Source of the DNA: Dictyostelium discoideum | Lineage: Eukaryota | NCBI GenBank assembly: GCA_000004695.1 | Contig: CM000153.2 | Span: 5,344,001 to 5,408,000 of the forward strand | Direction of reading: 5' to 3' | Length of the DNA stretch: 64,000 nucleotides | In this document: positions 1 to 64,000 of the stretch, one piece after another | Position numbering within the stretch: the stretch's first letter is position 1 | Layout: each line of letters starts with the position of its first letter | Made by a program: the position numbers and the translations under genes | Notes under the pieces: model-generated | The model's database searches: none | Seen by the model: only the letters and a program-made list of their open reading frames with translations | Told to the model about the DNA's origin: nothing

Positions 1-1932
1 TCATCGACAATGTTATTTAAATCATCATTTATTACATTTAGAAATTGTGAAATTTCATTCAATATTCAAAATAGTGGTGATTTTTTAACAGTGATCGATA
101 GTGGTGTCACTAAATTTATATCAACAAATATAACAAATAATCGAATTGAAATCAATGGTGGTTATTTAGTTAGAGTTAGTGATGGACCGATGGTTAGTTT
201 TATTAATAGTTTAATTAGTTCAACCAATTCAATAACGGGTTTAATTGGTTTATTTATCAATTCAATGGTATCATTTGATAGTAGTATTTTTATAAATAAT
301 TCAAATTCTTATCTTGGTGGTGTAACATATTTCGATAGAAGTTCAAGATATTATGAATTAACAAGATGTTCATTTCAATTGAATTCAGCTTCAGTTGGTG
401 GTGTATTTTATACTGAAAATTTTATTTTTAATTTTTATCAAATTTTAAAAAATAATAAATTTTATCCATATAATAATTTCACTTTAAATAAAGCAATCTA
501 TGGTGATTTTGTTGCATCATCACCAACTCTAATTAAAATTGAATTACCAGATTTAAATTCAAGTTTAACAAAACCAACAATTAAAATTCAAGATGATTAT
601 TTAAATTTAGTTTCTGATAAAATTTATTTTGCAAATATTATAATTACAACTGTTTATTTTAATAATTCAAATTCAAATGAAGAAGCACAACAACAACAAC
701 AACAACAAAATAAAACAAAATATGAACAAATTTTAATTAAAGGTGGTTTAGGTACATTTAATTATAATTTTAATGCACCAATAAGTGTTAAATATTTTGT
801 AATTAATGTAACGATTATAGATGATGTAAATGAATTTCTTTCAATTGAAATTATAAAAAATAAAACTATTTGTAAAGATTATCAATTATATAATAGTGAA
901 AATGGTGAATGTACAACATGTCAAGTTGGATTTTATAATTATCAAGGTTCATGTATAGCTTGTAATGAAAATTTAATTTGTATGGAAGGTGATATTCATT
1001 CAATTGATGGTTATTATTTAATTAATAAAATTAATTTTAATGATAATCAAACAAATGAAATTCATTATCAAGATAGTAGTGATGATGATAGTAGTGGTGA
1101 TAATGGTATTGGAAAATTAAAAGTTTATGAATGTCCAATTGGAATTTGTTTTGAAAATAATAAATGTCCAAATGATTTATATTATGGTATACTATGTTCA
1201 AGATGTATTAATGATACAGCGATTTGGGATAGAGATATTGATAGTTCATCAAATGGAAAGAATTTAATTAGATGTTGTAAAGAATTTAAACCAATTTTAT
1301 TAATACCTTTTATAATATTTTTAATTTTATTTGGACTTTTCATTTCATTATTTAAATATAATTTAACAACATTAATAATACCAATGATTTTAATGATTCA
1401 AATTAATTCAATAATTTTCATTTCATATCCTGCTATTTACATATTACCATTATCAAGATTCTCATTCGACTTTTTTAATGATATTTGTAGTTTTAGAATG
1501 GAATATATTTGGAAATCATTTTTATCAATGATATCAATGGTATTTGTATTTTTAATTGGTTGTTCAAATTTATCATTTATAACATTAACTACAATACCAT
1601 TTTTAAAATCATTTTCACAAAAAAGTAATATCATTAAAAATAATATCGAATTTCATTATAAATATTATTATGATAATTTTAATTTTAAAAGAAATTTAAA
1701 ATCAAAATTTAATATAATCATTTTATTATTTCAACCATTTTTATTCAATTTAATTTCAATGATAATTTCAAAAGAAATTAATTCAATTAATTATTTATTA
1801 ATTGATATTTCAATTTTATTTAAAAAATCATCATCACATTACTTTTTTTTTTGTTTTTATTTAATTTTATTAATTTTAATATTTTTAATTTTAATAATTT
1901 TAATTTTAAATTGTTTTTTTTATAAAATAATT

Positions 1933-1986
<54 letters not shown>

Positions 1987-2451
1987 TATAAGAAAAAATT
2001 TTATTTTATTTTTAAAATTATTTCAATTGGTTCAACTTATTTATTATTTAATAATAATAAAAGATCAATTGAATATAAAGATCAATTTAAATGGTGGGAT
2101 TTTATTATAATTTTAAAATCAATAATAATTATAATAATTTCAATTTCAATGTTATATAATTATAAATATTATCTTTTAGTATTATCAACTATTCAATTCA
2201 TTTTCTCTTATTTACAATTTGTAATTTATCCACAAAAGAAATCTTTTAATTATAAATTAAATAATTTATTAAATTTATTACAATTAATAATTTTAGTAAC
2301 TGTAGATTCAAATATTATTATTAAAAATTTATCACTTTATAATATTGGTTTATTTATCACAATCTTTACTTCATTTTCTTTAATTTTTTCTATAATTTAT
2401 TATAATTATTTTTTAAAAATTAATAAAAATAATAAAAATAAAAAAAATTAA
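1..2451 (+). CDS. 5'-partial gene for a large membrane protein: N-terminal parallel beta-helix / Chlamydia-Pmp-type repeat region, Cys-rich module, C-terminal multi-pass (~7-9 TM) domain. Stop at 2449-2451.
   Basis: The 813-aa ORF stays open to base 1, so the gene continues upstream of the window. It has a GGVFY motif, NS-x-x-N beta-helix-like repeats, and a CxxC-rich block (CTTCQVGFYNYQGSCIACNENLIC…CPIGICFENNKCP…CSRCINDT). The C-terminal ~350 aa is strongly hydrophobic and periodic. The protein is clearly paralogous to the downstream gene at 2878-8299. Confidence 0.6.
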
Positions 2452-2714
2452 TATTAAATAATTATTATTATTATTATTCATATAAAAAGTTTTTTTTTTT
2501 ATTTTTTTTTTTTTTTTTTCGTAGTTGTATTCTTTTTTTAATATAATAAATTTATTTTGATCAGAAAAAATTTATTAAATTAAAAAAAATTTTTTTTTTT
2601 TTTTTTTTAAAAAAAATAATACAATTTCGGAAAAAAAAAATGATTGGTTTGTGATGTGTGGAAATGAAAACCCAAATAATCAAGTGACGTGTTCAAAAAA
2701 AATTAAATGTTACT

Positions 2715-2746
<32 letters not shown>

Positions 2747-2877
2747 AAATTAAAAAAAAAAAAAAAAAAAAAATATCTTGTTGACCTTTTTTTCATTTTT
2801 TTTTTTTTTTTTTCGTAACGTCTTTTCACAAAAAAAAAAAATAAAAAAAATAAAAAAAAAAAAAATAATAATAAACG

Positions 2878-3673
2878 TTGACAACAATAACAACAATACA
2901 TGAAAGGAATAATACTGATTTAAAATTTCCAAAAATAAATTATATAATAAATTANNNNNNNNNNNNNNNNNNNNNNNNNNNNNNNNNNNNNNNNNNNNNN
3001 NNNNNNNNNNNNNNNNNNNNNNNNNNNNNNNNNNNNNNNNNNNNNNNNNNNNNNAATAATAATAATAATATAATAACAAAAGATATAATAGATTATAATT
3101 TTAATAATCATATTAAAAATGATAATAGTAAATTTAATAATATTTTAAAAAAATACCAAATTAATAATAATACTTTTGAAAATGGTGCAATATTAGATTT
3201 AAATGATATTGGTAGTAATATTTTATATAAAAATGAAGATAAAGAAAAAGATGAAGAAGAATATTATTATTATAAAGAAAATCAAAATATATATAATAAA
3301 ATTGGTAATGATTTAAATTATAATTTTCAATATAATGAATATATTGAAAATAATGATTTCGAAAACAATCAACCAATTGATAATTTTAATGTAGAAGGTA
3401 GTGGTGGTGGTAAACAAATAATTTCTTATTATTTATCAAAGAATGGAAATGATACAACAGGAAATGGTACAATTAATTCACCATATCTTAGTATATGTAA
3501 AATTGTAAACATAATAAATAGTTATAATGGAATTAATATATTTAAAGTTTTTATTGAAATTGGAAATTATGAAGCAGTTGAAGGTTGTACATTAAATATT
3601 ATAAATAATTCAGTAGTTAGCTTAATTTACTTTACAAAAAATGAAATAATAAATAATAATAATAATAATAATT

Positions 3674-3719
<46 letters not shown>

Positions 3720-6197
3720 TAATTATAATAATAATAAATCAAATCTTATAATACCAAATATAATAAATTTAAATATAAATTTAAAAAATTCAACATTTTT
3801 TTTAAATTATATTAATTTACATTATTTTAATGAAAAAGTTATAAATATAACATATGGTATAAATACATTTCAATTTTTAATTGAAAATAGTAATTTACAT
3901 TGTGTAAATCCAAAATTACCATATTGTAATATTTTATTTAATAAATTAAATCAAAGTTTAATCATTAATGATGATAATGAAGCAATGATTTTAATAAAAA
4001 ATTCAAATATTATTAAATTTGATTTTTATTTTAATATTATTGAAATGAATGTAGAGAATTCAAATTTATATTTTACAAGTTTATATTCATTAATTAGTCA
4101 AAATTTAACATTTTCAAAATCATATTTTAATAATACATTAATTTATTTGGTTGAATATCAAGCAATAAATGTTTCAATTGATCATTGTAAAATGATTTAT
4201 GATTTTTCAAATAATATTCAAGTGTTTTTAATGGGAACAGGGAATATATTAACAATTTCAAATTCACAAATGGAAAGTACAGGTGAATTCTTTTCATCCT
4301 ATATCACTTGTAAGAATGCAAAAGTTCAATTGATGAATGTACAATTTATAAATTGGTATTTACTTAGACCATTTATAAATCTTAGTTTAAATTCAACATT
4401 AATTATGGAGAATGTTTTTGCAAGGAAAATGTATATACCAGCATTTATTGAAATTGGTAATAGTGAACTTATAATTGATACATTGGAAATTAGTGGTAAT
4501 AAATTGGTACTAATAATTATTGAAGGTCCATCAGTGATTTCAATTAGTTATTTGACATTAAAATATCAATCAGAACAAGGTTCACCAATTATGATGAATT
4601 TTCCAGGTGGTGGATTTGGAATGAAAACTATAATCAATATCACTTCTTCAAATTTTATAAATATCGATGGTTTCACATTAAAAGATGCTCAATTAACTTT
4701 ATTTAACGTTTCAATGCATAGTGATAGTATAAATAGTTTATTTGCATTATCATCAAGTCAACTATTTTCAAGTAAAAGTACATTTAGTAGTAGTTTAATC
4801 GTTGGTAGTTATTTTTTATTTTCATTAGATTTCACATCACTAGTTGATTTAGATCGTTGTATTCTTACAAATTCATCATCACTTTTTCAAGCAAATTCAT
4901 TTTCAAATATTACAATTACAAATTCATTAATTGATTCAGTATTCTCAAGATCGGTTGCAATTGAAATTCAAGGCGGTTCATCATTTACAATGATAAATTC
5001 AATTATTAATAAAACTTATGTTGTTAGTCAAAGTTTTATATATAGTTCTTCAAATTCTGATATCATAATTCATAAATGTAATTTCTTACAATTTGTAATG
5101 GGTTTAAAACCATTGGGTAATTTTTTAAATAGTAATGTTTTCATTGATCATTTGTTATTATATCAATCATTTTTTCAAAATCAAATTTTCGTTGCAACTT
5201 CATCAATTATGTATATTAGTGATACAAAGTTATTTAATAATTCAATATATGGTAGTGAAATGTTTTTATTAAATAATCAATCTTATCTATTAATGAATAA
5301 TTCTTTAATTTATGGTAATTCAATTTCAGTTTGTTTTTCAAGTTCTCATTCATTGGCAAATATTCATAATGTTACATTTCAAAATAATTCAGGTATTTTC
5401 TTATATAGTGTTGATAGTAAAATTAGTTTATCATTATTAGAATTTTCAAAGAATCCAATTTCATCATTATATTATTTATTTTATTTTACAAATTCATCTG
5501 CAACCTTTCAACAATTAACAATCGATTCAAATTATTTTATGGGTAGTGTAATTGAAGCTCATTTCTCTGAAATTTTATTTACAAATTTAATATTTTCATT
5601 AAATCAAAATGTTGATAATTTATTAAAGGATAGAGAATCACCATCATTAGTTTTCACTCATTCAAATGTTAAAATTATAAATTCAACAATTAATTCAAAT
5701 TCACAATGGTCTTTAGATTTAATTTGGTCACAAAAATCAATTTTAATAATTAAAAATAGTTTATTCAATTCAAATTCAATACCATATAATGGTTATTTAA
5801 TTAGATTAGAAACTTGTCATCTTTCTTTAGATCATTGTTTAATATTTGGTACTCAATCAATTGAAGGTACAATTGGTTCATTTAATTCAATAATTAATGC
5901 TACAAATAATTTATTCTTACAAAATAATGCTCTTGAAATGGGTGGTTGTTTTTTTCTTTCAAATTCTCAAATTTTATCATTTTCAAATAATTCATTTTTA
6001 AATAATACTGCTTCAATTGGTGCTGCAATCTTTACAAATGGCACTTTAATTAATAATACTTTAATTATTAAATCAAATAAATTTTTAAATAATAATGCAT
6101 ATGAATATGGTGATAATATTGGTTCATGTAAGTTTTTTATTATTATTATTATTATTTTTTATTTTTCATTTTTAATTTAAAATATATATTAATCTAT

Positions 6198-6248
<51 letters not shown>

Positions 6249-8299
6249 AATAGATCCAACTTGGATTAGTGTTGAATATCCAGAAGATTTTGATTCAACA
6301 ATAAATTATATTAGATTATATGATAATTATTCAAATTTAGTTGCAGATAATTTTTATACAGCAAATATAATAATTTATGATTCAAGAGTTAATGAAAATA
6401 TAAGTTTAACAACATTTATTAGAGGTGGTAGTGGTGATTTTAATTATTCATTTAATGTATTTTCAATTTATGATTTTCAAATTTCAATTAATATTATTGC
6501 AGATGGATTTAATATTAATTATCTTAAATATAAAAGTCCACCAAAATGTTTAAATTTTCAAACTAGTACATTATCTGATGGTTGTATATTTTGTCCAATT
6601 AATCAAGCTGCAACACCTGAAAAAGGTGAATGTACAAAATGTGATACAAATAAATTGGTTTGTTTAAATAATGATGTTCATACATTACAAGATTATTTTA
6701 TGATTAATAATGATGTTTCAAAAGTTTATCAATGTCCATTTGGTTTATGTTCTGGTCAAAATAATTGTAATAGTAATTTATTTTTATTATCAAGTTTACA
6801 AAGTCCATTATGTTCAAGGTGTTTAAATGATTATAATAATGAAAATGATGATGAAAATCAATTTAAATATAATAATAATGAAAATAGTGGTAGTAGTGGT
6901 AATAGTAATAATAATGAAAATAGTAATAGTAATAGTGATAGTAATAGTAATAGTAATAGTAATAGTAATAGTAATAGTAATAGTAATAGTAATAGTAATA
7001 GTAATAGTAATAGTAATAGTAATAGTAATAGTAATGAAAATAATTATAATGGTGGTGATGATGATGATGATGAAAAAAATATTAATAATTATAAACCATC
7101 AAAATCAAAGAATGGATTATATTGTTGTAATAAATTTCAACCATTATTATTAATACCATTTATTTTTTGGATTTTATTTTTTGGATTATTTTTATCATTA
7201 TTTAAAAATGTTATAACTGGTACAATGATTGGTCAAATTATATTATTTTTACAATTAAATTCAATTGTATTTTATCCATTACCAAATATTTATGGTTTAC
7301 AATTATTTAGAATGTCAATTGATTATTTTGATCGATATTGTTTATTTAAATTAGATTATATTGAAAAGATTTCAATTTCATTAATCTCAATATTTTTAAT
7401 TTATTTAATTGGTATTTCAGATGTAACATCAAGATTAATTTTATCAATTTTAAAAAGATCTTTAAAATTAAAGAAACTGATTCCATTGGTAATTGAAAAA
7501 CAACTTCGAAAATTTGAATATTATAAAATGAATAGAATTAATACAAGATTAAAATCAAATTGGAATATTTATTTAATGTTAATTCAACCATTATTTCATT
7601 GTTTAATATCATTAATTGTACCAAAATCAATTGGTTCAACAACTTATTTATCAATTGATTTAACAATACTATTCATTTCAACACCAATTCAAATTGTTTT
7701 CTTTTTTTCAAGTATTGTAATTTTATTTTTATTAGGTATAATCATTCCATTGATTATATTTGTNNNNNNNNNNNNNNNNNNNNNNNNNNNNNNNNNNNNN
7801 NNNNNNNNNNNNNNNNNNNNNNNNNNNNNNNNNNNNNNNNNNNNNNNNNNNNNNNNNNNNNNNAAATCATTATAGAAAAGAATTTAGATGGTGGGATTTA
7901 ATATTTGTTTTTAAAACTATACTATTCACTTCACTATCTGTAACTTTATTGTATAATCCACCCGTTTATTTTTCAGCTTTAGTAATTTGTCAAATTGTTT
8001 ACTCTTATTCACAATTTGCATTCTCACCACAAAGAAAAGATCATATGTATAGAGTTGAAAATTTATTAAATCTATTTCAACTTTCAATATTAATCGTAAT
8101 TAATACTTCAATAATTAGAAATTTATCTTTTAATTTAATTGGTATTTTATTTACTATTGTAATTTTCTCTTGTTCTTTAATAACAATAATTTATAAATTA
8201 TTCTTTTATAAAAAATTAAAAACTATTAAAAATCATAGACTTTTAAATTTAATTATAAATGTTGATGATAATAAAAAAAAAACAAATAAAAATAAATAA
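2878..8299 (+). CDS. Tandem paralog of the upstream gene: Pmp-repeat (GGAI / FxxN) beta-helix ectodomain, Cys-rich module and multi-pass TM domain. Predicted exons 2878-6127 and 6254-8299, interrupted by two 100-N gaps; the true start codon is uncertain because of the gap at 2955-3054.
   Basis: An 1100-aa ORF carries Pmp-repeat motifs (IGAAIFTNGT, MGGCFFLSNS, NNSFLNNTA, SNKFLNNNA). A GTAAGT donor lies at 6128 and a poly-A…TAG acceptor at 6252-6253, with an in-frame junction. The downstream frame (PTWISVEYPEDF…CPFGLCSGQNNC…CSRCLNDY…LYCCNKFQPLLLIPFIFWILFFGLF) is colinear with the C-terminal half of gene 1-2451. The ORF after the second gap runs to a stop at 8297-8299. Confidence 0.55.
2955..3054. 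other. Assembly gap (100 N)
   Basis: Run of exactly 100 N characters. Confidence 0.99.
6935..7038 (+). repeat. (AGTAAT)n hexanucleotide microsatellite encoding an (SN)n tract within the CDS
   Basis: Perfect agtaat repeats, translated in frame as SNSNSN…. Confidence 0.9.
7764..7863. other. Assembly gap (100 N) inside gene
   Basis: Run of exactly 100 N characters. Confidence 0.99.
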
Positions 8300-8634
8300 A
8301 TAAATAAAAAAAAAAAAAACAATTATTTAAAAACAAATAAAATAAAATAAAATAAAATAAATATTTAAATAATAAAAAAAAAAAATTTATTTAAACTTTA
8401 TAATTAATTTTTAAAAAATAAACTATTAATAATGACAATGATTGTCACTCCATTGGCAATTTGATAAAACACAACTTAATTTACCTTTAATTGATTCACA
8501 AAACTCTTTAAAAGAAAAAAAAAAAAAAAAGTTAATAAAAGTTTTATATTAGTATTTAATTATTATAAAAAAAAAGGAAAAATAATTCTTTTAAAATTCT
8601 TACTCTTTAAACTTTCTTGTTCACCTTCAACTTT

Positions 8635-8822
8635 ATTACATGATTCATTTTCCCATTGACAACCATATTGTGAACTTTCATTACAAATTGATTCGGAAAG
8701 ATAAGAACAAACACTATTACCTTGGTATTCTTCAGTTACTTCAACTGCATTTTCAATTGCATCAAGAGCTGATTCTCTTCTAATTGTAACACAAGCAAAT
8801 TTATTATGACCTAAAGCTTTCC

Positions 8823-8859
<37 letters not shown>

Positions 8860-9073
8860 TTTTTAAATAATAAATAAAAAAGAAAAATTAGTATTGATGA
8901 TGATGGTGGTGATGACAAAGATAGAATGAAGATTTAATAGAATTAAATATTTACAAGCATGGTGGAGAATTTAATGCACAATAAAATGCATTTCTATTTG
9001 ATGAACAGCTTGCAGCATTTGTAATACCAACAAATAATAATACAGCAACTAATAAAGATACAATGAATTTCAT
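8635..9073 (-). CDS. Small secreted Cys-rich protein (~102 aa): signal peptide MKFIVSLLVAVLLFVGITNA, then CSY…SICNESSQYGCQWENES. Exons 9073-8955 and 8824-8635.
   Basis: The ATG on the minus strand lies at 9073-9071, followed by a hydrophobic signal peptide. A GTAAAT donor lies at 8954 and the acceptor AG at 8826-8825 after a poly-A tract, restoring the frame. The Cys spacing resembles a PSI-like CxxC…C-W motif. The stop codon TAA read at 8637-8635 sits at a line junction in my reading; see findings for a possible third exon. Confidence 0.4.
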
Positions 9074-9823
9074 TTTTTATGAATAACTTTGATTTAATAA
9101 TTCTACAATAAAAAAAAAAAAAAAAAAAAAACAGCAAAGAAAACAAAAAAAAAAAAAAGTAAAAAAAAAATAAAAAAAATAAAATTTTGGTTTTATCCCA
9201 CCAGGCTATGAGATATTTTTTGAAACCCACAAAAAAAAATTTTTAAAAATTGATCAATTTTTTTTCGGCTTCAAATAATTTTATTTTAAAAATAAAAATT
9301 TCGTGGTATTCAAAATTGAATTGAAATTTGATTATTTAAAAATTTTATGTAATGCTTAATCTTTTATTTTATTTTTATTTTCTTAATCTTTTATTTTATT
9401 TTTATTTTCTTTTATTTTTTTTTTTTCTTTTTTTTTATTTTTTTTTTAATTATTATTTTTTTCTTTTAAAACCTTTATCAACGAGCAAAATTGTCAATTC
9501 TAAATTAAATAATAATAATAAAAATGACAGAAGCAACAATGATTGCACTTAAACAAATAATGCAAATTTAAAATTAAAAAAAAAAAAAAATTTAGTTTTA
9601 AAAAAATAATGGTAATAATTTAGTAAAAACAACAATTAATTTTTCAAATCTTTGTTTTATTGTTTCTTATTGAGTAACATTTAATGATGATTGTGGTTTA
9701 TAATTTACAAAAAGTTTTTTTTTTTCTTTATTTTAATCTTATCATTATTTTTGAAATAAAAGTTTTATTATATTATATAATTGTTGTTTTTACTAAATTT
9801 TCTTTTTATATATAAATATTTGT

Positions 9824-10760
9824 TTATTTCTTTTCATCTTTTGAATTATCTTTATCTCTAAACTCTGGTTTTAATTCATATAAATGATGGTAAGGTCCTC
9901 TTTTGTTTAAGATACAAACTTTCTCTAAAATTGTCTTTAAATGATTCTTTGGTTGTTCTGTAAATGATTCCAATGTTTTAAGATCTAAATGTTTCTCTGC
10001 TCTAAATGCACTGAAGATAAGATCAAGAACTTCATCTTCTGGTAATTTTTCTTTTTTGTCTGTAGATTTCTTTTTCTTTATAGTTTTGATATAAAATGAG
10101 AATTAATAAAAATTTTTATTTATTTTTTTTAAAAAAAATAAAAAATAAAAAATAAAAAATAAAAATAAATAAATAAATAATACTTACTTGAGTAATACCA
10201 ACAGTACTAACTTTAACTTTATTTGCATCGAAAAGTGTTGGAGTGAATAGTTCGGATTCATCAATGACTTGAGTCATTCTAGTTTTAGTATTATATTTAG
10301 TATGTCTTGATTTCATTAGATCTCTATATTGTGGTGATTCAACATCAATCTTTATATCACATCTTAACCCTATATTACCTTCCAATGCTAATGCACCATC
10401 TTTATCCTCTGAAAATATTTTTAATGGTTGATTATCTAATGTATTTGCTGTTGTAATTAATTGAAATTCTTGTCCAACATCTGGTCCATATGATAATGAT
10501 ATCTATATAAAATAAATAAATAAATAATTAAATAAATAAAACTTTTATATATTTATATCTATACTATATATATATAAAGAAATAAAGAAATAAATTCTTA
10601 CATTGTCACCACCTTTTATATGAATTTGACCAATTTCACCTTGACCAATCTTTTGCCAACTTTCTGATAAAAACTTTGGTACTTTAATTAACCAAACTTG
10701 ATTATCTGCATTATCTGTATTAACTTCACCTACTAAAGCATCATTCTTTTCTTCGCTCAT
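9824..10760 (-). CDS. gtf2f2: General transcription factor IIF subunit 2 (TFIIF beta / RAP30). Three exons: 10760-10602, 10502-10188, 10075-9824; ~241 aa.
   Basis: The N-terminus NQVWLIKVPKFLSESWQKIGQGEIGQIHI matches RAP30 GVWLVKVPKYLSQQWAKASGRGEVGKLRI. The C-terminal winged helix LDLIFSAFRAEKHLDLKTLESFTEQPKNHLKTILEKVCILNKRGPYHHLYELKPEFR matches RAP30 LDMLFSAFEKHQYYNLKDLVDITKQP…KNTWELKPEYR. The two introns have GTAAGA and GTAAGT donors and poly-AT…AG acceptors, and the exon lengths (159, 315, 252 nt) keep the frame. Confidence 0.85.
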
Positions 10761-11377
10761 TATTTTCTATTTTAATATATATTTAAGTGTTTTTGTGGTG
10801 AAATTAAAATGAAAATAAAAATAAAAAAAAAAAATAAAAAAAAAAAATGAAAAAGTTGGGAATAAAAAAAAAATAAAAAAAATAAAAAATAAAAAAAAAA
10901 AATAAAAAAAATAAATTAAAAAAAAAAAATAATTACATTCAATTAAATTAGATTATTAAAAAGAAGATTATTTTATTTTTTTTTTATTTCAATTTTTTTA
11001 TTTATTTTTTTATATATTTTTTTTTTTTTTATTTTTGTTTTTTTTTAAAAAAAAAATAATTAATAATTTTTAAAAATATGGAGTTTATTATTTAATTTTT
11101 TTTTTTATACATAGATAATTAATTTAATAAAACCAATTAAATTTTATTTTTTATTTTTTTATAAATATATATAATACAATTAAATTAATTATATTTTTTT
11201 TTCTTTTTTTTTTTTTAATTAAATTAATTATTTATTTAATTAAAAAAAGTGGAAAGATTTTTTTTTTTTTTTTTGTTGGAAATTCGATTTCCAACAATTG
11301 TTGAAATTTTAAAATAAATATATACATATATATATAAATTGACATGAACCTTTTTGGAAAGAAAAAAAACTAATCAA

Positions 11378-13627
<2,250 letters not shown>

Positions 13628-13663
13628 TTTATTATTATTTAAATTTTAAAAAAATTTAAATTG

Positions 13664-13705
<42 letters not shown>

Positions 13706-14265
13706 TATTTAAATATTTTTTATTTATATAATTTACAAATGTAAAGATAGAATGAAGATAATTATTTTTATTTACAAATTTTACAATAATTTTAATTTAT
13801 AAAAAAAAAAAAAACAATAAAAAAAAATAAAAAAAAAGATATGTAATGTTGTTTGTGAAAAAAAAAAAGTTTAAAATAGATTTTTTGATTGAAAAAAAAA
13901 AAAAATTAATAAAAAATTTAATTAAATCTTTTGATATTGTAAATTTAACTTTAATTGGTGGAGTTTTTTTATTTTTATTTTTTTTTTTTTTTTTTATTTT
14001 TTTGAAATTTTATGAAAAAAAAAAAATAAAAAAAATAAAAAAAATAAAAAAAAATAAAGATATATATAATTGGTTGAAATTATGTGTTGAATTGTTTTTA
14101 TTTACAGATATATTGTAATTTTACAGTAATTAATTTTTTTTTTTTTTTTTTTTTTAATGATGAGAAAAAAGGAATTTAATTTTTTTATTTAATTTTTTTA
14201 TTTAATTTTATTTATTTTTTTATTTTTTTTTTTTTTTTTTGTTATTTTATTTTTAAAATTATTTT

Positions 14266-14301
<36 letters not shown>

Positions 14302-15560
14302 CAAAAATTTGATCACCCCCAATTTTTTTTTTTACCTTTATTATCAAAAAAAATATTGTTACTCATTCAATGTGGTTTCAAATATAAACACATTGTTTTG
14401 TGGTGGTGTGGGGTTATTAATATAATTTTTTAAAAAAAAAAAAAAATAATAAAAAAAAATAAAAATATTGGCCTCAACCAAATCACAAATAGAATTGAGT
14501 GTTTGTTTTCAAATTATAGTGTGAACCTTTTATGAAAATAAATTAAAATTGTTTTTATCACCACTAAATCCTTGAATCAAAAAAAAAAAGATTAAGTTAT
14601 TTTTAGCATATCAAAAAAAAAAAAAAAAAAAAAAAATTATAAAAATAAATAAATTAAAAAAAATAAAAATAATAAAAAAAGATATAAAAAGAAAAAAAAA
14701 AAAATTAAAATTATTAATATGGAATTACCATTTTTGTTGCAAAGCTTTATTTTGAAAATATTTTAAAAAAAAAAAAAAAAAAAATTATATGATGATATTT
14801 TTAGTAAGATTAATTGAGATTTTTTTTTTTTTAAAAAATATCTATATTTTTTTTTTAAAAGATCCAATGAATTGAAAATTTTAAATATTTTTTTTATTAA
14901 AAAAAAAAGATATTAAAGTGGATTTTTAAATTATCAAATAACTAAATAGGGTAAAATCTTTAAAAAATAATCTCAATTCAGTGTTTTTTTTTTTTTTTTT
15001 TTGCCATTTAAATTAAAATAACAATTGACTAGATTTTTATACCAATTATTTAATTTTAAATCTATCCAATTGATTTTTTTTTTAATTAAGGCTAAAAATT
15101 TAAAATTATCCATTTTTTTTTTTTTTTTTTTTTCCTTTTTAAATATAGGCTTTAAAAAATTGTTAAAATAATAAATAAAAAAAATAAAAAAAATAAAAAT
15201 AAAAAAAATAAAAAAAATAAAAAATTTGATATACAATTAAATAACAAAAAACTTGTTTTTTTGAACTTAATATCTATTTTTATATAAAAAAATAAATAAA
15301 TAATTATTAAAAAGAAAATGTGGTTTTGAAAAAAAAAAAAAAATAAAAAAAAAAAATAGTCCAAATCAGGTGGTTTGGATAATTTTATTTTTTTTATTTT
15401 TTTTTTATTTTTTTTTTATTTTTTTAATAAAAAAATAAGAAAATGATTTTTTTTTATTTTTTTTTATTTTTTATTTTTTTTTTATACATAAAATTTTTTA
15501 TATTTTTTTTCTCAACAAATAATAAAAAACAAATAAAAAAAAAAATTAAAAATTAAAGAA

Positions 15561-16251
15561 ATGATATTATTATATAATAATCATTTTGATGAAAACGAGA
15601 TAGAAAAAGGAATGAAAGAAATCAATAATAATAATAATATTAATATTAATAATAATATAAATAATAATAATAAATCACAAAATATAAAAAATGAAATGTA
15701 TACAATTAAAAAAAAAGAAATTATTGATATTAAATTAATAAATGATGATAATAATAACAATAATAATAATAATAGTAATTGTAGTTGTAGTAAAGAATCA
15801 TCAACTTCTTCAACATCAATTATATCACTGTCATCATTTTTTTCAAGTATAAATAATATTTATGATGAAGATGAAATTGAAAGAGCAATTGGTTTAAAAA
15901 AAAGTAATAAAATTTATAATAATACAATTATTTATAGATCAACAAGTCAACATAAAAATTTAATACCATTATATGAACATTATTATAAAGTTTCAAAATC
16001 AACTAAATTAATTTTTACAACAGATCAATTCGACCCAAAAGTTGATATAGATAATGATAATTTAATTGTATTTGCCAAAGGATTAGAACCTTTAATTCAA
16101 GAGAATTTTGAATTTTATTGTTCAGAATTAATTCATCTCTTTGAAATTTTAAAAAAACATAATGCAAATAATATGAAAATTTTATTATTATCATTAAATT
16201 CACAATATAATTCATTTTTAAATTCATCATTAATTGGTTTAATTAAATATT

Positions 16252-16316
<65 letters not shown>

Positions 16317-16712
16317 CAATTCATTTCAATTGATTTCGATAATAATTCATATTATAATAATAATATTTTCAATAATATTGAATTAATTATGACGAATTTT
16401 ATTAATTATAATAATATAAATAATAATAATATAAATAATAATAATAATATAATTCAAATTATAAATAATAAAATATTTAAAGAATATAATCAAATGATTG
16501 ATGAAAATTTTAATAATAAAAATAAAATCGATAAGGAAGATGATAAATTTGGTAAGACAGTATTAATTACGGGTCAAGAAGGTTTATCATTACAATTTTT
16601 AAAATGGATTATAAATAAAAGAAATACCAATATAAAAGATATAATTGTTGTATCAAAATCATCAATTGATTGGGAAATTGAAAAATTAATTGAATATTGC
16701 ACCACCAATAAT

Positions 16713-16786
<74 letters not shown>

Positions 16787-16928
16787 CGATAATCAAATTA
16801 CAATTCATTTCAAAAATTTAGATATTTCAAAAATGTATTCAATTAAAAATTTATTAAATCAAATTTATAAAGATAATAATATATCACCCGTTGAATCTAT
16901 ATTTCATTTCTCTAATAATAACAATATA

Positions 16929-17012
<84 letters not shown>

Positions 17013-17255
17013 TTTAAGAAATTTCATGATTGTAGTTCAAATGGTTCATTAAATCTACATCAAATATCAATTGAAATGAAATGGAATTTAAAAACATTTT
17101 TATTAAATGGTATGAATATTAGCAACAACAATAATAATAATCTTGGTGAAATTAGTTCAAATGAAGTTTTAGAATCATTAAATAATTACAGAAAATCAAT
17201 TGGATTATCATCAAGTTTAATAAAATGGTCACCATCAAATATTTATGATAGTAAC

Positions 17256-17289
<34 letters not shown>

Positions 17290-17351
17290 TTGAAATTATT
17301 GAATTTTTAATTAATAATAAAGAAAATTATTCAAATATTAGTATTTTGTAA
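15561..17351 (+). CDS. Stand-alone ORF (596 aa) resembling the ketoreductase (psi-KR + KR) region of type I polyketide synthases. The NADPH-binding motif is degenerate, and there are several poly-Asn inserts.
   Basis: TVLITGQEGLSLQFLKWIINKR…IIVVSKSS aligns with the PKS KR pattern TYLITGGLGGLG…KWL…VLLSRSG. Downstream, IFHFS, SSNGSLNLHQISIEM (compare GAWNLHQLT) and SSSLIKWSP (compare SINWGPW) follow in the expected order. No KS/AT/DH-like coding sequence lies in the ~1.4 kb AT-rich upstream region. Confidence 0.45.
16705..16792 (+). repeat. (CAA)n / (AAC)n microsatellite, in-frame poly-Asn/Gln codons
   Basis: About 29 tandem aac/caa units. Confidence 0.9.
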
Positions 17352-17474
17352 ATAATAAAAATAAAATAAATTTTTGTAAATTAAAATATTCTTTTTATTT
17401 ATTTAATAAAATAATAATAATAAATTGATTATAAATTTTGTTTTTTTTTTTTTTAATTTTGTTTTTTTTTTTAT

Positions 17475-17509
17475 TTATTTTCTTTTACGAAGATTATTAT
17501 TATTATTTA

Positions 17510-17591
<82 letters not shown>

Positions 17592-18514
17592 TGATTTTGA
17601 AATAAGTAAAGACATTAAACTTGAAAAAGAATCACTCTTATTATTTAATAATTCAATTGCATAATTATAAGATTCATCTTTTGAAACACCAAATGCTTTT
17701 GAAACTTCTGTCGAACCTGTTTTTATAATGGTTGAATAAAGTGGAAAATCATTTTTTGGTGGGATTGTTCTTTTTTAAAAAAAATAAAAAAAAAAAAAAA
17801 AAATTATAATAATAATAATATTAATATTGTTTTTTTTTTTTTTTTTTTTTTTTCTCATGTATATTTTTAAAAATTTAATAATTACTTTATAATTGGTGGT
17901 TCTAATTTAAAATTTGAAAAATTTTTAATTAAAATTGATTCAGGTTTATTTAATATAAAAGATTCTAAAGATTGTTGGGGTTGTCTTAAGATTTGAGTAT
18001 GAATGAAATTACGAACAGTTTTAAAATCAGTTTCTAAATAAAGTGCACCAATGAATTTAATTAAACAACGATATGAATAATGACTAAAATAAATTGATTT
18101 ATAAAATGAATTTGAATTAATTTGAAAACGAATAAATTCTGATAAACCAATATCTTTACAACGTTCTCTTAAAAAGTAAGAACTTTTAATTGATTCTCTA
18201 AACTCTTCAAATATTGATTGATCATTAAATGAAAATTCTGAATCTGAAATTGAATGTCTATAACATAATTCTCCAAAAAATCTTAATTTATTTTGTTCTG
18301 CTTCATTTTGTAAACTTGGACAATGTGTTAAACTATCAATTATAATTTTTGGAATTTCAAAGTCATCATTGCCATTTTTTGAAAATTTAATATTTAAATC
18401 TTTTAATAATTTTAATAAACTTGGTTTAAATTCTGTTTCCATATCTTCATTAACTTTTTTACCATATAATTCAGAGGTGGTGGTGGTTGTTGTTGTTATT
18501 GTTTTATCAATTTG

Positions 18515-18547
<33 letters not shown>

Positions 18548-18787
18548 TCCATTCGTTATTGTTATAACTTTTGAATCATTTATATCAATACCTTCAACAT
18601 CTAAATATAATGGTTCTAAATCATCAAATTGTTCGGTTGTTTTTATTATATTTTGAGTTTTTAAACGAATAAATCTTTTATTATTATTATTAAAATTATT
18701 AAAATTATAAAATATATTTTTATTTTCAATAAATAAATTTTTCCTAATATTACAATTATTTGTAATTTTAATAATATTTTTAATCAT
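17475..18787 (-). CDS. RNase III domain + dsRBD protein, probably mitochondrial ribosomal protein mL44-like with a degenerate catalytic site. Exons 18787-17886 and 17769-17475.
   Basis: NKLRFFGELCYRHSISD resembles the ERLEFLGDA signature, and IKFIGALYLETDFKTVRNFI resembles the second RNase III helix. The N-terminus is K/R-rich and presequence-like. The listed ORF stops at 17882-17884, but a GTAATT donor starts at 17885. An acceptor AG at 17771-17770 gives a 116-nt intron. The frame then continues for 99 codons (STIIKTGSTEVSKAFGVSKDESYNYAIELL, dsRBD-like C-terminal helix) to a TAA at 17477-17475, and exon lengths close the frame exactly. Confidence 0.55.
17514..17590. repeat. (ATT)n microsatellite; coding poly-Asn on the minus strand
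   Basis: About 25 perfect att units. Confidence 0.9.
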
Positions 18788-19023
18788 TTTATTTTTTTTT
18801 TTTTTTTATTTTTTTTTTTTTTTTAATTAAATATAACTTTTTTTTAAAAAATCTGTAAAAAAAAAAAATATAAAAAAAAAAAAAAAGGCAAAAAAAAAAA
18901 AAAATATAAAAAATAAAAAAAAAAATTATGAAAAAACGTAAAAAAACGAATCTCTGTTTTTTTTATTTTTTTTTTTTTTTTTATTTTAAATTAACTATAG
19001 TTTTTTTTTTAAATTTATTTTAT

Positions 19024-19750
19024 TTATTTTAATTTTTTATTATTATTTTGATTTTGATTTTGGTTTTGATTTTTTTTTGAAAAAATTATTAATTTAATAA
19101 ATAAAAATATATTTATAAAGAAACCTAATGTTAATACAAAGATTCCAAAAAATATGAAAACATATTTAAGTAAACAAAAGTTTGAACCAAAATAAATAAA
19201 AGTATCAATTGATGATGATGGATAATTTTTTAAAATTTGATAATGACAATAATTTTCAAGTTCATCAAAAATTAAACCTAAAATTGGTATTAAATTATAA
19301 AGGTCACTAAATGATTTTTGATTTTCATAACCCAAGATTGGGTATGTTTTTGATAACATTGAAATTACAATAATTGCTAAAAGAATTGGAAATATAATAT
19401 CATAATAACTTGTATACATTGTCATATATAAATCTCTACCTTTTGGTCCTAATAATTCTAATGTTTGAATTGCTTGAGTCTTTGTATAACCTATTAAATA
19501 TGAATCTAATAACTTTTTTTTTTTTTTTTTTTTTTTTTTATTATTTAATATTTTTAATAATAATAATAAGAAAATATAAATAATTTTTTAAAAATAAAAA
19601 ACACTCAATACTTACATTAATACTTAATTGTGACATAATTTTTGTTGACATTAAATTGAAAATAAAAAATGCCAAAACTAATGTAGGAAATAATACATAT
19701 GGTGAACCTGTTAAATTTCTTAACTTGTTTGATAAACTTCTTAAAAACAT
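19024..19750 (-). CDS. Small four-pass membrane protein (~207 aa). Exons 19750-19616 and 19512-19024.
   Basis: Exon 1 (MFLRSLSNKLRNLTGSPYVLFPTLVLAFFIFNLMSTKIMSQLSIN) ends at a GTAAGT donor at 19615. The first AG after the poly-A tract (19514-19513) restores the frame (LLDSYLIGYTKTQAIQTLELLGPKGRDLYMTMYTSYYDIIFPILLAIIVISML…). There are four hydrophobic segments and a C-terminal (NQ)n tail. Confidence 0.5.
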
Positions 19751-20279
19751 TTTATTTTTACTTTTATTATTATTATATATAAATATATAAAACCATACAA
19801 TTAAAAAAAGAGTGAAAAAATAAAAAAACTAAAAAAAAATGAATTTGGTTTTTTTTTTTTTTTTTTTTTTTATAAAAATAAAAAAATTTTCCATTTTTTT
19901 TTTTTTTTAATTATTTTTTATCATTATTTGATTATTAAATAAATCAATAATAAATCAAATTAATAATAAAAACTTTATATTATGTCTCATTTAGAAATTA
20001 TAATTTCCTTTTTTTTTTATAAAATAATTAAAAACAAATATTAATTTTTTTTTTGGAAATATTATTAAACAACCAAAATATTCAATTTAGATAATAATAA
20101 AAAAAACATGATTAATTAAAAAATTAAAATTTTAGATTTTATAAAAATAAATTATTTTATTTAATATTTTTTTTAAAATATAAAAAAAAAACCCCACAAA
20201 GCTAATTAAATAATAAAAAAATACTAATGTTAGAAACTAATTTAGAAATATTATTTAATATTTAATTTATAAATATTTA

Positions 20280-21261
20280 AATGGTTATTATCAGACAAAA
20301 ATTTTGTACACGTAATGTTTCTATCCGCAAATAAAACTCAGTCCGCTCGTCAAGGGTTCACATCATTAAATAACCAAATAAATCAATACTAATTAAAAAT
20401 TATAAAAAAGAAATTAACATACCAATTAAAATGCAGTTATATAGCAAGACTTTAAAACAAAGAGCTAGTTATTTTTTTATTTGTACAGGTTCTAAATTTT
20501 AAATTAAAAAATAATATTAATAACTGATTTTTTTTTTAAAAAAAAAAAAAAATAGAAAATTATTAAAGGACCAATTGATAAATCAGACGTGTTAAAAAAG
20601 ATGTCCTCATTTTACAATCAGACATATGCTTGTATGAAAATCATCATATCTATCAATTGGTTCGAATAATTGTAATTTAATTCTTACCTTTATTTCATGA
20701 GGGGAAAAAAAAGTTTTTAAAAACTAATTTTTTTTTTTGGAGGCATCTGCATACCAAGAATTAAACTGAACTATTAAACAAGGCAATTTTCTAGAAATAA
20801 ATAATAAAAATAATATGTTAATAATTTAATCTTTTTTTTTTTATAAAAAAAAATGATTTATTTAAATAATTATTTTTTTTGAGATATTTTGTCAGATGTT
20901 ATAGAAGAAGTAATGTTTTTATTTCATCATTCTCTTTAAGATGTCCCTAACAGGTTTTCATCATATAAATAATCCCAAAAATAAATTATTCTTTAAAAAA
21001 AAAAAAATATATTTTAAAACTTACTCTTAACCTTAAGACATTTTATTGGTGCACCACAACAAATTGATTTGAATGAATTTTATTTTTTTTTTTTTTTCTT
21101 TTATAAAAAAAAGTGGAACGAAAAAAAAATTTGAAAAAAAAATTTGAAAAAAAAAAGTAAAAAAAAAGAAAAGTAAAAAAAAATAACGTTAAATTCGAAA
21201 AAAAAAAAAAACGTAGTTCTTAAAAATAAAATTAAGCCAAAATTTCCTCATTTTTTTTGTC

Positions 21262-21300
<39 letters not shown>

Positions 21301-22750
21301 TATTATTAACTTTTACAGAAATATTTCAATAAACACAAATAAAACTCAATCAAATGGTATATAGAAGTAATTTATTTAATTTTTTATTTTTTATTTTTTT
21401 TTTTCTCTTTTAAATTGTTCTATGTAACAAAAGCATCACTTTATCACTTTAAATATTTAAGTAAAATCCATTAAAAATTCTTTTCCTTTTTTTTCTTTTT
21501 AATTTTTTTTTTTTTTTTTTTTTTTTATTAATTATAAATTTTTTAAAATAATAATCTTTTTATAATGTTTTAAAAGTAGATTAAAATAATAATAGTTTCA
21601 AATGATTCAAGTAATTCGACCAATGTAAATAATAATTGAAATAATTCTTGAAATAATAGTAATAAAGGTCCAAATTTTTATTGATTATTTTATTAATTAT
21701 TGTGATTTTGAAATTGAATATCCAAAACCAATAGTTTATACTATTGGAGGGAATTTAACAGTCTAATAACTTTTATATTATATTTCAAATATTACAATAG
21801 AGGTTAATAATCAATTACAAAGTAATAATATTTAATTTATAAATTTAACAACAATAACATGTAATTTACCATCAATTAATGAAACAAGTCAATCATCAAT
21901 AATAAACATCTACTGCCAAAAAACACTATAACCACAATTTTTAGAAAAAAGTTATTATTAAAAATAGCATTTGAAAGTAAATCATGGAGTGGATATATTT
22001 TTCAATATTCTAAAGATGAAATTCTGTATAATAAAAGTTATAATTCAAGTGATAAATCTTTTAATTAATAGCACAAATAATAATAATAATAAACAAAACA
22101 AGGAAAATGGAATTAATATATAAGTACAAAAGCACAATTGTGTTAATTTGTACCTTTGTGCCTTCAAGTATAGCTATAATAGTATATTTGATAAAGATTT
22201 TCTTAATAAGAAAAAGAACAAATAAATTATTACATAAATCTTAAAAAAAGAAATTATTTATCACAAGAACAAAAAAGAAATAGGTCGTGCAAAAGTAAAA
22301 GAAGTTGACGAAAAAGATCCAAGAAACAAAATTTGAAAATAAACGTTTAATGCTTCAATATGCTACCAGGAATGCAAAATATAGAAGCACTGTAGCATGG
22401 ATGGAAAAAGAGTTTGAAAAACAAGAGTTTGAAAAATAAGAGTTTGAAAAACAACAAAATCAATCAAAAAATGATAATATTGAATGTTCAAGTAGTGGCC
22501 AAAGCCAACAACAAGATTTTGAAAATAAAAATGAAACAACGTCTCAATTACCACCATCACAACTACCACCACAGCTACCCTCATCACCACCACCATCACA
22601 ACTACCACTACCACAGCTACCCTCATCACCACCATCACCACAGCCACCATCATCATCACCACCACCTACCTTCATCACCACCATCACCACCATCACCACC
22701 ATCACCACCATCACCACCATCACCACCATCATCATTATCATCACCATAAA
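20280..22750. other. Non-AT-homopolymer, complex non-coding block without an intact ORF. It contains a degenerate repeat-coded ORF with an internal stop. Probably a transposon or rearrangement remnant.
   Basis: Base composition and complexity differ from the flanking intergenic DNA. At 22390-22445 a triplicated 15-mer (gagtttgaaaaacaa / gagtttgaaaaaTaa / gagtttgaaaaacaa) has one unit mutated to a stop. At 22540-22740 the sequence is Pro/Ser/Thr-rich ccaccatca-type repeats. No tRNA or rRNA signatures. Confidence 0.35.
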
Positions 22751-23029
22751 ATAATTCTGAAATTAAAAATAAAATAAAATAAAATAAAAAATAAATTAAA
22801 TAATCCCATTTATTATTTTAATATATATATTTGTTTTATTTTGATTGGTTTGAAATTCTACTTGTTGTATTGTACCATATGACGTTCTACAAATTTGAAT
22901 GTAAATCTATTTTGAAATTCAATTGATTTAAAAGTAACATCTGTATATTGATATAAATTAATTTTAACTTATAAAATTCTACCTGTACCTATGGTTCTAT
23001 TTTGAGCGCTACTGATCTATGGTATGTAA

Positions 23030-23345
23030 ATCCATTTGAAGAATTTCCTTGGCTCTGGTACACCGAGTGGAACGAATTCTAGATCCATTTGATCATAATG
23101 AGTATCAAGAGCTTGCATATATTTGGAGAAAGAAATTAACCAATTGATGGATGGGAAATGTTTACGTTGTGCTAATTTTTTATCTAAACCCCAGAATACT
23201 TGGACGATACCTAAAGTGGCAGCAGTGACTGGATCAGCAAAATCTATATTATAAAAATTAATAAAATTAGTAAAATATTCAAATTTTTTCAAAGTTGCCA
23301 TCTTAAAAATTTTGGCATACCTCCACCAGAGGTTTAACTGCACCG
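23030..23345 (-). pseudogene. Fragment copy of the V-ATPase A subunit gene (vatA), duplicated ~3.5 kb upstream of the intact gene
   Basis: Positions 23037-23263 are about 97% identical to 26731-26937 of vatA. The differences are a 'tacaccgagtgg' versus 'tacggagtgg' indel and a tctAgatcc/tctGgatcc substitution. The fragment encodes [54 protein letters not shown]. Further vatA-like sequence (ctgcaccgacaa…) follows after an ~80-nt AT-rich insertion. No start codon, and both ends are truncated. Confidence 0.7.
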
Positions 23346-24301
23346 ACAACTTTAACGTGAAACAAGTTATAAATTAATTAATTAATATTAAAAAATATTA
23401 ATTGTAAATGCAACTTGCATTTACAAATAAATAATTTTTTTTTTTTTCTTTTTTTTTTTTTTCCTTTTTATTCTTTTTGTAAGTTTAATTATAAAAAATA
23501 AAAAAATAGAAATACCTTAAAATTTTATTTTTATTTTATTTTATTTTTTTATTTTATTTTATTTATTAATTTTTTTTTAAAACTAAAATATGGAAAAAGA
23601 AAAAAAAAATAATTTCAATATAAAAATAAACCCTCAATTGAATTTTAAAAAAATAAACCCTCAATTAAATCTTAATAAAATGGTAAAGGGTTATTTTTTT
23701 TTTTAAGGTGTTTTTGACTATTCAAGAATTTTACCACATTATTCAAAAAAAGAAATTAAGTTATGACATAGTTATTTAAATTGATATATCATTCATTCAA
23801 ATGAGAAGAAAAGATGGTAATACCTAAAATCAAGGAAAAGAATCGAGATTGGATATCTAACAGGTAATAAACATATTCAAACATATCGATTACTTGCAAA
23901 AATTTTTTAAAAAAAAAAAAAAAAAAAGATGATGATTAAATAAATAATAATGGTTAATCATAATAAGACATTCCTATTTTTTTAATTTTTAATTTTTTAT
24001 TTTTTTTTTATTTATTTTTTTTTGTTTAAAGATTAAAATTTTTTAAATAAGGAAGTTACACTTTTTATACTAAAAATAATAAATCCAAAAATTAATCTAA
24101 AATTCTTTTTTTTATTTTTTTTTTTTTTTTCTAAAATTTTTTTCACCAAATTTCTTGGAAGTGTTTTCAAAAATCTGTATTTGGAATTTTTTTTTTTTTT
24201 TTTTATTTTTTTTTTTTTTTTTATTTTTTTTATTTTTTTTTTTAATTTAATATATTTTTTTTTATTATTTTTATTTTTTTTTTAGTTTTAATATGATTAT
24301 T

Positions 24302-24430
24302 TATAGAAATGATGGCCGTTTTAAATATTTACCAGGCCGCTGAAATTATGAATGCTACATTGGTTATATAATATCAAATAATTTGGAATAAAAAGTTAAT
24401 TAAAGAAACAATGCAATTACAATTTGAATA
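24302..24430 (+). repeat. Degenerate tandem duplicate of the 5' end of the ORF at 24602
   Basis: atgatggccgttttaaatatttaccaggccgctgaaattatgaatgctacattgg… parallels atgatggcagtttccaacatatactatgcagaaattatgaatgcatgcataggttc… at 24602, including a shared …taattaaagaaacaatgcaattacaa(t)ttgaatat block. The copy is closed by early stop codons. Confidence 0.6.
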
Positions 24431-24601
24431 TTGTGAAAAAGTGTCAAGAAGACTTTCAATTAAATGGTTTAGAAAATTTTTTTATAAATTACATTTGCAC
24501 CAAAGGTGATGATTCAATTATATCGGGCAAACTGTTCCAACTTTTGATCTTAGACTTAAAGGCATGAAAATCCTACAACTGGTTGTTTAAAGGTTAGAGC
24601 T

Positions 24602-25403
24602 ATGATGGCAGTTTCCAACATATACTATGCAGAAATTATGAATGCATGCATAGGTTCTTTGATGGCAAATAGTTTAGAATCAGATTTAATTAAAGAAACC
24701 AATGCAATTACAAATTTGAATATGTCATCAGGTCCAATTAATACTTTGGCTGTAAAATCGAATTTATTTAGAAAGTATCACAGCAAATCCTATAAAACTC
24801 AAACTGTTAAATATGGTGATCTCTTTTGGTCCAAAAATGATGATGAAACAATTAAAGGATTTGAGAAAGTTTTGGAAACTGAAAGTTTATTAATTGGTCC
24901 ACATTTAATTATGCATAGTGAATATTATAAATTTCGTGAAAAAAATAACGATCCAATTAAATTTGTTCAAAATCCAACTATTTAATATAAAAACACATGT
25001 AAGAATGATATTTTTTCAAGATAGAGCAGTAATACCACTTCAAAACAAAACAAATCCATCATACAAAAAAACTAATTCAAGGAATATCGGTGAAGATTTA
25101 CCAAAATCCTTTACATTTGAAATTGATAAAAATTTAAAAATAGGAGCAATGGCCTATATGTACAAACATCTTATAGATTCACTTGGAAATGATGTCGAAA
25201 TTATTAAAAAGTACCTCCAACCCTATTATAAAACAAAAATTGAAACCAAAGAGGAATTTAAATCTTATGTAGGCAAACTTATAATGATGGTAATACAAAA
25301 AGAACATGGAAACTGTATTATAGGAGAAGATACAGACTTAAAAATAAAGGGATTGGTTAATGAATATCTTTTGAAAAAAGGTATTTTACAAAAAAAAAAT
25401 TAA
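24602..25403 (+). CDS. Hypothetical protein encoded in two overlapping frames (24602-24985 and ~25020-25403); either a frameshifted or atypically spliced gene, or a pseudogene
   Basis: Both ORFs have normal-complexity, protein-like translations (…YGDLFWSKNDDETIKGFEKVLETESLLIGPHLIMHSEYYKFREK… and …IGAMAYMYKHLIDSLGNDVEIIKKYLQPYYKTKIETKEEFKSYVGKLIMMVIQKEHGNCIIGEDTDLKIKGLVNEYLLKKGILQ). The frame changes by +1 around 24985-25020, where only a ~22-nt GTAAGA…CAAG pseudo-intron exists. Confidence 0.3.
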
Positions 25404-26323
25404 AGTTGAAAAAGTGGTTGGTTAAGCAAAATCTTTAAAACTTTACAATCATTATTTATTCTAACTAATAATCTAAAATAAAAAAATAAAAAAAACACTT
25501 TTAAATAGTACATTCCTTCTTTTTTATTTAATATTTATTCAAAGATTAGTAATGACAGACGAATTAACCGAGTCGAAAATATTTAAATTGAATCTATTAA
25601 TTTTTTTTAATAACTATTATATTAATTTTTTTTTTTTTTTTTTCTAATTTATTATTTTTTTTTTTAATCAATATATATCTAAATTATTATTAAAATTATT
25701 TATATATTTATTTTTTTTTTTTTCTTTATTTATATTTACCTTATTTACTTTACTATTTATATACTCTTATATTTATATATTTTATTTATTTCTTTATTAT
25801 ATTAAAATAATTTTTTTTTTAGGACAGTCATTCGTAGTGATAAACACTAACAAGACGGGATATTCACTAATTTTTATTATGTTTATCAAACAAGAATATG
25901 AATTGAATTTTTTTTTTTTTAATTAAATAACCTACCAAAGAAAATGCTAACTAAAAAGTATGGATAAATTAAATATATATATTCTTTATTGATATTTCGA
26001 AGATATCAAACACTATATAAATTATATTTAAAAGCTAAAATGCAAAATCACGTTTACAAACAATTCGTTGTAAATTAAAAAGAGGTATCAATCAAGCTGC
26101 TCCTCTTAATAAATGAGTACACCACCATAATCTCCTCTATCATGCTAAATAATAAAAATAAAAATAATAATAAAAAATACAGCAAACACAACCTGAGAGG
26201 AATCTTTAAAAAAAAAAAAAAAAAATGATGCAAAGTATAATTATTGTTTTGGTTTAGATTACTTTTTTTATTTTTTTATTTACTATTATATATTTATATT
26301 ATTTTTTATTAATATCATTTATT

Positions 26324-28643
26324 TTAAACTAAATCACTAAAGTTTCTGAAAGCAGTAATGATATCTTCATTGAGAGTTGAGAAATGAGCAGTTAAAGTTT
26401 GTTCACCGTCAGTTGGATCTTGGAATTTCATTGAAGTAATTCTGTGAATGATTTCTTTTAATTCATTTTTAATTTGATTCCAAGTAACTTTATTATCAGC
26501 GGTACTTGATTCAACAGCTTTTTGTGCTAAATTGTAGAAAGTCATCATATTCTTTAACATCCAAACGGTCTTGAAGAATGGACAACATTTATCGTATGGA
26601 GAGAAACCATTTTGTTGAAGGAAATCATCACGAATAATACGAGCGACTTCAATGGTAATCTTTTCAGATTCACCTAAAGAATCTTGACCGACCAATTGGA
26701 CGATTTCAGAGAGATCTTCTTCCATTTGAAGAATTTCCTTGGCTCTGGTACGGAGTGGAACGAATTCTGGATCCATTTGATCATAATGAGTATCAAGAGC
26801 TTGCATATATTTGGAGAAAGAAATTAACCAATTGATGGATGGGAAATGTTTACGTTGTGCTAATTTTTTATCTAAACCCCAGAATACTTGGACGATACCT
26901 AAAGTGGCAGCAGTGACTGGATCAGCAAAATCTCCACCTGGGGGAGAGACTGCACCGACAATTGTAACTGAACCAATACGAGTTGGATGACCAATACATG
27001 ATACACGACCAGCTCTTTCATAGAAAGATGCAAGACGAGCACCCAAGTAAGCTGGATAACCAGAATCTGCTGGCATTTCAGCTAAACGACCAGAAATTTC
27101 ACGAAGAGCTTCAGCCCAACGAGAGGTAGAATCAGCCATCATAGCAACATTTAAACCCATATCACGGAAATATTCTGCCAATGTAATACCAGTGTAGATA
27201 GAAGCTTCACGAGCAGCTACTGGCATATTTGAAGTGTTGGCAACTAAACAAGTACGTTGCATAATTGGTTCTTCTTTATCACCGACTTTAGTATGGAGTT
27301 CTGGGAATTCCATAAGTACTTCAGCCATTTCATTACCACGTTCACCACAACCTACGTAAACAATTGCATCAGAGTTGGAGAATTTAGAGAGAGATTGAGA
27401 AATTACAGTCTTACCACAACCAAAAGCACCTGGAATAGCACATGTACCACCTTGTACGCATGGGAAAAGTGAATCAAGTACACGTTGACCAGTTAATAAT
27501 GGATAATTACATGGAAGTTTTTCAATGACTGGACGTGCACTACGTACTGGCCAATTGTGAACCATAGTTAATTGTTTACGTTTACCATCGAATTCAATGG
27601 TTAAAAGTGCATGATCCAAAGTGTATTCACCAGCTGGTGCAATCTCTACGATGGTACCCATTTCCTTTGGTGGAACCATAATCTTATGGATGATTAAATT
27701 ATTTTCAACAACTTGACCAAAAATATCACCACCACTAACATTGTCACCAACTTTTAATTTGGTATCTGGTTGATATGGCCATTTAATAGTTCTATTTAAT
27801 GATGGAGTATTAATACCTCTTGGAATATAAATACCTTTTGTAATCTCTGCAATTGCATTTAATGGACGTTGAATACCATCAAAAATATTATTCATAATAC
27901 CTGGACCTAATTCAACTGTTAATGGTTTATGAGTTCTTAATACTGGATCACCAACAGTTAAACCAGCTTATTAAATAAAAAATTAAAAAATATATATATT
28001 AATATTATTTTATTATTAATATAAATATATATATTATATATTTTATTTTTTTTAATTGTACTTACAAGTTTCTTCGTAAACTTGAATTGTGGCAGTATCT
28101 TCTTCTAATCTAATAATTTCACCAACTAATTGATTGTGACCTACACGAACCAACTCGTACATAGCAGCACCAGCTAATTGATTAGCAATTACGACTGGAC
28201 CTGATACTGATAATACAAAACCTTGTGAATTATCAGCTTCAGTTGAAGCGAATGATGGTAAACCTGAATTTTTTGACTAAATATTATTATTTTTTGGAAA
28301 AAAAAATTATGATTAATATTAAATTATTATTATTATTATTATTAATCTAAACAAACAAAATAAATAATTATTTGGTGTGTGTGTATATATATATTATTGT
28401 GAGTGAATGAATGATCGTAAATTGTGTGAAGTATGTTTTTATTTTTAATTTATGATTTAGCATGCAATGAAAATATAATCAATCATTTGGTTTAAAAAAA
28501 AATTTTAATCATTTGATCTTTATAAATATATTGATATATCATCATTTAATAAAAAAAATTATATTATTTTATTGTTATTTTTAATTTTTCCTTTAAAAGG
28601 AAATTAAATAAAAATATATTTTTTTTTGGTTGGTTCTTACCAT
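26324..28643 (-). CDS. vatA: V-type proton ATPase catalytic subunit A. Predicted exons 28643-28641 (ATG only), 28276-28066 and 27966-26324; 618 codons.
   Basis: The 523-aa ORF has a Walker A motif (GAFGCGKT) and shares its whole length with V-ATPase A ([15 protein letters not shown]…). The upstream exon encodes [70 protein letters not shown], with a GTAAGT donor at 28065 and an …AAG acceptor at 27968-27967 (phase 1, giving …[12 protein letters not shown]). Exon 2 opens directly after TTTAG at 28278-28277 with an in-frame TAG before it. The nearest ATG immediately followed by GTAAGA is at 28643-28641, and the total then equals 1857 nt. That first exon is an inference. Confidence 0.85.
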
Positions 28644-29500
28644 TTTGTATGTTTTATGTTACAAAAAGTTTTATTAAAAATAAAAAAAAAAAAAATAAAA
28701 AAAAAAATAAAATAAAAAAAACTTTGTGAATAAAAAAAAAATTAGATTTTCTGTAAAAAAAAAAAAAAAAAAATTACAAAGAAAAAAAAAAAAAATTTAA
28801 AAAAAAAAAAAAAAATTCTAAACCCTGGTTGGGGAAATAACGAATGAAAAAAAAAAAAAAAAAAAATGGTTTGAGCCTGTAATTGTTGACAAGTTTTATG
28901 ATCGATTTGGAAACTAAACAATTAAACATTTAATTATCTAATTTCCTCTTTTTTTTTTTTTCTTTTTTTTTTTTTTTGGTGAAATTTTGTTTAGAAAAAT
29001 AAAAATATCCTTTTTGTGTGGGCAATAGATTATTTTGAATTGTTTATTTATATTTTTATTTTTTTTATTTTCATTTTTATTTTTATTTTTTTTTTTTTTT
29101 TTGTGGAAATGAAAAAAAAGGTAATAAAAATAAAAATTTTGTGTGTATATATGATATTAAGTTTTAGTTTTTTTAACATACCATTATTTTTTATAGTTTT
29201 TTTTTTTTTTCTTTAAAAAAAATATATATAAATAATAAATAAATAATAATTAAATAATGGGAAAAAAAAAAAAAAACTTTGTTTCTTTTATAACAATGAA
29301 TTTAAAACAATTTTAATTTATGCTTTTTTTTTTTTTTTTTTTAATTTAAAAAAAAAATTTTAAAAAAAAATTTGGAAAATTTTTCCAGCCCGGTTTAATT
29401 TTCCCCCGGGGTTTTTTTTTTTAAATTTAAAATTTTTAAAATTTTTTTTTTTTTTTGAGCGTTTATTTTAAACAGAAAAAATGGTGATTTGACTCTGTTT

Positions 29501-29561
<61 letters not shown>

Positions 29562-29705
29562 AAACAAATTCCAAAACTTTTTTTTTTTTTTTTATAAACT
29601 TTTTTTTTCTTTTTTTTTTTTTTTTTTTTATTTTTATTTTTTTTTTTTATTTCATAATTAAAAATCTTTGAGTTTTGAAGTTAATTATTTATTTTAAACC
29701 AGCCC

Positions 29706-29737
<32 letters not shown>

Positions 29738-29749
29738 TCAATTAATTAA

Positions 29750-29789
<40 letters not shown>

Positions 29790-30000
29790 TTATTTTTTTT
29801 TTCTAAAAATAAAAATATGAATTTTTTAATTATAGAAGTTCGTCGTTAGTTTTTTTTTTTTTTTTAATTTTTTTTTATTTTTTTATTTTTTTTAATTTTT
29901 TTTTTTTTTTTTTTTTTTTAAAAATTTTTTTTATTTTTCGTCAAAATTTTTTTTTTTTTTTTTTTTTTTATTTTTTTTTATATATATAAATTAAAAAAAA

Positions 30001-31464
30001 ATGAATAAAGAAATTTTTAATTCAAAATTATTTGAAAAATTAGATAAAGATAATTTAATTGAAAATTCAAGAGAATGGAGTAATGAAATTGATTCAACAT
30101 GGAATTATAATGATGTTGTTGGAATTTTAAAAAGTTGGGAATCATTAAATACAATTAGTTTAGAATATATTGATTCAATTGTAAATTGTTTAACAGAAAC
30201 TGGTAAAGATATTTTAATTAATGGATCACCAGAAGCAAAATTATATAATATTTTAACAGAACAAGGTATGTCACCAGCTGATGCCAATAAACAATTTGGT
30301 GCAACAGCATTTGGATCAGCCAAAAATAAAGGTTGGATTGAAGTTAAAGCTGGTAAAATCTTTAAAAAAGTTGAATCAATTAATGATATTGTTAAATCTG
30401 ATCTTTCAATTCCAGACCTAAGTAAATTGGATTCGAAAACCTTAGAACAATATAAGAAATCAAGATTTATTGAAGAAAAGAAATTATCATATTATCGTGT
30501 TACCAAAGGTGAACAATATAATAAACGTTCAAAGGAATTATCAGATTTAACAATTGAAATGTTAAAAGATGATTCATGGGAAAAAGAATCATTCAAAGTC
30601 AATATCAATGCAATGGGTGTTGTACCAGAACAAGGTTATCGTCATCCATTGAATAAAGTAAAGAATGAATTTAAACAAATCTTTTTAGATATGGGTTTTG
30701 AAGAGATGCCAACTTTTAATTTCGTAGAGAATGGATTTTGGAATTTCGATGCTCTCTTTCAACCACAACAACATCCAGCTCGTGAACTTCAAGATACATT
30801 TTTCATAAAGGATCCAAAGACAAGTCATGATTTCTCTGATGAATATTGTGAACGTGTTAAACAAGTTCATAGTGTTGGTGGTTATGGTTCATTGGGTTGG
30901 ATTTATGATTGGAAACTTGAAGAAGCTGAAAAGAATATTCTTCGTACTCATACCACTGCTGTTAGTGCTCGTATGTTATATAAATTGGCTCAAAATGGTT
31001 TTAAACCAAAGAAATACTTTTCAATTGATCGTGTTTTCCGTAATGAAACTTTGGATGCAACTCATTTAGCCGAATTTCATCAAGTCGAAGGTGTTATTGC
31101 TGATGTTGACATTTCTTTAGGTCATTTAATTGGTGTTATCTCGGAATTCTTTAAACGTCTTGGTATTGATAATGTTCGTTTTAAACCAGCTTTCAATCCA
31201 TATACTGAACCATCAATGGAGATTTTCGGTTATCATCCAATTCTTAAACGTTGGGTTGAATTGGGTAATTCTGGTATCTTTAGACCTGAACTTTTATTAC
31301 CAATGGGTATTCCTGAAAATGTTAGAGTTGCTGCTTGGGGTTTATCACTTGAACGTCCAACTATGATTAAATATGGTTTAGATAATATTCGTGCAATCTT
31401 TGGTAATAGTATTAATGTAAACTTTATTAAAAATAATCCAATTTGTATGTTTGAATCAAAATAA
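30001..31464 (+). CDS. phesA: Phenylalanine--tRNA ligase alpha subunit (cytoplasmic), single exon, 487 aa
   Basis: The class II aaRS core (FQPQQHPARELQDTFF, …THTTAVSARMLY…, FRNETLDATHLAEFHQVEG, ELGNSGIFRPELL…GLSLERPTMIKYGLDNIR) is typical of PheRS alpha. Confidence 0.9.
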   Translation: MNKEIFNSKLFEKLDKDNLIENSREWSNEIDSTWNYNDVVGILKSWESLNTISLEYIDSIVNCLTETGKDILINGSPEAKLYNILTEQGMSPADANKQFGATAFGSAKNKGWIEVKAGKIFKKVESINDIVKSDLSIPDLSKLDSKTLEQYKKSRFIEEKKLSYYRVTKGEQYNKRSKELSDLTIEMLKDDSWEKESFKVNINAMGVVPEQGYRHPLNKVKNEFKQIFLDMGFEEMPTFNFVENGFWNFDALFQPQQHPARELQDTFFIKDPKTSHDFSDEYCERVKQVHSVGGYGSLGWIYDWKLEEAEKNILRTHTTAVSARMLYKLAQNGFKPKKYFSIDRVFRNETLDATHLAEFHQVEGVIADVDISLGHLIGVISEFFKRLGIDNVRFKPAFNPYTEPSMEIFGYHPILKRWVELGNSGIFRPELLLPMGIPENVRVAAWGLSLERPTMIKYGLDNIRAIFGNSINVNFIKNNPICMFESK

Positions 31465-31778
31465 AAAAAAAAAAAAAAATAAAAAAAAAAAAAATAAAAT
31501 AATTAATTTATTATTATTATTTAAAATAAAAAAATAAAATTAAATAAAATTAAATTAAATAAAATAAATTTTAAAAAATATTTAAATAATTTATTTTTCA
31601 AAATTTTTTTGATTATTTTTTTTTTTTTTTTTTTTGAAATACAATTTTATATCTAAAATTTGATGGTTTTTATTTTTTTTTAAAAATAATATTATTAGAT
31701 TTAAAGTTTTTTAAGCGAAAAATGAAATTATTAACCCCACCAATTAAAAAGATTTTTATAATTTTATTTCGAATTCTA

Positions 31779-31821
<43 letters not shown>

Positions 31822-32443
31822 ATTTTCCTTTTAAAAAACTCAAATATCCAATAATATGGTTGTTTTAATAAAAAAAAAAAAAAAAAAAAAAAATGAAAAT
31901 ATCTGATTTGGATTATTTTAATCTGATACTATCTTTAATAGTATTTTCTTTAAAATCGTAGCTTGAAATATATTATAATCAATTGAAATGTTTGGTGTTT
32001 TTGTAAACGAAAAAAAAAAAATAAAATAAAAAATGAAAATCCGCTTTCTTCTTCGAATTAGGGTGCTTTTGAATAAAAATAAAATGATAATAAGTATATC
32101 AATAAGAAGTAAAAAATGCAATTGCATTATCCAATTCAAAATTAGATTGGGGGTGGCTTATATGAGAAATTGAGCAGTTCTATGGAAGGAAGACCTAATG
32201 GTTTAAGATTAGCTTCAACCATATGTTCGAATCCAAACTTAAAAAAAAATAAGTGACAGTATCAAAAAAAAAAAAAACTGTACCCCAAGTTTTTCTATTT
32301 TTGTAAAAAAAAAAAAACACTACTCCCACATTGTTGTTCTACTTTTTGATTTCCAAAAAAAAACATCACAAAATACCCACAGTTTTTTCTATTTTTTGAT
32401 TTTCAAAAAAAAAAAAACAACACAAAACACCAAAATACCTTTT

Positions 32444-32479
<36 letters not shown>

Positions 32480-32600
32480 TAAATAATAATAAAAGTTTTA
32501 ATATATATATTTTTTTATTACAAACATTAAAAACATTATCTCACAAACACACACACACACATATATATATATATTTATATTTATATTTACAACTTAAGTA

Positions 32601-33009
32601 ATGAAAGGAAGAACTTCTTTTAAGTGCCCACATTTAGATCTTTCTGTTGAAGAAGCTGAGGAAAATAATTATAAATACATGTGGATATTAACAGATCCAG
32701 ATGAATTTCCAATGTTTCAACCTAGTGTATGTACAGCCGACTGTAAAGAAAAAAATGGTAAAAATAATTGACATGATCCTTTTTAAACATTATAAATTCT
32801 CAAGAGATTACTTTGAAGATTGTAAAATGGTTTTTGGTCGTGGTGTAAAGGGTATGTGGCTACATGAATATACCGATTTTATTAAAGATAATGAATTTAA
32901 TGAAAGAACTGAATTATTAACAAATCTTCAGTATATAAATGGAAAAGTTGTTAGATTTTGTGATGTTCCAAAAGATAATGATGAAATTGGAAAAGAAAAA
33001 AACAAATAA
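32601..33009 (+). CDS. Small hypothetical protein encoded in two frames (32601-32771 and 32701-33009); possibly joined by a very short intron (32758-32806, 49 nt) or frameshifted
   Basis: Frame A gives MKGRTSFKCPHLDLSVEEAEENNYKYMWILTDPDEFPMFQPSVCTADCKEKNG. Frame B gives …DYFEDCKMVFGRGVKGMWLHEYTDFIKDNEFNERTELLTNLQYINGKVVRFCDVPKDNDEIGKEKNK. Both are compositionally normal. A GTAAAA donor at 32758 and an AG at 32805-32806 would join them in frame through a D codon. Confidence 0.3.
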
Positions 33010-35410
33010 AACCATCAACTATTTTTGTTTTTTAAATAAAAAAAATAAATAATTATAATAAATAATAAAAAAATCATTGAAATCTAATTTATTTTAAAAA
33101 TTTTTATTTTATTTTTTTTCATTTAATTTTTTTTTTTTTTTCAGTATAAATAAATTATATTTACATAATACCACTATTACACCATTACTACTACTACTAC
33201 AACTACCAACTCATACTGGCAATATATTAATATTCAATTAATTAATTACTTTTTTAGTTTTAAATTTTGGAAAAAACAAATAAATTATTTAAATTTTTTT
33301 TTTTTTTTTCAAATTTAAATAAAACAACCAAACTTCAATCTTGATTAATTTTAATTATAAAAAAATAGTAAATTATAATTATAAAAAAGTAATAAATTTA
33401 TGAGAAAATTTTAAGTTTTTAAAAAAAAAAAAAAAAAAAAAAAAGAGTTTGTATTAAAATGAAAAGAACTCACTTTACTGTTAGATAATATTTTTTTTTT
33501 TTTTAAATATATTCTTTCTATTTTTTACAATTTAATAAAAGATTTATAATAAAAATAAAAAGCAGAAATAATTATTTTATATTAAATTTTATTTTATTTT
33601 TACCTATTAAATGTTCGGAATAGGTAAACCTTTAATTTTAATTTTAATTTTATTTTTTTTCTTTCCTTTCTTTCTTTTAATTTTATTGACTATAACTATC
33701 CCACCATCTAATCCACCAACGTAATTGTGGACTTCTGTTTGATATCAATATATCAAAACCTTCTGAAATTGTATTATCAAATTGAAATTTATTATTATTA
33801 TTATTATAATAATTACTATTTAAATTTATCATCGATGGACTATTACTATTAGATTTTTTAAAATTAATTGAAGTTATTGATTCTAATATTAGAATTTTAA
33901 AATTTTAAAAGATTAATATATTTTGAATTTAAAATAATAAGTTTATATTTAACTTTTTGTATTTTTTTTCTTTTTTCTTTTTTCCTTTTTTTATTTAGGA
34001 GAAATTCAAATTTAAAATTATTTAACTTACTTATTAATGTCATTTTATTTTACTTGGATATTTTAAACTAACTGCTTTATTCAGTTTTTATGTTTTTGTT
34101 TTTTTTTTTTTTTTTTTTTTTTATATACTGATTTTTAAAATAAAATTCTAGAATAATAAATTTAAAATTTTCATTAAAATAAAATTTTGTTAATTATTTT
34201 ATCGGAATTTCAAATTGACAAAAAGAATTTTTTAAAAATACAAACCAAAAATAGATTTTATTGGTTATTATTAAAAAAAAAAAAAAAAAATAATTATCTT
34301 ATTGCTTTCTAAACCCTTAGTGTGGTGCAAAAAAAAAAATTTAAATATATTGGATTTTTTGGTTTAATTTAAAATCTAAATGTGTTTAAATTTAAATTTA
34401 AAATTTTATTTATCTTGATTTTAAAAAAAAAAAAAATATCAAGATTAAAAAAAAAAAAATAAAAATAAAAAAAGAAAGAACGAAAAAAAAAAAGATTTTA
34501 AACTTCAATTATTTATTTTAATTATTTTATTAATAAAAATTATTCTTTTTATTTTTTAATTATTTTTTTTTTTTTTTTTTTTTTAAAATACTCCTAAAAA
34601 TAGACTAATGTAAAATAATTTTAATTTTATTTTTTTTTCAAATAAAAAATTTAATGTTAAAAATAAATGCTGAAAATTTTATAATTTTATTAATTGGTAT
34701 TAACACCACTACCATTATCATAAAAACCAATATTTTTTTAATTTTTACAAAAAAAAAAAATTAAAAAAATATCCCACAGAATCATATTCTGAATATTAAA
34801 ATTCCCAAATATATATAAAAAAAATAAGATTCTCACAATATTTTCAATGATATAATTTCAATCTAATATCTAGTTTTTGAAATATCTATTATTTGAAAAA
34901 TATTTATATAAAATTAAATATTATATATTTAATTTAATTAAATAAAATAAAATACATTTTAAAACAACCTACCCCTTTTTTTTTTTTTTTTTTAAACTAA
35001 AAATTTTAATTAAAAATTAAAGAGTGGTGATTTTTTTTTTTTTTTTTTTGGTATGTGAATATTATTAATTATCACCATTTAATTTATAATACTGGTGAGT
35101 TGAAATATCTAAACACCCCAATAGTTTACTATTCCCCCCCTTTAATTTTCTCTTTATAATTTAGTAAAAAGTGAAATTGAAAAAAAAAGAAAATTATATA
35201 TATCTAATTTTATGGTATGAATATCCTATATAAGATGATTAAAAAAAAAAAAAATTGATTATTTAATTATTTTGAATTTTTAATAATTTTTATTATTTAA
35301 TTACTATTTAAAAAATCTTATTTCCTTTTGTTATAATTTTTTTATAAATGTATTTTTCAAATATATTTAACCATTGATGATCATTTTTTAATTTAACAAT
35401 TTCAAATTTA

Positions 35411-35450
<40 letters not shown>

Positions 35451-35641
35451 TTACCAAAACATTGAGATAAGAAATAATAATAATAATAGGAGGTTATATT
35501 TATTAACCAATTTCACTTTAATTGTATCTTGCTTTTTTCCTAATTAAAAAAATAAAAAATAAAAAAATTTTTTAAAAAAAAAAAAAAAAAAAAAAAATTT
35601 TATTTATAAATATAATCAATAAGGAGGGAATTAATTAAAGA

Positions 35642-35675
<34 letters not shown>

Positions 35676-35966
35676 ATAATATATAATTAAAAGAACAAAG
35701 ATTATCTAAAATAAAATTGATAATTAAATATTATTAAAAATATAAATACTCTTTAATTTAAAAAGTTTATTATTTTCATTTCCCAACATTTTAATTAAAA
35801 ATGAATTTAATTTCTTTTTTTTTTTTTTTTTTTTTTACCTCTTTAATTTGATTTATAAAGGAGAATTACCTACTTTTACTTTTTATTATTTTTTTTTTGT
35901 TTTTTTTTTTTATTTTTTTTTTTTATTTTTATTTTTTATTTTTTTTTTTTATATTATTTAATTAAA

Positions 35967-37914
35967 TTAAAAAGCTTCATCTTCATCAATATCTTCATCA
36001 TCTTCATCATCTTGATCAATTTCTTCTTGTTCATCATCGTCATCTTCATCATCATCATCTTGCACTTGTTTAGATGAAGTTGAAACAATACCAAATTTCT
36101 TTTTAAGTTTTTTATTTTGTTTTTTCAATTGTTTATTACTTTGTGGATTGAATTGATCATTTTCATCTTTAAGATTTTGAGATTTTGATTTAATTTGAGC
36201 AACTTGTTTAGCTGTTGCTTTAACCACTTGTTTTTGTTGTTGATATTTAAGTAATGCTTCAGAATCTGAATCTTCTTCCATTTCATCTTCATCTTCTTCA
36301 TCTTCTTCATCTTCTTCATCTTCTTCATCTTCCATTTCTTCCTCTTCTTCTTCATCATCATCTTCATCTTCATCTTCCATTTCTTCTTCATCTTCTTCAT
36401 CATCATCATCAAATAATGAATTATCTAATTCTTGTTGTTTTGGTTCTAAATATTTTAAAGAAGCAAATGAAGTATTTTGATTTGAAACAGTTGAAATTAA
36501 ATCAGATTGATCAATATTTAATTCATCAGAGAATTGTGAAAGTAAAGTTGATTTAACTAAAACTTTTGGTGGTTGAGTATAGAAAGGAATTTTACCACCA
36601 GTCCAATCACGAATGACACTAATGGCGGTAGAACGTAAATCAGCGATACCACCTTTAACGATTTTCTTACGTTTAGCAGCAACTTGAGTTAAGAAATCAG
36701 TGGTTGATTGATATTGAGCGATTTCATAGATATCTAAAATTTGTTTTTGAGAACAACGTGAAAGGATAGCATCAACTGGTGCGATTGGATCTAAAACTTT
36801 CTCCAATTTGACAACATTACGAAGAATGATATTCTCATCGACATTTCCTTTAATTGGTACGATACCTGGTGAATCCAATAGCTTGACATTCTTATCCAAA
36901 TGAACCTCTTGAGCAAACTTTGTGAAACCAGGAGTTGCACCAACACCAACGGAACGAGTACGTTTCAAAGAGTTGATTAAAGATGATTTACCAACATTTG
37001 GATAACCAATGATACCAACGGTTACCGAAGTTTTAATATTAAGTGAACGACTATAGTTTTTTAATAGTTGAAGTAATTGTTCGGCACCTAAACTCTCAGT
37101 ACTATTCAACATATCATTTGAGGCCAACTCTGGTTGAATACCACCTTGTTGACCAAGATTACGCTTTTGTTGTTGTGTTGAACATTTGAATGCCAAAGTT
37201 GGGTAGAAATTACGTAAATATTTCAACCACATCAATACATTTTCACGTGGTACCAAATCAATCTTATTCAAAATCAATACAATCTTTTTATTTGTATAAC
37301 GTTCTAATATCATTTTCTCAATCTCTAAACAACGACAACCCATTGGATCACGAGCATCCAATACTTGGAGAATGACATCACCAGCCTCGATCACCTTTTT
37401 AACCTCTCTATAAAATTGTTTCAATGATGAATCTTTACCTTCCTTTTCAAATTTACCTTGTTGTTTTTGTTGTTGTTTCAATTGTTGACGTTCTTGAAAT
37501 TCAGATTCACGACGTTTTGCATCGGCTGCCATCGATGCAATATCTCTTCTTGCTTCTGCCATTTGTTCCAATCTTCTCTTTTCTTTTTTATTCTTTTTCT
37601 CTTCTGATGCTTTTTGTTTTTGTTGTTCAATCTTATTTAACATATCCTCTTTAAATGGCCATAAATTTGGAATACCTGGATCTTTTCTACTTTTATTTAA
37701 TTCTGGGTGTTGTTTTGCAAATCTTTTAACTTTACGATGATGTTCTGCTACTTTTTTTAAAACTTTATGTTTATGATGTAAACTTTGACGTTTACTTGCA
37801 GTTTCTTTTTAATTATTATTAAAAAATAAAAAAAAATAAAAAAATTATTAATAAAAATAAATAAAATAAAAAATTTTATATAATAATTTTTTATTAATAT
37901 TTACGTTTTCCCAT
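35967..37914 (-). CDS. gnl3: Guanine nucleotide-binding protein-like 3 (nucleostemin / GNL3 family) circularly permuted GTPase. Exons 37914-37905 (ATG GGA AAA C) and 37804-35967.
   Basis: G4 (NKIDL) precedes G1 (GYPNVGKSS), then DSPGI. The N-terminal basic region [52 protein letters not shown] matches GNL3 (KRYKIQKKVREHHRKLRKEAKK…RKDPGVPNSAPFKEAL). The C-terminus is an acidic (D/E)n tail. The ORF is closed by an in-frame TAA just upstream of the acceptor AG at 37806-37805. The ATG + GTAAAT mini-exon at 37914 is inferred; 1 + 1838 nt closes the frame. Confidence 0.8.
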
Positions 37915-38046
37915 TTTTTTTTTAAGTTTATAATTTATATATATAAAAATATTATATATATAAAAAGAAATATTTGATTTGTAAAAAATAAATTAGAAAA
38001 AAAAAAAAAAAAAAAAAAACCGATTATAAAAAAAAAAAAATTTGTC

Positions 38047-38078
<32 letters not shown>

Positions 38079-38188
38079 CTTCCAAATTTTATTTTTATTT
38101 TATTTTTATTTTTTATTTTTTTTTTTTTTGACTCGTTTTTTATACAATTTTTTATTTTTAGTTTTTTTTTTTTTTAATTTTTTAAATT

Positions 38189-39827
38189 TTAATTTTCTAA
38201 ATTATCAGATGGAATATTAATTAAATTTATTAATTTTAAACCAATACACCTAATTTTTTCAAATGATATATTTTCAGTTGTATTTATAAATAATTTCCAA
38301 ATTTTTTCAGAATGTTCATTAAAATTATTTGGATAAATAAAAGTTTTCTTTAATTTACATGGTGATTGTTTTGATGAAGATGATGATGATGAAGAAGATG
38401 ACGAAATTGATGGCGAAGATGGTGGTGAATCTAAATAATAACTATCAATTTCTTCTTCTTTTGTAATACATTCTTTTTCCTCTGTTGATATATCATCATC
38501 ATTATTATTATTTGTTGATGTTGTAATTATTGGTATAGTTGATATTGAATTTATTTGTAATGATGATGATGATGATGATGATGTTGTTGTTGTTGAAATT
38601 AATTGATAAGAATAATTTATAACTTTAAAACTAAAATCTTGAACTTTTACAATTAAAGTTGTTGCATATTTATTTTCAATATTTAACATTTCAATTGCTT
38701 TATCAAATAATGATTTCATTAAATCTTCTAAATCTTTTTCATCATATAATTCTTTACAATTTTTTTCTTTACTAATCATAGTTTTCTTTTTATTTATTCT
38801 AAATGATGATTTATTTGGAAAAATGGGTATTGCTAATGCATGTTTAAATAGTAACTCTCTTTGTTCAGGTAAAAGATAATAAAGTTCATATCTATGTTCA
38901 ATAATATCCGATACAAATTCTAGACCCAATGTTTTCAATAACTCTTGTCTAACTTTACCAATACCAGGTAATTTTTTAATTTGAATTGTTTTTATAAATT
39001 CTTGACTATATTGTTTATCTAAATAGAAATATCCATTTGGTTTATTAATTTCACTTGATATCTTTGATAATAATGGTGAACAAGATATACCCATACTACA
39101 TGTTAATGTTGTCTTTTCAAATATATCATTTTGTAATTGATTTGCAACATCAATACCTGTTAAATTTTCATTATCTTTTAAATATTCTGTTATATCAATA
39201 CATCCTTCATCTAATGATGGTGACTTTTTTAAAGAAAAAAAAAAAAAAAAAATAAAAATATTAATATTATTATTTTAAAATTTTAAAAAAATATATATAT
39301 ATACATACAACATAATTTTTATCAAATTTATATAAAATATTTCTAATTATTAAACTAACTTCTCTATATCTATCCATACGTGATGGTAAAATGATTAAAT
39401 GAGGACATAATTTCATTGCTAATAGGCCTGGTAAACCTGAACGTACACCATAGGCTCTTGCTGCATAATTTGAAGTTACTAACATATCAATTGAACCAAC
39501 TGCAACAGGATGACCAATTAATTCTTTATTATCCATTTCTTCAACATTTGCATAGAATGCATCCATATCTATATGAATGAATGTACGTGATTGATCGATT
39601 TTTGAGGTTAATTCTGTTAGATAACTATCAACTTTCTCTTGATATTCTTCAGTATCTGGTATTTCATTCAATTTACTTAAAATTCCTTCTATATATTCTC
39701 TTGTTCTTTTTGAATCCCTTTCTAATTTCTCTTGAAAATGTGTGCCAACTGAAAATTGTTTTAACATTGAATTTATTGATTCAATATCAACTTTTTCCAT
39801 ACCTGCTTTAAATTCTAATGAATTCAT
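38189..39827 (-). CDS. DNA polymerase kappa (Y-family, DinB-like). Exons 39827-39309 and 39223-38189; ~517 aa.
   Basis: IHIDMDAFYANVE (compare Pol kappa IVHVDMDCFFAAVE), DRYREVS…LYKFDKNYV…SLDEGCIDITEY (compare DKYRAVS…ILADYDPNF…SLDEAYLNITKH), and the helix-hairpin-helix region KKLPGIGKVRQELLKTLGL. A GTATGT donor lies at 39308 and the acceptor AG at 39225-39224; 519 + 1035 nt are both in frame. The C-terminus is Ser-rich and low-complexity. Confidence 0.85.
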
Positions 39828-40001
39828 TTTATTTTTTTTATTTTTTTTTTATTTTTTTTTTTTTTTAATTATACAAATCTTATTATTAATTCTTTTTTAT
39901 TTTTTACATATATTATAAATGATAAAAAAATAAAAAATTAAAAAAATTTAAAAAATTAAAAAAAAAAAACAAAAAGAAAATAGAAAAATAAACTAAAAAT
40001 T

Positions 40002-40036
<35 letters not shown>

Positions 40037-40362
40037 ATAATTTGTTTTTTTTTAGGAAATTGATAATTTCAAAATAATTTTTTGAAAAATATCTTTTTTT
40101 TTTTTTTAATTTTTCTGATCATTTTGGATATGCTTGTACTTAAGTAATAGACTATTTTTTTTTTTTTTTTAATTTAAAATTCTATTAATAAAACTTATCC
40201 TTAAAAGTTTGTTTTAACAAAATAAAAAAAAAATAAAAAAAATAAATATAGAAAAAATATTAAAAAATAATAAAAAAATAATAAAAAAATAAAAAAAATA
40301 AAAGTTACATAAAGAAACAAAATATTTGATTTTATTTTATTATTATATATTTTTTTTTTTTT

Positions 40363-40612
40363 AAAAAATTATAATGGTGGACGTTAGATAGAGTCAGACA
40401 GTCATAACAAAGGTGCTACCCTTTGTATGACACTTATAAACATGTTTGGATGTTCTTAAAGTTTTTTGATCATCATTAAGTTGTAATTTTATGTATTGAA
40501 TGATTCCGTAGAAAACATTCTATAGATAAGAATTACCTACTAATTGTCGAATTGGATACATTCACACTTTTTTTCAAAATACTGATCCCCTATAGAGTTT
40601 ATATTTGTGGGA
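40363..40612 (-). ncRNA. Candidate small ncRNA gene (copy 1): DUSE-like promoter element tCCCACAAat at 40612-40605 (minus), box C-like AUGAUGA and box D-like CUGA motifs, T6 run at the 3' end
   Basis: There is no ORF. The element is duplicated almost identically at 41806-42049. The CCCACAA heptamer matches the Dictyostelium upstream sequence element found ~60 nt upstream of ncRNA genes. The minus-strand transcript would end in TTTTTT (plus-strand A-run at 40363-40368). Confidence 0.35.
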
Positions 40613-41805
40613 TATAATAAAAAAAGTTGCTAAAAAAAATGGGAAAAAAAAAAAATTTAAAAAAAATGATTTATTTGAAAATTTTCTATATTTAGAATCA
40701 TAGGTTTGATGTAATAATAAACCCCCATGGGTATGCAAACATTACAATAAATTAAATAAAGAAAAAAAAAAAATATAAAAAAAAAAAGTTACTTTATTTC
40801 TATTTAAAAACACAAAATTTTTAATTGTCACCCATGCCAAATCCAATAATTAAAAAAAAAAAAAAAATAATTAAAAAAAAAATAAATCTTTTTAATTTTT
40901 TATTTTAGTTGTAACAAAATAAATAAATAAATAAATAAATAAATATATAAATATATAAATGACAAAAAAAAAAACATACATTTTATAAATTTCTTAACAT
41001 ACATTAATACTTTTAATTTCAAAAAAAAAAAAATAAAAAAAAAATACCAAATCGGGCAATCACACCCAGATTTTCCACTTACCCAACATCAGTAAGTATT
41101 ACAATATATAAACTAATTGTACCATAGGTTTTATTACTGACCAAATTATAATTTCAGAGTTAATTTTTTAAATTGTCATCAAATAGATCATTTAGCATTT
41201 TTTTACAATGACAATTTTGGAATTGTTGAAGGTGATGTATTATCAAACAAAAGAACAAAATTTCATCAATGGATTACTTGTCACCAACCAATCCAACTCC
41301 TTCTTCCATATACAGAGGAACCACAACAACTACAACACCCACCACAACCACCACAACCATTCCAAAAACCAGCTATTAAAATAGGTGCTAAAAAGCCAGC
41401 TGCCAATTGAACATATACACTTCAAATACATACATATATATACAAACACCAAAATATAAAAATACCAATGATAATTACAAGTTTAAGTATTTGCAATTTA
41501 TTGGTTTTAAATAAAAATAAAGATATTCAATGTTTGTAAAAATTCAAACCCTTCGTGTTTCAAAAACTTTTTTTCTTTTGTTTGATGAATTGCATCATAT
41601 TATATTGTTTAAACATCCAATTAAAAATATTTTACTTAAAAATACAATGTTCACATTGTGTTGAATTTAATAATAAATACGAAATAATGATCGATAATGA
41701 AGTTGTATTAAATACAAATCAAATATCTATTGATAAAAAAAAATGAAAATAAGAAAATAAAAAAAATAAAGAAACAATATGTTTATTTTAATTTTTTTTT
41801 TTTTT

Positions 41806-42049
41806 AAAAATTATAATGGTGGACTTTAGATAGTCAGACAGTCATAACAAAGGTGCTACCCTTTGTATGACACTTATAAACATGTTTGGATGTTCTTAAA
41901 GTTTTTGGTCATCATTAAGTTGTAATTTTATGTATTGAATGATTCCGTAGAAAACATTCTATAGATAAGAATTACCTACTAATTGTCGAATTGTATAATT
42001 ATACACTTTTTTTCAAAATACTAATTCCCTATAGTTTATATTTGTGGGA
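41806..42049 (-). ncRNA. Candidate small ncRNA gene (copy 2) with a conserved CCCACAA element (42049-42042 minus), AUGAUGA and CUGA motifs
   Basis: About 95% identical to 40363-40612 in the same orientation, 1437 bp away. The promoter-like motif, the C/D-like boxes and the terminal T-run are all conserved, while the flanking sequences diverge. Confidence 0.35.
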
Positions 42050-42289
42050 CTTGTATAAAAATTAAAAAAAAAAATAAATAAAAAAAAAAAAAAAAAACGA
42101 AAAAAAAAAAACGAATGAAATCATCATGTAAATTACCGATTTCATGTAAGAAAAAAAAAAAAAAATTGATTATTAAATAATGTTTAGATTTCCACTTTTT
42201 TATTTTAAGTTATCGTATATATATTTGTTAATTAATTAATTAATTAATAATTGAAAATGTGTTAGAAATTTTAATTCTATTCAAAATTT

Positions 42290-42329
<40 letters not shown>

Positions 42330-42698
42330 TTTTTTTAAAATATCATGATCACATTTAAAATTTTTGTGGTTATCAAAATATCCAAAAAAATCATGTGTTT
42401 GTGTTTTGCTAAGAAAAAAAAAATTTAAAAAAAAAAATAAAAAAAATCCGGTGTTTTCGGTGGTAAAAAAAAAAAAAAAAACTTGGGGAATAAAATTAAT
42501 TAGAATTAATTTAAATTTAAATTAATTCGAATTTTTTTTTTTTTTTTAAAAGGGCTTTGAGAAGCCAATGTTAGTGTTATTTTTATAATTGTTTTTTTTT
42601 TCCCCCCCAATAGAGTTTTTTTAAAAGGGTAAGATTTTTTTTTTTCCCTTTTGTCTCCCATAGATTTTTTTTTTTTATTTTTTTTTTTTAATTTTTTC

Positions 42699-42739
<41 letters not shown>

Positions 42740-43344
42740 AATAAAACTCGTTAAAAATAAAGTTTTATTTTTAAAAATAAAAAAGAAATAGAAAAAGATA
42801 AAAAAAAAAAAAAAAATCGAAAAGTAAGATCACCAAAACAATCAAAACAACTACACCTTTTTTTTTTTTTTCTTTTTTTTTTTATTTTTTTTATTTTTTT
42901 GTTACAACAAATTTTTGTGAGAGTGTGCGTGTGTGTGTGTGTGTTTTTTTGTGGGTATAATAGTTTACTTTTTGATAATAAAACAATTGTTTTGTTTTTA
43001 ATCTAATTTTTTTTTTTTTTTTTTTTTTGTTAATTGATTGATCAATAATTATTGTGTTTTTTTATTATTTTATTTTATTTTATTTTTTTATAAAAATATT
43101 TTATTTTATTTTTAAAATAACTTTTACTTTCACAAATATCAATCATTTTCCAAAATTTTTCATACAAACCAAAAACAATAACAAATAATAGATATAAAAA
43201 ATAAATTAAAAATTTATAATGTATGTGTTTAATAAAAAATTTATTATATCATTTTTTCTTTTTTTTTTATAATTATAATTTCATTATTATCATCATATTA
43301 ATGTTAACAACGATTCAATGACAATAACAACCACACACCAACAC

Positions 43345-43354
43345 TATAATAATT

Positions 43355-43445
<91 letters not shown>
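43345..43445. repeat. (AAT)n microsatellite (~30 units) in intergenic DNA
   Basis: Perfect aat repeats; the ORFs listed on both strands here are artefacts. Confidence 0.9.
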
Positions 43446-44099
43446 TAATAATAATAAAAAAAAAAAGAAACCCGTTTTTAATTCAATGATATTGTTCAAG
43501 ATAATAATAGCAATAATAAACCCACACATAAATAATAAAAAAAAAAAATAAATAAATAAAAAAAAAAAAATGATCATTAATTATGTCTATATTATGGCTA
43601 TAAATGGATTTTTAACACCTTAGTGTGAAAACACATTATAAAAGAATTAAAATTATAATTTTAATTATTTTTTATTTATATTTTTAATTGTTAAAGAACT
43701 TACTAAAAATAAACGTATTTTTCCTCAAATAAAAATAAAAATAAAAATAATAATAATAATAAATAGCATTAAAAAAAAAAAAAACAAATAAAAATAAATA
43801 ACATAAAAAAAAAAAAAAAAATACATTTCTAAATCTTTAAATTTCCTATTTTTATAAAGATAACATAAAACTAATTTTTTTTTATTTTAACTTTAAAATT
43901 TTAAATTTTAAATAATTTTTTATACCAAATGAGTTATACAATAAAAAAAAAGTAAAAGAAAGGAAGAAAGATAGAATAAAAAAATAAAATAAAAAAATAA
44001 AATAAATAAAATAAAATAAAATAAAATAAAATAAAATTAAATTAAATAAAATAAAATAAAATAAAATAAAATAATTAATAATTAATAAAAAATAAAAAA

Positions 44100-47000
44100 A
44101 TGATAAATAATAAAATTTTAATAGCAATATTAATTTTAATATTATTAATTAAATTATCAAATTCATTATGTATACCAATATTAGGTGGTATATGTATTTT
44201 GGAAGGACCATTATTACTTGATGTTAGTCAATTATTTTCAAGTCTTGATTTAAAAAGTAATCCATTATCAATTCTTGGATCAATAATAACGATAACTGGT
44301 AAATTAACATGTGATTCAACTATATCATTATTAGGTGGTACATTAGTATTACAAGGTTTAATTGAAATTAAAGCTGGATGTGTATTTAAAATTGGCAATG
44401 AAACTGTAATTGAAACTTCATCATCACTATTGTCAATGCCATTGTTATCAGTTGAATTTTTAAATTCAAATGGTAATTCATCATTAACATTTAAAAGTTC
44501 AAATAGTAATTCAGCATTGGATTTACAATTCTTTTCATTAAATGGTACAGAAACACCAAAATTTATATTTAATTCAAATAATGTTTCAATTTCAACATCG
44601 TTTTTACATTTACCAATTTCAAGAATTGGTAAAGCTATAGTTAATATGGGTAATAAAATTGGTAGTAAATTAGAGATTAGTAATGATTTTAAATTTGATA
44701 GTTTATTAATACAAAATTCAATCTCACAATTATTATTACCCGATCAAATCGATATTAGTACATTAACATTAACAAATGTTAACAATGTATTAGGTTTATC
44801 AAATTTATCACCAACAATTACAAATTTATATACTCAATTAAATTTAATACTTGATTCAACAAATATATCATTTAATAAAAAAGTTTTTTTAAAGTCAATA
44901 AATTCAATTTCAAGTAATTTAAATTTTTTAAATTCAAATATTATAATTGGTGTTAATAATGGTAATATAATAAATTCAATGATTCAATTTAATGGTAATG
45001 AAAATAATCAAATTTTAGATTTATTTGGTAATTTAAATTTAGTTTCAACAATTTCACCAATTATAAATTCAATTCAACAATTAGTTACAAGTTCAACCAA
45101 TAATAATAATAATGGTATAATTAGATTAAATAATGGTTTAATTAATTCAAATTTAATAATTGGTAATGATTCAAGTTTAATTTATAAATTAAATTGTCAA
45201 TTAATCGGTGGTACAATTGGTGGTACAATTAATTCAATTGGTGGTTTATTTTTACCAAATCAATTAAATTTATTAGAAAAATTAAATTTAAATTTAAAAA
45301 GTTTATTAATTGATTCTGGTCAAATTTTATTAAATAATTCAATTTTAAATATTAAAGATTCAATTGGTTTCAATAACAATGTAATTGGTACAATGAATTT
45401 AACAAATAGTTTATTAGAATTAGGTGGTAACATTTTTAATAATACTTCAAATTCATTTAAAGATTTATTATTAATAAATGTTAAATTATCAGCAAATAAT
45501 TTAATTTTAAATATTGCAAATAATATTATTCTACCAAATCGTATTTCATTAGGTATTGGTTCAACTTTACACTTTGTAAATGGTATTGAAAATGATTTAA
45601 AATTTCAAACAACTTTAGATTTAAATTTATTAAATTCAATTTTAAATACAAATTTTGTTTTTGTAATTTCAACATCATCTTTAATATTTTGTAATGGTCA
45701 ATCACCACCAACTATGATACAATTACATGGTAGTTCAACTTCAACCTATCAATTTATGTGTGATAATAATATGATTGTAATGAGATTAACCAATTGTTTT
45801 GGTGGTTATATTTGTCCTTCAAATGATCAATGTGTATCAAATGAATCACAATGTTCATCAATTGATGATCAATCGGCAGTATTACCAGCTTGTAATGTAA
45901 ATGAAATTCGTTGTTTATCAGGTTGTCATTCAAATATTGATTATTGTAATAATACTCAATGTATAAGTGAGGGTGGTACAATTGAATGTTTATCACCAAC
46001 CACTGCCAAAAGTTTAAAATATAATGGTTGTCCATTTAATTATTTTCAATGTGGTGATGGTTCTTGTCATTTAAATAAATTGGATTGTTGTGTTGTTGGT
46101 ATAAATTGTACTCAATCTTTATTGGTTTCAACATTTGTTAAACCAGAATTATCGTACTCTCCAATTCATACTTTAAAAGATATGAAAGTTCCAATCATTT
46201 CAAAATCGAAATCAACTGGAATTTTAGATATTTATGGTTACGTTTCAATGCCAAGTGGTTTCTTAACTATAAATTCACTAAGTAAATTAAAAATAACCTA
46301 TAAAGATGATTCTTATTTAGATTCAGTAAATGGTGATGAAATTTGGGGTATTGATTCAAATATATCTCAATATAGACAGTCTGCAATTAGTATGATATTC
46401 GATATTTCAATCGATACAATTCCAAATCCAATTTTTAATCATAATATAACATTTGAATTAAAAGTTAATAATCTTCAACTTTTAAATTTATCAAATTATT
46501 GTCTTTACTATATTAATACTACTCAAAATAAATGGAATTGTGAAACTAGTTCAACTATTTCAATATCTCCAAGAAATACTTTGTTAGTTACAACTCCTCA
46601 TTTCACTGATTTTGGTGTTTTACTTAATAATTATAAACCTCAAACAACTCGTCCACCTGCTGGTGGTGGTACTTGGACAAATCCAACATTTACAACAACT
46701 GGTACTACAACTGGTACTACTACTGCAACTACAACTGCAACTACTACTGCAACTACAACTGCAACTACAACTGCAACAGGTAGTTCAAATCCTACTACAA
46801 CAACAACTACTAATCAACAAACAACAACAACAACAATTTCTCAAACCACCAATGGAGGTGATGGATCATCAATTGATACAACAACTGGGGGATCATCAAA
46901 TCCTACTACTACTGGTACTACAACTGCAACAACTTCAGGTACTACAACTGCTACAACTACTGCTACAACTACTGCAACAACAACTGCAACAACAACTGCA

Positions 47001-47276
47001 ACAACAACTGCAACAACAACTGCAACAACAACTGCAACAACAACTGCAACAACAGGTGTAACATTAACAGAAGAACCAATATCAGATGAAGAAGATAGTA
47101 ATAAAAATACAATTATAATGTCAACAACAATATCAGGTGGTGCATTAGTTATAGCTGGTGTATCATCTTATTTTATAAATAAAAGAATAAGACATGGTCG
47201 TGTAGTATATTGGTGGAAACTTAGAAAACCACCTCCCTCTCAACTTGAATTAAGTACAACTACAACAAAAGTTTAA
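44100..47276 (+). CDS. Type I membrane glycoprotein (1058 aa): signal peptide, long N/L/S/I-rich repetitive ectodomain, Cys-rich module, mucin-like Thr/Ala 9-mer repeat stalk, single TM and a short basic cytoplasmic tail
   Basis: The signal peptide is MINNKILIAILILILLIKLSNSLC. The cysteine cluster (CPSNDQCVSNESQCSS…CLSGCHSNIDYCNNTQCISEGGTIECL…CPFNYFQCGDGSCHLNKLDCC) is EGF/TNFR-like. Two arrays of (TTATTTATT)n are encoded by actacaactgcaact 9-mers. The TM segment is IIMSTTISGGALVIAGVSSYFI, followed by KRIRHGR. Confidence 0.7.
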   Translation: MINNKILIAILILILLIKLSNSLCIPILGGICILEGPLLLDVSQLFSSLDLKSNPLSILGSIITITGKLTCDSTISLLGGTLVLQGLIEIKAGCVFKIGNETVIETSSSLLSMPLLSVEFLNSNGNSSLTFKSSNSNSALDLQFFSLNGTETPKFIFNSNNVSISTSFLHLPISRIGKAIVNMGNKIGSKLEISNDFKFDSLLIQNSISQLLLPDQIDISTLTLTNVNNVLGLSNLSPTITNLYTQLNLILDSTNISFNKKVFLKSINSISSNLNFLNSNIIIGVNNGNIINSMIQFNGNENNQILDLFGNLNLVSTISPIINSIQQLVTSSTNNNNNGIIRLNNGLINSNLIIGNDSSLIYKLNCQLIGGTIGGTINSIGGLFLPNQLNLLEKLNLNLKSLLIDSGQILLNNSILNIKDSIGFNNNVIGTMNLTNSLLELGGNIFNNTSNSFKDLLLINVKLSANNLILNIANNIILPNRISLGIGSTLHFVNGIENDLKFQTTLDLNLLNSILNTNFVFVISTSSLIFCNGQSPPTMIQLHGSSTSTYQFMCDNNMIVMRLTNCFGGYICPSNDQCVSNESQCSSIDDQSAVLPACNVNEIRCLSGCHSNIDYCNNTQCISEGGTIECLSPTTAKSLKYNGCPFNYFQCGDGSCHLNKLDCCVVGINCTQSLLVSTFVKPELSYSPIHTLKDMKVPIISKSKSTGILDIYGYVSMPSGFLTINSLSKLKITYKDDSYLDSVNGDEIWGIDSNISQYRQSAISMIFDISIDTIPNPIFNHNITFELKVNNLQLLNLSNYCLYYINTTQNKWNCETSSTISISPRNTLLVTTPHFTDFGVLLNNYKPQTTRPPAGGGTWTNPTFTTTGTTTGTTTATTTATTTATTTATTTATGSSNPTTTTTTNQQTTTTTISQTTNGGDGSSIDTTTGGSSNPTTTGTTTATTSGTTTATTTATTTATTTATTTATTTATTTATTTATTTATTGVTLTEEPISDEEDSNKNTIIMSTTISGGALVIAGVSSYFINKRIRHGRVVYWWKLRKPPPSQLELSTTTTKV
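46690..47050 (+). repeat. Two arrays of 9-bp coding repeats (ACTGCAACA/ACTACTGCA; T-T-A units) forming an O-glycosylation-type stalk
   Basis: Tandem repeats are visible in the nucleotide sequence. The opposite-strand low-complexity ORF 46612-47061 is an artefact of this repeat. Confidence 0.85.
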
Positions 47277-47603
47277 AAAAAAATAATGATAATAATAATA
47301 ATACATATATATACCAAAAAATTAATATCTATTTATTATACAAAATTAAAACATTGTAAATAAACAAAATTATAAACTCGATAAAATTTTAATTATTTTT
47401 CCTATAATTTTAGGTCGGTAAATAAATATCCAATTTTTTTTTCATTTAATTTAATTTTTAGGTTTTTTTCAACCTACGTTTTTTTTTTTTTTTTTTTTTT
47501 GAAAAGTGACCAGAAAATTTTCACAAAAGCTCGAATACCAAACTAAAGTTTTTCCCACTCTTTGATTATATTAAAAAAAAAAAAAAAAAAAAATTATGTT
47601 AAT

Positions 47604-47637
<34 letters not shown>

Positions 47638-47670
47638 CATTTTAAATTATGATATATATATTTTTTAAAA

Positions 47671-49263
47671 ATGAATAATTATTATTATATTTTAATATTT
47701 TTATTATTTATAAATTTATTAATTGTTAAAGGTGATGATGTTCAATGTAATACATTTGTAAATTCACAATCAAATATGGATCCAAGTGAATGTGGTTCTT
47801 CATCAAATAATGCATGTTCAAATATTTCACAATCAATTTTAAATTGTGGTGAATTTAATGAAATTATAATTACAATTAGTCCAGGAAATTATTCAATTAA
47901 TAGTGAAACATTTGGACCAATTACAAATAAGAAAATTACAATTTTAAATTCTGATCAACCAATTATTCAACCATCAGTTATTATTAATTTATCAAAATCA
48001 GTTTCTCCATTTATTAGATATATTCCAACAACTATTGATGATACATTAACAGTATCATTAAATGGTATAACATTTGAAAATGGTATTCAAAGAGGATCAG
48101 TATTATTAAATAATGGATCTGGTATAATTAATTTATCAGTTGTAAATTGTGCATTCATTAATATGTTGGATTCAAGTTATGGTAGTACATTTTCATTCAC
48201 TAATAGTAGTAGTTTAACAACACCAACAACAATTGGTATTGTTTCAATTAGTAAATCAACTTTTTCAAATTCAAATTCAAATCAAATGGGTGGTTTTATT
48301 TATAGTATTAATTTACCAATTCAATTTACAATTGATCAAAGTAGTTTTTTAGGTCAAAATATTAGTGGTACTGGTATTAGTGTTGCAATTTTAAATGGAT
48401 ACTTGTCAGTTTCAAATACAATCGTTAAAGGACTCTATACAAAATATCCATTCTATTTACAAAGAAATAATGGTATTAAATCAGCAATGACAACTTTTAC
48501 ATTTAATAATGTTACATTTAAAGATTTAACCGAAGGTTTTGCTATAATGATAACTGGTGATAAAACAACATCAACTGAAATTAAGAATTGTACATTCACC
48601 AACACTGTTAATATTTCACCAATTTTCATTCAAGGTATTTCTCAAGCAAATATTCAGTCATGTACTTTCACTAATAATACAAATACACTTTCACTATTAA
48701 ATAGTGCAGGTGGTATTTCAATTGAATCAACCACTGCAACTATTAATGATTGTGTTTTCTTAAATAATAAAGCAAGACTAGGTGGTGCAATTTCAACAAG
48801 TTATTGTGATCTTCAAGGCGTTACAATTACAAATTCAACATTCCAAGGTAATAGTGCTCAGTATTTTGGTGGTTCAATTTATAATGTCAATTGTAATACT
48901 ACATTTAAAAATGTTGATTTCTCAAGTTTAGTTACAAATATTTCAACAGTTTATTGTTCAGCTTCAAATATGATATTCTCTTCTTCAAATTTCACAGATT
49001 CTGGTAAAGAAATAAATGATTTAAGTAATCTTGGTATTATTTGTAATTCAAATCCTTGTGCTATTACAATTGATTCAAAACCATCAATTCAATGTCAATA
49101 TAATGAAAATGATTCAAATGATAATAAAGGTGGTTTATCAACTGGTCAAAAAATTTTAATTGCTTTCGGTGTAGTTATTGGTTTAATAATTATAATTATA
49201 ATTATTGTTATTATTGTTAGAAAAGTTAAAAAAAATAGAGAATATAAACCATTTGGTTATTAA
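47671..49263 (+). CDS. Type I membrane protein (530 aa) with Chlamydia Pmp-type / right-handed beta-helix repeats, a C-terminal TM segment and a short cytoplasmic tail
   Basis: The signal peptide is MNNYYYILIFLLFINLLIVKG. Pmp hallmarks are MGGFIYSINL, AGGISIESTTATINDCVFLNNKARLGGAISTSY, NSTFQGNSAQYFGGSIYNVNC (GGAI + FxxN pairs). The TM segment is [22 protein letters not shown], followed by RKVKKNREYKPFGY. Confidence 0.7.
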   Translation: MNNYYYILIFLLFINLLIVKGDDVQCNTFVNSQSNMDPSECGSSSNNACSNISQSILNCGEFNEIIITISPGNYSINSETFGPITNKKITILNSDQPIIQPSVIINLSKSVSPFIRYIPTTIDDTLTVSLNGITFENGIQRGSVLLNNGSGIINLSVVNCAFINMLDSSYGSTFSFTNSSSLTTPTTIGIVSISKSTFSNSNSNQMGGFIYSINLPIQFTIDQSSFLGQNISGTGISVAILNGYLSVSNTIVKGLYTKYPFYLQRNNGIKSAMTTFTFNNVTFKDLTEGFAIMITGDKTTSTEIKNCTFTNTVNISPIFIQGISQANIQSCTFTNNTNTLSLLNSAGGISIESTTATINDCVFLNNKARLGGAISTSYCDLQGVTITNSTFQGNSAQYFGGSIYNVNCNTTFKNVDFSSLVTNISTVYCSASNMIFSSSNFTDSGKEINDLSNLGIICNSNPCAITIDSKPSIQCQYNENDSNDNKGGLSTGQKILIAFGVVIGLIIIIIIIVIIVRKVKKNREYKPFGY

Positions 49264-49797
49264 AAAAAAAAAAAACAAATAAAAATAAATTATTATAAAA
49301 TATAATATTTTTTTTTTATTTAACTAAAATTCTATTTAATATTTTATTTATTTTTAGTTATATTTAAAACAAAACAAAGTTATTTAATTTAAATATTAAA
49401 TTACTACTTTATTACTAACTTAATTAATTTTATTATAATAATATTTTTTAATTACAATTAAAAAAAAAAAAATAATAAATAAAATGAAATAAGATAAATA
49501 AAATTTAATTTAAACAATCCAAAAGGATTGATTGTTTAATAATCTTAAAATATTAATTTCATAAAGTTTTAGATTTTACAAACTAGGTACTGGTCTTTAA
49601 AAGACTTTAGATTTAAATAATTTAATTTTAAAAAAAAAAATAAAATTAAATAAAAATAATATATATAAAAAAAATTTTTTTTAAAAAATTATTATTATTA
49701 TTTAGATAAACCAAAAGAATTTATTGAAAAATGTAATATTACAAGATTACTATAAAAATATCTTGTTAATAATATTTTATTTTAATTTTTATTTTTT

Positions 49798-50727
49798 TTA
49801 TAAATTTAATTCATTACTAATTGAAAGTAATTCACAAGTTTTTTCCCATAAAAGTTTAGAATTTTCAAGATTTGAAGCAAATGGTGAAGGTGAAATTTCT
49901 TTTGAAATTGAAAAATATTTACCAGAATGATTTGAATTATTTTCAATTAAATTAACAATTCCATTGATTGTATCTTCAGTTTTTGAACCATAACCAAAAA
50001 AGAATATTGGTGCAATGATATGTCTAGTGAACCAACTTAAATCTCTATTTATTGGAGTTCTTAAATAACCAGGATGAAGTGAATTCACTCTAATATTATT
50101 ATTCTTTAAATTATCCAATCTATTATGTAATTCCATTGAAAATAAAAGATTACATAATTTTGATTTTGAATATTCTCTAAGAGTATCAAAATTTGAAGAA
50201 TCATTATCTGTTAATAATAATTTATCAAAATTTAATGGTTCACGTTGATGAAATTCCGAACTTAATATTACAATATTTCCAAAGTCTTCATTGTTTGAAC
50301 TTGCACCATTTGAATTTTCATAATTTGAAGAGTTTTTAAAATTTTTTAATAATAATAATGTCAATAGTGATGTACCTAAATGATTTACACCAATTGTTGA
50401 TTCAAAACCATCGACTGTTTTTATAAATCTTGGTTGCATTATACCAGCATTATTTACTAATATATCTAAATGTGGTAAATTTAATTGATTGAAATTTTTT
50501 ACAAAATTTCTTATCGATTCAAATGATGATAAATCCATTTCCATTAAAGTTATATCAACTTTTTCATTAATTTCTTTTAATTGTTTTTTTAATAATTCTC
50601 CTTTTTCTAAATTTCTAACTGGTAATATAAATTTATAATTTTCACATTTTTCTCTTACCAAATGATTAATTACTAATAATCCAATACCATCTGTACTACC
50701 TGTGAAAATTATAACTTTTTTTTCCAT
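49798..50727 (-). CDS. Short-chain dehydrogenase/reductase (retinol dehydrogenase / WWOX-like SDR), 309 aa
   Basis: TGSTDGIG (TGxxxGIG), NNAG, and the catalytic YSKSK (YxxxK) at the right spacing, with PGYLRTPI after the active site. Confidence 0.85.
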   Translation of the reverse strand: MEKKVIIFTGSTDGIGLLVINHLVREKCENYKFILPVRNLEKGELLKKQLKEINEKVDITLMEMDLSSFESIRNFVKNFNQLNLPHLDILVNNAGIMQPRFIKTVDGFESTIGVNHLGTSLLTLLLLKNFKNSSNYENSNGASSNNEDFGNIVILSSEFHQREPLNFDKLLLTDNDSSNFDTLREYSKSKLCNLLFSMELHNRLDNLKNNNIRVNSLHPGYLRTPINRDLSWFTRHIIAPIFFFGYGSKTEDTINGIVNLIENNSNHSGKYFSISKEISPSPFASNLENSKLLWEKTCELLSISNELNL

Positions 50728-51639
50728 TTTTATTTATTAATTTATTTTATATATTTTATTTATAAAATTTATTTATTTTTAAAAGAAGAAGGTAAAATAG
50801 TGATTTTAGAAAAAAAAAGATAGAAGAAAAAAAAAAAAAAAGGTGATTTAAAGTATTTTTTTTTTTTTTTTTTTTAAATAGAAAAAAAAAAAAAAAATAA
50901 AAATAAATATATAATAAATAAATTGAAAAAAATAATTTAAAATAAAATAAAAATGAAATACCAATATTAATTTATATATTTATCTTTAAATTAATTAATC
51001 TTTTAAAATACAATAGATCTTTACAATATACTATTTCTGTAATAAAAAAGGTTAAAGATTTTGAAAAAAAGGATAGTCTTTTTTTATTTTTTTTTATTTT
51101 TTTTTTATTTTTTTTTTATTTTTTTACTTACAAGAAATTTAACTAAAAACAAATTAGGTCATTTATAATTAAAATTTTTTATATTTAAATTAAAAAAAAA
51201 CATCCCCTATATGTCATAAAAATAAAATTAACAAGAAAAAAAATTATAAAAAAGGATCGTGTGTGGTTTGTATGTGTGGTTTGGGTGTTGGTAAAATTTT
51301 ATTTCTTTAATTTTAATTTTTTTAATTTATTTTAATATGATTTATTATGATTTATTATTATTTAATTTTTAATCAAAAAAAAAAATAAAAATAAAAATAA
51401 AAAAAAAAATAAAAAAAAAAAAAAGAAATTAAAATAGTTATAACTATTTTTCAAATAAAATAATCATTATTTTTTTATTTTTTATTTTTTATTATTTTTT
51501 TTTTTATTCTTTTTGTTTTGAAATATCCGTTGATTTATTTCTAATAAACTCAGAAAACAAAATTTTAATATTTTAATAATATAATTATATTTTTATTTTT
51601 ATTTTTTTTTTTCCAAAATAAATAGTAATCTATATATAA

Positions 51640-51674
<35 letters not shown>

Positions 51675-51824
51675 AAAAATGAAAAAAATAAAAAAATATA
51701 ATGAAAAATATCTGAACTAATTTTATTTTTAGTTAATCTTTTTTTTTTTAAATGAATTTATATAAATAAATTTATTTTTTTTTTTTTTTTTTTTTTTTTT
51801 CCAATTTTTTTTTTTTTTTTTTTT

Positions 51825-51861
<37 letters not shown>

Positions 51862-51992
51862 CTTAAATTGCACACGAGCAGTAACGTCAAAAAAGATATC
51901 TTTTTTTTTTTTTCTTTTAAATAAAAATAAACGAAAATAAAATAAATAATAAAATAAATAATAAAATAAATATATATATAAATAGATAAAGG

Positions 51993-52806
51993 ATGTCTGA
52001 ATTATATTCAACACCACAACCATTTTATTATGATAAAAAATCAGGATTCACACAAGATGAATTTAAACATGCAATAGATAAATCATCAACTATTTATGTT
52101 GGTTACTTATCATTTTATACAACAGAGGAACAATTATATGAATTATTTTCAAAATGTGGTGAGATTAAAAGAATTATTATGGGTTTAGATAGAAATCAAA
52201 AAACACCATGTGGTTTTTGTTTTGTAGAGTTAGTAAAAATATATATAAATATAAATATAAATATAATTAGTAATAATAATAATAATAATAATTAATTTAA
52301 TTTAATTTAATTAAATTTAATTTAAATTTTTTAATAGATATTATTCAAAAGAAGATGCAGCAGATTGTATAAAATATATTAATGGTAGTAAATTAGATGA
52401 GAGATTAATTCGTTGTGATTGGGATTATGGATTTAAAGAGGGTAGACAATATGGACGTGGTTTAAGTGGTGGTCAAGTTAGAGATGAATATAGAACTGAT
52501 TATGATCCAGGTCGTGGTGGTTATGGTAAACAAAGACAATTTGAGATGGATCAATTTAGTGATGTAAATGGTGGTGATATCACTTATCAACAACAAATCT
52601 TACAACTTCAACAATCACAACAACAACATCAACTATATCAACAAGCAAATGCTGGTGGTCCTCAAAATTATTCAGGTAAAAGAAATCGTGGTGCTGATGA
52701 TGATTCAGATTCTTTTAAAAGACAAAGAGATAATAATGGTTCAATTTCTGCTGGTAATACTCCAAATAAAGGTAGATTTAGAGAAAGAGATGAAGAAGAT
52801 GATTAA
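51993..52806 (+). CDS. ncbp2: Nuclear cap-binding protein subunit 2 (CBP20). Exons 51993-52228 and 52338-52806; 234 aa.
   Basis: [47 protein letters not shown]|[64 protein letters not shown] is nearly colinear with human NCBP2. A GTTAGT donor lies at 52229, the acceptor AG at 52336-52337, and the phase-2 junction recreates the conserved E codon. Confidence 0.9.
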
Positions 52807-53048
52807 ATTAAAATTTTTTAAAAAAAATAAATAATAATAATAATAATAAAAAACTGAAAAAAAAAAAAAACTGAAAAAAAAAAAAAACACACAAATTAAA
52901 TTATAATACAACAGATACACACACTCCCCTTCCCCCTTACTCCCTCCCCCCCTTCCTTTTAGTTTTATGTTTTTTTTAAAAATGTATATATATATTTATT
53001 TATTTAGTTAATTTTATTTTTATAAACGAAAAAGTAATTTGTTTTGAT

Positions 53049-54782
53049 TTAATAAAATAAAGTAATAAAGATTAATAATAATAAAAATAATGATGATGTT
53101 GATAATAATTTTGAAGTTGAATTACTTGAATATTTATCTTGATCACAAATTTTACCAGTTTTGGTTGGTAAACATTGGCATAGACCAGTGACAGGATTAC
53201 AAGTACCACTATTACTACAACCTTGTGTTGTTGTATTGGTTGAAGAAGTTGGAGAAGTGGTACCATTGGAAAATGATTGACCTGGGCAAAGTGAATAGAA
53301 TGAAATTGTTGAAGTATCACTATCTGGTGCTATATTATTTCTTTGACCATCAACAGTTATAACATAAGAGATTGGATTTTGTAAAATTTCAACACCAGCT
53401 TCATAGTAACATACAATTGTTGAACTTGTAATTTCTAATACTTTACATGGTTTATCAGCGATTGTAATTGTAGTATTTGTATAATTTGCCCAATTTGTAC
53501 CATAAAATGTGAAATTCAATTTATTATTAACATAAAATCCATTTGGAACAACTGCATCAATAATTGGTTTTTGATAATGTGATTTAAATTCATTCGAATC
53601 ATGATTAACATTATTCCCAACTGATCTTGAAAAAATTGAAAATGAAATTGAATCATTTAAATTTCTTTGTGGGAATTTACATTTTTTATAATAAATATTA
53701 TTATTACTTGATGATGAAGTTGTTGCTTTTGTTGATGATGATGAAGAATCTGATGTTGATGATAATGTGTCATCACCATTGTCATCATCATCAGTATTTG
53801 AATCTTTAATTAAAATTGTTGAACAATTTAATTTTGTTGATGGTGATAAATAAATATCAGATAAGTAACTACCAGTTATATTAATTGTATCACCATTATA
53901 ATTTGGAAAATCAACATTTGTAATTATTGGTGTTAAATATAATGGTAATGTATTTGATTGTTGAGAATTTGCATTTACATAGATATTACCACTTGAAGAA
54001 TCACTATTAATTTTAATTAATAAATTTGTATCGTTAATTGATAAGATATCAGTTAACTTTGTAATGATTAATGAATCATTATTAAAATCATGGATTTCAA
54101 CGAAAACTAATTTCATTGATTGTTTTGATCCAAAATTTGTACCACTAATATTAAGATATTGTTGAGTGGTTTTATTATTATTATCTTTAATGTCAACAAC
54201 TGATAATGATTCAATATTTGGTAATTCATATTTGAATTTAATTGAATTTGATTTTTTACCACTATCAACATTTGTTAATGATATGGTTAGAGGTGTTTGG
54301 AAAAAACTTGGTGGATAGAATTTAACGGAATCAGATGCTGTTGAATTTATATCAACATTTGAACCACCAATGGTAACAAGTAAATGAGTTGATGTTTTGT
54401 TTGTTTCTGGATTTGAATTTGCGTTGAAATAGAATCCTCTAATTGTGATTTCAATTGATGATGTTGGTATTACTTTTGGATCCATACTTGAAATATATGG
54501 TGATAATACAACTGTGGTTATATCAATTACATTTGTACCTTCTTCTTTATCATACACCAAGAATCCACCATTAATTGATTTGGCTGGTGGGAAACATGTC
54601 AATATTGTAGTATTAATTGAACATAGTTGAGTAATATCACCAATATTTGAAAAGGAAATTGTATATTTGTCAATGGTTTTATCAAATTCTCCAGTAACTA
54701 TTATTTTTTCATTTGTTTGACTATAACCACATTTTGATAATATTATTGAATTTATTATTAAAAATAATAATAATAATAATTT

Positions 54783-54785
<3 letters not shown>
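53049..54785 (-). CDS. Secreted / GPI-anchored-type cell-surface protein (~579 aa) with IPT/TIG-like beta-sandwich repeats, a Ser-rich linker, a C-terminal EGF-like domain and a hydrophobic C-terminus
   Basis: The listed ORF starts in a poly-A tract; the biologically plausible start is the ATG at 54785-54783 (MKLLLLLFLIINSIILSKC signal peptide). It has repeated ~90-aa units with conserved C…C pairs, and an EGF-like C-terminus QGCSNSGTCNPVTGLCQCLPTKTGKICDQ. A hydrophobic tail LLSTSSLFLLLLIFITLFY follows with no cytoplasmic residues. Confidence 0.65.
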
Positions 54786-54822
<37 letters not shown>

Positions 54823-56078
54823 ATTATAATATAGAATAATTTATGAATAATTAAATTATACAAATAATAAAATTATGTGAAAAAAAAATTAATATTGAGT
54901 TTAATAATCAAATTAAAAAAAAAAAAAAAAAAAATAAAAATAAGAAAAAAAAAAAAAAAAAATTTTTTTAATTGGGGTTTTATTAATCAAATAAAAAATT
55001 TAAAAAAATATATTTAAAAATTAAAAATTAAAAATTAAAAATAAATAATAATAATAATAAAAAAAAACTTGTATGATTCTAAGCTGTGGTCAATAGAAAA
55101 TTTTGAATATGTAATTGTGGGGTTTTTTTTTTTTGTGTATGATTTAAAGAAAAACCACTAATATTAGAATTTTAAACACATACATTTTGACGGTTAAATT
55201 AAATAAACATGTGGCATACCACCACCACCAACCCCTTGATGTTAAAAATAAATAACAAAAAAAAAAATAAAAATAAAAATAAAAAAATTAAACTTCCCAT
55301 TTTGATAGTGGTGTCTTTATCTATTTTCTGAAATTTTCTATTTTTATTTTCACACACAATCAAAAGAAATATTTTTTAAATTTATGATGTGTAAAAAAAA
55401 AAAAAAGTTTTTATTGATAAATTGTTTTCAGCTTTTTCAAGCTTCTTTTAATTTTCTTTTATATTTTTTTTTTTTTTTTTTTTTATTTATTTCTTTTTTT
55501 CTTCCTCCCAATTTTTATTTGTTTGTTGAGAACCTTTGGTAACCTCTTTGACTTTATATAATTGGTTTTTTATTTTTATTAACTCTTTTCTTTAAATTAT
55601 TACTTCTTTCTGCTGCAAAAATCAGACCTAAACTCTAGTATAAAAGGAAGAGGAAAGCCATTAGCCAAAATTGAATGACAAAAAGAGTTCAAATCTTTAA
55701 AGTTTGACTTCTTTTGGCTGCAAAAATCATACCATTTATTTTTTCCTGATTTATTTGATTTTAATTATAAATATATAAATTCAAACATTATAATTATAAA
55801 AATAAAAAAAAATAATAAAAAAAAGTTATTAACTTTAAAATAAAGTTTTTTTATTATTCATCTGGTTAATATTTTCCAAGACCTTCATAAGTTCTTTTTT
55901 TGTTTACTTTTCCTATGAAACAGATTTTTAATAAAAAAAATATATAAATAAGTAAAAATAAAAAAAAACAGTGGGATAAATATAAAAAAAAAAAAAAAAA
56001 ATGATAAACCATTTTTATCTCTACGTGTCAATAAAAAACAAGTAAAAATAATTAAGACTTAATGCATTTATTTTTGGA

Positions 56079-56109
<31 letters not shown>

Positions 56110-56399
56110 CGACCAAATAAAAAAAAAAGTCAAAATTTAGGACTTTTTTATTTGTTTTTGGTAAAAAAAAAAGGATAATTTTTTTTTTTTTTTTTATTCC
56201 AAAAAAACAAATAAAAATAATTCCAAATTTGGTATACAAAATTTAAACGATATGAAAAATATCAATAACATGTAAAAATAAAAAAAAAAAAAATAAAAAA
56301 TAAAAAATAAAAAAAAAAAAAAAAAAACATTTCATTTGAAATTTTTAAAAATAAAAAAAAACAAAAAAAAAAAAAAAGAGATACACACATACAACAAAA

Positions 56400-57252
56400 A
56401 TGGTATGAAAAAATGAAAATAAAAATAAAAATAACAAGTATTTATTATTATTATTATTTGACTAACTTTTGTTTTTTTATTATTTTTTAGTCATTAGCAC
56501 AAACAAGATTAACAGAAGAAAGAAAAGCATTTCGAAAAGATCACCCAGTGGTAAGTTCGAATTAATTAATTTCTTTTTTTTTTAAATATTAACTTATTAA
56601 TTTAGTCAATCCCTGTATATTTATATATTTAAACATATATACACAAATATGTTTATAGGGTTTTCATGCTAGACCAGTAACAAATGCAGATGATACATTA
56701 AATTTATTAAAATGGACTTGTGGAGTTCCAGGAAAAGTAGGTACACCATGGGAAGGAGGTATTTATGATGTAACAATAACATTTAAAGATGATTATCCAA
56801 GTAGACCACCAGTATGTTCATTTCCAAAAGGATTCTTTCACTTAAATTGTTTTCCAAGTGGTGATATTTGTTTATCAATTCTTAATAATGAATGGAAACC
56901 ATCAATCTCTATAAAAAATGTATGCTATAGCATTATTCATATTTATATTTAGAATTTACACCTCTAATCTGTGTGTGTGATAAATTTAGTTGATGCTAAT
57001 AAAGTATAATTTATAGATTTTATTAGGTATACAAGAATTATTAGATAGTCCAAATCCAGATAGTGCTGCAAATAGTGAAGCTTATTCATTATGGAAGTAT
57101 GTTATTTTTATATTTTTCTTTTTTTTTTTCACTAATATGTATTTAATAATTAATAATTAATAATTAATAATAACAGGAAAGATAAAGCAGGTTATTTAAA
57201 GAGAATAAAAGATCAAGCTAAATTGTATGATGCTCAAAGACTATTGGAATGA
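56400..57252 (+). CDS. ubc9: SUMO-conjugating enzyme UBC9 (E2). Five exons: 56400-56402, 56491-56550, 56659-56919, 57016-57096, 57177-57252. There is an apparent +1 frameshift near 57060.
   Basis: M|SLAQTRLTEERKAFRKDHPV|GFHARPVTNADDTLNLLKWTCGVPGKVGTPWEGGIYDVTITFKDDYPSRPPVCSFPKGFFHLNCFPSGDICLSILNNEWKPSISIKN|ILLGIQELLDSPNPD…SAANSEAYSLWK|KDKAGYLKRIKDQAKLYDAQRLLE is colinear with human UBE2I, including the HPxGF motif and the catalytic Cys. All introns have GTATG/GTAAG donors and TAG/CAG acceptors. As printed, exon 4 is 81 nt and has one extra nucleotide around 57060-57061. Confidence 0.8.
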
Positions 57253-57393
57253 AAAAAAAAACAAAAAATAAATAAATAATTGTACAAACAAAAAAAAAGA
57301 AAAAAAAAAAAAGAAAAAAGAATTAAAAAAAAGAATAAATTTAAGAATACTATTTTATTTTAATTACATTAAATAATGATTAGCTAGTTTTTT

Positions 57394-57425
<32 letters not shown>

Positions 57426-57495
57426 TTATTTATTATTTATTTACTATTTATTTACTATTTATTATTTATATATTCAATTATTTTATTTTATTTAT

Positions 57496-59241
57496 TTATT
57501 TATTTTTTAAATAATTTGTAATTAGTCTAGCAGTATTTTTTGAAGATATAGTTGTTGTTTCAATAGTAGATACAGAATGTTCGAAAGCATTATTATAGAA
57601 TAAACCTTGATCTATAATGATTGGTGGGAATTTTTGAGCTGGTGTCAATACTGGATATGCACTCCAAACATGATAATGTAATAATTCAGGTTTAATAAAG
57701 AATTTATCAATTAATTTTGAATCTAATTTCTTTGGAGCAAATATTTTAAAAACTTGTCTTCCATCATCAAGTTTACCCTATATGAAAATAATTAATAATT
57801 AATAATTAATAAATAATAAAGAAAAATGACTAATAAATATAATAAAAGTTACCCTTGAATTTTCACAAAGACTAAAGAATGGTAAAGATTTATTAAAAGA
57901 AGTTAAAATACAATCAATTGGATGATCTTTTGGATAACCAAAATATTCAGCATTGATTGAATTTGCAGCAATTAAATGAACATGAACTTTTTTATAATCT
58001 TTTTTTGGTATTGTTTCATGAGTGAATGGTAAACCTGTGAATTTAATATTTGAGAATTCAATAGGTGTTGAAATTACAACAATATCAAATTCCTCGATTG
58101 ATATTTGATTATTATTTGATAAATCTTTTGATGTAATTTTATAAATAATTTTTTTATTTTTTTCATCATCATTATCATCATCATCATGATCAATTAAAAC
58201 TTTTTCAATTTCAATAACTTCATGAGTTGATAAAACTTTTGATTTTGTATTATTTAATAATGCCTCAGATATTTGATAATTACCACCTTGAACAGAGAAT
58301 AAACCATCATCAGTACCTGCCAAACCAATGAATGCAGCAAATGCTGATAAATTATCATAATCTTGATTATAATTTACTCTCATACCAGCCGATAAAATAT
58401 CTTCAACAAATTCAGTTGAAATTCCTAACTTATCACAAAAATGTTCTTTTGCTGTTGATTTAGTAACTTCTAATAAACCTAAATTTTTATAAAATTCTTC
58501 AACACTTTTAAATGGTTCACTATTATTATAACCTTTTAAAAATTTATTTATAACATCATCTCTAGCATCTTTACAAAAATAATAATTAAATAATTTTAAT
58601 TTTAATTTTTTTGGTAAAATAAAAATAAAAATAAAAATTGAAAAAAAAAAAAATTGGAAAAACTTACTTTTAAATTTAATTGGTGACATAAAATAATTAT
58701 ATAACATTTTTAATTGATTAACTATTGTATATGGGTGTTGTGAAAAAACAAATTCTTTACCATTCCAAATTACTAAATTTTTATTATCAACTTCTTCAGA
58801 TTTTTTAATTTTTAAACCAAGTTTATTTATTAATCCAATTATATTTTCATTTAATGGGTGAACGACACTACCACCTAATTCAGTGTATTTACCTTGAATA
58901 TCGATATTTCTAGTTCTACCACCAATTTTTTCCTTTTCAAAAACTGTAATTTCAATTGGTTTATCAATTCTATCTGATAATGATTCTTCATTAATATAGT
59001 ATGCACATGATGATCCTCCAATACCTGATCCAATAATTGCAATCTTTATTGGTTCAACAGGTTCAAAATGATTATGTGATTTTATTTCTTCTTTTTCATT
59101 ATTATTATGTTGATGTTGATGATCAGTTTCAAAGAATGGATGGTTATGTGGTGTATTTTTATTTTCATTACCACTACATTCTATAATTGAATTTAAAAAT
59201 AAAGAAATTAAAAAAATTATTAAAATATTATGTTTTATCAT
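57496..59241 (-). CDS. Prenylcysteine oxidase (FAD-dependent). Exons 59241-58668, 58568-57853 and 57777-57496; ~523 aa.
   Basis: Signal peptide plus an FAD-binding motif IAIIGSGIGGSSCAYY…FEKEKIGGR. A GTAAGT donor lies at 58667 with a 99-nt in-frame intron, which is why the listed ORF reads through it. A GTAAC donor lies at 57852 and the acceptor TAG at 57779-57778. Exon 3 encodes GKLDDGRQVFKIFAPKKLDSKLIDKFFIKPELLHYHVWSAYPVLTPAQ… to a stop at 57498-57496. Exon lengths of 574, 716 and 282 nt close the frame. Confidence 0.75.
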
Positions 59242-59464
59242 TTTTTTTTTTTTTGTTTTATTATTTAAATAATAATAATCTAAAGAAATTAAATTGTTTT
59301 TTTATTTTTTAAATTAAATTTTTAATTTAAAAAAAAAAAAAAAAAAAATGATTGTTGGGCAATTTACAAAAAAAAAAAAAAAAAAATTAAAAAAAATAAA
59401 AAAAAAAAAGAAAATCTTTTTTTTTTATTGTGAAATATATATGAAAATAAGATTTCATTTAAAT

Positions 59465-59699
59465 TTATTTATTTTGTTTATAATAGTAAAAATAACTTGG
59501 GCCAATATGTGGCTTTAAAGTGTGTGTTAAAAAATATTTTAAACTAATTTGTGTTCCAAATAATATATTATCAATTTCTAACTCTCCATACAAACTATCA
59601 GGATTCATCCTAAAAAAAGGTTAAAATTAAAGTAATAATAAATAAAAAAATTATTTATTAGTAATGTAATGTTTTTTAATTTTTTAAGAAAATATATTA

Positions 59700-59730
<31 letters not shown>

Positions 59731-59973
59731 TTACCTTTTAATCTCTCTAACCATATTATCTTTTTCTAAAATTAAATCTTTTTCTGAACCATTTTCAAAT
59801 AATATATAAATTATTATACTATAACAATAAATATTATTATTATTAAATCTAGCCTGTATTGTTAAAAATCCTAAATCAGATGATTGTATAGTATTTTCTA
59901 AATATTCACTTTTATTGTACCTTGAAAGTTGATATATTAACCCATTATTAATTGATCCAGTTATTTGCTCCAT
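59465..59973 (-). CDS. Small hypothetical protein (~128 aa). Exons ~59973-59733 and 59609-59465; fold unknown (roadblock/longin-size).
   Basis: The listed ORF MEQITGSINNGLIYQLSRYNKSEYLENTIQSSDLGFLTIQARFNNNNIYCYSIIIYILFENGSEKDLILEKDNMVREIK ends at a GTAAAT donor. The acceptor TTTTTTTAG at 59611-59610 continues in phase as RMNPDSLYGELEIDNILFGTQISLKYFLTHTLKPHIGPSYFYYYKQNK*. My reading of the printed sequence differs from the ORF track by 2 nt near 59820, so the exon-1 coordinates are approximate. Confidence 0.4.
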
Positions 59974-60658
59974 TTTTATTTTAATTTATTATAAAGATAT
60001 TTTTATTTTTATTTTTAACTAAAAATAGTTTTGTTTATTTTTCTTTTTTTTTTTTTTTTTTTTTTTCTAAAAAAATAAATTAAACCTTTTTTTTTTTTTC
60101 TTTTTTTTTTTTTTTTATTTTTTAATTTTGAAATAATTAAACAATAATAAAAAAAAATAAAAAAAAAAACAATATCTTTCCATTATTATAAAACTATTGA
60201 ATACAATCGGAAGAATCTTAATTTTTTTATACATTATTATAAATATATTCCATTATAATAATTATTTTTTACAATAAAAAAAAAAAAAAAAAAAAAAAAT
60301 CGCCAAATCTTTAATTTTTTAAAAACCCATAGAATTTTATGTCAAATTATTTTTGATAAATTTTAGTTATAAAAAAAAAAAAAAAATTGCTCTCGACGTT
60401 TTATAATACAAAAATGATGAAAATAAGAGAATAAAAAAAAAAAAAAAAAATAACACCGAATAGTAAATCCAAATAAACATAATAATAAAAATAATAATTA
60501 GTAAATAAATGAATAATAATAAAAAAAAAAAAATAAATAAATATATAAAATGAAAATTTAGTAAATTATTTATGTACAAATAGGTTTTTTTTTTTTTTAT
60601 TTTTTATTTTTATTTTTGTAATGTTAAAGTTAGGGGATATCATCAAATTGTATTGAAA

Positions 60659-61023
60659 TTATCTAATTGATTCACAAGCATCAATCCAATCACTATAAAC
60701 GTCTATGGCATCTGATAACTCTGCATGTTTTTTTTATTTTTTAAATAATGACGAAATGAAAATAAAAAAGAATTAGTATTTCTATTAATTATTGTGTGTG
60801 TATGTGAGTGGATTTATTAAAAAGAAAAAATAATAAACATACCATGAATTGGTGTTTCATATGAGGCATTACAAACTCTGCACTTGGCAACTCCTTTACC
60901 AAGTTCTCTATCTAATATACAATCTACAGACTGAGAATGGGCACAAAATAAGCAATCAAAATGCTTTGGGAGTTTTTGAACTACCTTTTTTGGGGGTGGC
61001 TTACTTGATTTACGCTTACCCAT
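60659..61023 (-). CDS. elof1: Transcription elongation factor 1 homolog (ELOF1 / Elf1). Exons 61023-60843 and 60720-60659; 80 aa.
   Basis: [13 protein letters not shown]…[39 protein letters not shown]|[20 protein letters not shown] matches human MGRRKSKRKPPPKKK…FTCPFCNHEKSCDVKMDR…CTVCLEEFQTPI…[12 protein letters not shown], including the four-Cys zinc ribbon. A GTATGT donor lies at 60842 and the acceptor CAG at 60722-60721; 181 + 62 nt are in frame. Confidence 0.85.
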
Positions 61024-61112
61024 ATTATTTATATATGTGTTTATATATATAAAATAATGTGTAAAAAAAAAAAAAATTATAATTTAAATTAAAAAAAAAA
61101 AAAAAAATTTTC

Positions 61113-61149
<37 letters not shown>

Positions 61150-61182
61150 TTTATTTTATTTTTATTTTTATTTTTATTTTTA

Positions 61183-61213
<31 letters not shown>

Positions 61214-61460
61214 TTCATTTTTATTTTTTACCAAATTAAAAACATTTTTGAAACACAAACAAAAAGGGAGGCAATTTTTATGTTGGGGATGAAGTAAAAA
61301 AAAAAAAAAAAAAAAAACAAAAAAAAAAAAAAAAAAAAAACAGAATATATTATTCCTTTTTTTATTATTAAAAATAACTATAAAAAAAATTAAATCTTTA
61401 AAATTTTTCATTTTGTTTTTTATATAAAGTAATAGAATTTTTATTTTTATTTTTACTATT

Positions 61461-61496
<36 letters not shown>

Positions 61497-61588
61497 GGTA
61501 TTTTTAATTTGGATTTAATAAATAATTTCGATATCTTCTCTTTAAATAGTTTTTTTTTTTTTTTTTTTTTTTTCCAAAATGTATCAAG

Positions 61589-61746
61589 TTAATTACACAT
61601 ATATGGTCTTGTAAACATAGCACCACTATACAATTTATTGGTTGCAGTTACTTGATTTAATGATGATGATAAAGAAGAGGATTCTTGGCTATTAATTGTG
61701 ATTTTGTTGTTTGATTTTTCAACGGTGGTTAATGAAATTAATGATT
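61589..61746 (-). CDS. Possible 3'-terminal exon of an unidentified minus-strand gene (…[51 protein letters not shown])
   Basis: An open frame of ~52 codons follows a TTTATAG acceptor at 61748-61747 and has non-repetitive composition. I could not identify the upstream exons. Confidence 0.2.
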
Positions 61747-63023
61747 CTATAAAAATATTTAAAAAATTAGTAAGTATTTAATCTTTTTTTATTTTATTTT
61801 ATTTCTTTTTTTATATTTTCACACATACTGAATAACATTTTAAAGATAGTTTTTTTTTTTTTTTTTTTAATAAAATAAATAAATAAATAAGTAAATAAAT
61901 TAATAAATAAATAATTAGTTTTTTTAATAAAGTAAATAAATAAATAAGTAAATAAATTAATAAATAAATAATTTTTTAAAATCTTTTTTTTTAATAAATA
62001 AATAAATAAATAATTGTTTTTGAATGATTTTTTTTTTTTTTTCTTTATTAAAAAATATTCCTATTTATACTTTTTTTTATATATATTTCCTTTTTTAATA
62101 TTAATTTTTGTTAAAATAATTTAGTAGTGTTTTCTTTTTTTTTTAAAAAAAATGAATAGTTAAATTTGATTATAATTATTTGAAATAATTTCCTTTTTAA
62201 AAACATTACTTGGTGGGAATTTCTCCCCCAATAAAAAATAAAATCCTTTTAAGATTTTTTTTTTTTAAAACATAAAAATAAATAAAGTAAAAATAAAGAT
62301 TATTTTTAAAAAAAAAAATATTGCACATTGCCACACTAAATTGATTGATTTTTTAAAAATAAAAATAATTATATAAAATTCAAAATTATTTTAAAATTTA
62401 CGAAAATTAGTAAATAGCCCAATAGGAAAATCTAATTCATACTTGTACTAATAAAATCCCTATTTTTGGCAATAAGTTTTCAAACCGAAATATTAAACAT
62501 AATATCAGAGATTTTAAAAAAAAATCCTGATCAATAATAATTTTTTTTATTATAATATTATTTATTTGAATATAAAATTTTCTTTTTTTTTTTTTTTTTT
62601 CTTATTATTATTTTAATTTAAACAAAAAGTGTAATTATTTTTTTTTTTTTTTTTCTCCTCTTTATTGTTTTCAATTTAATTTTGATTTTATTTAATTTAA
62701 AATTTATAACCACTTTTAAAATAATAAAAAATAATTTTAAAATTATTATTTATTATTATTATTTTTTTTTTTTTTTTTTTTTAAACATTTTTTTTAAACA
62801 TTTTTTTTTTTTTTAAATTTTAATCTATAAAAACAAATACATATTAAAAATTAAATATAACTTTATAAAATTTTTAAAATTAAAATTAAAATACATTTAA
62901 AAAAAATGTTAAAATTGAATTGAAAAAATAAAAAAAATTAAACATTTTATATTTATTTTTATATAATTTTATAAAAGAAAAAAAAAAAACAATAATATAA
63001 ATAAAGAAAATAAATAATTAAAC

Positions 63024-63126
63024 ATGAAAAAAATAATAAATTTAATAATGATTTTTTTTTTAATAAATGAAATTATAGGATTTGAATATAAAAATATAAA
63101 TACTATAATAATTAACAATAATAATG

Positions 63127-63158
<32 letters not shown>

Positions 63159-63542
63159 TTAAATAAAATCCAATGTAATGATAATTCATTGTATCCATTT
63201 GATTTACCAGTATTAATTTATATTGTATCATTAGTTGAAAGAAATGATATTAATAATGAAATTAATAATAATAATGAAAATGAATCAAATAAATTTTTAA
63301 CAGCAACAGTTAATGGTAGAACATGTTTAAGTCAAGGTATTGATAATAATTTATCATTTGAATTATCAATTGGTTCAAATGTAACAATTCCACAACAATT
63401 ATTAGAAAAAGAATTTGAAGCAAAATATATAAATATTAATTTTCGTGGTGAAATTTTATCATTTCCTGATTTATCAATTTTAATTAAACATAATAATTTT
63501 CCAGATACATATCATATTGAAACTATATTTAAAAAATTTTAA
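63024..63542 (+). CDS. Hypothetical secreted protein (172 aa) with an N-terminal signal peptide and a poly-Asn insert
   Basis: MKKIINLIMIFFLINEIIG is signal-like. The C-terminal 100 aa has normal complexity (…TATVNGRTCLSQGIDNNLSFELSIGSNVTIPQQLLEKEFEAKYININFRGEILSFPDLSILIKHNNFPDTYHIETIFKKF). Confidence 0.5.
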
Positions 63543-63709
63543 TTTAAATAAAATAATCATAAATGTGTATATATATATATATTATTTTATTTTATTCCTT
63601 TAATTATAATTATAACTATTTTTATTTTTTATTTTTTTTATTTTTAAATATTATTTATTTATTTTATTTTATTTATTTTTATTTATTTTTATTTATTTAA
63701 TTCTATTAA

Positions 63710-64000
63710 CTATTGATTCCAATTTAAATTTGGTTTTACAAAAATAAAATTATTTGTATTTTTAGTTTTTGATAATTCTTTGTTAAAACGTTTAGAGATA
63801 ATTTTAAAATGAGGTAAATTTAATTTACCAGCAACTAAAGGTAATAGAATATGTTTAATTTCATGAGTAGAATCGGGATGAATTGAGAAAGTTGATTGTT
63901 TATCACCAGAAAAGAAGAAAGGAATATCAGAATTACCATAACTTGGTGGATTAATAACTTGTAGATCAAATTCTTGTAAAAAGTTTGTATTATTTTTAAT
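63710..64000 (-). CDS. 3' end of a minus-strand gene that continues beyond the window end (…FDLQVINPPSYGNSDIPFFFSGDKQSTFSIHPDSTHEIKHILLPLVAGKLNLPHFKIISKRFNKELSKTKNTNNFIFVKPNLNWNQ*)
   Basis: 97 codons open to base 64000, with a stop at 63712-63710. The composition is normal, unlike the flanking AT-rich DNA. Confidence 0.45.
   Translation of the reverse strand: MKNNTNFLQEFDLQVINPPSYGNSDIPFFFSGDKQSTFSIHPDSTHEIKHILLPLVAGKLNLPHFKIISKRFNKELSKTKNTNNFIFVKPNLNWNQ

Follow-up and report, generated by a model that had tools for sequence, protein, structure and literature searches.

The window, meaning the whole 64,000-nucleotide stretch of Dictyostelium discoideum DNA that was analysed, begins with two ORF systems on one strand, at positions 1-2451 and about 2878-8299 (ORF list), which we refer to as gene 1 and gene 2. 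BLASTP comparison of the two translations identified them as paralogs with 30 % identity over 654 aa (E 5e-55) and a second segment covering the last 125 aa (39 % over 125 aa, E 4e-22). Sequence places the two side by side in one uncharacterised, mainly dictyostelid family, in agreement with a preliminary description of this DNA that had claimed tandem paralogs. Two genes are indeed present, but gene 1 is a fragment, and gene 2 is split by an intron and two gaps. The frame of gene 1 is open to base 1 of the window, and in the family profile alignment its residue 5 falls on column 774 of 1501; the N-terminal part (~770 columns) therefore lies upstream of the window. The features of gene 1 are:

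1..2451, + strand: gene 1, C-terminal 816-codon fragment, stop codon at 2449-2451 (ORF list and translation)
1..480, + strand: last ~6 rungs of the beta-helix (AF2 three-strand rung pattern)
about 289-420, + strand: PMP-like rungs FINNSNSYLGGVTY and FQLNSASVGGVFY (motif statistics)
508..870, + strand: beta-sandwich (Ig-like) between the helix and the Cys-rich stalk (AF2 strands 171-287)
871..1290, + strand: Cys-rich stalk (AF2 hairpins, conserved Cys, sub-threshold Pfam matches)
1291..2406, + strand: predicted nine-helix membrane domain, TM1-TM9 (AF2, segment table, hydropathy, conserved polar residues)
2407-2448, + strand: Lys-rich cytosolic tail, directly after the membrane domain

Gene 2 is not a single ORF: an intron and two assembly gaps of 100 N each (2955-3054 and 7764-7863) interrupt it. 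An in-frame ATG is absent both upstream of the first gap and in several hundred codons past it, and the start codon and signal peptide are presumably hidden in this gap. The spliced junction (YGDNIGS/YPTWISVEYP) aligned gap-free by BLASTP to gene 1 YGDFVASSPTLIKIELP. Across the second gap, the apparent frame changes from 1 to 2. The features of gene 2 are:

2955..3054, no strand: 100-N assembly gap at the 5' end, followed by AAT (poly-Asn) repeats
3055..6127, + strand: exon 1, a low-complexity N-terminal stretch and then a presumed beta-helix of ~900 aa (translation)
3460-3486, + strand: motif NGNDxxGNGTINSPY in exon 1, which opens the helix in all homologs
5914-5946, 5995-6027 and 6082-6114, + strand: PMP-like rungs, motif spacing 27 and 29 aa
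6128..6253, + strand: intron, GTAAGT ... poly-T ... ATAG (sequence)
6254..7137, + strand: first part of exon 2, beta-sandwich and then Cys-rich stalk (translation, gene 1 alignment)
6538-7137, + strand: Cys-rich stalk, with a long Asn/Ser low-complexity insert preceding the CC motif
7138..8299, + strand: membrane domain (ORF list, hydropathy, identity to gene 1)
7138-7763, + strand: TM1-TM5
7764-7863, no strand: 100-N gap inside the variable cytosolic loop 5
7865-8296, + strand: RWWD motif and TM6-TM9, followed by the stop codon at 8297-8299

The lack of a visible start codon in gene 2, its two gaps and the frame change at the second could mean that these are decaying pseudogene copies or assembly artefacts around the gaps. 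Such a reading would also fit our finding that a 15-billion-protein collection contains no counterpart of either gene at 50 % identity or above, in contrast to their neighbours. However, the frames stay open over 816 codons in gene 1 and over 1023 + 503 + 144 codons in gene 2, the intron is canonical with a junction that aligns exactly with gene 1, and no family-invariant Cys or motif residue has been lost. Moreover, both gaps adjoin or sit in poly-Asn (AAT)n tracts, at which assemblies typically break. We consider decay or artefact very unlikely. Genes 1 and 2 are apparently intact and seem to be absent from public protein sets. Since other genes of the window have exact matches in a public assembly and in Logan assemblies, the two may be unannotated, poorly expressed or strain-variable.

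When 1.84e9 representative proteins were searched with phmmer, we obtained 21 matches, 19 of which share the membrane domain or the whole architecture. All homologs that could be traced come from Dictyostelium or Tieghemostelium, bar one EukProt entry, and are annotated as 'hypothetical', 'transmembrane protein' or 'right handed beta helix domain-containing'. Full-length homologs measure about 1400-1900 aa, of which the ectodomain accounts for over two thirds. All parts of the architecture recur, at 30-40 % identity, in D. discoideum AX4 DDB_G0272102 (UniProt Q55A59, 'Transmembrane protein'), D. purpureum DICPUDRAFT_157377 and T. lacteum DLAC_10210/10212, the last also a near-tandem pair. These named dictyostelid homologs are different paralogs, none being orthologous to gene 1 or gene 2 (best identity 38-44 %). 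Hence the combination of beta-helix, Cys-rich module and multi-pass region put forward in the preliminary description is real and conserved in 19 homologs. Its suggestion that this is unusual for PMP-like proteins was likewise borne out, and our literature search found no paper on the beta-helix, stalk and multi-pass combination or on the function of a homolog.

In the AF2 model, the beta-helix of gene 1 forms regular three-strand rungs with pLDDT of about 90; for the bulk of gene 2 exon 1, we infer the same fold from homologs. These helices had been described as Chlamydia Pmp-type repeats of the GGAI/FxxN kind, a claim that survives at the profile level for the last rungs, but neither as exact motifs nor by Pfam. 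Exact GGA[ILV] motifs number 0 in the ectodomains of gene 1 and gene 2, and FxxN is mildly enriched in both. Degenerate rungs of the form FxxNxAxxxG[GA] occur once in gene 1 and twice, plus one partial, in gene 2, where 0/500 shuffles reached the observed rung-motif count. The degenerate FxxNxAxxxGG rungs are confined to the membrane-proximal end of the helix, and their family consensus is S.F..N....GG...F..N.A...GGV.Y. Pfam and NCBIfam (TIGR01376) scans of the whole gene 1 and gene 2 proteins gave no match to Chlam_PMP (Pfam E up to 1). Against Chlam_PMP (PF02415; gathering threshold 20.6 bits), the excised gene 1 segment reached 15.6 bits (E 0.019) and the excised gene 2 segment gave no score, while sub-threshold matches were seen in 3/18 family members. 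With gene 1 below threshold and nothing for gene 2, Pmp membership by the Pfam criterion is not supported.

In the last rungs, hhalign matched the family profile to P0020 (90.5 %, E 1.3e-6), a bona fide PMP/beta-helix protein by its Pfam scores (Beta_helix 84.7 bits, Chlam_PMP 38.6 bits). P0020 and P0021 were also among the phmmer matches, with E-values of 4e-4 and 9e-4 over the whole library. This suggests that the beta-helix of genes 1 and 2 is distantly PMP-like in its last rungs, a relatedness seen only at the profile level.

The third Pmp-repeat gene noted earlier in the window, at 47671-49263, passes Chlam_PMP with 29 bits against the cut-off of 20.6, and encodes a single-pass type I protein. 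The family profile matched it by hhalign (65 %, E 5.9e-5); in pairwise comparison with genes 1 and 2, no relation was detectable (E 1.9). It lies 40 kb off, with V-ATPase A, PheRS alpha, a GTPase and other housekeeping genes in between. This distance and the lack of pairwise relation speak against the surface adhesion or sensing gene cluster that had been proposed. The window also encodes mucin-like and TIG/EGF surface proteins.

Chlamydial Pmp (PF02415) and Trichomonas Pmp-like proteins resemble the dictyostelid family in their right-handed beta-helix and in F-x-x-N-x-A ... G-G-[AV]-[ILVF] rungs spaced by 27-29 residues, although the dictyostelid signature is degenerate, limited to the last 2-3 rungs and below the Pfam threshold. 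The proteins also end differently. Chlamydia Pmp proteins carry an autotransporter beta-barrel and Trichomonas Pmp-like proteins a single-pass membrane anchor, whereas the dictyostelid family has a 9-TM domain instead. Consistent with this, Pfam found no C-terminal autotransporter beta-barrel in our proteins, whose C-terminus is modelled as an all-helical 9-TM bundle. Pmp-like surface proteins of Trichomonas are covered in PMC6701047, and by analogy with Pmp proteins, a surface or adhesive role of the family is plausible.

Downstream of the helix, the beta-sandwich of gene 1 was modelled with pLDDT of about 70-90, interrupted by a poly-Gln loop, and its region aligned with gene 2 by BLASTP. 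Foldseek returned weak matches of the sandwich to Ig-like or sandwich domains, none at E <= 1e-3. The stalks of both genes carry CxxC pairs (CTTC, CIAC and CSRC in gene 1), confirming the CxxC-rich module described earlier, and eight Cys are family-conserved: seven in the stalk (94-100 %), with C496 of the TM2-TM3 loop as the eighth. In gene 1, ephrin-receptor-like/TNFR-like hairpins (C291-C327) are followed by a low-complexity acidic linker and a juxtamembrane knot, CPxGxC...C...LCxxC...CC; AF2 placed hairpins at 296-340 and had low confidence at 343-425. Sub-threshold Pfam matches in gene 1 were to Ephrin_rec_like (PF07699; E 0.056, 13.7 bits against a cut-off of 23.1) and DUF7630 (E 0.39), the best DUF7630 match being to the C-terminal region of the homolog P0019 (E 0.00037, 21 bits against 27). 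The resemblance of the stalk to ephrin-receptor-like/GCC2_GCC3 repeats and DUF7630 is suggestive only. NxS/T sites and disulfide cysteines abound in the ectodomain, and full-length homologs have hydrophobic, signal-peptide-like N-termini when read by eye, making a surface location of the family proteins plausible.

The C-terminal regions of both genes are strongly hydrophobic by hydropathy. For gene 1, AlphaFold2 folded this region into a compact nine-helix bundle (pLDDT 84.7, pTM 0.87), so the multi-pass, membrane-spanning C-terminus expected from the preliminary description stands, with its count of ~7-9 helices settling at nine and not seven. The model follows the positive-inside rule (K+R 21 inside / 6 outside) with a predicted topology of nine helices, N-terminus outside and C-terminus inside, and loop 5 is a cytosolic poly-Asn loop. 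In the DSSP string of the model, short strands lie just before TM1 and at residues 121-122 in the TM2-TM3 loop; read from this string, the two may pair with each other.

A PDB search found no solved structure resembling the nine-helix domain, and Pfam and PDB searches gave no matches to REJ, GAIN, PLAT, PKD-channel or 7TM families. The earlier suggestion of 7TM-receptor similarity thus fails on both helix number and family matches. The same two observations count against adhesion receptors of the 7TM/GPCR type, in which a beta-helix ligand-binding ectodomain would sit on a seven-helix bundle and which we regard as extremely improbable.

No part of the family is conserved better than the membrane domain, at identities of 30-44 %. 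Polar residues are conserved inside its helices (Q467, N469, S470, K505, N583, S586, D700, Q732, N758 and T787), D602 in an extracellular hairpin is invariant, and a Y-x3-FKWWD motif and invariant loop residues are kept. These observations bear on whether the proteins are pure adhesins or surface-coat proteins, their multi-pass region being an elaborate anchor without transport or signalling. PMP-type and other beta-helix proteins are typically adhesins (PMC6701047, PMC10715098), the ectodomain occupies more than two thirds of the protein, and the single-pass PMP, mucin-like and TIG/EGF surface proteins are encoded in the same window. Nonetheless, the strong conservation of the domain stands against this, and a simple anchor would not need intrahelical polar residues, invariant loop residues or the Y-x3-FKWWD motif. 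In addition, the membrane domain is common to P0026, a metagenomic, protist-like protein with a quite different ectodomain, and sharing it with a differently headed protein argues for an autonomous functional module. We find the pure-adhesin reading rather doubtful.

The family profile matched P0026 with E 1.6e-4 in a database of 5.8e9 proteins and by hhalign with 79 % (E 1.6e-5). Its HMM score was 38.8 bits, compared to a maximum of 15.4 in 3000 local shuffles, and the match spans TM4-TM9, only the C-terminal half of the membrane domain. Over an overlapping region, P0026 passes PF06011 (Pkd2/Flc TRP-like) with 45 bits against a cut-off of 28.5. P0026 starts with the same LCxxCxxG[WY]...CxxC-TM1 arrangement as the family, and an ORF just upstream on its scaffold has four Ephrin_rec_like repeats. 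Neither individual members nor the family consensus matched PF06011 directly at E up to 10, and Pfam found no TRP_N/ML-like domain in the family ectodomain. Homology of the membrane domain to PF06011-positive P0026 is supported by the profile comparisons, and the link to PF06011 is indirect, through this single intermediate sequence.

Fungal PF06011 members usually carry an ML-like TRP_N domain (PF14558), and their channel activity is debated, flavin carrier versus Ca2+ channel. In Pkd2, a signal peptide and an extracellular domain precede the multi-pass domain, and the tail is cytosolic (PMC6727746); fungal Pkd2/Flc proteins have been implicated in Ca2+ permeation, osmotic/stretch responses and cell-wall integrity (PMC6727746, PMC8618638). 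The dictyostelid family follows the layout of Pkd2/Flc1-3/TrpR: its N-terminal domain is secreted and extracellular, a multi-pass domain comes next, and the C-terminal tail is cytosolic. In contrast to Pkd2/Flc, a ~1000-aa beta-helix, a beta-sandwich and a Cys-rich stalk replace the ML-like lipid-binding domain, there is no long C-terminal coiled coil, and the distribution is mainly dictyostelid.

Alternatively, the domain might be an unrelated solute carrier of a new type, or a lipid-/glycan-handling enzyme or scaffold, in which case its likeness to the PF06011-bearing protein would say nothing on ion conduction. No solved fold matches it, the S. cerevisiae PF06011 members were first reported as flavin carriers (PMC8618638), and carriers just as typically have conserved K, D, Q and N in their helices. 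Yet there is no positive evidence for any substrate, and by inspection the helix order of the model lacks an evident internal repeat or inverted symmetry. We judge this alternative unlikely.

Taken together, we give roughly even credence to a protein in which a Pkd2/Flc-type channel or transporter domain carries an adhesin-like ectodomain, a function that we infer from these comparisons. In such a protein, the beta-helix rod and stalk would bind to, or be pulled by, something outside the cell, for example another cell, prey or the substratum. In the model, the stalk appears to pack against the TM2-TM3 loop by a short strand pairing, and the conserved extra Cys in this loop could form a disulfide to the stalk. 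By this contact and possible disulfide, force or binding would be passed via the stalk to the membrane domain. With its lining of conserved polar residues, that domain would act as a channel or transporter and not as a passive anchor. More speculatively, and at a probability we consider low, the proteins could be contact- or tension-gated ion channels with which amoebae sense substratum, prey or kin, combining a rigid beta-helix rod, a disulfide-locked stalk and a Pkd2/Flc-related nine-helix domain, while sister protist families would swap the ectodomain, as in P0026. Polycystin-1, fibrocystin (PKHD1, with PbH1 beta-helix repeats) and adhesion GPCRs similarly join a very large adhesive or mechanically exposed ectodomain to a multi-pass signalling/channel module, but with no sequence or fold relation to the dictyostelid family, they are functional analogues only.

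The annotation is corrected in two respects, since the proteins of genes 1 and 2 are not true Pmp proteins and are not 7TM receptors either. If the membrane domain of the family is truly of the Pkd2/Flc type, a structurally unsolved and poorly understood family would reach past the fungi to Amoebozoa and other protists, as a module that combines with interchangeable ectodomains (ML-like, ephrin-receptor-like and PMP-like beta-helix). Dictyostelium, in which genetic work is easy, has long served as a model for adhesion, phagocytosis, mechanosensing and Ca2+ signalling. With at least 7 paralogs whose rod-like ectodomain sits on a putative channel, it would allow 'tethered' gating models to be tested directly.

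The window is extremely AT-rich (GC 12-34 % per 2 kb). Its introns are short and of the GT...AG type, and its coding regions include runs of poly-Asn and poly-Gln, features that identify it as part of a dictyostelid nuclear genome. Within 1-8299 we found two genes on the same strand:

1-2451, + strand: gene 1, open from base 1, 816 codons, stop at 2449-2451
2955-3054 (start at or in this gap) to 8299, + strand: gene 2, exon to 6127 and then from 6254, stop at 8297-8299
6128-6253, + strand: gene 2 intron, canonical, GTAAGT...ATAG
2955-3054 and 7764-7863: assembly gaps, both exactly 100 N and both inside gene 2

Gene 1 is merely the C-terminal part of a larger gene, and its residues are numbered here as codons from base 1. 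The preliminary description called the two genes tandem paralogs, correctly: BLASTP of their products gave 30 % identity over 654 residues (E 5e-55), the last 125 residues of gene 1 matched gene 2 at 39 % identity (E 4e-22), and the spliced junction of gene 2 aligned ungapped with gene 1. The reading frame is unlike on the two sides of the 7764-7863 gap and gene 2 ends in a different apparent frame, which could be read as a sign of pseudogenes. By convention, a run of 100 N stands for an assembly gap whose length is not known. (AAT)n follows the gap at 2955-3054, and the gap at 7764-7863 falls within the variable cytosolic loop that contains 17 Asn in gene 1; both therefore look more like breaks in the assembly caused by repeats than like lesions. 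Exact matches to two other window genes occur both in Logan read assemblies and on chromosome CM142510.1 of GCA_054883475.1, and the flanking DNA is 98.7-99.9 % identical, so the window represents the same Dictyostelium species in a different strain or assembly. By extrapolation, the locus of genes 1 and 2 would lie at roughly 158-170 kb of CM142510.1.

The C-terminal domain, for which ~7-9 TM helices had been proposed, is indeed multi-pass. AlphaFold2 on an 18-row alignment modeled the membrane domain with nine membrane helices (pLDDT 84.7, pTM 0.87), and with the ectodomain outside the model obeys the positive-inside rule (21 K+R inside vs 6 outside), placing the Lys-rich tail on the cytosolic side. 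The segments between helices are as follows:

TM3-TM4 interval: helical cytosolic insert
after TM4: conserved beta-hairpin, YLSIDFS
after TM5: variable cytosolic loop

D602 in the hairpin is invariant, a Y-x3-FKWWD motif lies N-terminal of TM6, and conserved polar side chains occur within the helices (Q467, N469, S470, K505, N583, S586, D700, Q732, N758, and T787). One alternative is that the protein is a pure adhesin with an elaborate anchor; however, this degree of residue conservation argues against the membrane domain being a mere anchor. The preliminary description had also proposed a test for similarity to 7TM receptors, and a GPCR was considered as a rival reading. The 7TM-receptor idea is wrong, as there are nine helices and neither a 7TM nor a solved-fold match: Foldseek of the membrane-domain model against solved structures gave E values of 3 or more, and PDB sequences searched with the family profile and with gene 1 yielded nothing meaningful. 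NCBIfam FILTED and SLATT and Pfam PFF1_TM, Zip, DUF2615, and Comm were set aside as sub-threshold matches to stretches that are hydrophobic or of low complexity.

A carrier or enzyme of unrelated origin is another reading of the nine-helix domain. Neither the family members (both genes and their homologs) nor their consensus matched PF06011 directly; this "TRP-like" Pfam family is the fungal Pkd2/Flc/TrpR family. A search of 5.8 billion sequences with the masked family profile returned one protein, the metagenomic P0026 (E 1.6e-4, 39 bits), on which PF06011 scores 45 bits (cut-off 28.5) over overlapping residues. By hhalign, the family and P0026 aligned with 79 % probability (E 1.6e-5). The alignment covers TM4-TM9 and takes in both the YLS[IV]D[FL]S hairpin and, as a second shared element, the Y-x3-F-W-[FW]-W-[DE]...R motif. 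The real P0026 sequence scored 38.8 bits against a maximum of 15.4 among 3000 locally shuffled versions, so the match is not a product of hydrophobic composition. P0026 also starts with LCxxCxxG[WY]...CxxC-TM1, an arrangement common to the family, and the FLQI[ST] of its TM2 resembles the family FLQINS by eye, a likeness to which no statistic is attached. The notion that the membrane domain is kin to PF06011-bearing proteins is supported but indirect, running at the sequence level through P0026 as the one intermediate.

On the metagenome scaffold of P0026 (JING18-1...scaffold_39817), ORFs occupy 2-1483 and 1524-3749, and the one directly preceding P0026 encodes four Ephrin_rec_like repeats followed by a segment that is galactose-binding or discoidin-like by eye. 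Both ORFs probably belong to a single eukaryotic gene that an intron or frame error has divided, and this layout suggests a wider protist superfamily that combines a Cys-rich ectodomain with a TRP-like multi-pass domain.

The Cys-rich module claimed for both genes is present in the stalk between rod and membrane. The model places a beta-sandwich at gene 1 residues 170-290 and Cys-rich hairpins at 291-340, where Ephrin_rec_like is sub-threshold; the juxtamembrane knot that accompanies them is poorly modeled, and all seven of its cysteines show 94-100 % conservation. The extracellular loop between TM2 and TM3 contributes C496 as the eighth conserved Cys. Short strands occur immediately before TM1 and at residues 121-122 of the TM2-TM3 loop in the DSSP string of the model, and from this string rather than from coordinates we take the stalk to pack onto that loop. 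DUF7630 was also sub-threshold, with its best E value (0.00037) in the C-terminal region of the family homolog P0019.

The assignment of Chlamydia Pmp-type repeats to genes 1 and 2 held in part. Neither Chlam_PMP nor POMP_repeat matched the whole proteins in Pfam or NCBIfam, Chlam_PMP reached 15.6 bits (E 0.019, cut-off 20.6) on the excised gene 1 segment and gave no score on the gene 2 segment, and the exact GGA[ILV] motif is absent from both genes. The composite motif FxxNxAxxxG[GA] occurs once in gene 1 and two to three times in gene 2, at residues 953, 980, and 1009 with spacings of 27 and 29 residues, a count attained in 0 of 500 shuffles; the family consensus at this position reads S.F..N....GG...F..N.A...GGV.Y. 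What stood was a profile-level kinship of the last rungs. Over gene 1 residues 5-182, the family profile matched with 90.5 % probability (E 1.3e-6) the bacterial protein P0020, which exceeds the Pfam thresholds for Beta_helix and Chlam_PMP, and the profile also matched the PMP region of a third gene in the window with 65 % probability (E 5.9e-5); gene 1 and this third gene were not significantly similar by pairwise BLASTP (E 1.9). The third gene had been described as a Pmp-repeat gene, and it passes Pfam Chlam_PMP at 29 bits:

47671-49263, + strand: type I protein of 530 aa; signal peptide, beta-helix, single TM helix, short basic tail

Its two clear PMP rungs are FLNNKARLGGAIST and FQGNSAQYFGGSIY, it has an exact match in GCA_054883475.1 and Logan assemblies, and its protein resembles the Trichomonas single-pass Pmp-like proteins. 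In the AlphaFold2 model, gene 1 residues 1-140 form regular three-stranded rungs (pLDDT about 90). Because of these rungs and the profile-level matches, and despite the sub-threshold Pfam scores, the membrane-proximal rungs appear to be degenerate relatives of PMP rungs, a conclusion that is supported but indirect; the Pmp label fits genes 1 and 2 only loosely. No PMP signature occurs in roughly the first 900 residues of the rod in gene 2. Since hydrophobicity autocorrelation of the gene 2 ectodomain gave no clear rung period, homolog annotation and sub-threshold Beta_helix matches are what suggest that this part is a beta-helix. Foldseek of the whole gene 1 model found only weak tailspike, pentapeptide-repeat, pectate-lyase, and Ig-like matches, none at or below 1e-3.

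Filter-free phmmer against 1.84 billion representative proteins gave only 21 matches, 19 of which share the membrane domain or the entire architecture. The traced clusters come from D. discoideum strains (including AX4 DDB_G0272102/Q55A59), D. purpureum, D. firmibasis, D. dimigraforme, and Tieghemostelium lacteum, with one more entry from EukProt that is less AT-biased than the rest. The best identity to genes 1 and 2 was 38-44 %, and their exact products are therefore absent from that collection. Full-length members span 1400-1900 aa and begin with a hydrophobic N-terminus, signal-peptide-like by eye, and a conserved NGxxxNGTIxxPY motif (in gene 2 at 3460-3486). A word-indexed homology search with the gene 1 fragment, the masked membrane-domain alignment, and the P0019 membrane domain filled its 8000 candidates each time with low-complexity, AT-biased sequence and recovered P0026 alone; as it missed relatives at E 1e-72 in exhaustive HMMER, its negatives on AT-biased genomes are untrustworthy. 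T. lacteum LODT01000042.1 carries a near-tandem pair on the same strand (10001-14553 and 16812-21095 of the locus examined) with one opposite-strand gene between: DLAC_10210 and a 1427-aa gene that is very likely DLAC_10212; local duplication of the family thus recurs in a distant dictyostelid. The gene model of one D. discoideum homolog (KAM9947526.1, 1820 aa) runs ~260 aa beyond the usual C-terminus into Cys/His-rich segments unrelated to the family, probably a mis-fused neighboring or mobile-element ORF. The family is uncharacterized and undescribed, yet already in databases as "hypothetical protein", "transmembrane protein", or "right handed beta helix domain-containing protein"; we found nothing relevant in the literature on the family, DDB_G0272102, DUF7630, or Dictyostelium with Pmp.

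The proposed gene cluster is a weak idea, with housekeeping genes standing between gene 2 and the later surface genes. Gene 2 is followed by genes for a small secreted Cys-rich protein and a TFIIF-beta-like protein, by low-complexity genes, and by those for V-ATPase A, PheRS alpha, and a GTPase; the genes from 44 kb onward encode a mucin-like glycoprotein of type I, the single-pass Chlam_PMP protein, and a TIG/EGF protein. Details of genes and ORFs outside genes 1 and 2 are as follows:

8429-9076, - strand: small gene with several exons, immediately after gene 2; signal peptide and Cys-rich segments (MKFIVSLLVAVLLFVGITNAASC...)
9830-10760, - strand: three-exon gene, exon junctions judged by eye
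11378-13627, - strand: long ORF, very poly-Asn-rich, without a Pfam match
15561-17351, + strand: long ORF, KR domain and poly-Asn tracts
17882-18787, - strand: long ORF, RNase III-like
44100-47276, + strand: mucin-like gene, 1058 aa, signal peptide, one TM helix, basic tail
53049-54863, - strand: TIG ORF, IPT/TIG domains and a weak laminin-EGF match, of the Tgr/tiger surface-protein type

Given its signal peptide and Cys-rich segments, the 8429-9076 product is probably a small secreted protein. On our own reading of the sequence, we take the spliced 9830-10760 product to resemble the TFIIF small subunit (RAP30-like). The three long ORFs have no exact product in the assembly collection, in which genes further along the window are present, likely owing to strain differences in repeat length or to unrecognized introns. 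The 44100-47276 protein has no Pfam family; its N-terminal half is repetitive and rich in Leu/Ile/Asn, and is followed by a Cys-rich region and a long Thr-rich stalk that is mucin-like and of the TTTA(T) type. A TIG gene lies about 4 kb upstream of a family member in D. purpureum as well (P0001, 2690-5946 of its locus).

Taken together, these analyses establish the architecture, the paralogy of the two genes, how the family is distributed, and a topology of nine helices, and they show that no 7TM receptor or solved fold matches. In S. pombe Pkd2, a signal peptide and an ML-like extracellular domain precede a central "TRP-like" membrane domain and a cytosolic tail, and the protein has been implicated in turgor, cell-wall integrity, and the handling of Ca2+ (PMC6727746; PMC8618638). 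The architecture described here is real and unusual, and a Pkd2/Flc-type relationship is the best lead for the family, in which the rod and stalk would be the extracellular part that binds or bears tension, coupled to a module working as a channel or transporter.

Follow-up and report, generated by a model that had tools for sequence, protein, structure and literature searches.

The open reading frame (ORF) at 15561-17351 is likely a real protein-coding gene, encoding a detached and selectively maintained ketoreductase (KR) of dictyostelid iterative type I polyketide synthase (PKS) descent that has become catalytically dead, a pseudoenzyme rather than a decaying relic. The KR homology of the product, the boundaries of its domains and the isolation of the ORF within the 64-kb window, by which we mean the whole stretch of Dictyostelium discoideum DNA that was analysed, were established directly. 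A sequence-only reading of this DNA had proposed a 596-codon frame on the forward strand, and we recovered it exactly there, from ATG to TAA, in the following surroundings:

11378-13627, - strand: divergently oriented upstream gene, 749 aa, adjoining the 1.9-kb intergenic region
13628..15560, no strand assigned: AT-rich intergenic region of 1.9 kb, presumed promoter region, common to the ORF and the divergent upstream gene; collinear with the orthologous loci in a second assembly labelled D. discoideum (GCA_054859355.1, L001) and in D. citrinum (L002)
15561..17351, + strand: complete single-exon coding sequence of the detached KR-like protein, ATG to TAA, 596 aa plus TAA; the orthologues are also called single-exon
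18787-17886 plus 17769-17475, - strand: convergent downstream gene, 398 aa, with one intron of 116 bp

Two proteins encoded in the window are identical to D. discoideum AX4 entries (PheRS-alpha XP_637352.1 and DDB_G0287195), which makes the DNA that of AX4 or a near-identical strain, from chromosome 5; the ORF is located there between the TFIIF-beta gene and vatA/phesA. At the local base composition, a frame of 596 codons would stay open by chance with a probability of ~2e-31. The G+C content of third codon positions (GC3 8.7%) is well below that of first and second positions (GC1 23%, GC2 21%), the pattern expected of coding sequence, in a window whose G+C ranges from 10 to 36%. Asn makes up 32% of the predicted product, which carries five long poly-Asn tracts. 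Exact look-ups in a collection of 15 billion proteins found neither the product nor two versions with alternative starts, and no model labelled AX4 turned up; yet the word-indexed search is not exhaustive, having missed the orthologues of the downstream neighbour that are present in L001 and L002, and the lack of an AX4 model is thus not proof of absence. The reference annotation may omit the ORF or flag it as a pseudogene. The spliced product of the downstream neighbour had no exact match in the protein collection either.

The ORF stands apart from any other PKS sequence of the window. When 35 PKS proteins were compared with the whole 64 kb by tblastn, no other PKS domain appeared and 46 of 46 HSPs fell inside 15909-17243. 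KS, AT, DH, MT and ACP were not found beside the KR part anywhere in the window, in keeping with the earlier statement that no KS, AT, DH or ACP coding sequence lies nearby, and the flanking genes are unrelated to PKS and offer no biosynthetic context. The upstream 749-aa gene has no Pfam match, and the downstream gene shows a weak resemblance to RNase III (PF14622) at 26 bits, short of the gathering score of 35. The stop codon of the latter lies 124 bp from that of the ORF, so the 3' UTRs of the two convergent genes must abut or overlap.

Farther along, at 23017-23514 on the reverse strand, part of the gene for the V-ATPase A subunit is present a second time, including an ORF at 23017-23349, ~3 kb from the full vatA (26241-27968). 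Both stretches align with the one vatA gene of D. citrinum L002, and the partial copy is probably a duplicated fragment or a pseudogene. Between the neighbourhood of the ORF and vatA/PheRS (~19-26 kb), D. citrinum has several kb less sequence than the window: the distance from the ORF to PheRS, downstream of it, is 12.6 kb in the window and 9.1 kb in L002. Among the additional sequence are the vatA fragment and a low-complexity ORF rich in His, Pro, and Ser (22414-22749).

Both subdomains of a PKS ketoreductase, the structural (KRs) and the catalytic (KRc), are contained in the ORF, without an enoylreductase (ER) between them. The parts of the protein, all encoded on the forward strand, are these:

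15561..15890, + strand: N-terminal extension, residues 1-110; of low complexity and without detectable homology, the fastest-evolving part (dN/dS 0.67), disordered in the structure model
15891..16460, + strand: KRs (structural, psi-KR), residues ~111-300; delimited by tblastn, HMM and alignment; pLDDT 85-93
16254..16316, + strand: poly-Asn tract 1, residues 232-252, within a loop of KRs; not equally long in all genomes
16461..16550, + strand: KRs-KRc junction, residues 301-330; site of the ER in ER-containing PKSs, with none in the ORF
16551..17348, + strand: KRc (catalytic-type Rossmann), residues 331-596; delimited by Pfam KR, the Pks16 match, alignment and fold searches; ends at the last KR strand
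16707..16787, + strand: poly-Asn tract 2, residues 383-409; includes a perfect (AAC)25 and is absent from both orthologues
16929..17012, + strand: poly-Asn tract 3, residues 457-484, in place of the beta4-alpha4 loop of active KRs
17253..17288, + strand: poly-Asn tract 5, residues 565-576, in place of the ~30-residue lid found after the WG motif of PKS KRs

The resemblance to PKS psi-KR/KR landmarks noticed in the sequence-only reading proved statistically real. Pfam KR (PF08659) matches the ORF at 28.9 bits, above its gathering score of 22.6; among the orthologues, P0001 reaches 38.2 bits and P0002 stays just under the threshold at 22.2. The best match among solved structures is Dictyostelium Pks16 (PDB 9nju), with E=9.7e-12 for the single sequence and 1.1e-32 for a profile of the three orthologues, the region matched to KRc being Pks16 residues 2185-2417. 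In two word-indexed searches with the ORF, poly-Asn words swamped the results, and nothing but the two orthologues came back; an exhaustive HMMER search of 1.84 billion representatives was needed to reach the PKSs, and it recovered 38 further PKS-type proteins at E<=1e-3 (best 2.5e-38). All eight relatives that were scanned are PKS-type, that is, KS-AT-DH-MT-KR-ACP with or without ER, or fragments thereof, and those with a traced source come from Dictyostelium species or are EukProt gene models. The nearest, P0024 and P0021 (D. cf. discoideum KAM9993076.1), share 36-43% identity with the ORF and, unlike it, carry an ER.

Some of these relatives call for separate comment. As candidates for distant orthologues, P0045-P0049 and P0053 were set aside, for they keep the catalytic residues where aligned and look like fragments of PKS models. 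By profile score the closest PKS relatives are the EukProt models P0016, P0018, P0019, P0020, P0025, P0026, and P0027 (1,060-1,470 aa), in which the first ~130 KS residues are followed by DH-MT-KRs-(partial ER)-KRc, without KS core or AT. These seven models are either systematically mis-spliced or represent a truncated PKS-like protein family in another dictyostelid.

The match to KRs is significant by itself (tblastn with P0019 741-857, E=1.5e-10; HMM domain E=2.6e-13, with the KRs of many PKSs matched), and the alignment of the ORF with PKSs is collinear from the first KRs strand through the last KRc strand; an apparent alignment of residues 47-78 to PKS columns in alignment A3 was discarded as a low-complexity artefact. 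KRs and KRc are separated by 190-440 residues in ER-containing PKSs and contiguous in the ER-less P0027, P0033, P0037, and P0054, as they are in the ORF, whose junction, falling between KIFKE and YNQMIDENF, aligns with the ER insertion point. Given that the nearest relatives, P0024 and P0021, carry an ER, this domain was probably lost in the lineage of the ORF. At the other end, the terminus of the ORF aligns with the last KR helix and strand (IEIIEFLINNKENYSNISIL vs. GTMDLVIQNNHLPNLIFAKV). An AF2 model gave a pTM of 0.67 and cores with pLDDT of 85-96, and its top Foldseek matches are Pks16 and DEBS KR1; a KR-like fold is thereby recovered, in a model guided by the PKS KR alignment, such that the fold match is not independent of sequence homology. 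The usable model drew on full-length relatives, and one built from a three-sequence alignment reached a pLDDT of 36.6 and was left unused.

The in-frame repeats of the ORF consist of (AAT)n and one perfect (AAC)25, earlier described as a (CAA)n run; in frame, it encodes Asn, not Gln. This microsatellite (16713-16787) supplies 25 of the 27 Asn of tract 2, at a place where the orthologues read TTNNKLNDN and NKSNDN. Its absence from both of them points to a recent, lineage-specific in-frame expansion.

The half of KRc that would bind the dinucleotide is well preserved, including its glycine-rich loop:

16569..16589, + strand: nucleotide-binding loop TGQEGLS, residues 337-343; T337, G338, Q339, and G341 kept

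GQEGLS had been taken for a degenerate NADPH motif, which is a misreading. TGQxG, with x usually S or T, is the norm of dictyostelid PKSs, being found in 26 of 26 relatives aligned at the loop column and in Pks16; GGTG occurs there only in the outgroups P0050 and P0051. The sole oddity of the ORF is its acidic x, E340 (D in D. citrinum), where S or T is usual, and such an acidic side chain in the glycine-rich loop might weaken the binding of NADPH. Residue conservation was judged from the 27 PKS rows in alignment A3. By this measure, T337, G338, Q339, and G341 are identical to all PKS relatives aligned at those columns (25-27/27), and 15 of the 17 positions conserved at >=80% in PKSs are retained throughout this half. 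No invariant or nearly invariant residue of this half is missing, those kept being T337, G338, Q339, G341, W349, S365, S367, E372, D421, and H449.

The active site has fared otherwise, with changes at each of the following positions:

17034..17036, + strand: S492 at the position of the catalytic Lys; S, S, and N (N in D. citrinum) in the three aligned orthologues
17109..17114, + strand: G517-M518 at the invariant Ser-Ser, the second being the catalytic Ser; G followed by M, I, or A across the three orthologues
17148..17162, + strand: E530-I-S-S-N534 in place of YxxxN; Tyr replaced by Glu in 3/3 orthologues, Asn534 kept

The Lys, the Ser-Ser pair and the Tyr at these sites are invariant in PKSs (27/27) and changed in all three orthologues, so that of the catalytic Lys-Ser-Tyr set, together with its Asn, the ORF keeps only Asn534. 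The poly-Asn that replaces the beta4-alpha4 loop and the lid differs in length between genomes. The catalytic Tyr is essential in SDR/KR enzymology, and by these established rules the loss of Lys, Ser, and Tyr, with two active-site loops replaced, would make ketone reduction impossible; the product is thus predicted to be unable to reduce a beta-keto group. The sequence-only reading had also arrived at a pseudo-enzyme, and that conclusion holds, but the reason it gave, the NADPH motif, was wrong; what carries the conclusion is the lost catalytic residues and the poly-Asn loops.

Orthologues of the ORF, both intact, single-exon and syntenic, occur in two other genomes: that of the assembly GCA_054859355.1 encodes 540 aa and that of D. 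citrinum 597 aa, with aligned identities of 96% and 82%, respectively. Against D. citrinum, over 395 codons free of gaps and homopolymers, the in-frame dN/dS is 0.27 at dS 0.29 (binomial p=6e-10 vs. neutrality), and shifting the same alignment to frames +1 and +2 raises the ratio to 1.55 and 0.79. For the flanking genes it is 0.16 and 0.54. By region, dN/dS rises from 0.08 in KRs (residues 111-231) through 0.29 in KRc to the value of the N-terminal extension. These comparisons demonstrate frame-specific purifying selection at the sequence level, as gauged over the short time (dS 0.29) that separates orthologues from two very close lineages. Neither hallmark of a pseudogene is seen: the frame is undisrupted in all three genomes, the loci in GCA_054859355.1 and D. 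citrinum included, and dN/dS is far from the neutral value of ~1. The ORF is therefore not in neutral decay, as had been argued from a frame that stays open through its triplet repeats, although the repeats alone are weak evidence, because triplet-repeat slippage preserves frame. Furthermore, the losses centre on the active site and spare the residues of the fold and the cofactor motif, a pattern that marks a pseudoenzyme rather than random decay.

The comparison with GCA_054859355.1 brought up one further observation. Synonymous divergence between 15561-17351 of the window and 10001-11623 of L001 is ~0.07, a value that looks large for two isolates of one species and hints at a cryptic lineage or a problem with the label of that assembly.

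Other readings of the ORF have to be weighed against a maintained pseudoenzyme. The earlier choice had been between a detached pseudo-enzyme and a PKS remnant; the detached, PKS-derived KR stands, now as a selectively maintained one, and the remnant is disfavoured. A functionless remainder of a synthase otherwise deleted, its frame still open by chance or because it arose recently, would account for the loss of catalytic residues and two loops, for the tolerance of large, polymorphic poly-Asn expansions, for an AX4 protein model that was not found (in a search that is not exhaustive) and for an ORF known in sibling lineages only. We nonetheless regard it as improbable, since the chance of such an open frame (~2e-31) is minute, the ORF is intact in three genomes spanning dS 0.29, and dN/dS is 0.27 in the coding frame only (p=6e-10), within the range of the flanking genes and as low as 0.08 in KRs; random decay, in addition, would not give a pattern in which the active site is lost while fold and cofactor residues are kept.

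Also very hard to sustain is an active, trans-acting ketoreductase that employs non-canonical catalytic residues. Lys, Ser, and Tyr are all replaced, the Tyr being essential in SDR enzymology, the Ser site even varies among M, I, and A in the orthologues, and both the lid and the beta4-alpha4 loop have given way to poly-Asn of variable length. The retained KR fold and nucleotide-binding motif would favour activity, as would the existence of free-standing type I KRs in dinoflagellates, but these single-domain proteins keep YxxxN (PMC5725682). To the proposal that the ORF is one exon of a larger PKS gene with its other exons nearby we attach next to no credence. Dictyostelium PKS genes are numerous and some of their database models fragmentary, which would accommodate such a gene; yet the 35 PKSs used in tblastn found nothing beyond 15909-17243 in the 64 kb, and the flanks are taken by the divergent 749-aa gene and by the convergent RNase III-like gene, with stops 124 bp apart. 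The ATG, moreover, follows an AT-rich intergenic region, the TAA falls at the KR boundary, and the orthologues are called single-exon.

A catalytically dead, free-standing KR may be set beside several known systems. With the KR of Dictyostelium iterative type I PKSs (e.g. Pks16, 9nju) it shares both subdomains, the TGQxG loop, the W at the DH-contact position, and the C-terminal boundary (PMC12828403). That KR is embedded in KS-AT-DH-MT-KRs-ER-KRc-ACP, whereas the ORF is free-standing, has no ER insert, lacks the catalytic Lys, Ser, and Tyr, shows poly-Asn in the lid and the beta4-alpha4 loop, and bears an extra low-complexity N-terminus of 110 residues. The C-type KRs of modular PKSs are reduction-incompetent and keep the KR fold for a structural or epimerase role; they remain in the module, typically with a damaged NADPH site and often with the catalytic Tyr kept (PMC11228615). 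The ORF, judged from its residues, would likewise retain the KR fold without reduction, but its pattern is reversed, with the cofactor motif kept and the Tyr lost, and it is a separate gene; it has neither an NADPH-site defect with Tyr kept nor residence in a PKS module.

Dinoflagellate single-domain type I KR proteins are free-standing, keep YxxxN and form their own protist clade (PMC5725682). Like them the ORF is eukaryotic, free-standing and KR only, but it reads E-I-S-S-N and is apparently dead, and its best traceable matches, in a similarity ranking rather than a tree, are Dictyostelium PKSs or EukProt models, not that protist clade. NmrA and HSCARG/NMRAL1 are SDR-fold, NAD(P)-binding regulators without catalytic Tyr that act through protein-protein interaction. 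[quoted passage not shown] All 40 DdPKSs are modelled in the Pks16 paper (PMC12828403), which makes no reference to a detached KR, and we found no mention of one from Dictyostelium in the published literature.

The proposed pseudoenzyme retains the whole two-subdomain KR scaffold (KRs plus KRc), with the rest of the synthase, ER insert included, gone, and we infer that the product most likely acts by binding, not catalysis. Tentatively, it may be a non-catalytic module that still binds NADP(H) via the intact beta-alpha-beta half, or that docks a partner through its KR surfaces. A candidate docking surface would include W371, the equivalent of Pks16 W2272, which lies at the DH/KR interface (PMC12828403); the equivalent of Pks16 N2279 is E378. 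The data in hand do not separate these from a purely structural or some other role. More speculative, and rather unlikely, is a role in trans, as a factor acting on the PKS/FAS machinery of Dictyostelium, or one as a sensor of the NADP(H) state. Were the first of these true, the preserved KR surfaces (ACP-docking or DH-contact), possibly with bound NADP(H), could compete with or assemble onto at least one of the 40 megasynthases and so tune polyketide output, and the ORF would encode the first PKS-derived pseudoenzyme regulator.

Dictyostelium has about 40 giant PKSs, most of them without known product or regulation, and the small product of the ORF would offer a tractable handle on their biology. 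If the reference annotation really lacks the ORF, its recognition would be a gain for annotation as well. Its loss of the active site alongside a preserved cofactor half would make it a clean natural example of pseudoenzyme formation. Overall, a maintained, free-standing dead KR would show that domains of megasynthases can be exapted as independent, non-enzymatic proteins.

Follow-up and report, generated by a model that had tools for sequence, protein, structure and literature searches.

Introduction

Introns may be lost from genes, gene fragments may be copied within a genome, and neighboring genes may be fused. According to a model said to have been put forward by Fink in 1987, intron loss is mediated by reverse transcriptase and is biased toward the 3' part of genes. 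Non-processed pseudogenes evolving under gene conversion are DNA-level copies in which intron sequence is retained, disabling lesions are found and divergence is mosaic. Chimeric genes can arise by deletion between adjacent genes. Finally, box C/D snoRNA genes of Dictyostelium discoideum occur in clusters, among which the tri-cistronic cluster CD28-CD18-CD26 of chromosome 4 has already been described (Aspegren et al., 2004; Diesend et al., 2022, PMC8817022), its rRNA targets being given in Table 1 of PMC8817022.

The window analyzed here, a stretch of 64,000 nucleotides, corresponds to AX4 chr4:5344001-5408000 of D. discoideum. An earlier note on its sequence had flagged the interval 20280-25403 as the debris of a transposon insertion or of a segmental rearrangement. 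The six features that it pointed out are all found in the sequence, at the positions given or close to them. We consider it likely that this interval is made up of two unrelated parts, a functional snoRNA cluster on the left and a fast-turnover patch of gene pieces on the right. The direct basis for this reading is provided by sequence identities, synteny, the matrix of intron positions, shared derived defects and mosaic divergence. The genomes compared are cf. discoideum (L006), D. firmibasis (L008), D. dimigraforme (L009) and the assembly ACTFIW (L010), together with more distant dictyostelids. Coding identity to the window is 98.2-99.0% in ACTFIW, 96.8-97.6% in cf. discoideum, 90-94% in D. 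firmibasis and D. dimigraforme, and 83-85% in D. purpureum.

The snoRNA cluster

The left part of the interval (20289-20967, minus strand) is the published and expressed tri-cistronic box C/D snoRNA cluster CD28-CD18-CD26, which directs 2'-O-methylation of rRNA. It does not differ from the published D. discoideum C/D clusters, with which it shares sequence, coordinates, an equal spacing of ~300 nt, intergenic location and minus-strand orientation. CD28 (20289..20369, minus strand) guides Cm1715 of 17S rRNA and is the counterpart of yeast snR70 and human U43. Its published probe, ACAAAAATTTTGTACACGTAATG, matches exactly at 20297-20319, its published coordinates, chr4 5364289-5364369(-), are obtained by adding 5344000 to the window position, and the sequence shows a C box, a D' box and a D box together with a terminal stem of 7 bp. 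CD18 (20580..20650, minus strand), the counterpart of U27 and snR74, guides Am28 of 17S rRNA. It displays C, D', C' and D boxes with an 8-bp stem, its published probe ACGTGTTAAAAAAGATGTCC matches at 20585-20604 (published coordinates chr4 5364580-5364650(-)), and Rfam gives full-length matches under the gathering scores to SNORD121A (36.2 bits, E = 4.8e-4) and SNORD27 (35.3 bits, E = 2.4e-3). CD26 (20890..20967, minus strand), the counterpart of U74 and snR64, guides Cm2603 of 26S rRNA. Its published probe ATGTTATAGAAGAAGTAATGTTTT matches at 20897-20920 (published coordinates chr4 5364890-5364967(-)), and the Rfam matches are weak (Afu_335, 26 bits; SNORD74, 22.9 bits). The targets of the cluster are homologous to those of U43/snR70, U27/snR74 and U74/snR64.

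Conservation with cf. discoideum peaks on the three snoRNA genes (94-100% identity for CD28, 100% for CD18 and 98% for CD26) and falls to 45-88% in the spacers. Two features are new for this known cluster: the boxes and guides are invariant in four species, and in the same four (AX4, cf. discoideum, D. firmibasis and D. dimigraforme) the cluster adjoins vatA, of which it is probably an old neighbor. The region 20280-21000 is therefore a conserved functional cluster, and the description as debris does not apply to it.

A patch specific to the discoideum complex

For the right part, about 21.3-26.2 kb, the description is supported as far as rearrangement is concerned. A block specific to the discoideum complex (21314..26210) is located there, between the snoRNA cluster and the 3' end of vatA, and the comparisons support its reading as a young, rearranged patch of duplicated and truncated gene pieces. 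As judged by alignment with the sibling species, the patch is missing in D. firmibasis and D. dimigraforme, where no more than about 520 and 345 bp, respectively, separate the snoRNA region from the 3' end of vatA (blastn; anchors at window 20210/20271 to 21231/21314 for the snoRNA side and from 26210/26247 onward for the vatA 3' end). It is much shorter in cf. discoideum, about 1 kb, with no colinear counterpart of window 21644-25189, and it is present and expanded in ACTFIW. In D. purpureum, synteny downstream of vatA is absent. The departure from the usual poly-A/T intergenic composition, already pointed out in the earlier note, is readily measured: GC content is 0.19-0.40 over 20150-23300 and 24350-25400, vs. 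0.05-0.15 in neighboring intergenic DNA. The patch would have arisen in the stem of the D. discoideum complex and would have been remodeled afterwards by DNA-level segmental duplication, deletion and gene conversion.

Partial copies of an orphan gene family and the DDB_G0287139 locus

The block holds at least three partial copies of a dictyostelid orphan gene family of ~510 aa. An intact ORF of 507 aa is found in ACTFIW, and P0125 is 34% identical to it over 415 aa (E = 2e-67). A stray fragment of the C-terminal half (...GYLTGNKHI...; 23743..23900, plus strand) is detected by tblastn and tblastx; in tblastn, residues 343-374 and 378-394 of the 507-aa ORF align there in two frames with 62-71% identity. 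Further downstream, the segment 24301..24431 (plus strand) is a degenerate, stop-containing duplicate of 24594-24723 (MMAVSN...LIKET), with 77.6% identity over 134 nt (E = 1e-19). The duplication of the first ~130 nt of the ORF at 24602 had thus been correctly perceived.

That ORF belongs to DDB_G0287139 (UniProt Q54KT0; 24413..25405, plus strand; gene models P0135 and P0001), in which a family copy, truncated and shifted in frame, is joined to an SRI-like exon. The ORF 24602-24985 (127 aa) is followed by an ORF in the +1 frame up to 25403, in agreement with the frame change proposed near 24990. The change is the same in independent assemblies of other isolates and is therefore not an assembly error; alignment to the intact relative locates an 11-nt deletion at about 24983. 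In tblastn, the family ORF is recovered in three different frames (residues 31-61 at 24430-24522, 78-221 at 24563-24982 and 224-297 at 24978-25196), and the alignment stops at ...HLIDSLG, where the SRI-like C-terminal exon starts (25182..25403, plus strand; fusion junction at about 25189-25192). This exon scores 28.8 and 28.4 bits with Pfam SRI (cut-off 23.5) and is common to P0002 of cf. discoideum (80% aa identity) and to a 322-aa ORF of ACTFIW (90% aa identity). As in Set2-type SRI domains (PF08236), the C-terminal roughly 65 residues exceed the gathering threshold in two lineages; the exon has no SET, AWS or WW context and is hence not that of a Set2 orthologue. A truncated upstream ORF joined in frame to a downstream last exon is also what is seen in chimeric genes that result from a deletion between two neighbors. 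Unlike in known chimeras, however, what precedes the exon differs in each of three lineages: in AX4 it is the family copy, in cf. discoideum a P-loop exon of GBP-like type, and in ACTFIW an ORF that is acidic and rich in Asn. Through a deletion, a family copy truncated at both its 5' and 3' ends would have been fused in frame with the last, SRI-like exon of the neighboring gene, and the 11-nt deletion would have shifted the frame afterwards.

On these sequence grounds, DDB_G0287139 is most likely a pseudogene; at best, it may be a chimeric gene of recent origin that was saved by a chance intron. It could also be an ordinary functional multi-exon gene, with the frame change corresponding to an intron and the upstream "duplicate" to the real first exon region; we regard this as unlikely, even though several observations speak for it. 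Two independent annotations propose a protein of 270/271 aa, but the two pipelines use different introns, and their models disagree both in the intervals excised and in their ends. The frame is restored when a GT...AG interval of about 89 nt is removed, yet this supposed intron corresponds by homology to uninterrupted coding sequence in the intact ACTFIW ORF and in P0124, and the frame shift is accounted for by the 11-nt deletion. The SRI domain passes the Pfam cut-off and the codon score of 24602-24985 is gene-like (+0.39), whereas, of the family sequence, about 85 N-terminal residues survive only as relics in shifted frames and about 200 C-terminal ones are absent. In wild isolates, both ORFs are intact, with 2 changes in 783 nt vs. 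10 in 1121 nt in the flanks, and a polymorphic +TGT at the fusion junction is in frame; from this, a functional spliced gene could be envisaged. A literature search found no paper mentioning DDB_G0287139. As to colinear intact orthologues in relatives, which the earlier note had set against its own reading, the family does have an intact 507-aa ORF in ACTFIW, whereas its AX4 copy has undergone truncation, a frame shift and fusion to another exon.

The vatA gene, its dead fragment and two introns

The intact proton-pump gene vatA (26326..28645, minus strand) is 100% identical to AX4 VatA. It is devoid of introns at residues 406/407 and 416/417 (about 26931-26963), and the corresponding span measures 29 nt in the window vs. 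335 nt in cf. discoideum and 452 nt in ACTFIW. In tblastn exon maps of eight loci, introns at these positions are found only in these two closest relatives, where they flank a 31-nt micro-exon; they are absent in five outgroups.

The vatA fragment recognized in the earlier note is a DNA-mediated duplicate of an internal piece of vatA and was not retro-copied. Its exon part (23031..23243, minus strand; VatA residues 417-about 487) carries a 2-nt insertion. Positions 23031-23245 are 98.1% identical to 26721-26933 over 215 nt (E = 9e-103), the exon part differing from the gene by two mismatches and the 2-nt indel; tblastn recovers residues 417-476 at 98%, and the six-frame Pfam scan gives ATP-synt_ab at 30.6 bits. 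Adjacent to the exon part is a relic of intron B (23244..23319, minus strand), which aligns with the vatA intron of cf. discoideum and ACTFIW and whose donor is destroyed by a 6-nt deletion. Next comes a relic of the micro-exon (23320..23350, minus strand), now with an in-frame TAA, which has 10 mismatches over 27 aligned nt with the AX4 gene and 93% identity to the ACTFIW fragment. A relic of the 3' part of intron A (23351..23478, minus strand) is detected by blastn to the relatives' vatA. Overall, blastn aligns window 23031-23478 with ACTFIW vatA 12353-11902 (89.3%) and window 23031-23457 with cf. discoideum vatA (87.2%). The TAA and the 6-nt donor deletion are common to the AX4 and ACTFIW fragments. 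Within ACTFIW, fragment and gene are identical over the exon (0/265 differences) and over intron A (0/58), but they differ at 9/30 positions of the micro-exon and, for intron B, at 7/74 positions plus 15 gap columns.

These sequence comparisons indicate that vatA probably gained the introns recently and then lost them precisely, and that gene conversion took place between it and its dead copy. Both introns would have been gained in the ancestor of the discoideum complex, and the fragment would have been copied while vatA held the two introns around the micro-exon. Later, the AX4 lineage would have excised both introns precisely from the live gene, the dead copy retaining them. As in other non-processed pseudogenes under gene conversion, the fragment is a DNA-level copy with retained intron sequence, mosaic divergence and disabling lesions; here it has acquired a stop codon and 2 inserted nt, and a splice donor has been destroyed. 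It differs from them in preserving introns since lost by its parent, and it thereby records, in the same genome, an earlier exon-intron structure of the live gene. Because only 5' introns remain in vatA (after codon 1 and at 71/72), we infer that the loss proceeded by recombination with reverse-transcribed mRNA. The precise and joint disappearance of two adjacent introns from the 3' part of the gene, with retention of the 5' ones, is as in the Fink model. In contrast with that model, a cDNA intermediate or poly-A trace is absent, and the lost introns appear to be recent gains, not ancient ones.

Origin of the patch

The direction of change, insertion in the discoideum complex, is also inferred. 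Conversely, the block could be ancestral and deleted in the D. firmibasis/D. dimigraforme lineage, the micro-exon introns of vatA being likewise ancient and lost repeatedly. For the block, there are just two close outgroups, perhaps sisters, and a single deletion in their common ancestor would explain the non-vatA parts equally well; the non-vatA genes of the block, however, have no detectable homologues beyond the discoideum complex. For the introns, loss is generally commoner than gain, and D. firmibasis has its own extra intron at vatA 537/538, the exact end of the ACTFIW fragment, which hints at a richer ancestral set. But since both introns are absent from five outgroups at four depths (D. 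firmibasis, D. dimigraforme, D. purpureum, P. violaceum and T. lacteum), at least four independent precise double losses would be needed, vs. one gain and one loss, and an ancestral origin of the block and the introns appears improbable.

The debris of a transposable element (DIRS-1, Skipper, TRE5/TRE3, DDT, Tdd or an unknown one) carrying or capturing host fragments is very improbable: although the block is lineage-specific between conserved neighbors and the orphan ORF family is multi-copy, with a paralogue on another chromosome and an N-terminus resembling a GIY-YIG nuclease motif by eye, the six-frame Pfam scan of the block found only the vatA piece and no reverse transcriptase, integrase, tyrosine recombinase or transposase, Pfam, NCBIfam and PDB profile searches found no nuclease domain in the family, the terminal repeats of the block stay within the level of shuffled controls, the 64 kb contain no tRNA gene as a target for TRE-type elements, and the vatA piece, as a DNA-level copy of the adjacent gene, points to local duplication.

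Orphan coding-like stretch and tandem repeats

The young patch also contains a decaying, coding-like orphan stretch (21580..22545, plus strand; multi-frame translation) with a TM-helix-like ORF at 22107-22244 and an EFEKQ 15-mer repeat. The case for a coding origin of 21.6-22.5 kb is only compositional. Codon-usage scores of its four segments range from -0.22 to +0.01, vs. +0.44 to +0.86 for real genes and -0.54 to -0.93 for intergenic DNA; the plus strand scores best in three of the four, and the minus strand in the TM-like segment 22107-22245. Among 5.8 billion proteins searched, no homologue of 21580-22545 was found, and Pfam gives no match either. ACTFIW is devoid of 22137-22375, including the TM helix, and a different frame is read downstream.

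Immediately after this stretch, the CCACCATCA-type low-complexity repeat (22550..22747, plus strand; TRF periods 9, 27, and 42) is open in several frames on both strands, encoding Pro/Ser, His or Thr/Ile depending on the frame, and has no ATG of its own, as the earlier note had remarked. The His-rich frame is used in ACTFIW, hence the protein is not conserved. The three tandem 15-nt units (22410..22454, plus strand) are ordered GAGTTTGAAAAACAA / GAGTTTGAAAAATAA / GAGTTTGAAAAACAA (TRF: 22408-22454, period 15, 3.1 copies, 93% matches). The caa to taa change noted in one of them is real: the TAA at 22437-22439, in the middle unit, terminates the ORF 22305-22439 and is also present in a second D. 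discoideum assembly. The EFEKQ copy number differs between lineages, ACTFIW having two units and no stop.

A Lineage-Specific Patch Between a snoRNA Cluster and vatA

All six features that an earlier note had listed in the interval 20280-25403 are present. GC content is 0.19-0.40 in the interval vs. 0.05-0.15 in typical intergenic DNA. The tandem 15-mer GAGTTTGAAAAACAA occurs three times at 22410-22454, with a TAA at 22437-22439 in the middle copy, and a CCACCATCA-type repeat is found downstream (22550-22747). A fragment of vatA at 23031-23245 is 98.1% identical to 26721-26933, inside the gene itself (E = 9e-103), the duplicated 5' end (24301-24431 vs. 24594-24723) shows 77.6% identity (E = 1e-19), and an ORF at 24602-24985 is followed by an ORF in the +1 frame up to 25403. 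The duplicate and the two-frame arrangement are the same in four Logan contigs (L001-L004, 99.1-99.3% identical) that come from independently assembled runs of other isolates; they are therefore real and not assembly errors. A second D. discoideum assembly, GCA_054883475.1 (L005/L007), is colinear with the window (99.4% over 18.6 kb), from which it differs within 20000-26300 by one substitution and two homopolymer-run indels.

Orthologous loci of other species were obtained by exact-protein look-ups. The snoRNA regions of D. firmibasis (L008) and D. dimigraforme (L009) align to the window at 67-68% and lie only ~520 and ~345 bp, respectively, from the 3' end of vatA; ~4.9 kb of the window (~21314-26210) has no counterpart in either species. 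The cf. discoideum locus (L006) is colinear with window 16976-21283 at 84.8%, carries ~1 kb containing a guanylate-binding-protein-like (GBP-like) P-loop exon in place of window 21644-25189, and is homologous again from 25189. In the ACTFIW assembly (L010, labelled D. discoideum) the whole patch is present and larger, and coding DNA is 98.2-99.0% identical to the window. Coding identity to the window ranks L010 first, then L006, then D. firmibasis and D. dimigraforme, and finally D. purpureum. The comparison shows a lineage-specific patch at ~21.3-26.2 kb. Outside the patch, beyond the snoRNA cluster, D. dimigraforme has a TIG-domain gene (L009 15291-16976) where AX4 has genes for a small membrane protein and an RNase III-like protein; beyond pheS, a gene of cf. 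discoideum that is missing from AX4 gives a faint transposase-like match (DDE_Tnp_4; L006 17983-19636).

The block had been read as the debris of a transposon insertion or of a segmental rearrangement. The debris part of this reading stands for ~21.3-26.2 kb, made up of duplicated, fused, and decaying gene pieces, and fails for the left fifth of the interval, which is a known functional snoRNA cluster. The transposon part finds no support. No reverse transcriptase, integrase, tyrosine recombinase, or transposase was found in a six-frame Pfam scan of 21300 to ~25430, the only match being the ATP-synt_ab piece of vatA, and the ORFs of the ~510-aa protein family present in the patch have no transposable-element domains in Pfam or NCBIfam. 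Shuffles and self-BLAST revealed no terminal direct or inverted repeats or target-site duplication beyond chance at the block edges (8 short AT-rich matches vs. 1-14 in 20 shuffles), and an ARAGORN scan of the 64 kb was negative for tRNA genes. On present evidence, judged by domains, edge repeats, and tRNA genes, the patch is not transposon debris, and the interval beyond its left fifth is a young patch, generated locally.

A Dead Copy of vatA and the History of Two Introns

The most interesting content of the patch is the dead copy of vatA (23031-23478, minus strand). It lies 3.3 kb from the parent gene and in the same orientation; the ORF of the latter (26324-27895, minus strand) is 100% identical to VatA of D. 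discoideum AX4. Past 23245, the fragment runs on into 76 nt of AT-rich sequence, then 31 nt that look like decayed vatA codons, and finally further AT-rich sequence. The entire copy, extension included, aligns at 87-89% to the vatA genes of cf. discoideum and ACTFIW, where the extension corresponds to two introns, A and B, flanking a 31-nt micro-exon. The fragment holds intron B and part of intron A and, because it has intron sequence inside, it is a DNA-level duplicate; a processed (retro-copied) pseudogene is ruled out by the retained introns and by the linkage to vatA. The DNA to the left of the fragment has no similarity to that to the left of vatA, and the footprint of a simple tandem duplication is therefore not seen.

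In protein-to-genome maps, the introns after residues 406 and 416 are found only in cf. discoideum and ACTFIW. The vatA genes of AX4, D. firmibasis, D. dimigraforme, D. purpureum, Polysphondylium violaceum, and Tieghemostelium lacteum lack them. A single gain in the discoideum-complex ancestor and one precise double loss in the AX4 lineage are much more parsimonious than at least four independent double losses. The dead copies of AX4 and ACTFIW both carry an in-frame TAA in the micro-exon, and both have lost the intron-B donor through a 6-nt deletion, which makes them orthologous and dates the duplication to before the split of the two lineages.

The AX4 vatA gene follows the spliced sequence colinearly, the two adjacent introns having been excised exactly and lost together. 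Of the other introns, those at the 5' end (after codon 1 and at 71/72) remain, and none is left in the 3' part. Exact excision, joint disappearance of adjacent introns, and 3' bias agree with reverse transcriptase-mediated intron loss. The pattern fits the classical model, in which the introns would have been removed by recombination with a cDNA, a mechanism that we infer. In ACTFIW, no difference separates the fragment from the gene in 265 nt of exon or in 58 nt of intron A; the micro-exon differs at 9 of 30 positions, and intron B shows 7 differences in 74 aligned positions plus 15 gap columns. This mosaic divergence is what gene-conversion tracts would produce. As read from these alignments, the dead copy is a record of the recent gain and loss of two introns, with sequence exchange with the live gene apparently still ongoing.

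On another reading, which we consider improbable, both introns would have been born in the dead copy and then passed to the live gene by conversion. AT-rich insertions would have piled up in the pseudogene fragment, and the gene conversion that still homogenises both copies would have carried them into the functional gene, where they would have survived because they happened to be spliceable; AX4 would either have kept or regained an intron-free allele. If true, this would be a case of intron birth via a pseudogene intermediate in a model organism, with donor and recipient states coexisting in sibling genomes.

Recently gained introns are rare, and the mechanisms behind them are a matter of debate. 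With a gain in the discoideum-complex ancestor and a loss in the AX4 lineage, which we prefer, vatA would offer a dated three-state series in an essential housekeeping gene, from outgroups without the introns, to two introns and a micro-exon in cf. discoideum and ACTFIW, to precise loss in AX4, accompanied by a fossil copy within the genome and by evidence for gene conversion. The case is small and tractable and could be followed in the many sequenced wild isolates of D. discoideum. Elsewhere in the gene, an intron after residue 537 is private to D. firmibasis vatA (L008 12073-12183). The longer vatA fragment of ACTFIW (L010 20035-20397) stops exactly there, and after it comes another, more diverged partial copy that covers vatA residues ~505-530. 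The coincidence at residue 537 and the second copy may reflect either an ancestral gene with more introns or repeated rounds of duplication.

DDB_G0287139, a Chimeric and Probably Decaying Gene

The joined translation of the two frames matches P0001, a 270-aa model in a new assembly, whose 90% cluster includes AX4 DDB_G0287139 (P0135, Q54KT0, 271 aa), which takes its name from an SRI domain. Each model places a different intron across the frame change, and their ends differ as well. Over the same sequence, ACTFIW has an intact 507-aa ORF, which shows 34% identity over 415 residues (E = 2e-67) to P0125, a 513-aa D. discoideum paralogue encoded on another chromosome. The interval spliced out by the DDB_G0287139 models is continuous coding sequence in the intact relatives. 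The window matches residues 31-61, 78-221, and 224-297 of this ~510-aa family in three different frames, and the frame shift of DDB_G0287139 corresponds to an 11-nt deletion at ~24983. Two other pieces of the family lie upstream, one corresponding to residues 343-394 (23743-23900) and the other being the degenerate duplicate at 24301-24431.

Similarity of the window to the family ends after ...HLIDSLG, where an SRI-like exon follows; at the fusion junction (~25189-25192), wild isolates carry an in-frame TGT insertion. With a Pfam gathering threshold of 23.5 bits, the SRI domain (PF08236) scores 28.8 and 28.4 bits in AX4, 25.4 bits in ACTFIW, and 15.8 bits in the truncated cf. discoideum protein P0002. 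In cf. discoideum and ACTFIW, the exon again comes last, in different genes, so that each of the three sibling lineages joins it to another upstream partner. In P0002 (L006 10001-10736), it is joined to the GBP-like P-loop exon (Pfam GBP, 30.3 bits), of which no remnant is found in the AX4 window. DDB_G0287139 is an annotated but broken chimera and is probably decaying. Between isolates, 2 changes fall within 783 nt of its ORFs vs. 10 within 1121 nt of the flanks, which is suggestive, with too few changes to decide whether the chimera is constrained.

The gene should be flagged as chimeric and probably decaying, and the name "Set2 Rpb1 interacting domain" is misleading. The SET, AWS, and post-SET domains expected upstream of SRI are absent from P0001, P0135, and the six-frame scan, and an assignment as a Set2/SETD2 histone methyltransferase was rejected since there are no catalytic domains. 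An exhaustive HMMER search with P0001 retrieved, besides itself, three credible relatives, P0125, P0124, and P0002, all dictyostelid, the match to P0002 being limited to the SRI-like exon. Matches to Flavobacterium Ig-like, scallop KH-domain, and Mucor proteins were discarded as multi-stretch or compositional. A literature search returned no paper on DDB_G0287139. Strings resembling GIY-YIG motifs can be seen by eye in the ~510-aa family; Pfam, NCBIfam, and PDB profile searches gave no nuclease domain, and an AF2 single-sequence model (pLDDT about 32) was unusable.

The Orphan Stretch and Its Repeats

A convincing TM-helix-like segment appears in the translation of the orphan stretch at 21.6-22.75 kb, as does an EFEKQ repeat that resembles a coiled coil. 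The frame-corrected translation (21.6-22.6 kb) has no homologue among 5.8 billion proteins, and the stretch has no Pfam domain. Its codon-usage score falls between those of real genes and intergenic DNA, like that of the proven dead family fragments. In ACTFIW, the TM segment is deleted, the 15-mer occurs twice without a stop, and the downstream repeat is in another frame. The stretch is unconstrained DNA with unstable tandem repeats, possibly ex-coding, and a 112-aa gene model that one new assembly places on the Pro/Ser repeat is probably spurious. A relic of an IPT/TIG-type receptor at 21.6-22.6 kb was considered and rejected, there being no protein match and no tblastx similarity to the D. 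dimigraforme TIG gene beside vatA. Further right, 2.2 copies of a 27-nt unit, AAAAATAAACCCTCAATTAAATCTTAA (90% identity, 23622-23681, plus strand), sit in the AT-rich DNA that separates the vatA fragment from the stray family fragment.

The snoRNA Cluster CD28-CD18-CD26

What had been described as complex non-coding DNA at the left of the interval is a published, expressed, and functional snoRNA cluster, hence already known and not to be handled as junk in annotation. CD28 (chr4 5364289-5364369), CD18 (5364580-5364650), and CD26 (5364890-5364967) were all mapped to the minus strand (Diesend et al., 2022; PMC8817022). The published probes match the window exactly at 20297-20319, 20585-20604, and 20897-20920, respectively, and a constant offset of 5344000 between the two coordinate systems is consistent for five snoRNAs. 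Together with the identity of the vatA ORF to AX4 VatA, this places the window at positions 5344001-5408000 of AX4 chromosome 4. The rRNA targets, taken from Tables 1 and S5 of that study, are 17S-Cm1715 for CD28 (U43/snR70), 17S-Am28 for CD18 (U27/snR74), and 26S-Cm2603 for CD26 (U74/snR64) (PMC8817022, Table 1).

Inspection of the sequence shows three C box ... D box units on the minus strand, ~300 nt apart, each with a C box (RUGAUGA) near the 5' end, a D box (CUGA) near the 3' end, and internal C'/D' boxes. Boxes and guide elements are invariant across four species (the window, cf. discoideum, D. firmibasis, and D. dimigraforme). The terminal stem is 8 bp long in CD18, from the Rfam alignment, and 7 bp in CD28 (GGTTATT/AATAACC), as read off the sequence. 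At 20572-20659, Rfam gives full-length box C/D matches to SNORD121A (36.2 bits, E = 4.8e-4) and SNORD27 (35.3 bits, E = 2.4e-3), both under the Rfam gathering scores, and the CD18 guide ACAAGCAUAUG is the U27-type SNORD27 consensus in the Rfam alignment; at 20890-20975 the matches, to Afu_335 and SNORD74, are weaker. Identity to the syntenic locus of cf. discoideum peaks at 94-100% exactly on the three units, the level of the adjoining coding exons, vs. 45-88% in the spacers. The DUSE promoter motif [AT]CCCA[CT]AA has no match in 19500-21700, and the candidate ACCCCACAA at 20191 does not fit it.

Two other snoRNAs of the same study, OR4 (40392-40479, minus strand) and OR3 (41832-41918, minus strand), are near-identical orphan box C/D snoRNAs ~1.4 kb apart, with C and D boxes at the coordinates predicted by the chr4 offset and no known rRNA target (Diesend et al., 2022). 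Two positions from the CD28-CD18-CD26 cluster, a gene at 17882-18787 (minus strand) weakly matches an RNase III-like family (PF14622), its 26.5 bits falling short of the cut-off of 35. Polycistronic snoRNA precursors are processed by RNase III enzymes; a link between this gene and snoRNA processing may be a coincidence. The small two-exon membrane-protein gene at 19044-19765 (minus strand), 207 aa long in the new annotation, shows 96-100% nucleotide identity to cf. discoideum vs. 60-88% in its own intron and flanks, a conservation that is unusually strong for an uncharacterised protein.

Follow-up and report, generated by a model that had tools for sequence, protein, structure and literature searches.

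Unprocessed pseudogenes that exchange sequence with their parent genes by conversion are known from human, where CYP21A1P/CYP21A2, GBAP1/GBA1 and SBDSP1/SBDS are examples of such pairs. Introns whose presence is polymorphic within a species or a species complex are known from Daphnia, Drosophila and some fungi. For Dictyostelium, it has been reported that intron losses far exceed gains and that adjacent introns tend to go jointly (Ma et al. 2015, PMC4683709); the same paper sets the simultaneous disappearance of neighbouring introns and the 3' bias in D. discoideum beside the RT (cDNA recombination) model. Local partial gene copies in Dictyostelium genomes are represented by the tgrB/C fragments (Holland et al. 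2025, PMC12745789). That study presented de novo assemblies, from Nanopore and Illumina reads, of AX2-214 and of wild isolates, namely two wild D. discoideum (CR116C, OT3A) and two possible cryptic sister species (M4B, S6B).

Here we describe a fragment of vatA near the intact gene in the D. discoideum AX4 reference. Both lie in the window, by which we mean the whole stretch of 64,000 nucleotides that was analysed (G+C content ∼20%). Like the human pseudogenes CYP21A1P, GBAP1 and SBDSP1, the fragment is a nearby, same-strand copy made at the DNA level, with introns kept and frameshifts present, and its match to the parent is uneven along the sequence, copies within one genome being more alike than orthologues. 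Unlike them, it is only an internal piece of ∼0.4 kb (originally ∼0.76 kb) instead of a whole gene, its host is haploid, and it has no documented harmful pseudogene-to-gene transfer. It resembles the tgrB/C fragments in being short, partial, close to its parent and variable between isolates, but the vatA locus is no known hypervariable region and vatA is a single-copy housekeeping gene. As in Daphnia, Drosophila and fungi, an intron polymorphism is involved: a pair of vatA introns varies among isolates that are interfertile or very closely related. In vatA, however, the variable unit comprises two introns together with a 30-nt micro-exon, and a linked pseudogene records the intron-bearing state in a strain that is itself intron-less. 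The fragment is homologous to vatA, contains vatA introns, lies in synteny with copies in related genomes, shows a mosaic pattern of relationships and bears disabling lesions. We consider it very probable that it is an unprocessed, DNA-level partial duplicate of vatA, a pseudogene fragment descended from one old duplication, reshaped by gene conversion and devoid of V-ATPase function.

The intact vatA gene of AX4 (Table 1) has two introns, of 364 and 99 nt, and the protein of the rebuilt model is 100% identical to P54647/XP_637351.1 ('vacuolar H+-ATPase A subunit'). There are no introns at positions 1219/1220 or 1249/1250 of its coding sequence (CDS). The vatA CDS of a lab-lineage assembly (L002, GCA_054883475.1) is 100% identical to that of the window and likewise lacks introns at both sites. 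Two extra GT..AG introns, introns 3 and 4, bracket a 30-nt micro-exon in the vatA genes of L001 (Dictyostelium cf. discoideum, GCA_054859235.1), L003, L004 and L007. The spliced model of each of these four alleles is an uninterrupted 618-aa VatA with an identical peptide across the junctions; the functional gene of L001, for instance, has five exons, with introns of 305 and 86 nt around a micro-exon that codes for (I)VGAVSPPGG(D). The pair is present in four of the five discoideum-clade haplotypes. Both sampled wild D. discoideum genomes have it, AX4 and AX2 do not, and it is absent from vatA of five outgroups (D. firmibasis, D. dimigraforme, D. purpureum, Polysphondylium violaceum and Tieghemostelium lacteum). 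We infer that individual accessions compared here belong to the strains of Holland et al. (2025).

A BLASTN comparison of positions 22500-23900 against 25800-28800 aligned the fragment (23031-23245) with vatA (26721-26933) at 211 of 215 positions (98% identity, E = 1e-106); the differences consist of one 2-bp gap, which is an insertion in the fragment, and two mismatches. This single strong match is the only significant one between the two intervals outside low-complexity sequence, and a self-search of 21500-25000 against the whole window revealed no second copy of the fragment. The longest perfect run measures 164 bp (23082-23245, corresponding to 26770-26933). An earlier reading of the locus from its sequence only (the sequence-only reading) had described ∼225 bp nearly identical to 26731-26937, with an indel and one substitution. 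The near-identity and the indel are real, the coordinates were off by a few bases, and the substitutions number two. The same reading had placed the fragment upstream of vatA; since both are on the minus strand, it lies instead downstream, ∼2.9 kb beyond the stop codon (26324) in the orientation of the gene. The AT-rich insertion and the degenerate vatA-like sequence that it had noted are both present, but neither is what those terms imply: the former, 77 nt long, is a GT..AG intron found in wild vatA, and the latter, of 29 nt and followed by the end of intron 3, is a copy of the micro-exon found in wild vatA.

Table 1. Coordinates of the vatA fragment, its parent gene and neighbouring features (window positions unless another genome is named).
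Feature	Position	Strand	Remarks
Intact vatA, 618 aa	26324..28643	-	Exons 28643-28641, 28276-28066, 27966-26324 (rebuilt model)
vatA stretch matched by the fragment	26721..26933	-	Within vatA exon 3 of AX4; BLASTN
vatA micro-exon (CDS 1220-1249)	26902-26931; L003 9867-9896; L007 10030-10059; L001 7056-7085		Also in L004
Remnant of the 3' end of vatA intron 3, 59 nt	23350..23408	-	Alignable to the final ∼60 nt of intron 3 in L003, L007, L004 and L001
Copy of the 30-nt vatA micro-exon (CDS 1220-1249)	23321..23349	-	29 nt through a 1-nt deletion; 3' half diverged
Copy of vatA intron 4, 77 nt	23244..23320	-	GTATGC...TACTAAT...ATATAG
Copy of vatA exon 5, first 211 nt (CDS 1250-1460)	23031..23243	-	BLASTN/alignment
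DDB_G0287137, 'hypothetical protein', 94 aa	23017..23301	-	XP_637349.1, UniProt Q54KT1; ORF 100% identical
SRI-domain gene	∼24411-25403	+	Between vatA and the fragment; opposite strand to vatA
Direct repeat, ∼95 bp, 82% identity	24339-24431 and 24629-24723		Inside or beside the SRI-domain gene
His-rich/SPP-repeat ORF	22414-22749	+	Convergent with the fragment
Convergent 291-aa gene of L001	L001 10584-11732	-	Stop adjoins the fragment end (10585)

The AX4 fragment can be aligned base for base with the final ∼59 nt of intron 3, then with the micro-exon and intron 4, and after these with the first 211 nt of exon 5. The intron 3 remnant marks the 5' breakpoint of the duplication, and the last 11 nt of this remnant and the 15 nt that open the micro-exon copy match vatA of L003 without a difference (CACGTTAAAG, followed across the boundary by TTGTCGGTGCAGTTA). 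The micro-exon copy resembles vatA codons 407-416, and its 1-nt deletion and 'AACCTCT' motif recur in the fragments of L007 and L001. The copy of intron 4 is alignable to this intron in all four intron-bearing vatA alleles, with 88% identity to that of L001, and the fragment-specific indels within it are common to the AX4, L007 and L001 fragments. In the exon 5 copy, the lesions are the 2-bp insertion near 23060, a substitution beside it and a Pro-to-Leu change near 23080; a deletion cuts this copy off at 23031. Homology to vatA extends into introns on both sides of the micro-exon copy (23244-23320 into intron 4 and 23350-23408 into intron 3), and this intron-bearing content indicates that the fragment was copied at the DNA level from an intron-bearing vatA. 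Its 3' junction, which reads TTTACATACC..., shows no poly(A). We considered and rejected a processed pseudogene (retrocopy), as the fragment keeps intron 4 and part of intron 3.

The sequence-only reading had raised the possibility of a mis-assembly and had pointed to related strains and species as places where the fragment might recur. The fragment and its flanks are 100% identical between AX4 and L002 over 970 bp. Across 12.7 kb of the locus, 25 mismatches and 62 gap positions separate these two genomes, as would be expected of separate assemblies. Orthologous, longer copies are found at the corresponding place in two wild genomes of the discoideum clade, L007 and L001. All of these fragments lie on the strand of vatA and downstream of it, at a distance of 2.9 kb in the window and L002, 2.2 kb in L001 and 7.3 kb in L007. 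The L007 copy runs 375 nt into exon 5 and then passes into a downstream flank of the AX4 type. The AX4 flank (22849-23030) matches the flank of this longer fragment, which indicates that the AX4 copy has lost about 250 bp that L007 keeps. The L001 copy extends to CDS 1831, with an internal deletion of 108 bp. A collapsed or duplicated piece of vatA misplaced in the AX4 reference has next to no probability as an explanation, given the identical sequence in a separate lab-lineage assembly, the orthologues of like structure in L007 and L001, and the flank shared with L007. The fragment moreover holds intron sequence that is missing from AX4 vatA, and is for that reason not a misplaced copy of it.

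In L003 (the sequence of which, as compared, stops before the syntenic point), L004, D. firmibasis, D. dimigraforme and D. purpureum, a search of the 8 kb downstream of vatA did not reveal the fragment, and it is apparently missing at the syntenic site of L004. Its absence from these 8 kb in L003 and L004 suggests that it is not universal in the clade. An exact look-up of the 523-aa vatA ORF and of the fragment ORFs in search of further D. discoideum strains returned the reference only, and literature searches on the gene ID, on a vatA pseudogene and on Dictyostelium intron polymorphism returned nothing about this locus. The surroundings also vary. A block of ∼5.3 kb downstream of vatA (window ∼20970-26323) holds the SRI-domain gene, the fragment and the His-rich/SPP-repeat ORF; D. 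firmibasis and D. dimigraforme have only ∼1 kb in its place, and the block appears to be specific to the discoideum clade.

To describe the relationships between genes and fragments, we classified the informative columns of a quartet formed by the gene and the fragment of L007 and of L001, the two genomes in which an intron-bearing gene and a fragment occur together. In the first zone, which runs from the end of intron 3 into the first part of the micro-exon, 13 columns group the gene with the fragment of the same genome and none group the two fragments. The second zone, made up of the 3' two-thirds of the micro-exon and the first ∼30 nt of intron 4, has no within-genome columns and 15 columns that group fragment with fragment, including deletions of 1, 6 and 3 nt. 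In the third zone, the rest of intron 4 and 400 nt of exon 5, the within-genome grouping returns with 13 columns against none. The succession of 13:0, 0:15 and 13:0 is a pattern of concerted evolution. The AX4 fragment also has the changes of the zone 2 core, and in its exon 5 part, at CDS 1443, it carries the state of AX4 vatA at a position that distinguishes AX4 from L003 and L007. Most simply, these patterns are read as one duplication that preceded the split of the lineages, then independent conversion tracts flanking an unconverted core. A local segmental duplication shaped by gene conversion, as the sequence-only reading had envisaged, agrees both with this mosaic and with the orthologous copies.

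Near-identity of each fragment to the vatA of its own genome, which exon 5 and the end of intron 3 both show, would also result if the same piece of vatA had been duplicated independently and recurrently in each lineage. This scenario is extremely unlikely. All three fragments carry the 1-nt deletion and 'AACCTCT' in the micro-exon and the 6-nt and 3-nt deletions and 'GGCAA' in intron 4, none of which occurs in any vatA allele. Their 5' breakpoint in intron 3 is identical, their position and orientation are alike, and AX4 and L007 have the 3' flank in common. Under a single duplication with later conversion, the 98-100% identity of exon 5 to the resident vatA is explained by the conversion of the outer tracts.

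The history that we propose on these grounds would run as follows. The source would have been an intron-bearing version of vatA, of a structure that persists in wild isolates of the discoideum clade, and it would have been copied once, before D. discoideum split from its cryptic sister lineages. The original copy would have reached to ∼26 nt short of the stop codon, later deletions then shortening it lineage by lineage. Both outer parts would have been overwritten repeatedly from the resident vatA by gene conversion, and the central core, that is the 3' part of the micro-exon and the 5' part of intron 4, would have escaped conversion and retained the fragment-specific changes. Conversion likely proceeded from gene to fragment, because vatA is constrained. 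Some exchange from fragment to gene is possible, and intron 3 of L007 may be compared in this respect: this intron (9690-10029, 340 nt) resembles the L003 intron followed by another 3' block, whose final 58 nt are 100% identical to the flank of the L007 fragment (17868-17925). This hints at gene-fragment exchange inside the intron.

The micro-exon is a hotspot of synonymous change. L003 and L007 differ at 6 of its 30 nt, compared to 6 of the 1827 other CDS positions (Fisher p = 9e-9), with no effect of these differences on the protein; its Ser codon is either TCT/TCA or AGT, depending on the allele. Part of this hotspot may stem from exchange with the fragment, although the fragment is unable to supply all of the variants. 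The micro-exon is omitted from the deposited model of L007 vatA (8001-10750, protein P0126, 608 aa), which is 10 aa short; this is probably an annotation error. Another L007 model, of 392 aa and starting from 17957, overlaps the L007 fragment.

The fragment had been described from its sequence as lacking a start. This holds true in the frame of vatA, but an intron-derived ATG opens an ORF of 94 codons, which is annotated as DDB_G0287137. The ATG lies inside the copy of intron 4 and the end of the ORF is in a shifted frame. In L007 the same ATG is followed by a stop after 7 codons; L001 has no ATG at the AX4 start site, and its model begins at an ATG, missing from AX4 and L007, in the end of intron 3. 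Besides carrying disabling lesions, the fragments share no conserved ORF, with start codons, frameshifts and 3' ends all differing among AX4, L007 and L001. No intact frame colinear with VatA exists, as the 2-bp insertion shifts the frame, the micro-exon has 29 instead of 30 nt and the sequence is cut at 23031. The parts that a functional subunit A requires are also missing: the fragment has no Walker A P-loop (GAFGCGKT), which in VatA lies ∼160 codons upstream of the copied segment, no N-terminal barrel and no complete C-terminal domain. A Pfam search with the fragment ORF matched PF00006 (ATP-synt_ab) at positions 172-213 of 213 only, that is its last 42, and nothing else. With no P-loop, a broken frame and a non-conserved, intron-derived start, the fragment is judged from these sequence features to be a pseudogene that would have no V-ATPase function, and it is presumably not expressed.

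One might instead take DDB_G0287137 for a real small protein-coding gene whose truncated VatA-like product has a function of its own. The ORF is annotated in the AX4 reference and in UniProt, the orthologous fragment of L001 is annotated as a 155-aa model, and the exon 5 frame is open in the fragments of AX4, L007 and L001. Conversion from a constrained parent such as vatA accounts for an open exon 5 frame, however, so that this feature carries no weight either way. The start in AX4 is intron-derived and fails in the two other genomes, the C-termini diverge via different frameshifts and deletions, and the peptide would comprise only the tail of the nucleotide-binding domain without Walker A. 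In addition, the more recent L002 annotation leaves the fragment without a gene model, and we found no paper mentioning DDB_G0287137. Such a gene is very unlikely, and we retain the pseudogene interpretation.

A regulatory role has a slightly better, though still poor, chance. Read-through or the 3' UTR of the convergent plus-strand gene could produce RNA antisense to 213 nt of vatA, and antisense or siRNA action might then tune vatA. The plus-strand ORF ends at 22749, 282 bp short of the fragment, and in L001 the convergent 291-aa gene has its stop codon directly against the fragment end, so that its 3' UTR must run antisense through the fragment; the fragment has also persisted across a species split. 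This case is purely positional, and several observations weigh against it. The fragment is apparently missing at the syntenic site of L004, its length and 3' end are different in every genome, which does not suggest constraint, and its high identity to vatA is explained by gene conversion alone, without selection. Positions 21000-29000 contain no Rfam match, and no tRNA was found in the window.

The intron-less state of AX4 vatA can be viewed as an intron loss or as the retention of an old intron-less allele. The AX4 CDS is continuous at both intron sites and its peptide equals that of the spliced wild alleles. As in RT-mediated loss (PMC4683709), AX4 vatA is precisely without two adjacent, 3'-most introns, with frame and peptide intact, and this precise, adjacent and 3'-biased absence points to a secondary loss in AX4. 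At CDS 490, 492 and 1853, AX4 shares derived sites with L003 and L007, which places it inside D. discoideum. The identity between the L003 vatA and the tract spanning the intron 3 remnant and the start of the micro-exon copy also suggests that an L003-like, intron-bearing allele was recently resident on the AX4 chromosome. On the other side, five outgroups are also without the introns and the AX4 micro-exon is the most outgroup-like, so AX4 may never have had them. The 30 nt of the AX4 micro-exon differ from D. firmibasis at 4 positions, compared to 7-9 for the other alleles, and include TCT where L003, L004 and L001 have AGT. CDS 189 and 1482 have the outgroup state in AX4 alone, which places AX4 outside all intron-bearing alleles. 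The evidence on loss versus retention points both ways.

With respect to the intron pair itself, an origin on the stem of the discoideum clade and an older origin followed by at least four losses both fit. It is conceivable, if doubtful, that introns 3 and 4 and the micro-exon represent a recent gain on this stem that is still segregating, with AX4/AX2 as the surviving intron-less ancestral form and the fragment as an early snapshot that has been trading sequence with the gene. Should this be true, exchange between fragment and gene would help to make the micro-exon a synonymous hotspot, and vatA, an essential housekeeping gene, would provide an intron gain of a rare kind, polymorphic and open to dating, for which the locus keeps its own fossil record. 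BLAST searches with introns 3 and 4 against the window and the compared loci (∼240 kb, a set far too small to rule out a source elsewhere in the genome) gave no support for a transposon or repeat source: the matches were only vatA introns, fragments and a few short AT-rich low-complexity stretches.

Further variation is seen elsewhere in vatA. D. firmibasis has a lineage-private intron at CDS 1610/1611 (L005 10074-10182), and P. violaceum (L009) has private introns near codons 108-112 and 279/280, an intron map that is unusually fluid for a conserved housekeeping gene. In the CDS (window 26324-28276), AX4 is unlike both wild D. discoideum alleles at 18 sites, with C/G in AX4 versus T/A in the wild alleles at 11 of them and the reverse at one. 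Selection on codon usage or GC-biased conversion may underlie this excess.

As a pseudogene, the fragment is of an ordinary kind: partial, unprocessed, subject to concerted evolution with its parent and already listed in the annotation as a hypothetical gene. Its added value lies in a correction of annotation, in a caveat for read mapping and in the polymorphism of the vatA intron pair and micro-exon in the D. discoideum clade. DDB_G0287137 should be treated as a vatA pseudogene fragment and not as a protein-coding gene. The concern that the fragment could confound read mapping, voiced in the sequence-only reading, is well founded, as the perfect match of 164 bp causes short reads to map to both places. 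Since the mRNA with this identity is very highly expressed, the fragment will be assigned short RNA-seq reads that come from vatA, and it can confound the calling of variants in vatA codons ∼417-487. The locus is a compact record of a partial duplication, of tract-limited conversion between a gene and its pseudogene, and of the presence and absence of an intron pair among isolates still able to mate. More wild genomes at the vatA locus could show directly how Dictyostelium introns are lost or gained.

Follow-up and report, generated by a model that had tools for sequence, protein, structure and literature searches.

A duplicated DUSE-promoted gene of Dictyostelium discoideum probably encodes a long box C/D snoRNA, with a possible U8-like role

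The window (the whole stretch of 64 kb of Dictyostelium discoideum DNA that was analysed) carries two copies of an element which very probably represents a gene, present in duplicate and promoted by a DUSE, whose product is a structured and conserved ncRNA. To judge from its sequence, the RNA is likely a long box C/D snoRNA of the non-guide type. That this RNA acts like U8, as a chaperone of the 26S rRNA 5' end, is put forward tentatively, on the basis of a sequence match at its 5' end and a predicted pairing. Taken as a whole, the reading of the locus as a duplicated DUSE-promoted long box C/D snoRNA gene with a U8-like role seems marginally probable. The positions of all features are given in the table.

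The two copies, A and B, lie in the same orientation and display 94.2% identity over 258 nt (blastn). Their spacing is 1439 in the gapless repeat finder (family D18), or ~1.44 kb, and nhmmer detected these two copies and no more within the 64-kb window, whose GC content per kb is of 10-36% (strongly AT-rich). No ORF of at least 25 amino acids is found inside either conserved block. The direct pair of ~95% identical copies without ORF described in the sequence-only reading is thus borne out. The copies flank 1.2 kb of DNA and a small spliced host gene sits between them. The block conserved between species (~172 nt) is shorter than the repeat unit and likely corresponds to the extent of the RNA; 169 of its 174 positions are identical between the two copies (97%). 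The numbering used here is that of copy A, where nucleotide 1 is the U of UCGAC at position 40550. The true 5' end of the copy A RNA lies probably at position 40548, on the G of GAC.

Features of the duplicated element in the window (RNA numbering of copy A)
Feature	Copy	Window positions	Strand	RNA nt	Remark
Repeat unit	A	40363-40612
Repeat unit	B	41806-42049
DUSE TCCCACAA	A	40605-40612	minus		exact match
DUSE TCCCACAA	B	42042-42049	minus		exact match
TATA-like TATTTTG	A	40575-40581	minus		some 25-31 nt before the conserved block
TATA-like TATTTTG	B	42014-42020	minus
Predicted RNA	A	40377-40550	minus		UCGAC...GUCCAC, 174 nt; limits of cross-species conservation
Predicted RNA	B	41819-41989	minus		171 nt
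5' element AUUAGUAGGUAAUUCUUAUCUA	A	40523-40544	minus	7-28	U8/TtnuCD26-like
Hairpin 1 of the 5' extension	A	40498-40520	minus	31-53	GAAUG-UUUUCUACGGAAU-CAUUC; RNAalifold
Linker	A			54-74
Box C AUGAUGA	A	40470-40476	minus	75-81
Box C AUGAUGA	B	41909-41915	minus
Internal hairpin 2	A	40432-40462	minus	89-119	RNAalifold
Internal hairpin 3	A	40401-40431	minus	120-150	GUCAUACAAAGG-GUAGCA-CCUUUGUUAUGAC, 12 bp
Box D CUGA	A	40394-40397	minus	154-157
Box D CUGA	B	41834-41837	minus
3' tail	A	40377-40393	minus		17 nt in copy A (17-20 nt overall); ends GUCCAC
T6 run, downstream	A	40363-40368	minus
T5 run	B	41806-41810	minus

The syntenic loci of related amoebae were fetched from public assemblies by means of the neighbouring GNL3-like GTPase (its ORF is 98% identical to a D. 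discoideum GNL3-like protein). In all the species reached within the D. discoideum group, the element lies upstream of the same two genes, for an IMS-type polymerase and for GNL3. There are two copies in each of three D. discoideum strains (the window, L003 and L018). Two loci of D. cf. discoideum contain one copy (L001) and two copies (L019), respectively. A single copy is present in each of two strains of D. citrinum (L006, L020), in D. dimigraforme (L007) and in D. firmibasis (L005). L001 lacks a counterpart of copy B; here the flanking DNA runs on contiguously and still includes the host gene, and for this reason the pair is attributed to a local gene duplication and not to two LTRs. A local duplication within the lineage of D. 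discoideum would have produced the two copies, which are both still intact. Neither nhmmer nor inspection by eye revealed a homologue in D. purpureum (L002), where the contig stops ~1 kb upstream of the polymerase gene. In P. violaceum (L004) the synteny is broken and a homologue was not found. A scan of metagenomes with the 5' motif recovered one ciliate-like relative of TtnuCD26 (L008), the remaining matches being unrelated.

Alignments were realized with a first set of 8 copies, spanning the promoter, and then with 13 orthologous and paralogous copies from five species. Across the five species, the mean pairwise identity is of 1.00 in the DUSE, 0.54 in the spacer that follows it, 0.93 in the RNA block and 0.59 and 0.68 in the flanks. 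Within the block, whose 3' limit is the motif GUCCAC, 148 of the 175 columns are invariant. At the level of sequence, this pattern of identity is that of a gene. The selection on a minus-strand RNA proposed in the sequence-only reading finds support in the invariant DUSE and boxes C and D, in the 93% identity of the block and in stem changes that preserve pairing. Its main claim, a DUSE-promoted pair of ncRNA genes with C/D motifs, is likewise supported by the 13 copies from five species.

The DUSE announced for the minus strand of each copy is present as an exact TCCCACAA in both. It is unchanged in the 8 promoter-aligned sequences, always at a distance of 60-63 nt from the conserved block, and was also found in the 5 further copies. 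The DUSE is known ~63 bp upstream of Dictyostelium ncRNAs (PMC3188802), and TCCCACAA corresponds to the pattern of DUSE-dependent ncRNAs ([AT]CCCA[CT]AA about 60-65 bp upstream of the 5' end). The 8-mer is not enriched within the window (9 matches against 9.4 expected), so that its significance comes from the conservation across species and from the fixed distance of 60-63 nt and not from the frequency of the motif. Downstream of the DUSE, TAYTTT is kept in 8 of 8 sequences while the remainder of the spacer diverges, and the motif TATTTTG may act as a TATA box. The DUSE at about -62 and the TATA-like element at about -30 would direct initiation at or near GAC. Concerning the 3' side, the T-run noticed in the sequence-only reading does exist in both copies (T6 in copy A, T5 in copy B), but it did not hold as a conserved motif or terminator: in the alignment the run is missing from the orthologues of D. 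cf. discoideum L001, D. dimigraforme and D. firmibasis. The T6 run downstream of copy A is probably incidental. The reading of the run as a Pol III terminator was rejected for this lack of conservation, and the conserved run of at least four T expected directly downstream of a Pol III gene was not found. As a conserved T-run terminator is absent, we infer a transcription by Pol II.

Neither box C nor box D shows any change among the 13 copies. The sequence-only reading had placed AUGAUGA and CUGA about 75 nt apart on the minus strand; in copy A, the box D begins 72 nt past the end of the box C, which agrees with this claim. The 5' extension ahead of the box C comprises 74 nt. The predicted RNA of copy A has a minimum free energy of -36.4 kcal/mol (z = -2.8). 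In the proposed structure 99.5% of the cells are paired, a value equalled by 8 of 500 column shuffles. Hairpin 1 is invariant in all copies, and covariation speaks neither for nor against it. The outer stem of hairpin 2 is weaker in both L019 copies. Hairpin 3 contains four variable stem positions where a standard pair is always kept (C-G to U-G twice, A-U to G-U, G-C to G-U). In total, the substitutions in the structure are five one-sided changes that preserve a wobble pair and one double change. Two species have changes in both partners of the pair between nt 9 and nt 74; this covariation has exceptions, namely an A.C in D. citrinum and a U.U in one of the L019 copies. The covariation is weak because the species compared are close.

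The residues next to the boxes may extend a K-turn stem II (G80-C154, A81-U153 and C/U82-G152), and the single change observed there is compatible with a wobble pair. A canonical stem I adjoining the boxes C and D was not found; the only candidates for it are a pairing of the two ends, between the 5' GAC and the 3' GUC, and a helix formed by nt 7-11 with nt 72-76. In the 3' tail, the terminal GUCCAC never changes, in contrast to the freely variable middle part. A terminal stem between the 5' UUAGUAG and the tail motif CUAUCUAA was considered and rejected, since the tail varies without compensation. The boxes would form a K-turn recruiting Snu13, Nop56, Nop58 and fibrillarin, a core that would send the RNA to the nucleolus. 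The RNA contains no D' box, no second CUGA and no second UGAUGA, and the segment upstream of the box D is the 3' strand of the conserved 12-bp hairpin and thus no free antisense element. Since this segment is locked in a hairpin and a D' box is lacking, the RNA most likely does not guide methylation; a processing or chaperone snoRNA of the U3/U8 type is more likely.

Several other assignments were discarded. The Sm-like AUAUUUGUGGGA pointed out on the plus strand in the sequence-only reading turned out to be the reverse complement of the DUSE, outside the conserved block. An Sm-class snRNA was rejected as no Sm site (RAU3-6GR) was seen in the block by inspection and no snRNA model matches. The GAC start and a UCUAUAG string had suggested U3, and this was not retained either (no U3 model match at E<=10, no B or C' box). 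The tail CUCUAUCUAA resembles CUCCUAUCUGAU at the 3' end of U8, a likeness judged to be due to chance as the matching GGAG strand is absent.

The search against Rfam proposed in the sequence-only reading was run with Rfam 15 and gave no match at the gathering thresholds in the window, nor any match at E<=1 in the region. At E<=10, the 276-nt element displays four weak matches (TtnuCD26, SNORD27, snR77 and TtnuHACA9). The match to TtnuCD26 (RF02302) reaches 17.5 bits for a gathering score of 90 (E = 3.4), and the 5' 30 nt alone align. The models of U3, U8, snRNA, DdR, MRP, RNase P and SRP have no match on the element at E<=10, and the threshold of U8 (RF00096, 41 bits) is not reached. The core sequence strings were not found in the snoRNA tables of the supplement of Diesend 2022. 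The sequence is not printed anywhere in the literature searched (a set outside which fall the early Dictyostelium ncRNA papers and dictyBase), and no substantive link between U8 and Dictyostelium was found in it. The RNA may have been detected earlier under another name.

Animals need U8 for maturing the large-subunit rRNA. A counterpart of U8 is not known to have been described in Dictyostelium. A 2020 review calls this RNA vertebrate-specific (PMC7277114), and TtnuCD26 was proposed by Andersen and Nielsen as the first U8 outside metazoans, on the ground of a complementarity between its 5' end and that of the 26S rRNA (PMC3273799). The 5' end of the element is identical to the consensus 5' end of TtnuCD26 at 21 of 24 positions without any gap (AUCAGUAGGUAAUCCUUACCUAUA and AUUAGUAGGUAAUUCUUAUCUAUA, respectively). 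This match obtains the top score of the window (36, for a background maximum of 28). The alignment with the Rfam U8 consensus includes 2 gaps and shows matches in 20 of 23 aligned columns; its score (22) does not exceed the background, unrelated places of the window reaching 24. The similarity to human U8 is of 18, also not above the background of the window.

The pairing with the large-subunit rRNA was predicted with RNAduplex, the target being the Rfam eukaryotic LSU consensus and not the Dictyostelium 26S rRNA. This consensus came via an LSU fragment, one of two non-Dictyostelium fragments in a scan of viral contigs. Four 5' ends were compared: those of the Dictyostelium RNA (nt 7-28 with consensus positions 12-32, -14.3 kcal/mol), of TtnuCD26 (nt 2-23 with 12-32, -19.0 kcal/mol), of the Rfam U8 consensus (nt 3-27 with 11-32, -16.0 kcal/mol) and of human U8 (nt 4-28 with 11-32, -19.8 kcal/mol). 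All four are predicted to pair at one LSU site and in one register. The Dictyostelium duplex with the LSU consensus is marginal; it is matched by 78 of 2000 shuffles and by 2.9% of genomic 36-mers, which corresponds to p about 0.03-0.04. In the sister species the predicted duplex is weaker (-12.3 in D. citrinum, -9.4 in both D. dimigraforme and D. firmibasis). With the whole RNA, the duplex with the LSU consensus is not significant and loop-rich artefacts dominate. The resemblance of the 5' end to U8 and the predicted LSU pairing are suggestive. On the model put forward for vertebrate U8 and TtnuCD26, the 5' element would pair within the precursor with the region of the 26S 5' end, and would assist the maturation of 5.8S and 26S rRNA. 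That the RNA is the amoebozoan orthologue of U8 is a possibility of which we remain rather doubtful.

Three other explanations have to be weighed. The locus could hold no RNA gene and correspond either to a repeat (a solo-LTR pair or a dispersed element, as the sequence-only reading had also envisaged) or to conserved cis-regulatory DNA. Two direct copies flanking 1.2 kb recall such a repeat; nevertheless the element has just two copies in 64 kb and is found once at the syntenic position in the relatives (twice in L019), and the host gene between the copies is present also where copy B is missing. Moreover, the conservation is specific to one strand and shaped like that of a gene, the promoter element staying invariant at its fixed distance, and the stem changes preserve the pairing. 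This explanation is thus very improbable. It is also improbable, to a lesser degree, that the RNA belongs to another structured class (snRNA-like, telomerase or other RNP) in which the boxes would be incidental or part of the K-turn of another RNP. The DUSE drives several ncRNA classes (PMC3188802), a stem I is not evident, a conserved 3' tail of 17-20 nt is unusual among C/D snoRNAs and there is no Rfam match at threshold. These points are opposed by the invariance of both boxes in the 13 copies and by their positions, which allow the three pairs listed above to extend the K-turn stem II. The lack of an Sm site in the block, by inspection, and of any match to snRNA, MRP, RNase P or SRP models likewise argues against another class.

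The more serious competitor, although still unlikely, is a genuine box C/D snoRNA unrelated to U8: an orphan, a guide for another site in pre-rRNA or snRNA, or an acetylation guide of the U13/snR4/snR45 type. The likeness to TtnuCD26 would then be due to chance in an AT-rich sequence. The E-value of 3.4 given by cmscan for this match is consistent with such a chance likeness, as are the background level of the similarity to genuine U8 and the LSU duplex of p about 0.03 that decays in the sister species; nine orphan C/D RNAs are already known in D. discoideum (PMC8817022). However, the TtnuCD26 match is end-to-end and involves the 5' terminus in both RNAs, and three U8-type sequences are predicted to use exactly this LSU site and register. 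A 5' extension of 74 nt and such an order of domains recall U8/U3 and not a guide, and a conserved hairpin lies upstream of the box D in an RNA devoid of a D' box. We retain the long non-guide box C/D snoRNA with a U8-like role as the preferred reading.

If the link with U8 is true, the RNA would indicate together with TtnuCD26 that U8 is an ancestral eukaryotic snoRNA lost by fungi and not an invention of vertebrates or metazoans. The origin of U8 would be pushed back to early eukaryotes, and its mechanism would become testable by gene deletion in the amoeba. D. discoideum, being haploid and genetically tractable and having two linked copies of the gene, would then serve as a model of the U8 chaperoning of the 5.8S/LSU junction; it is this process that is disturbed in SNORD118 leukoencephalopathy. 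Even without this link, the element represents an uncurated and strongly conserved ncRNA gene which deserves inclusion in the annotation of Dictyostelium and in Rfam.

Compared with known systems, the element shares its upstream element and the distance of the latter with the DUSE-dependent Class I/II RNAs and the snRNA genes. The Class I RNAs are characterized by a length of 50-60 nt, the motif CCUUACAG and a 5-bp terminal stem, none of which the element displays. It has the same C and D boxes as the guide snoRNAs of the same organism (DdR, CD and OR), but these are short with antisense elements adjoining D or D', and none of their Rfam models matches the element. U3 (the D2 RNA of Dictyostelium) likewise belongs to the long box C/D snoRNAs involved in processing, is transcribed independently and has a 5' extension; the GAC start and the UCUAUAG-like string of the element recall its GAC box and box A superficially. 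In contrast to U3, the element has a single UGAUGA and lacks the B and C' boxes, and the published D. discoideum U3 (GenBank V00190, cited in PMC2784804) is a different RNA of 210 nt. TtnuCD26 possesses the boxes C and D, the nearly identical extreme 5' end and the same predicted LSU target; unlike the element, it measures 98-108 nt, its box C directly follows the 5' element and the rest does not align. The element differs from U8 (SNORD118; RF00096) by its length (~172 nt versus ~135), by its 17-20-nt tail past the box D and by the absence of the long GGAG/CUCC stem II. On the other hand, both are independently promoted long box C/D RNAs with a 5' extension before the box C, and the 5' AUCAGUUAGGUUAAUCCUUACCU of the element aligns, with a similarity not above the background, with AUUAG-UAGG-UAAUUCUUAUCU of the Rfam U8 consensus. 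Both have their predicted LSU site at consensus nt 11/12-32 in the same register, and the element follows the order of the Rfam U8 consensus structure, that is a 5' element, a hairpin, the box C, two hairpins and the box D.

Both RNA copies of D. cf. discoideum GCA_054859205.1 (locus L019) share derived states, which are the GAUC following box C, ACCUUAAG in hairpin 2 and the tail CUCUAUC. These states set the two apart from the single copy of the second D. cf. discoideum strain (locus L001), which suggests that the paralogues of L019 underwent gene conversion or arose by an independent duplication.

Coordinates of the features in the fetched loci and in the window.
Feature	Location	Strand	Remark
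RNA copy, D. cf. discoideum GCA_054859205.1	L019:4787-4959		
RNA copy, D. cf. discoideum GCA_054859205.1	L019:~7231-7405		
Orthologous RNA gene, D. dimigraforme	L007:2469-2752		overlaps annotated gene model
Relative of TtnuCD26	L008:72-179	+	metagenome contig Ga0075158_10015173
Small spliced protein-coding gene	window ~41040-41410	+	between RNA copies A and B

The small gene located between the two RNA copies of D. discoideum has an exon ending with ...CAG/GTAAGT near 41095 (the slash marks the exon boundary) and a last exon ending with ...AKKPAAN* at 41410. Its annotated product, in which no Pfam domain was found, comprises 256 aa in L001 and 224 aa in L019, and the gene is retained in L001 despite the missing copy B. 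A third DUSE-like octamer, ACCCACAA, is located approximately 900 bp past copy B (42949-42956, minus strand). It is followed, 60-120 nt downstream, by A-runs and then by GGUGUAGUUGUUUUGAUUGUUUUGGUGAUCUUACUUUUCGA and a T-run, with neither a Class I motif nor an Rfam match, and is probably a chance occurrence.

In D. dimigraforme, the 3' end of a gene model annotated with 1123 aa (1-2730, minus strand) overlaps the RNA gene, which is separated from the polymerase gene by 5.4 kb, versus 0.5 kb in D. discoideum. This arrangement suggests either that the locus was locally rearranged or received an insertion, or that the gene model runs too far.

Word-indexed protein searches were run with two queries, the exon encoding the N terminus of the IMS/DinB-type polymerase (38189-39827, minus strand) and the neighbouring protein of 1058 aa (44100-47276, plus strand). 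Neither query recovered even the annotated D. discoideum proteins of the fetched loci. These missed matches look like an effect of the word index on low-complexity Dictyostelium proteins rather than biology.

The metagenome locus L008 carries a relative of TtnuCD26, the Tetrahymena RNA proposed as the ciliate U8, which scores 28.5 bits (E = 0.046) and also matches U8 weakly (18 bits). The contig is AT-rich (27% GC) and probably comes from a ciliate. The U8 candidate of ciliates thus has a homologue in environmental DNA.
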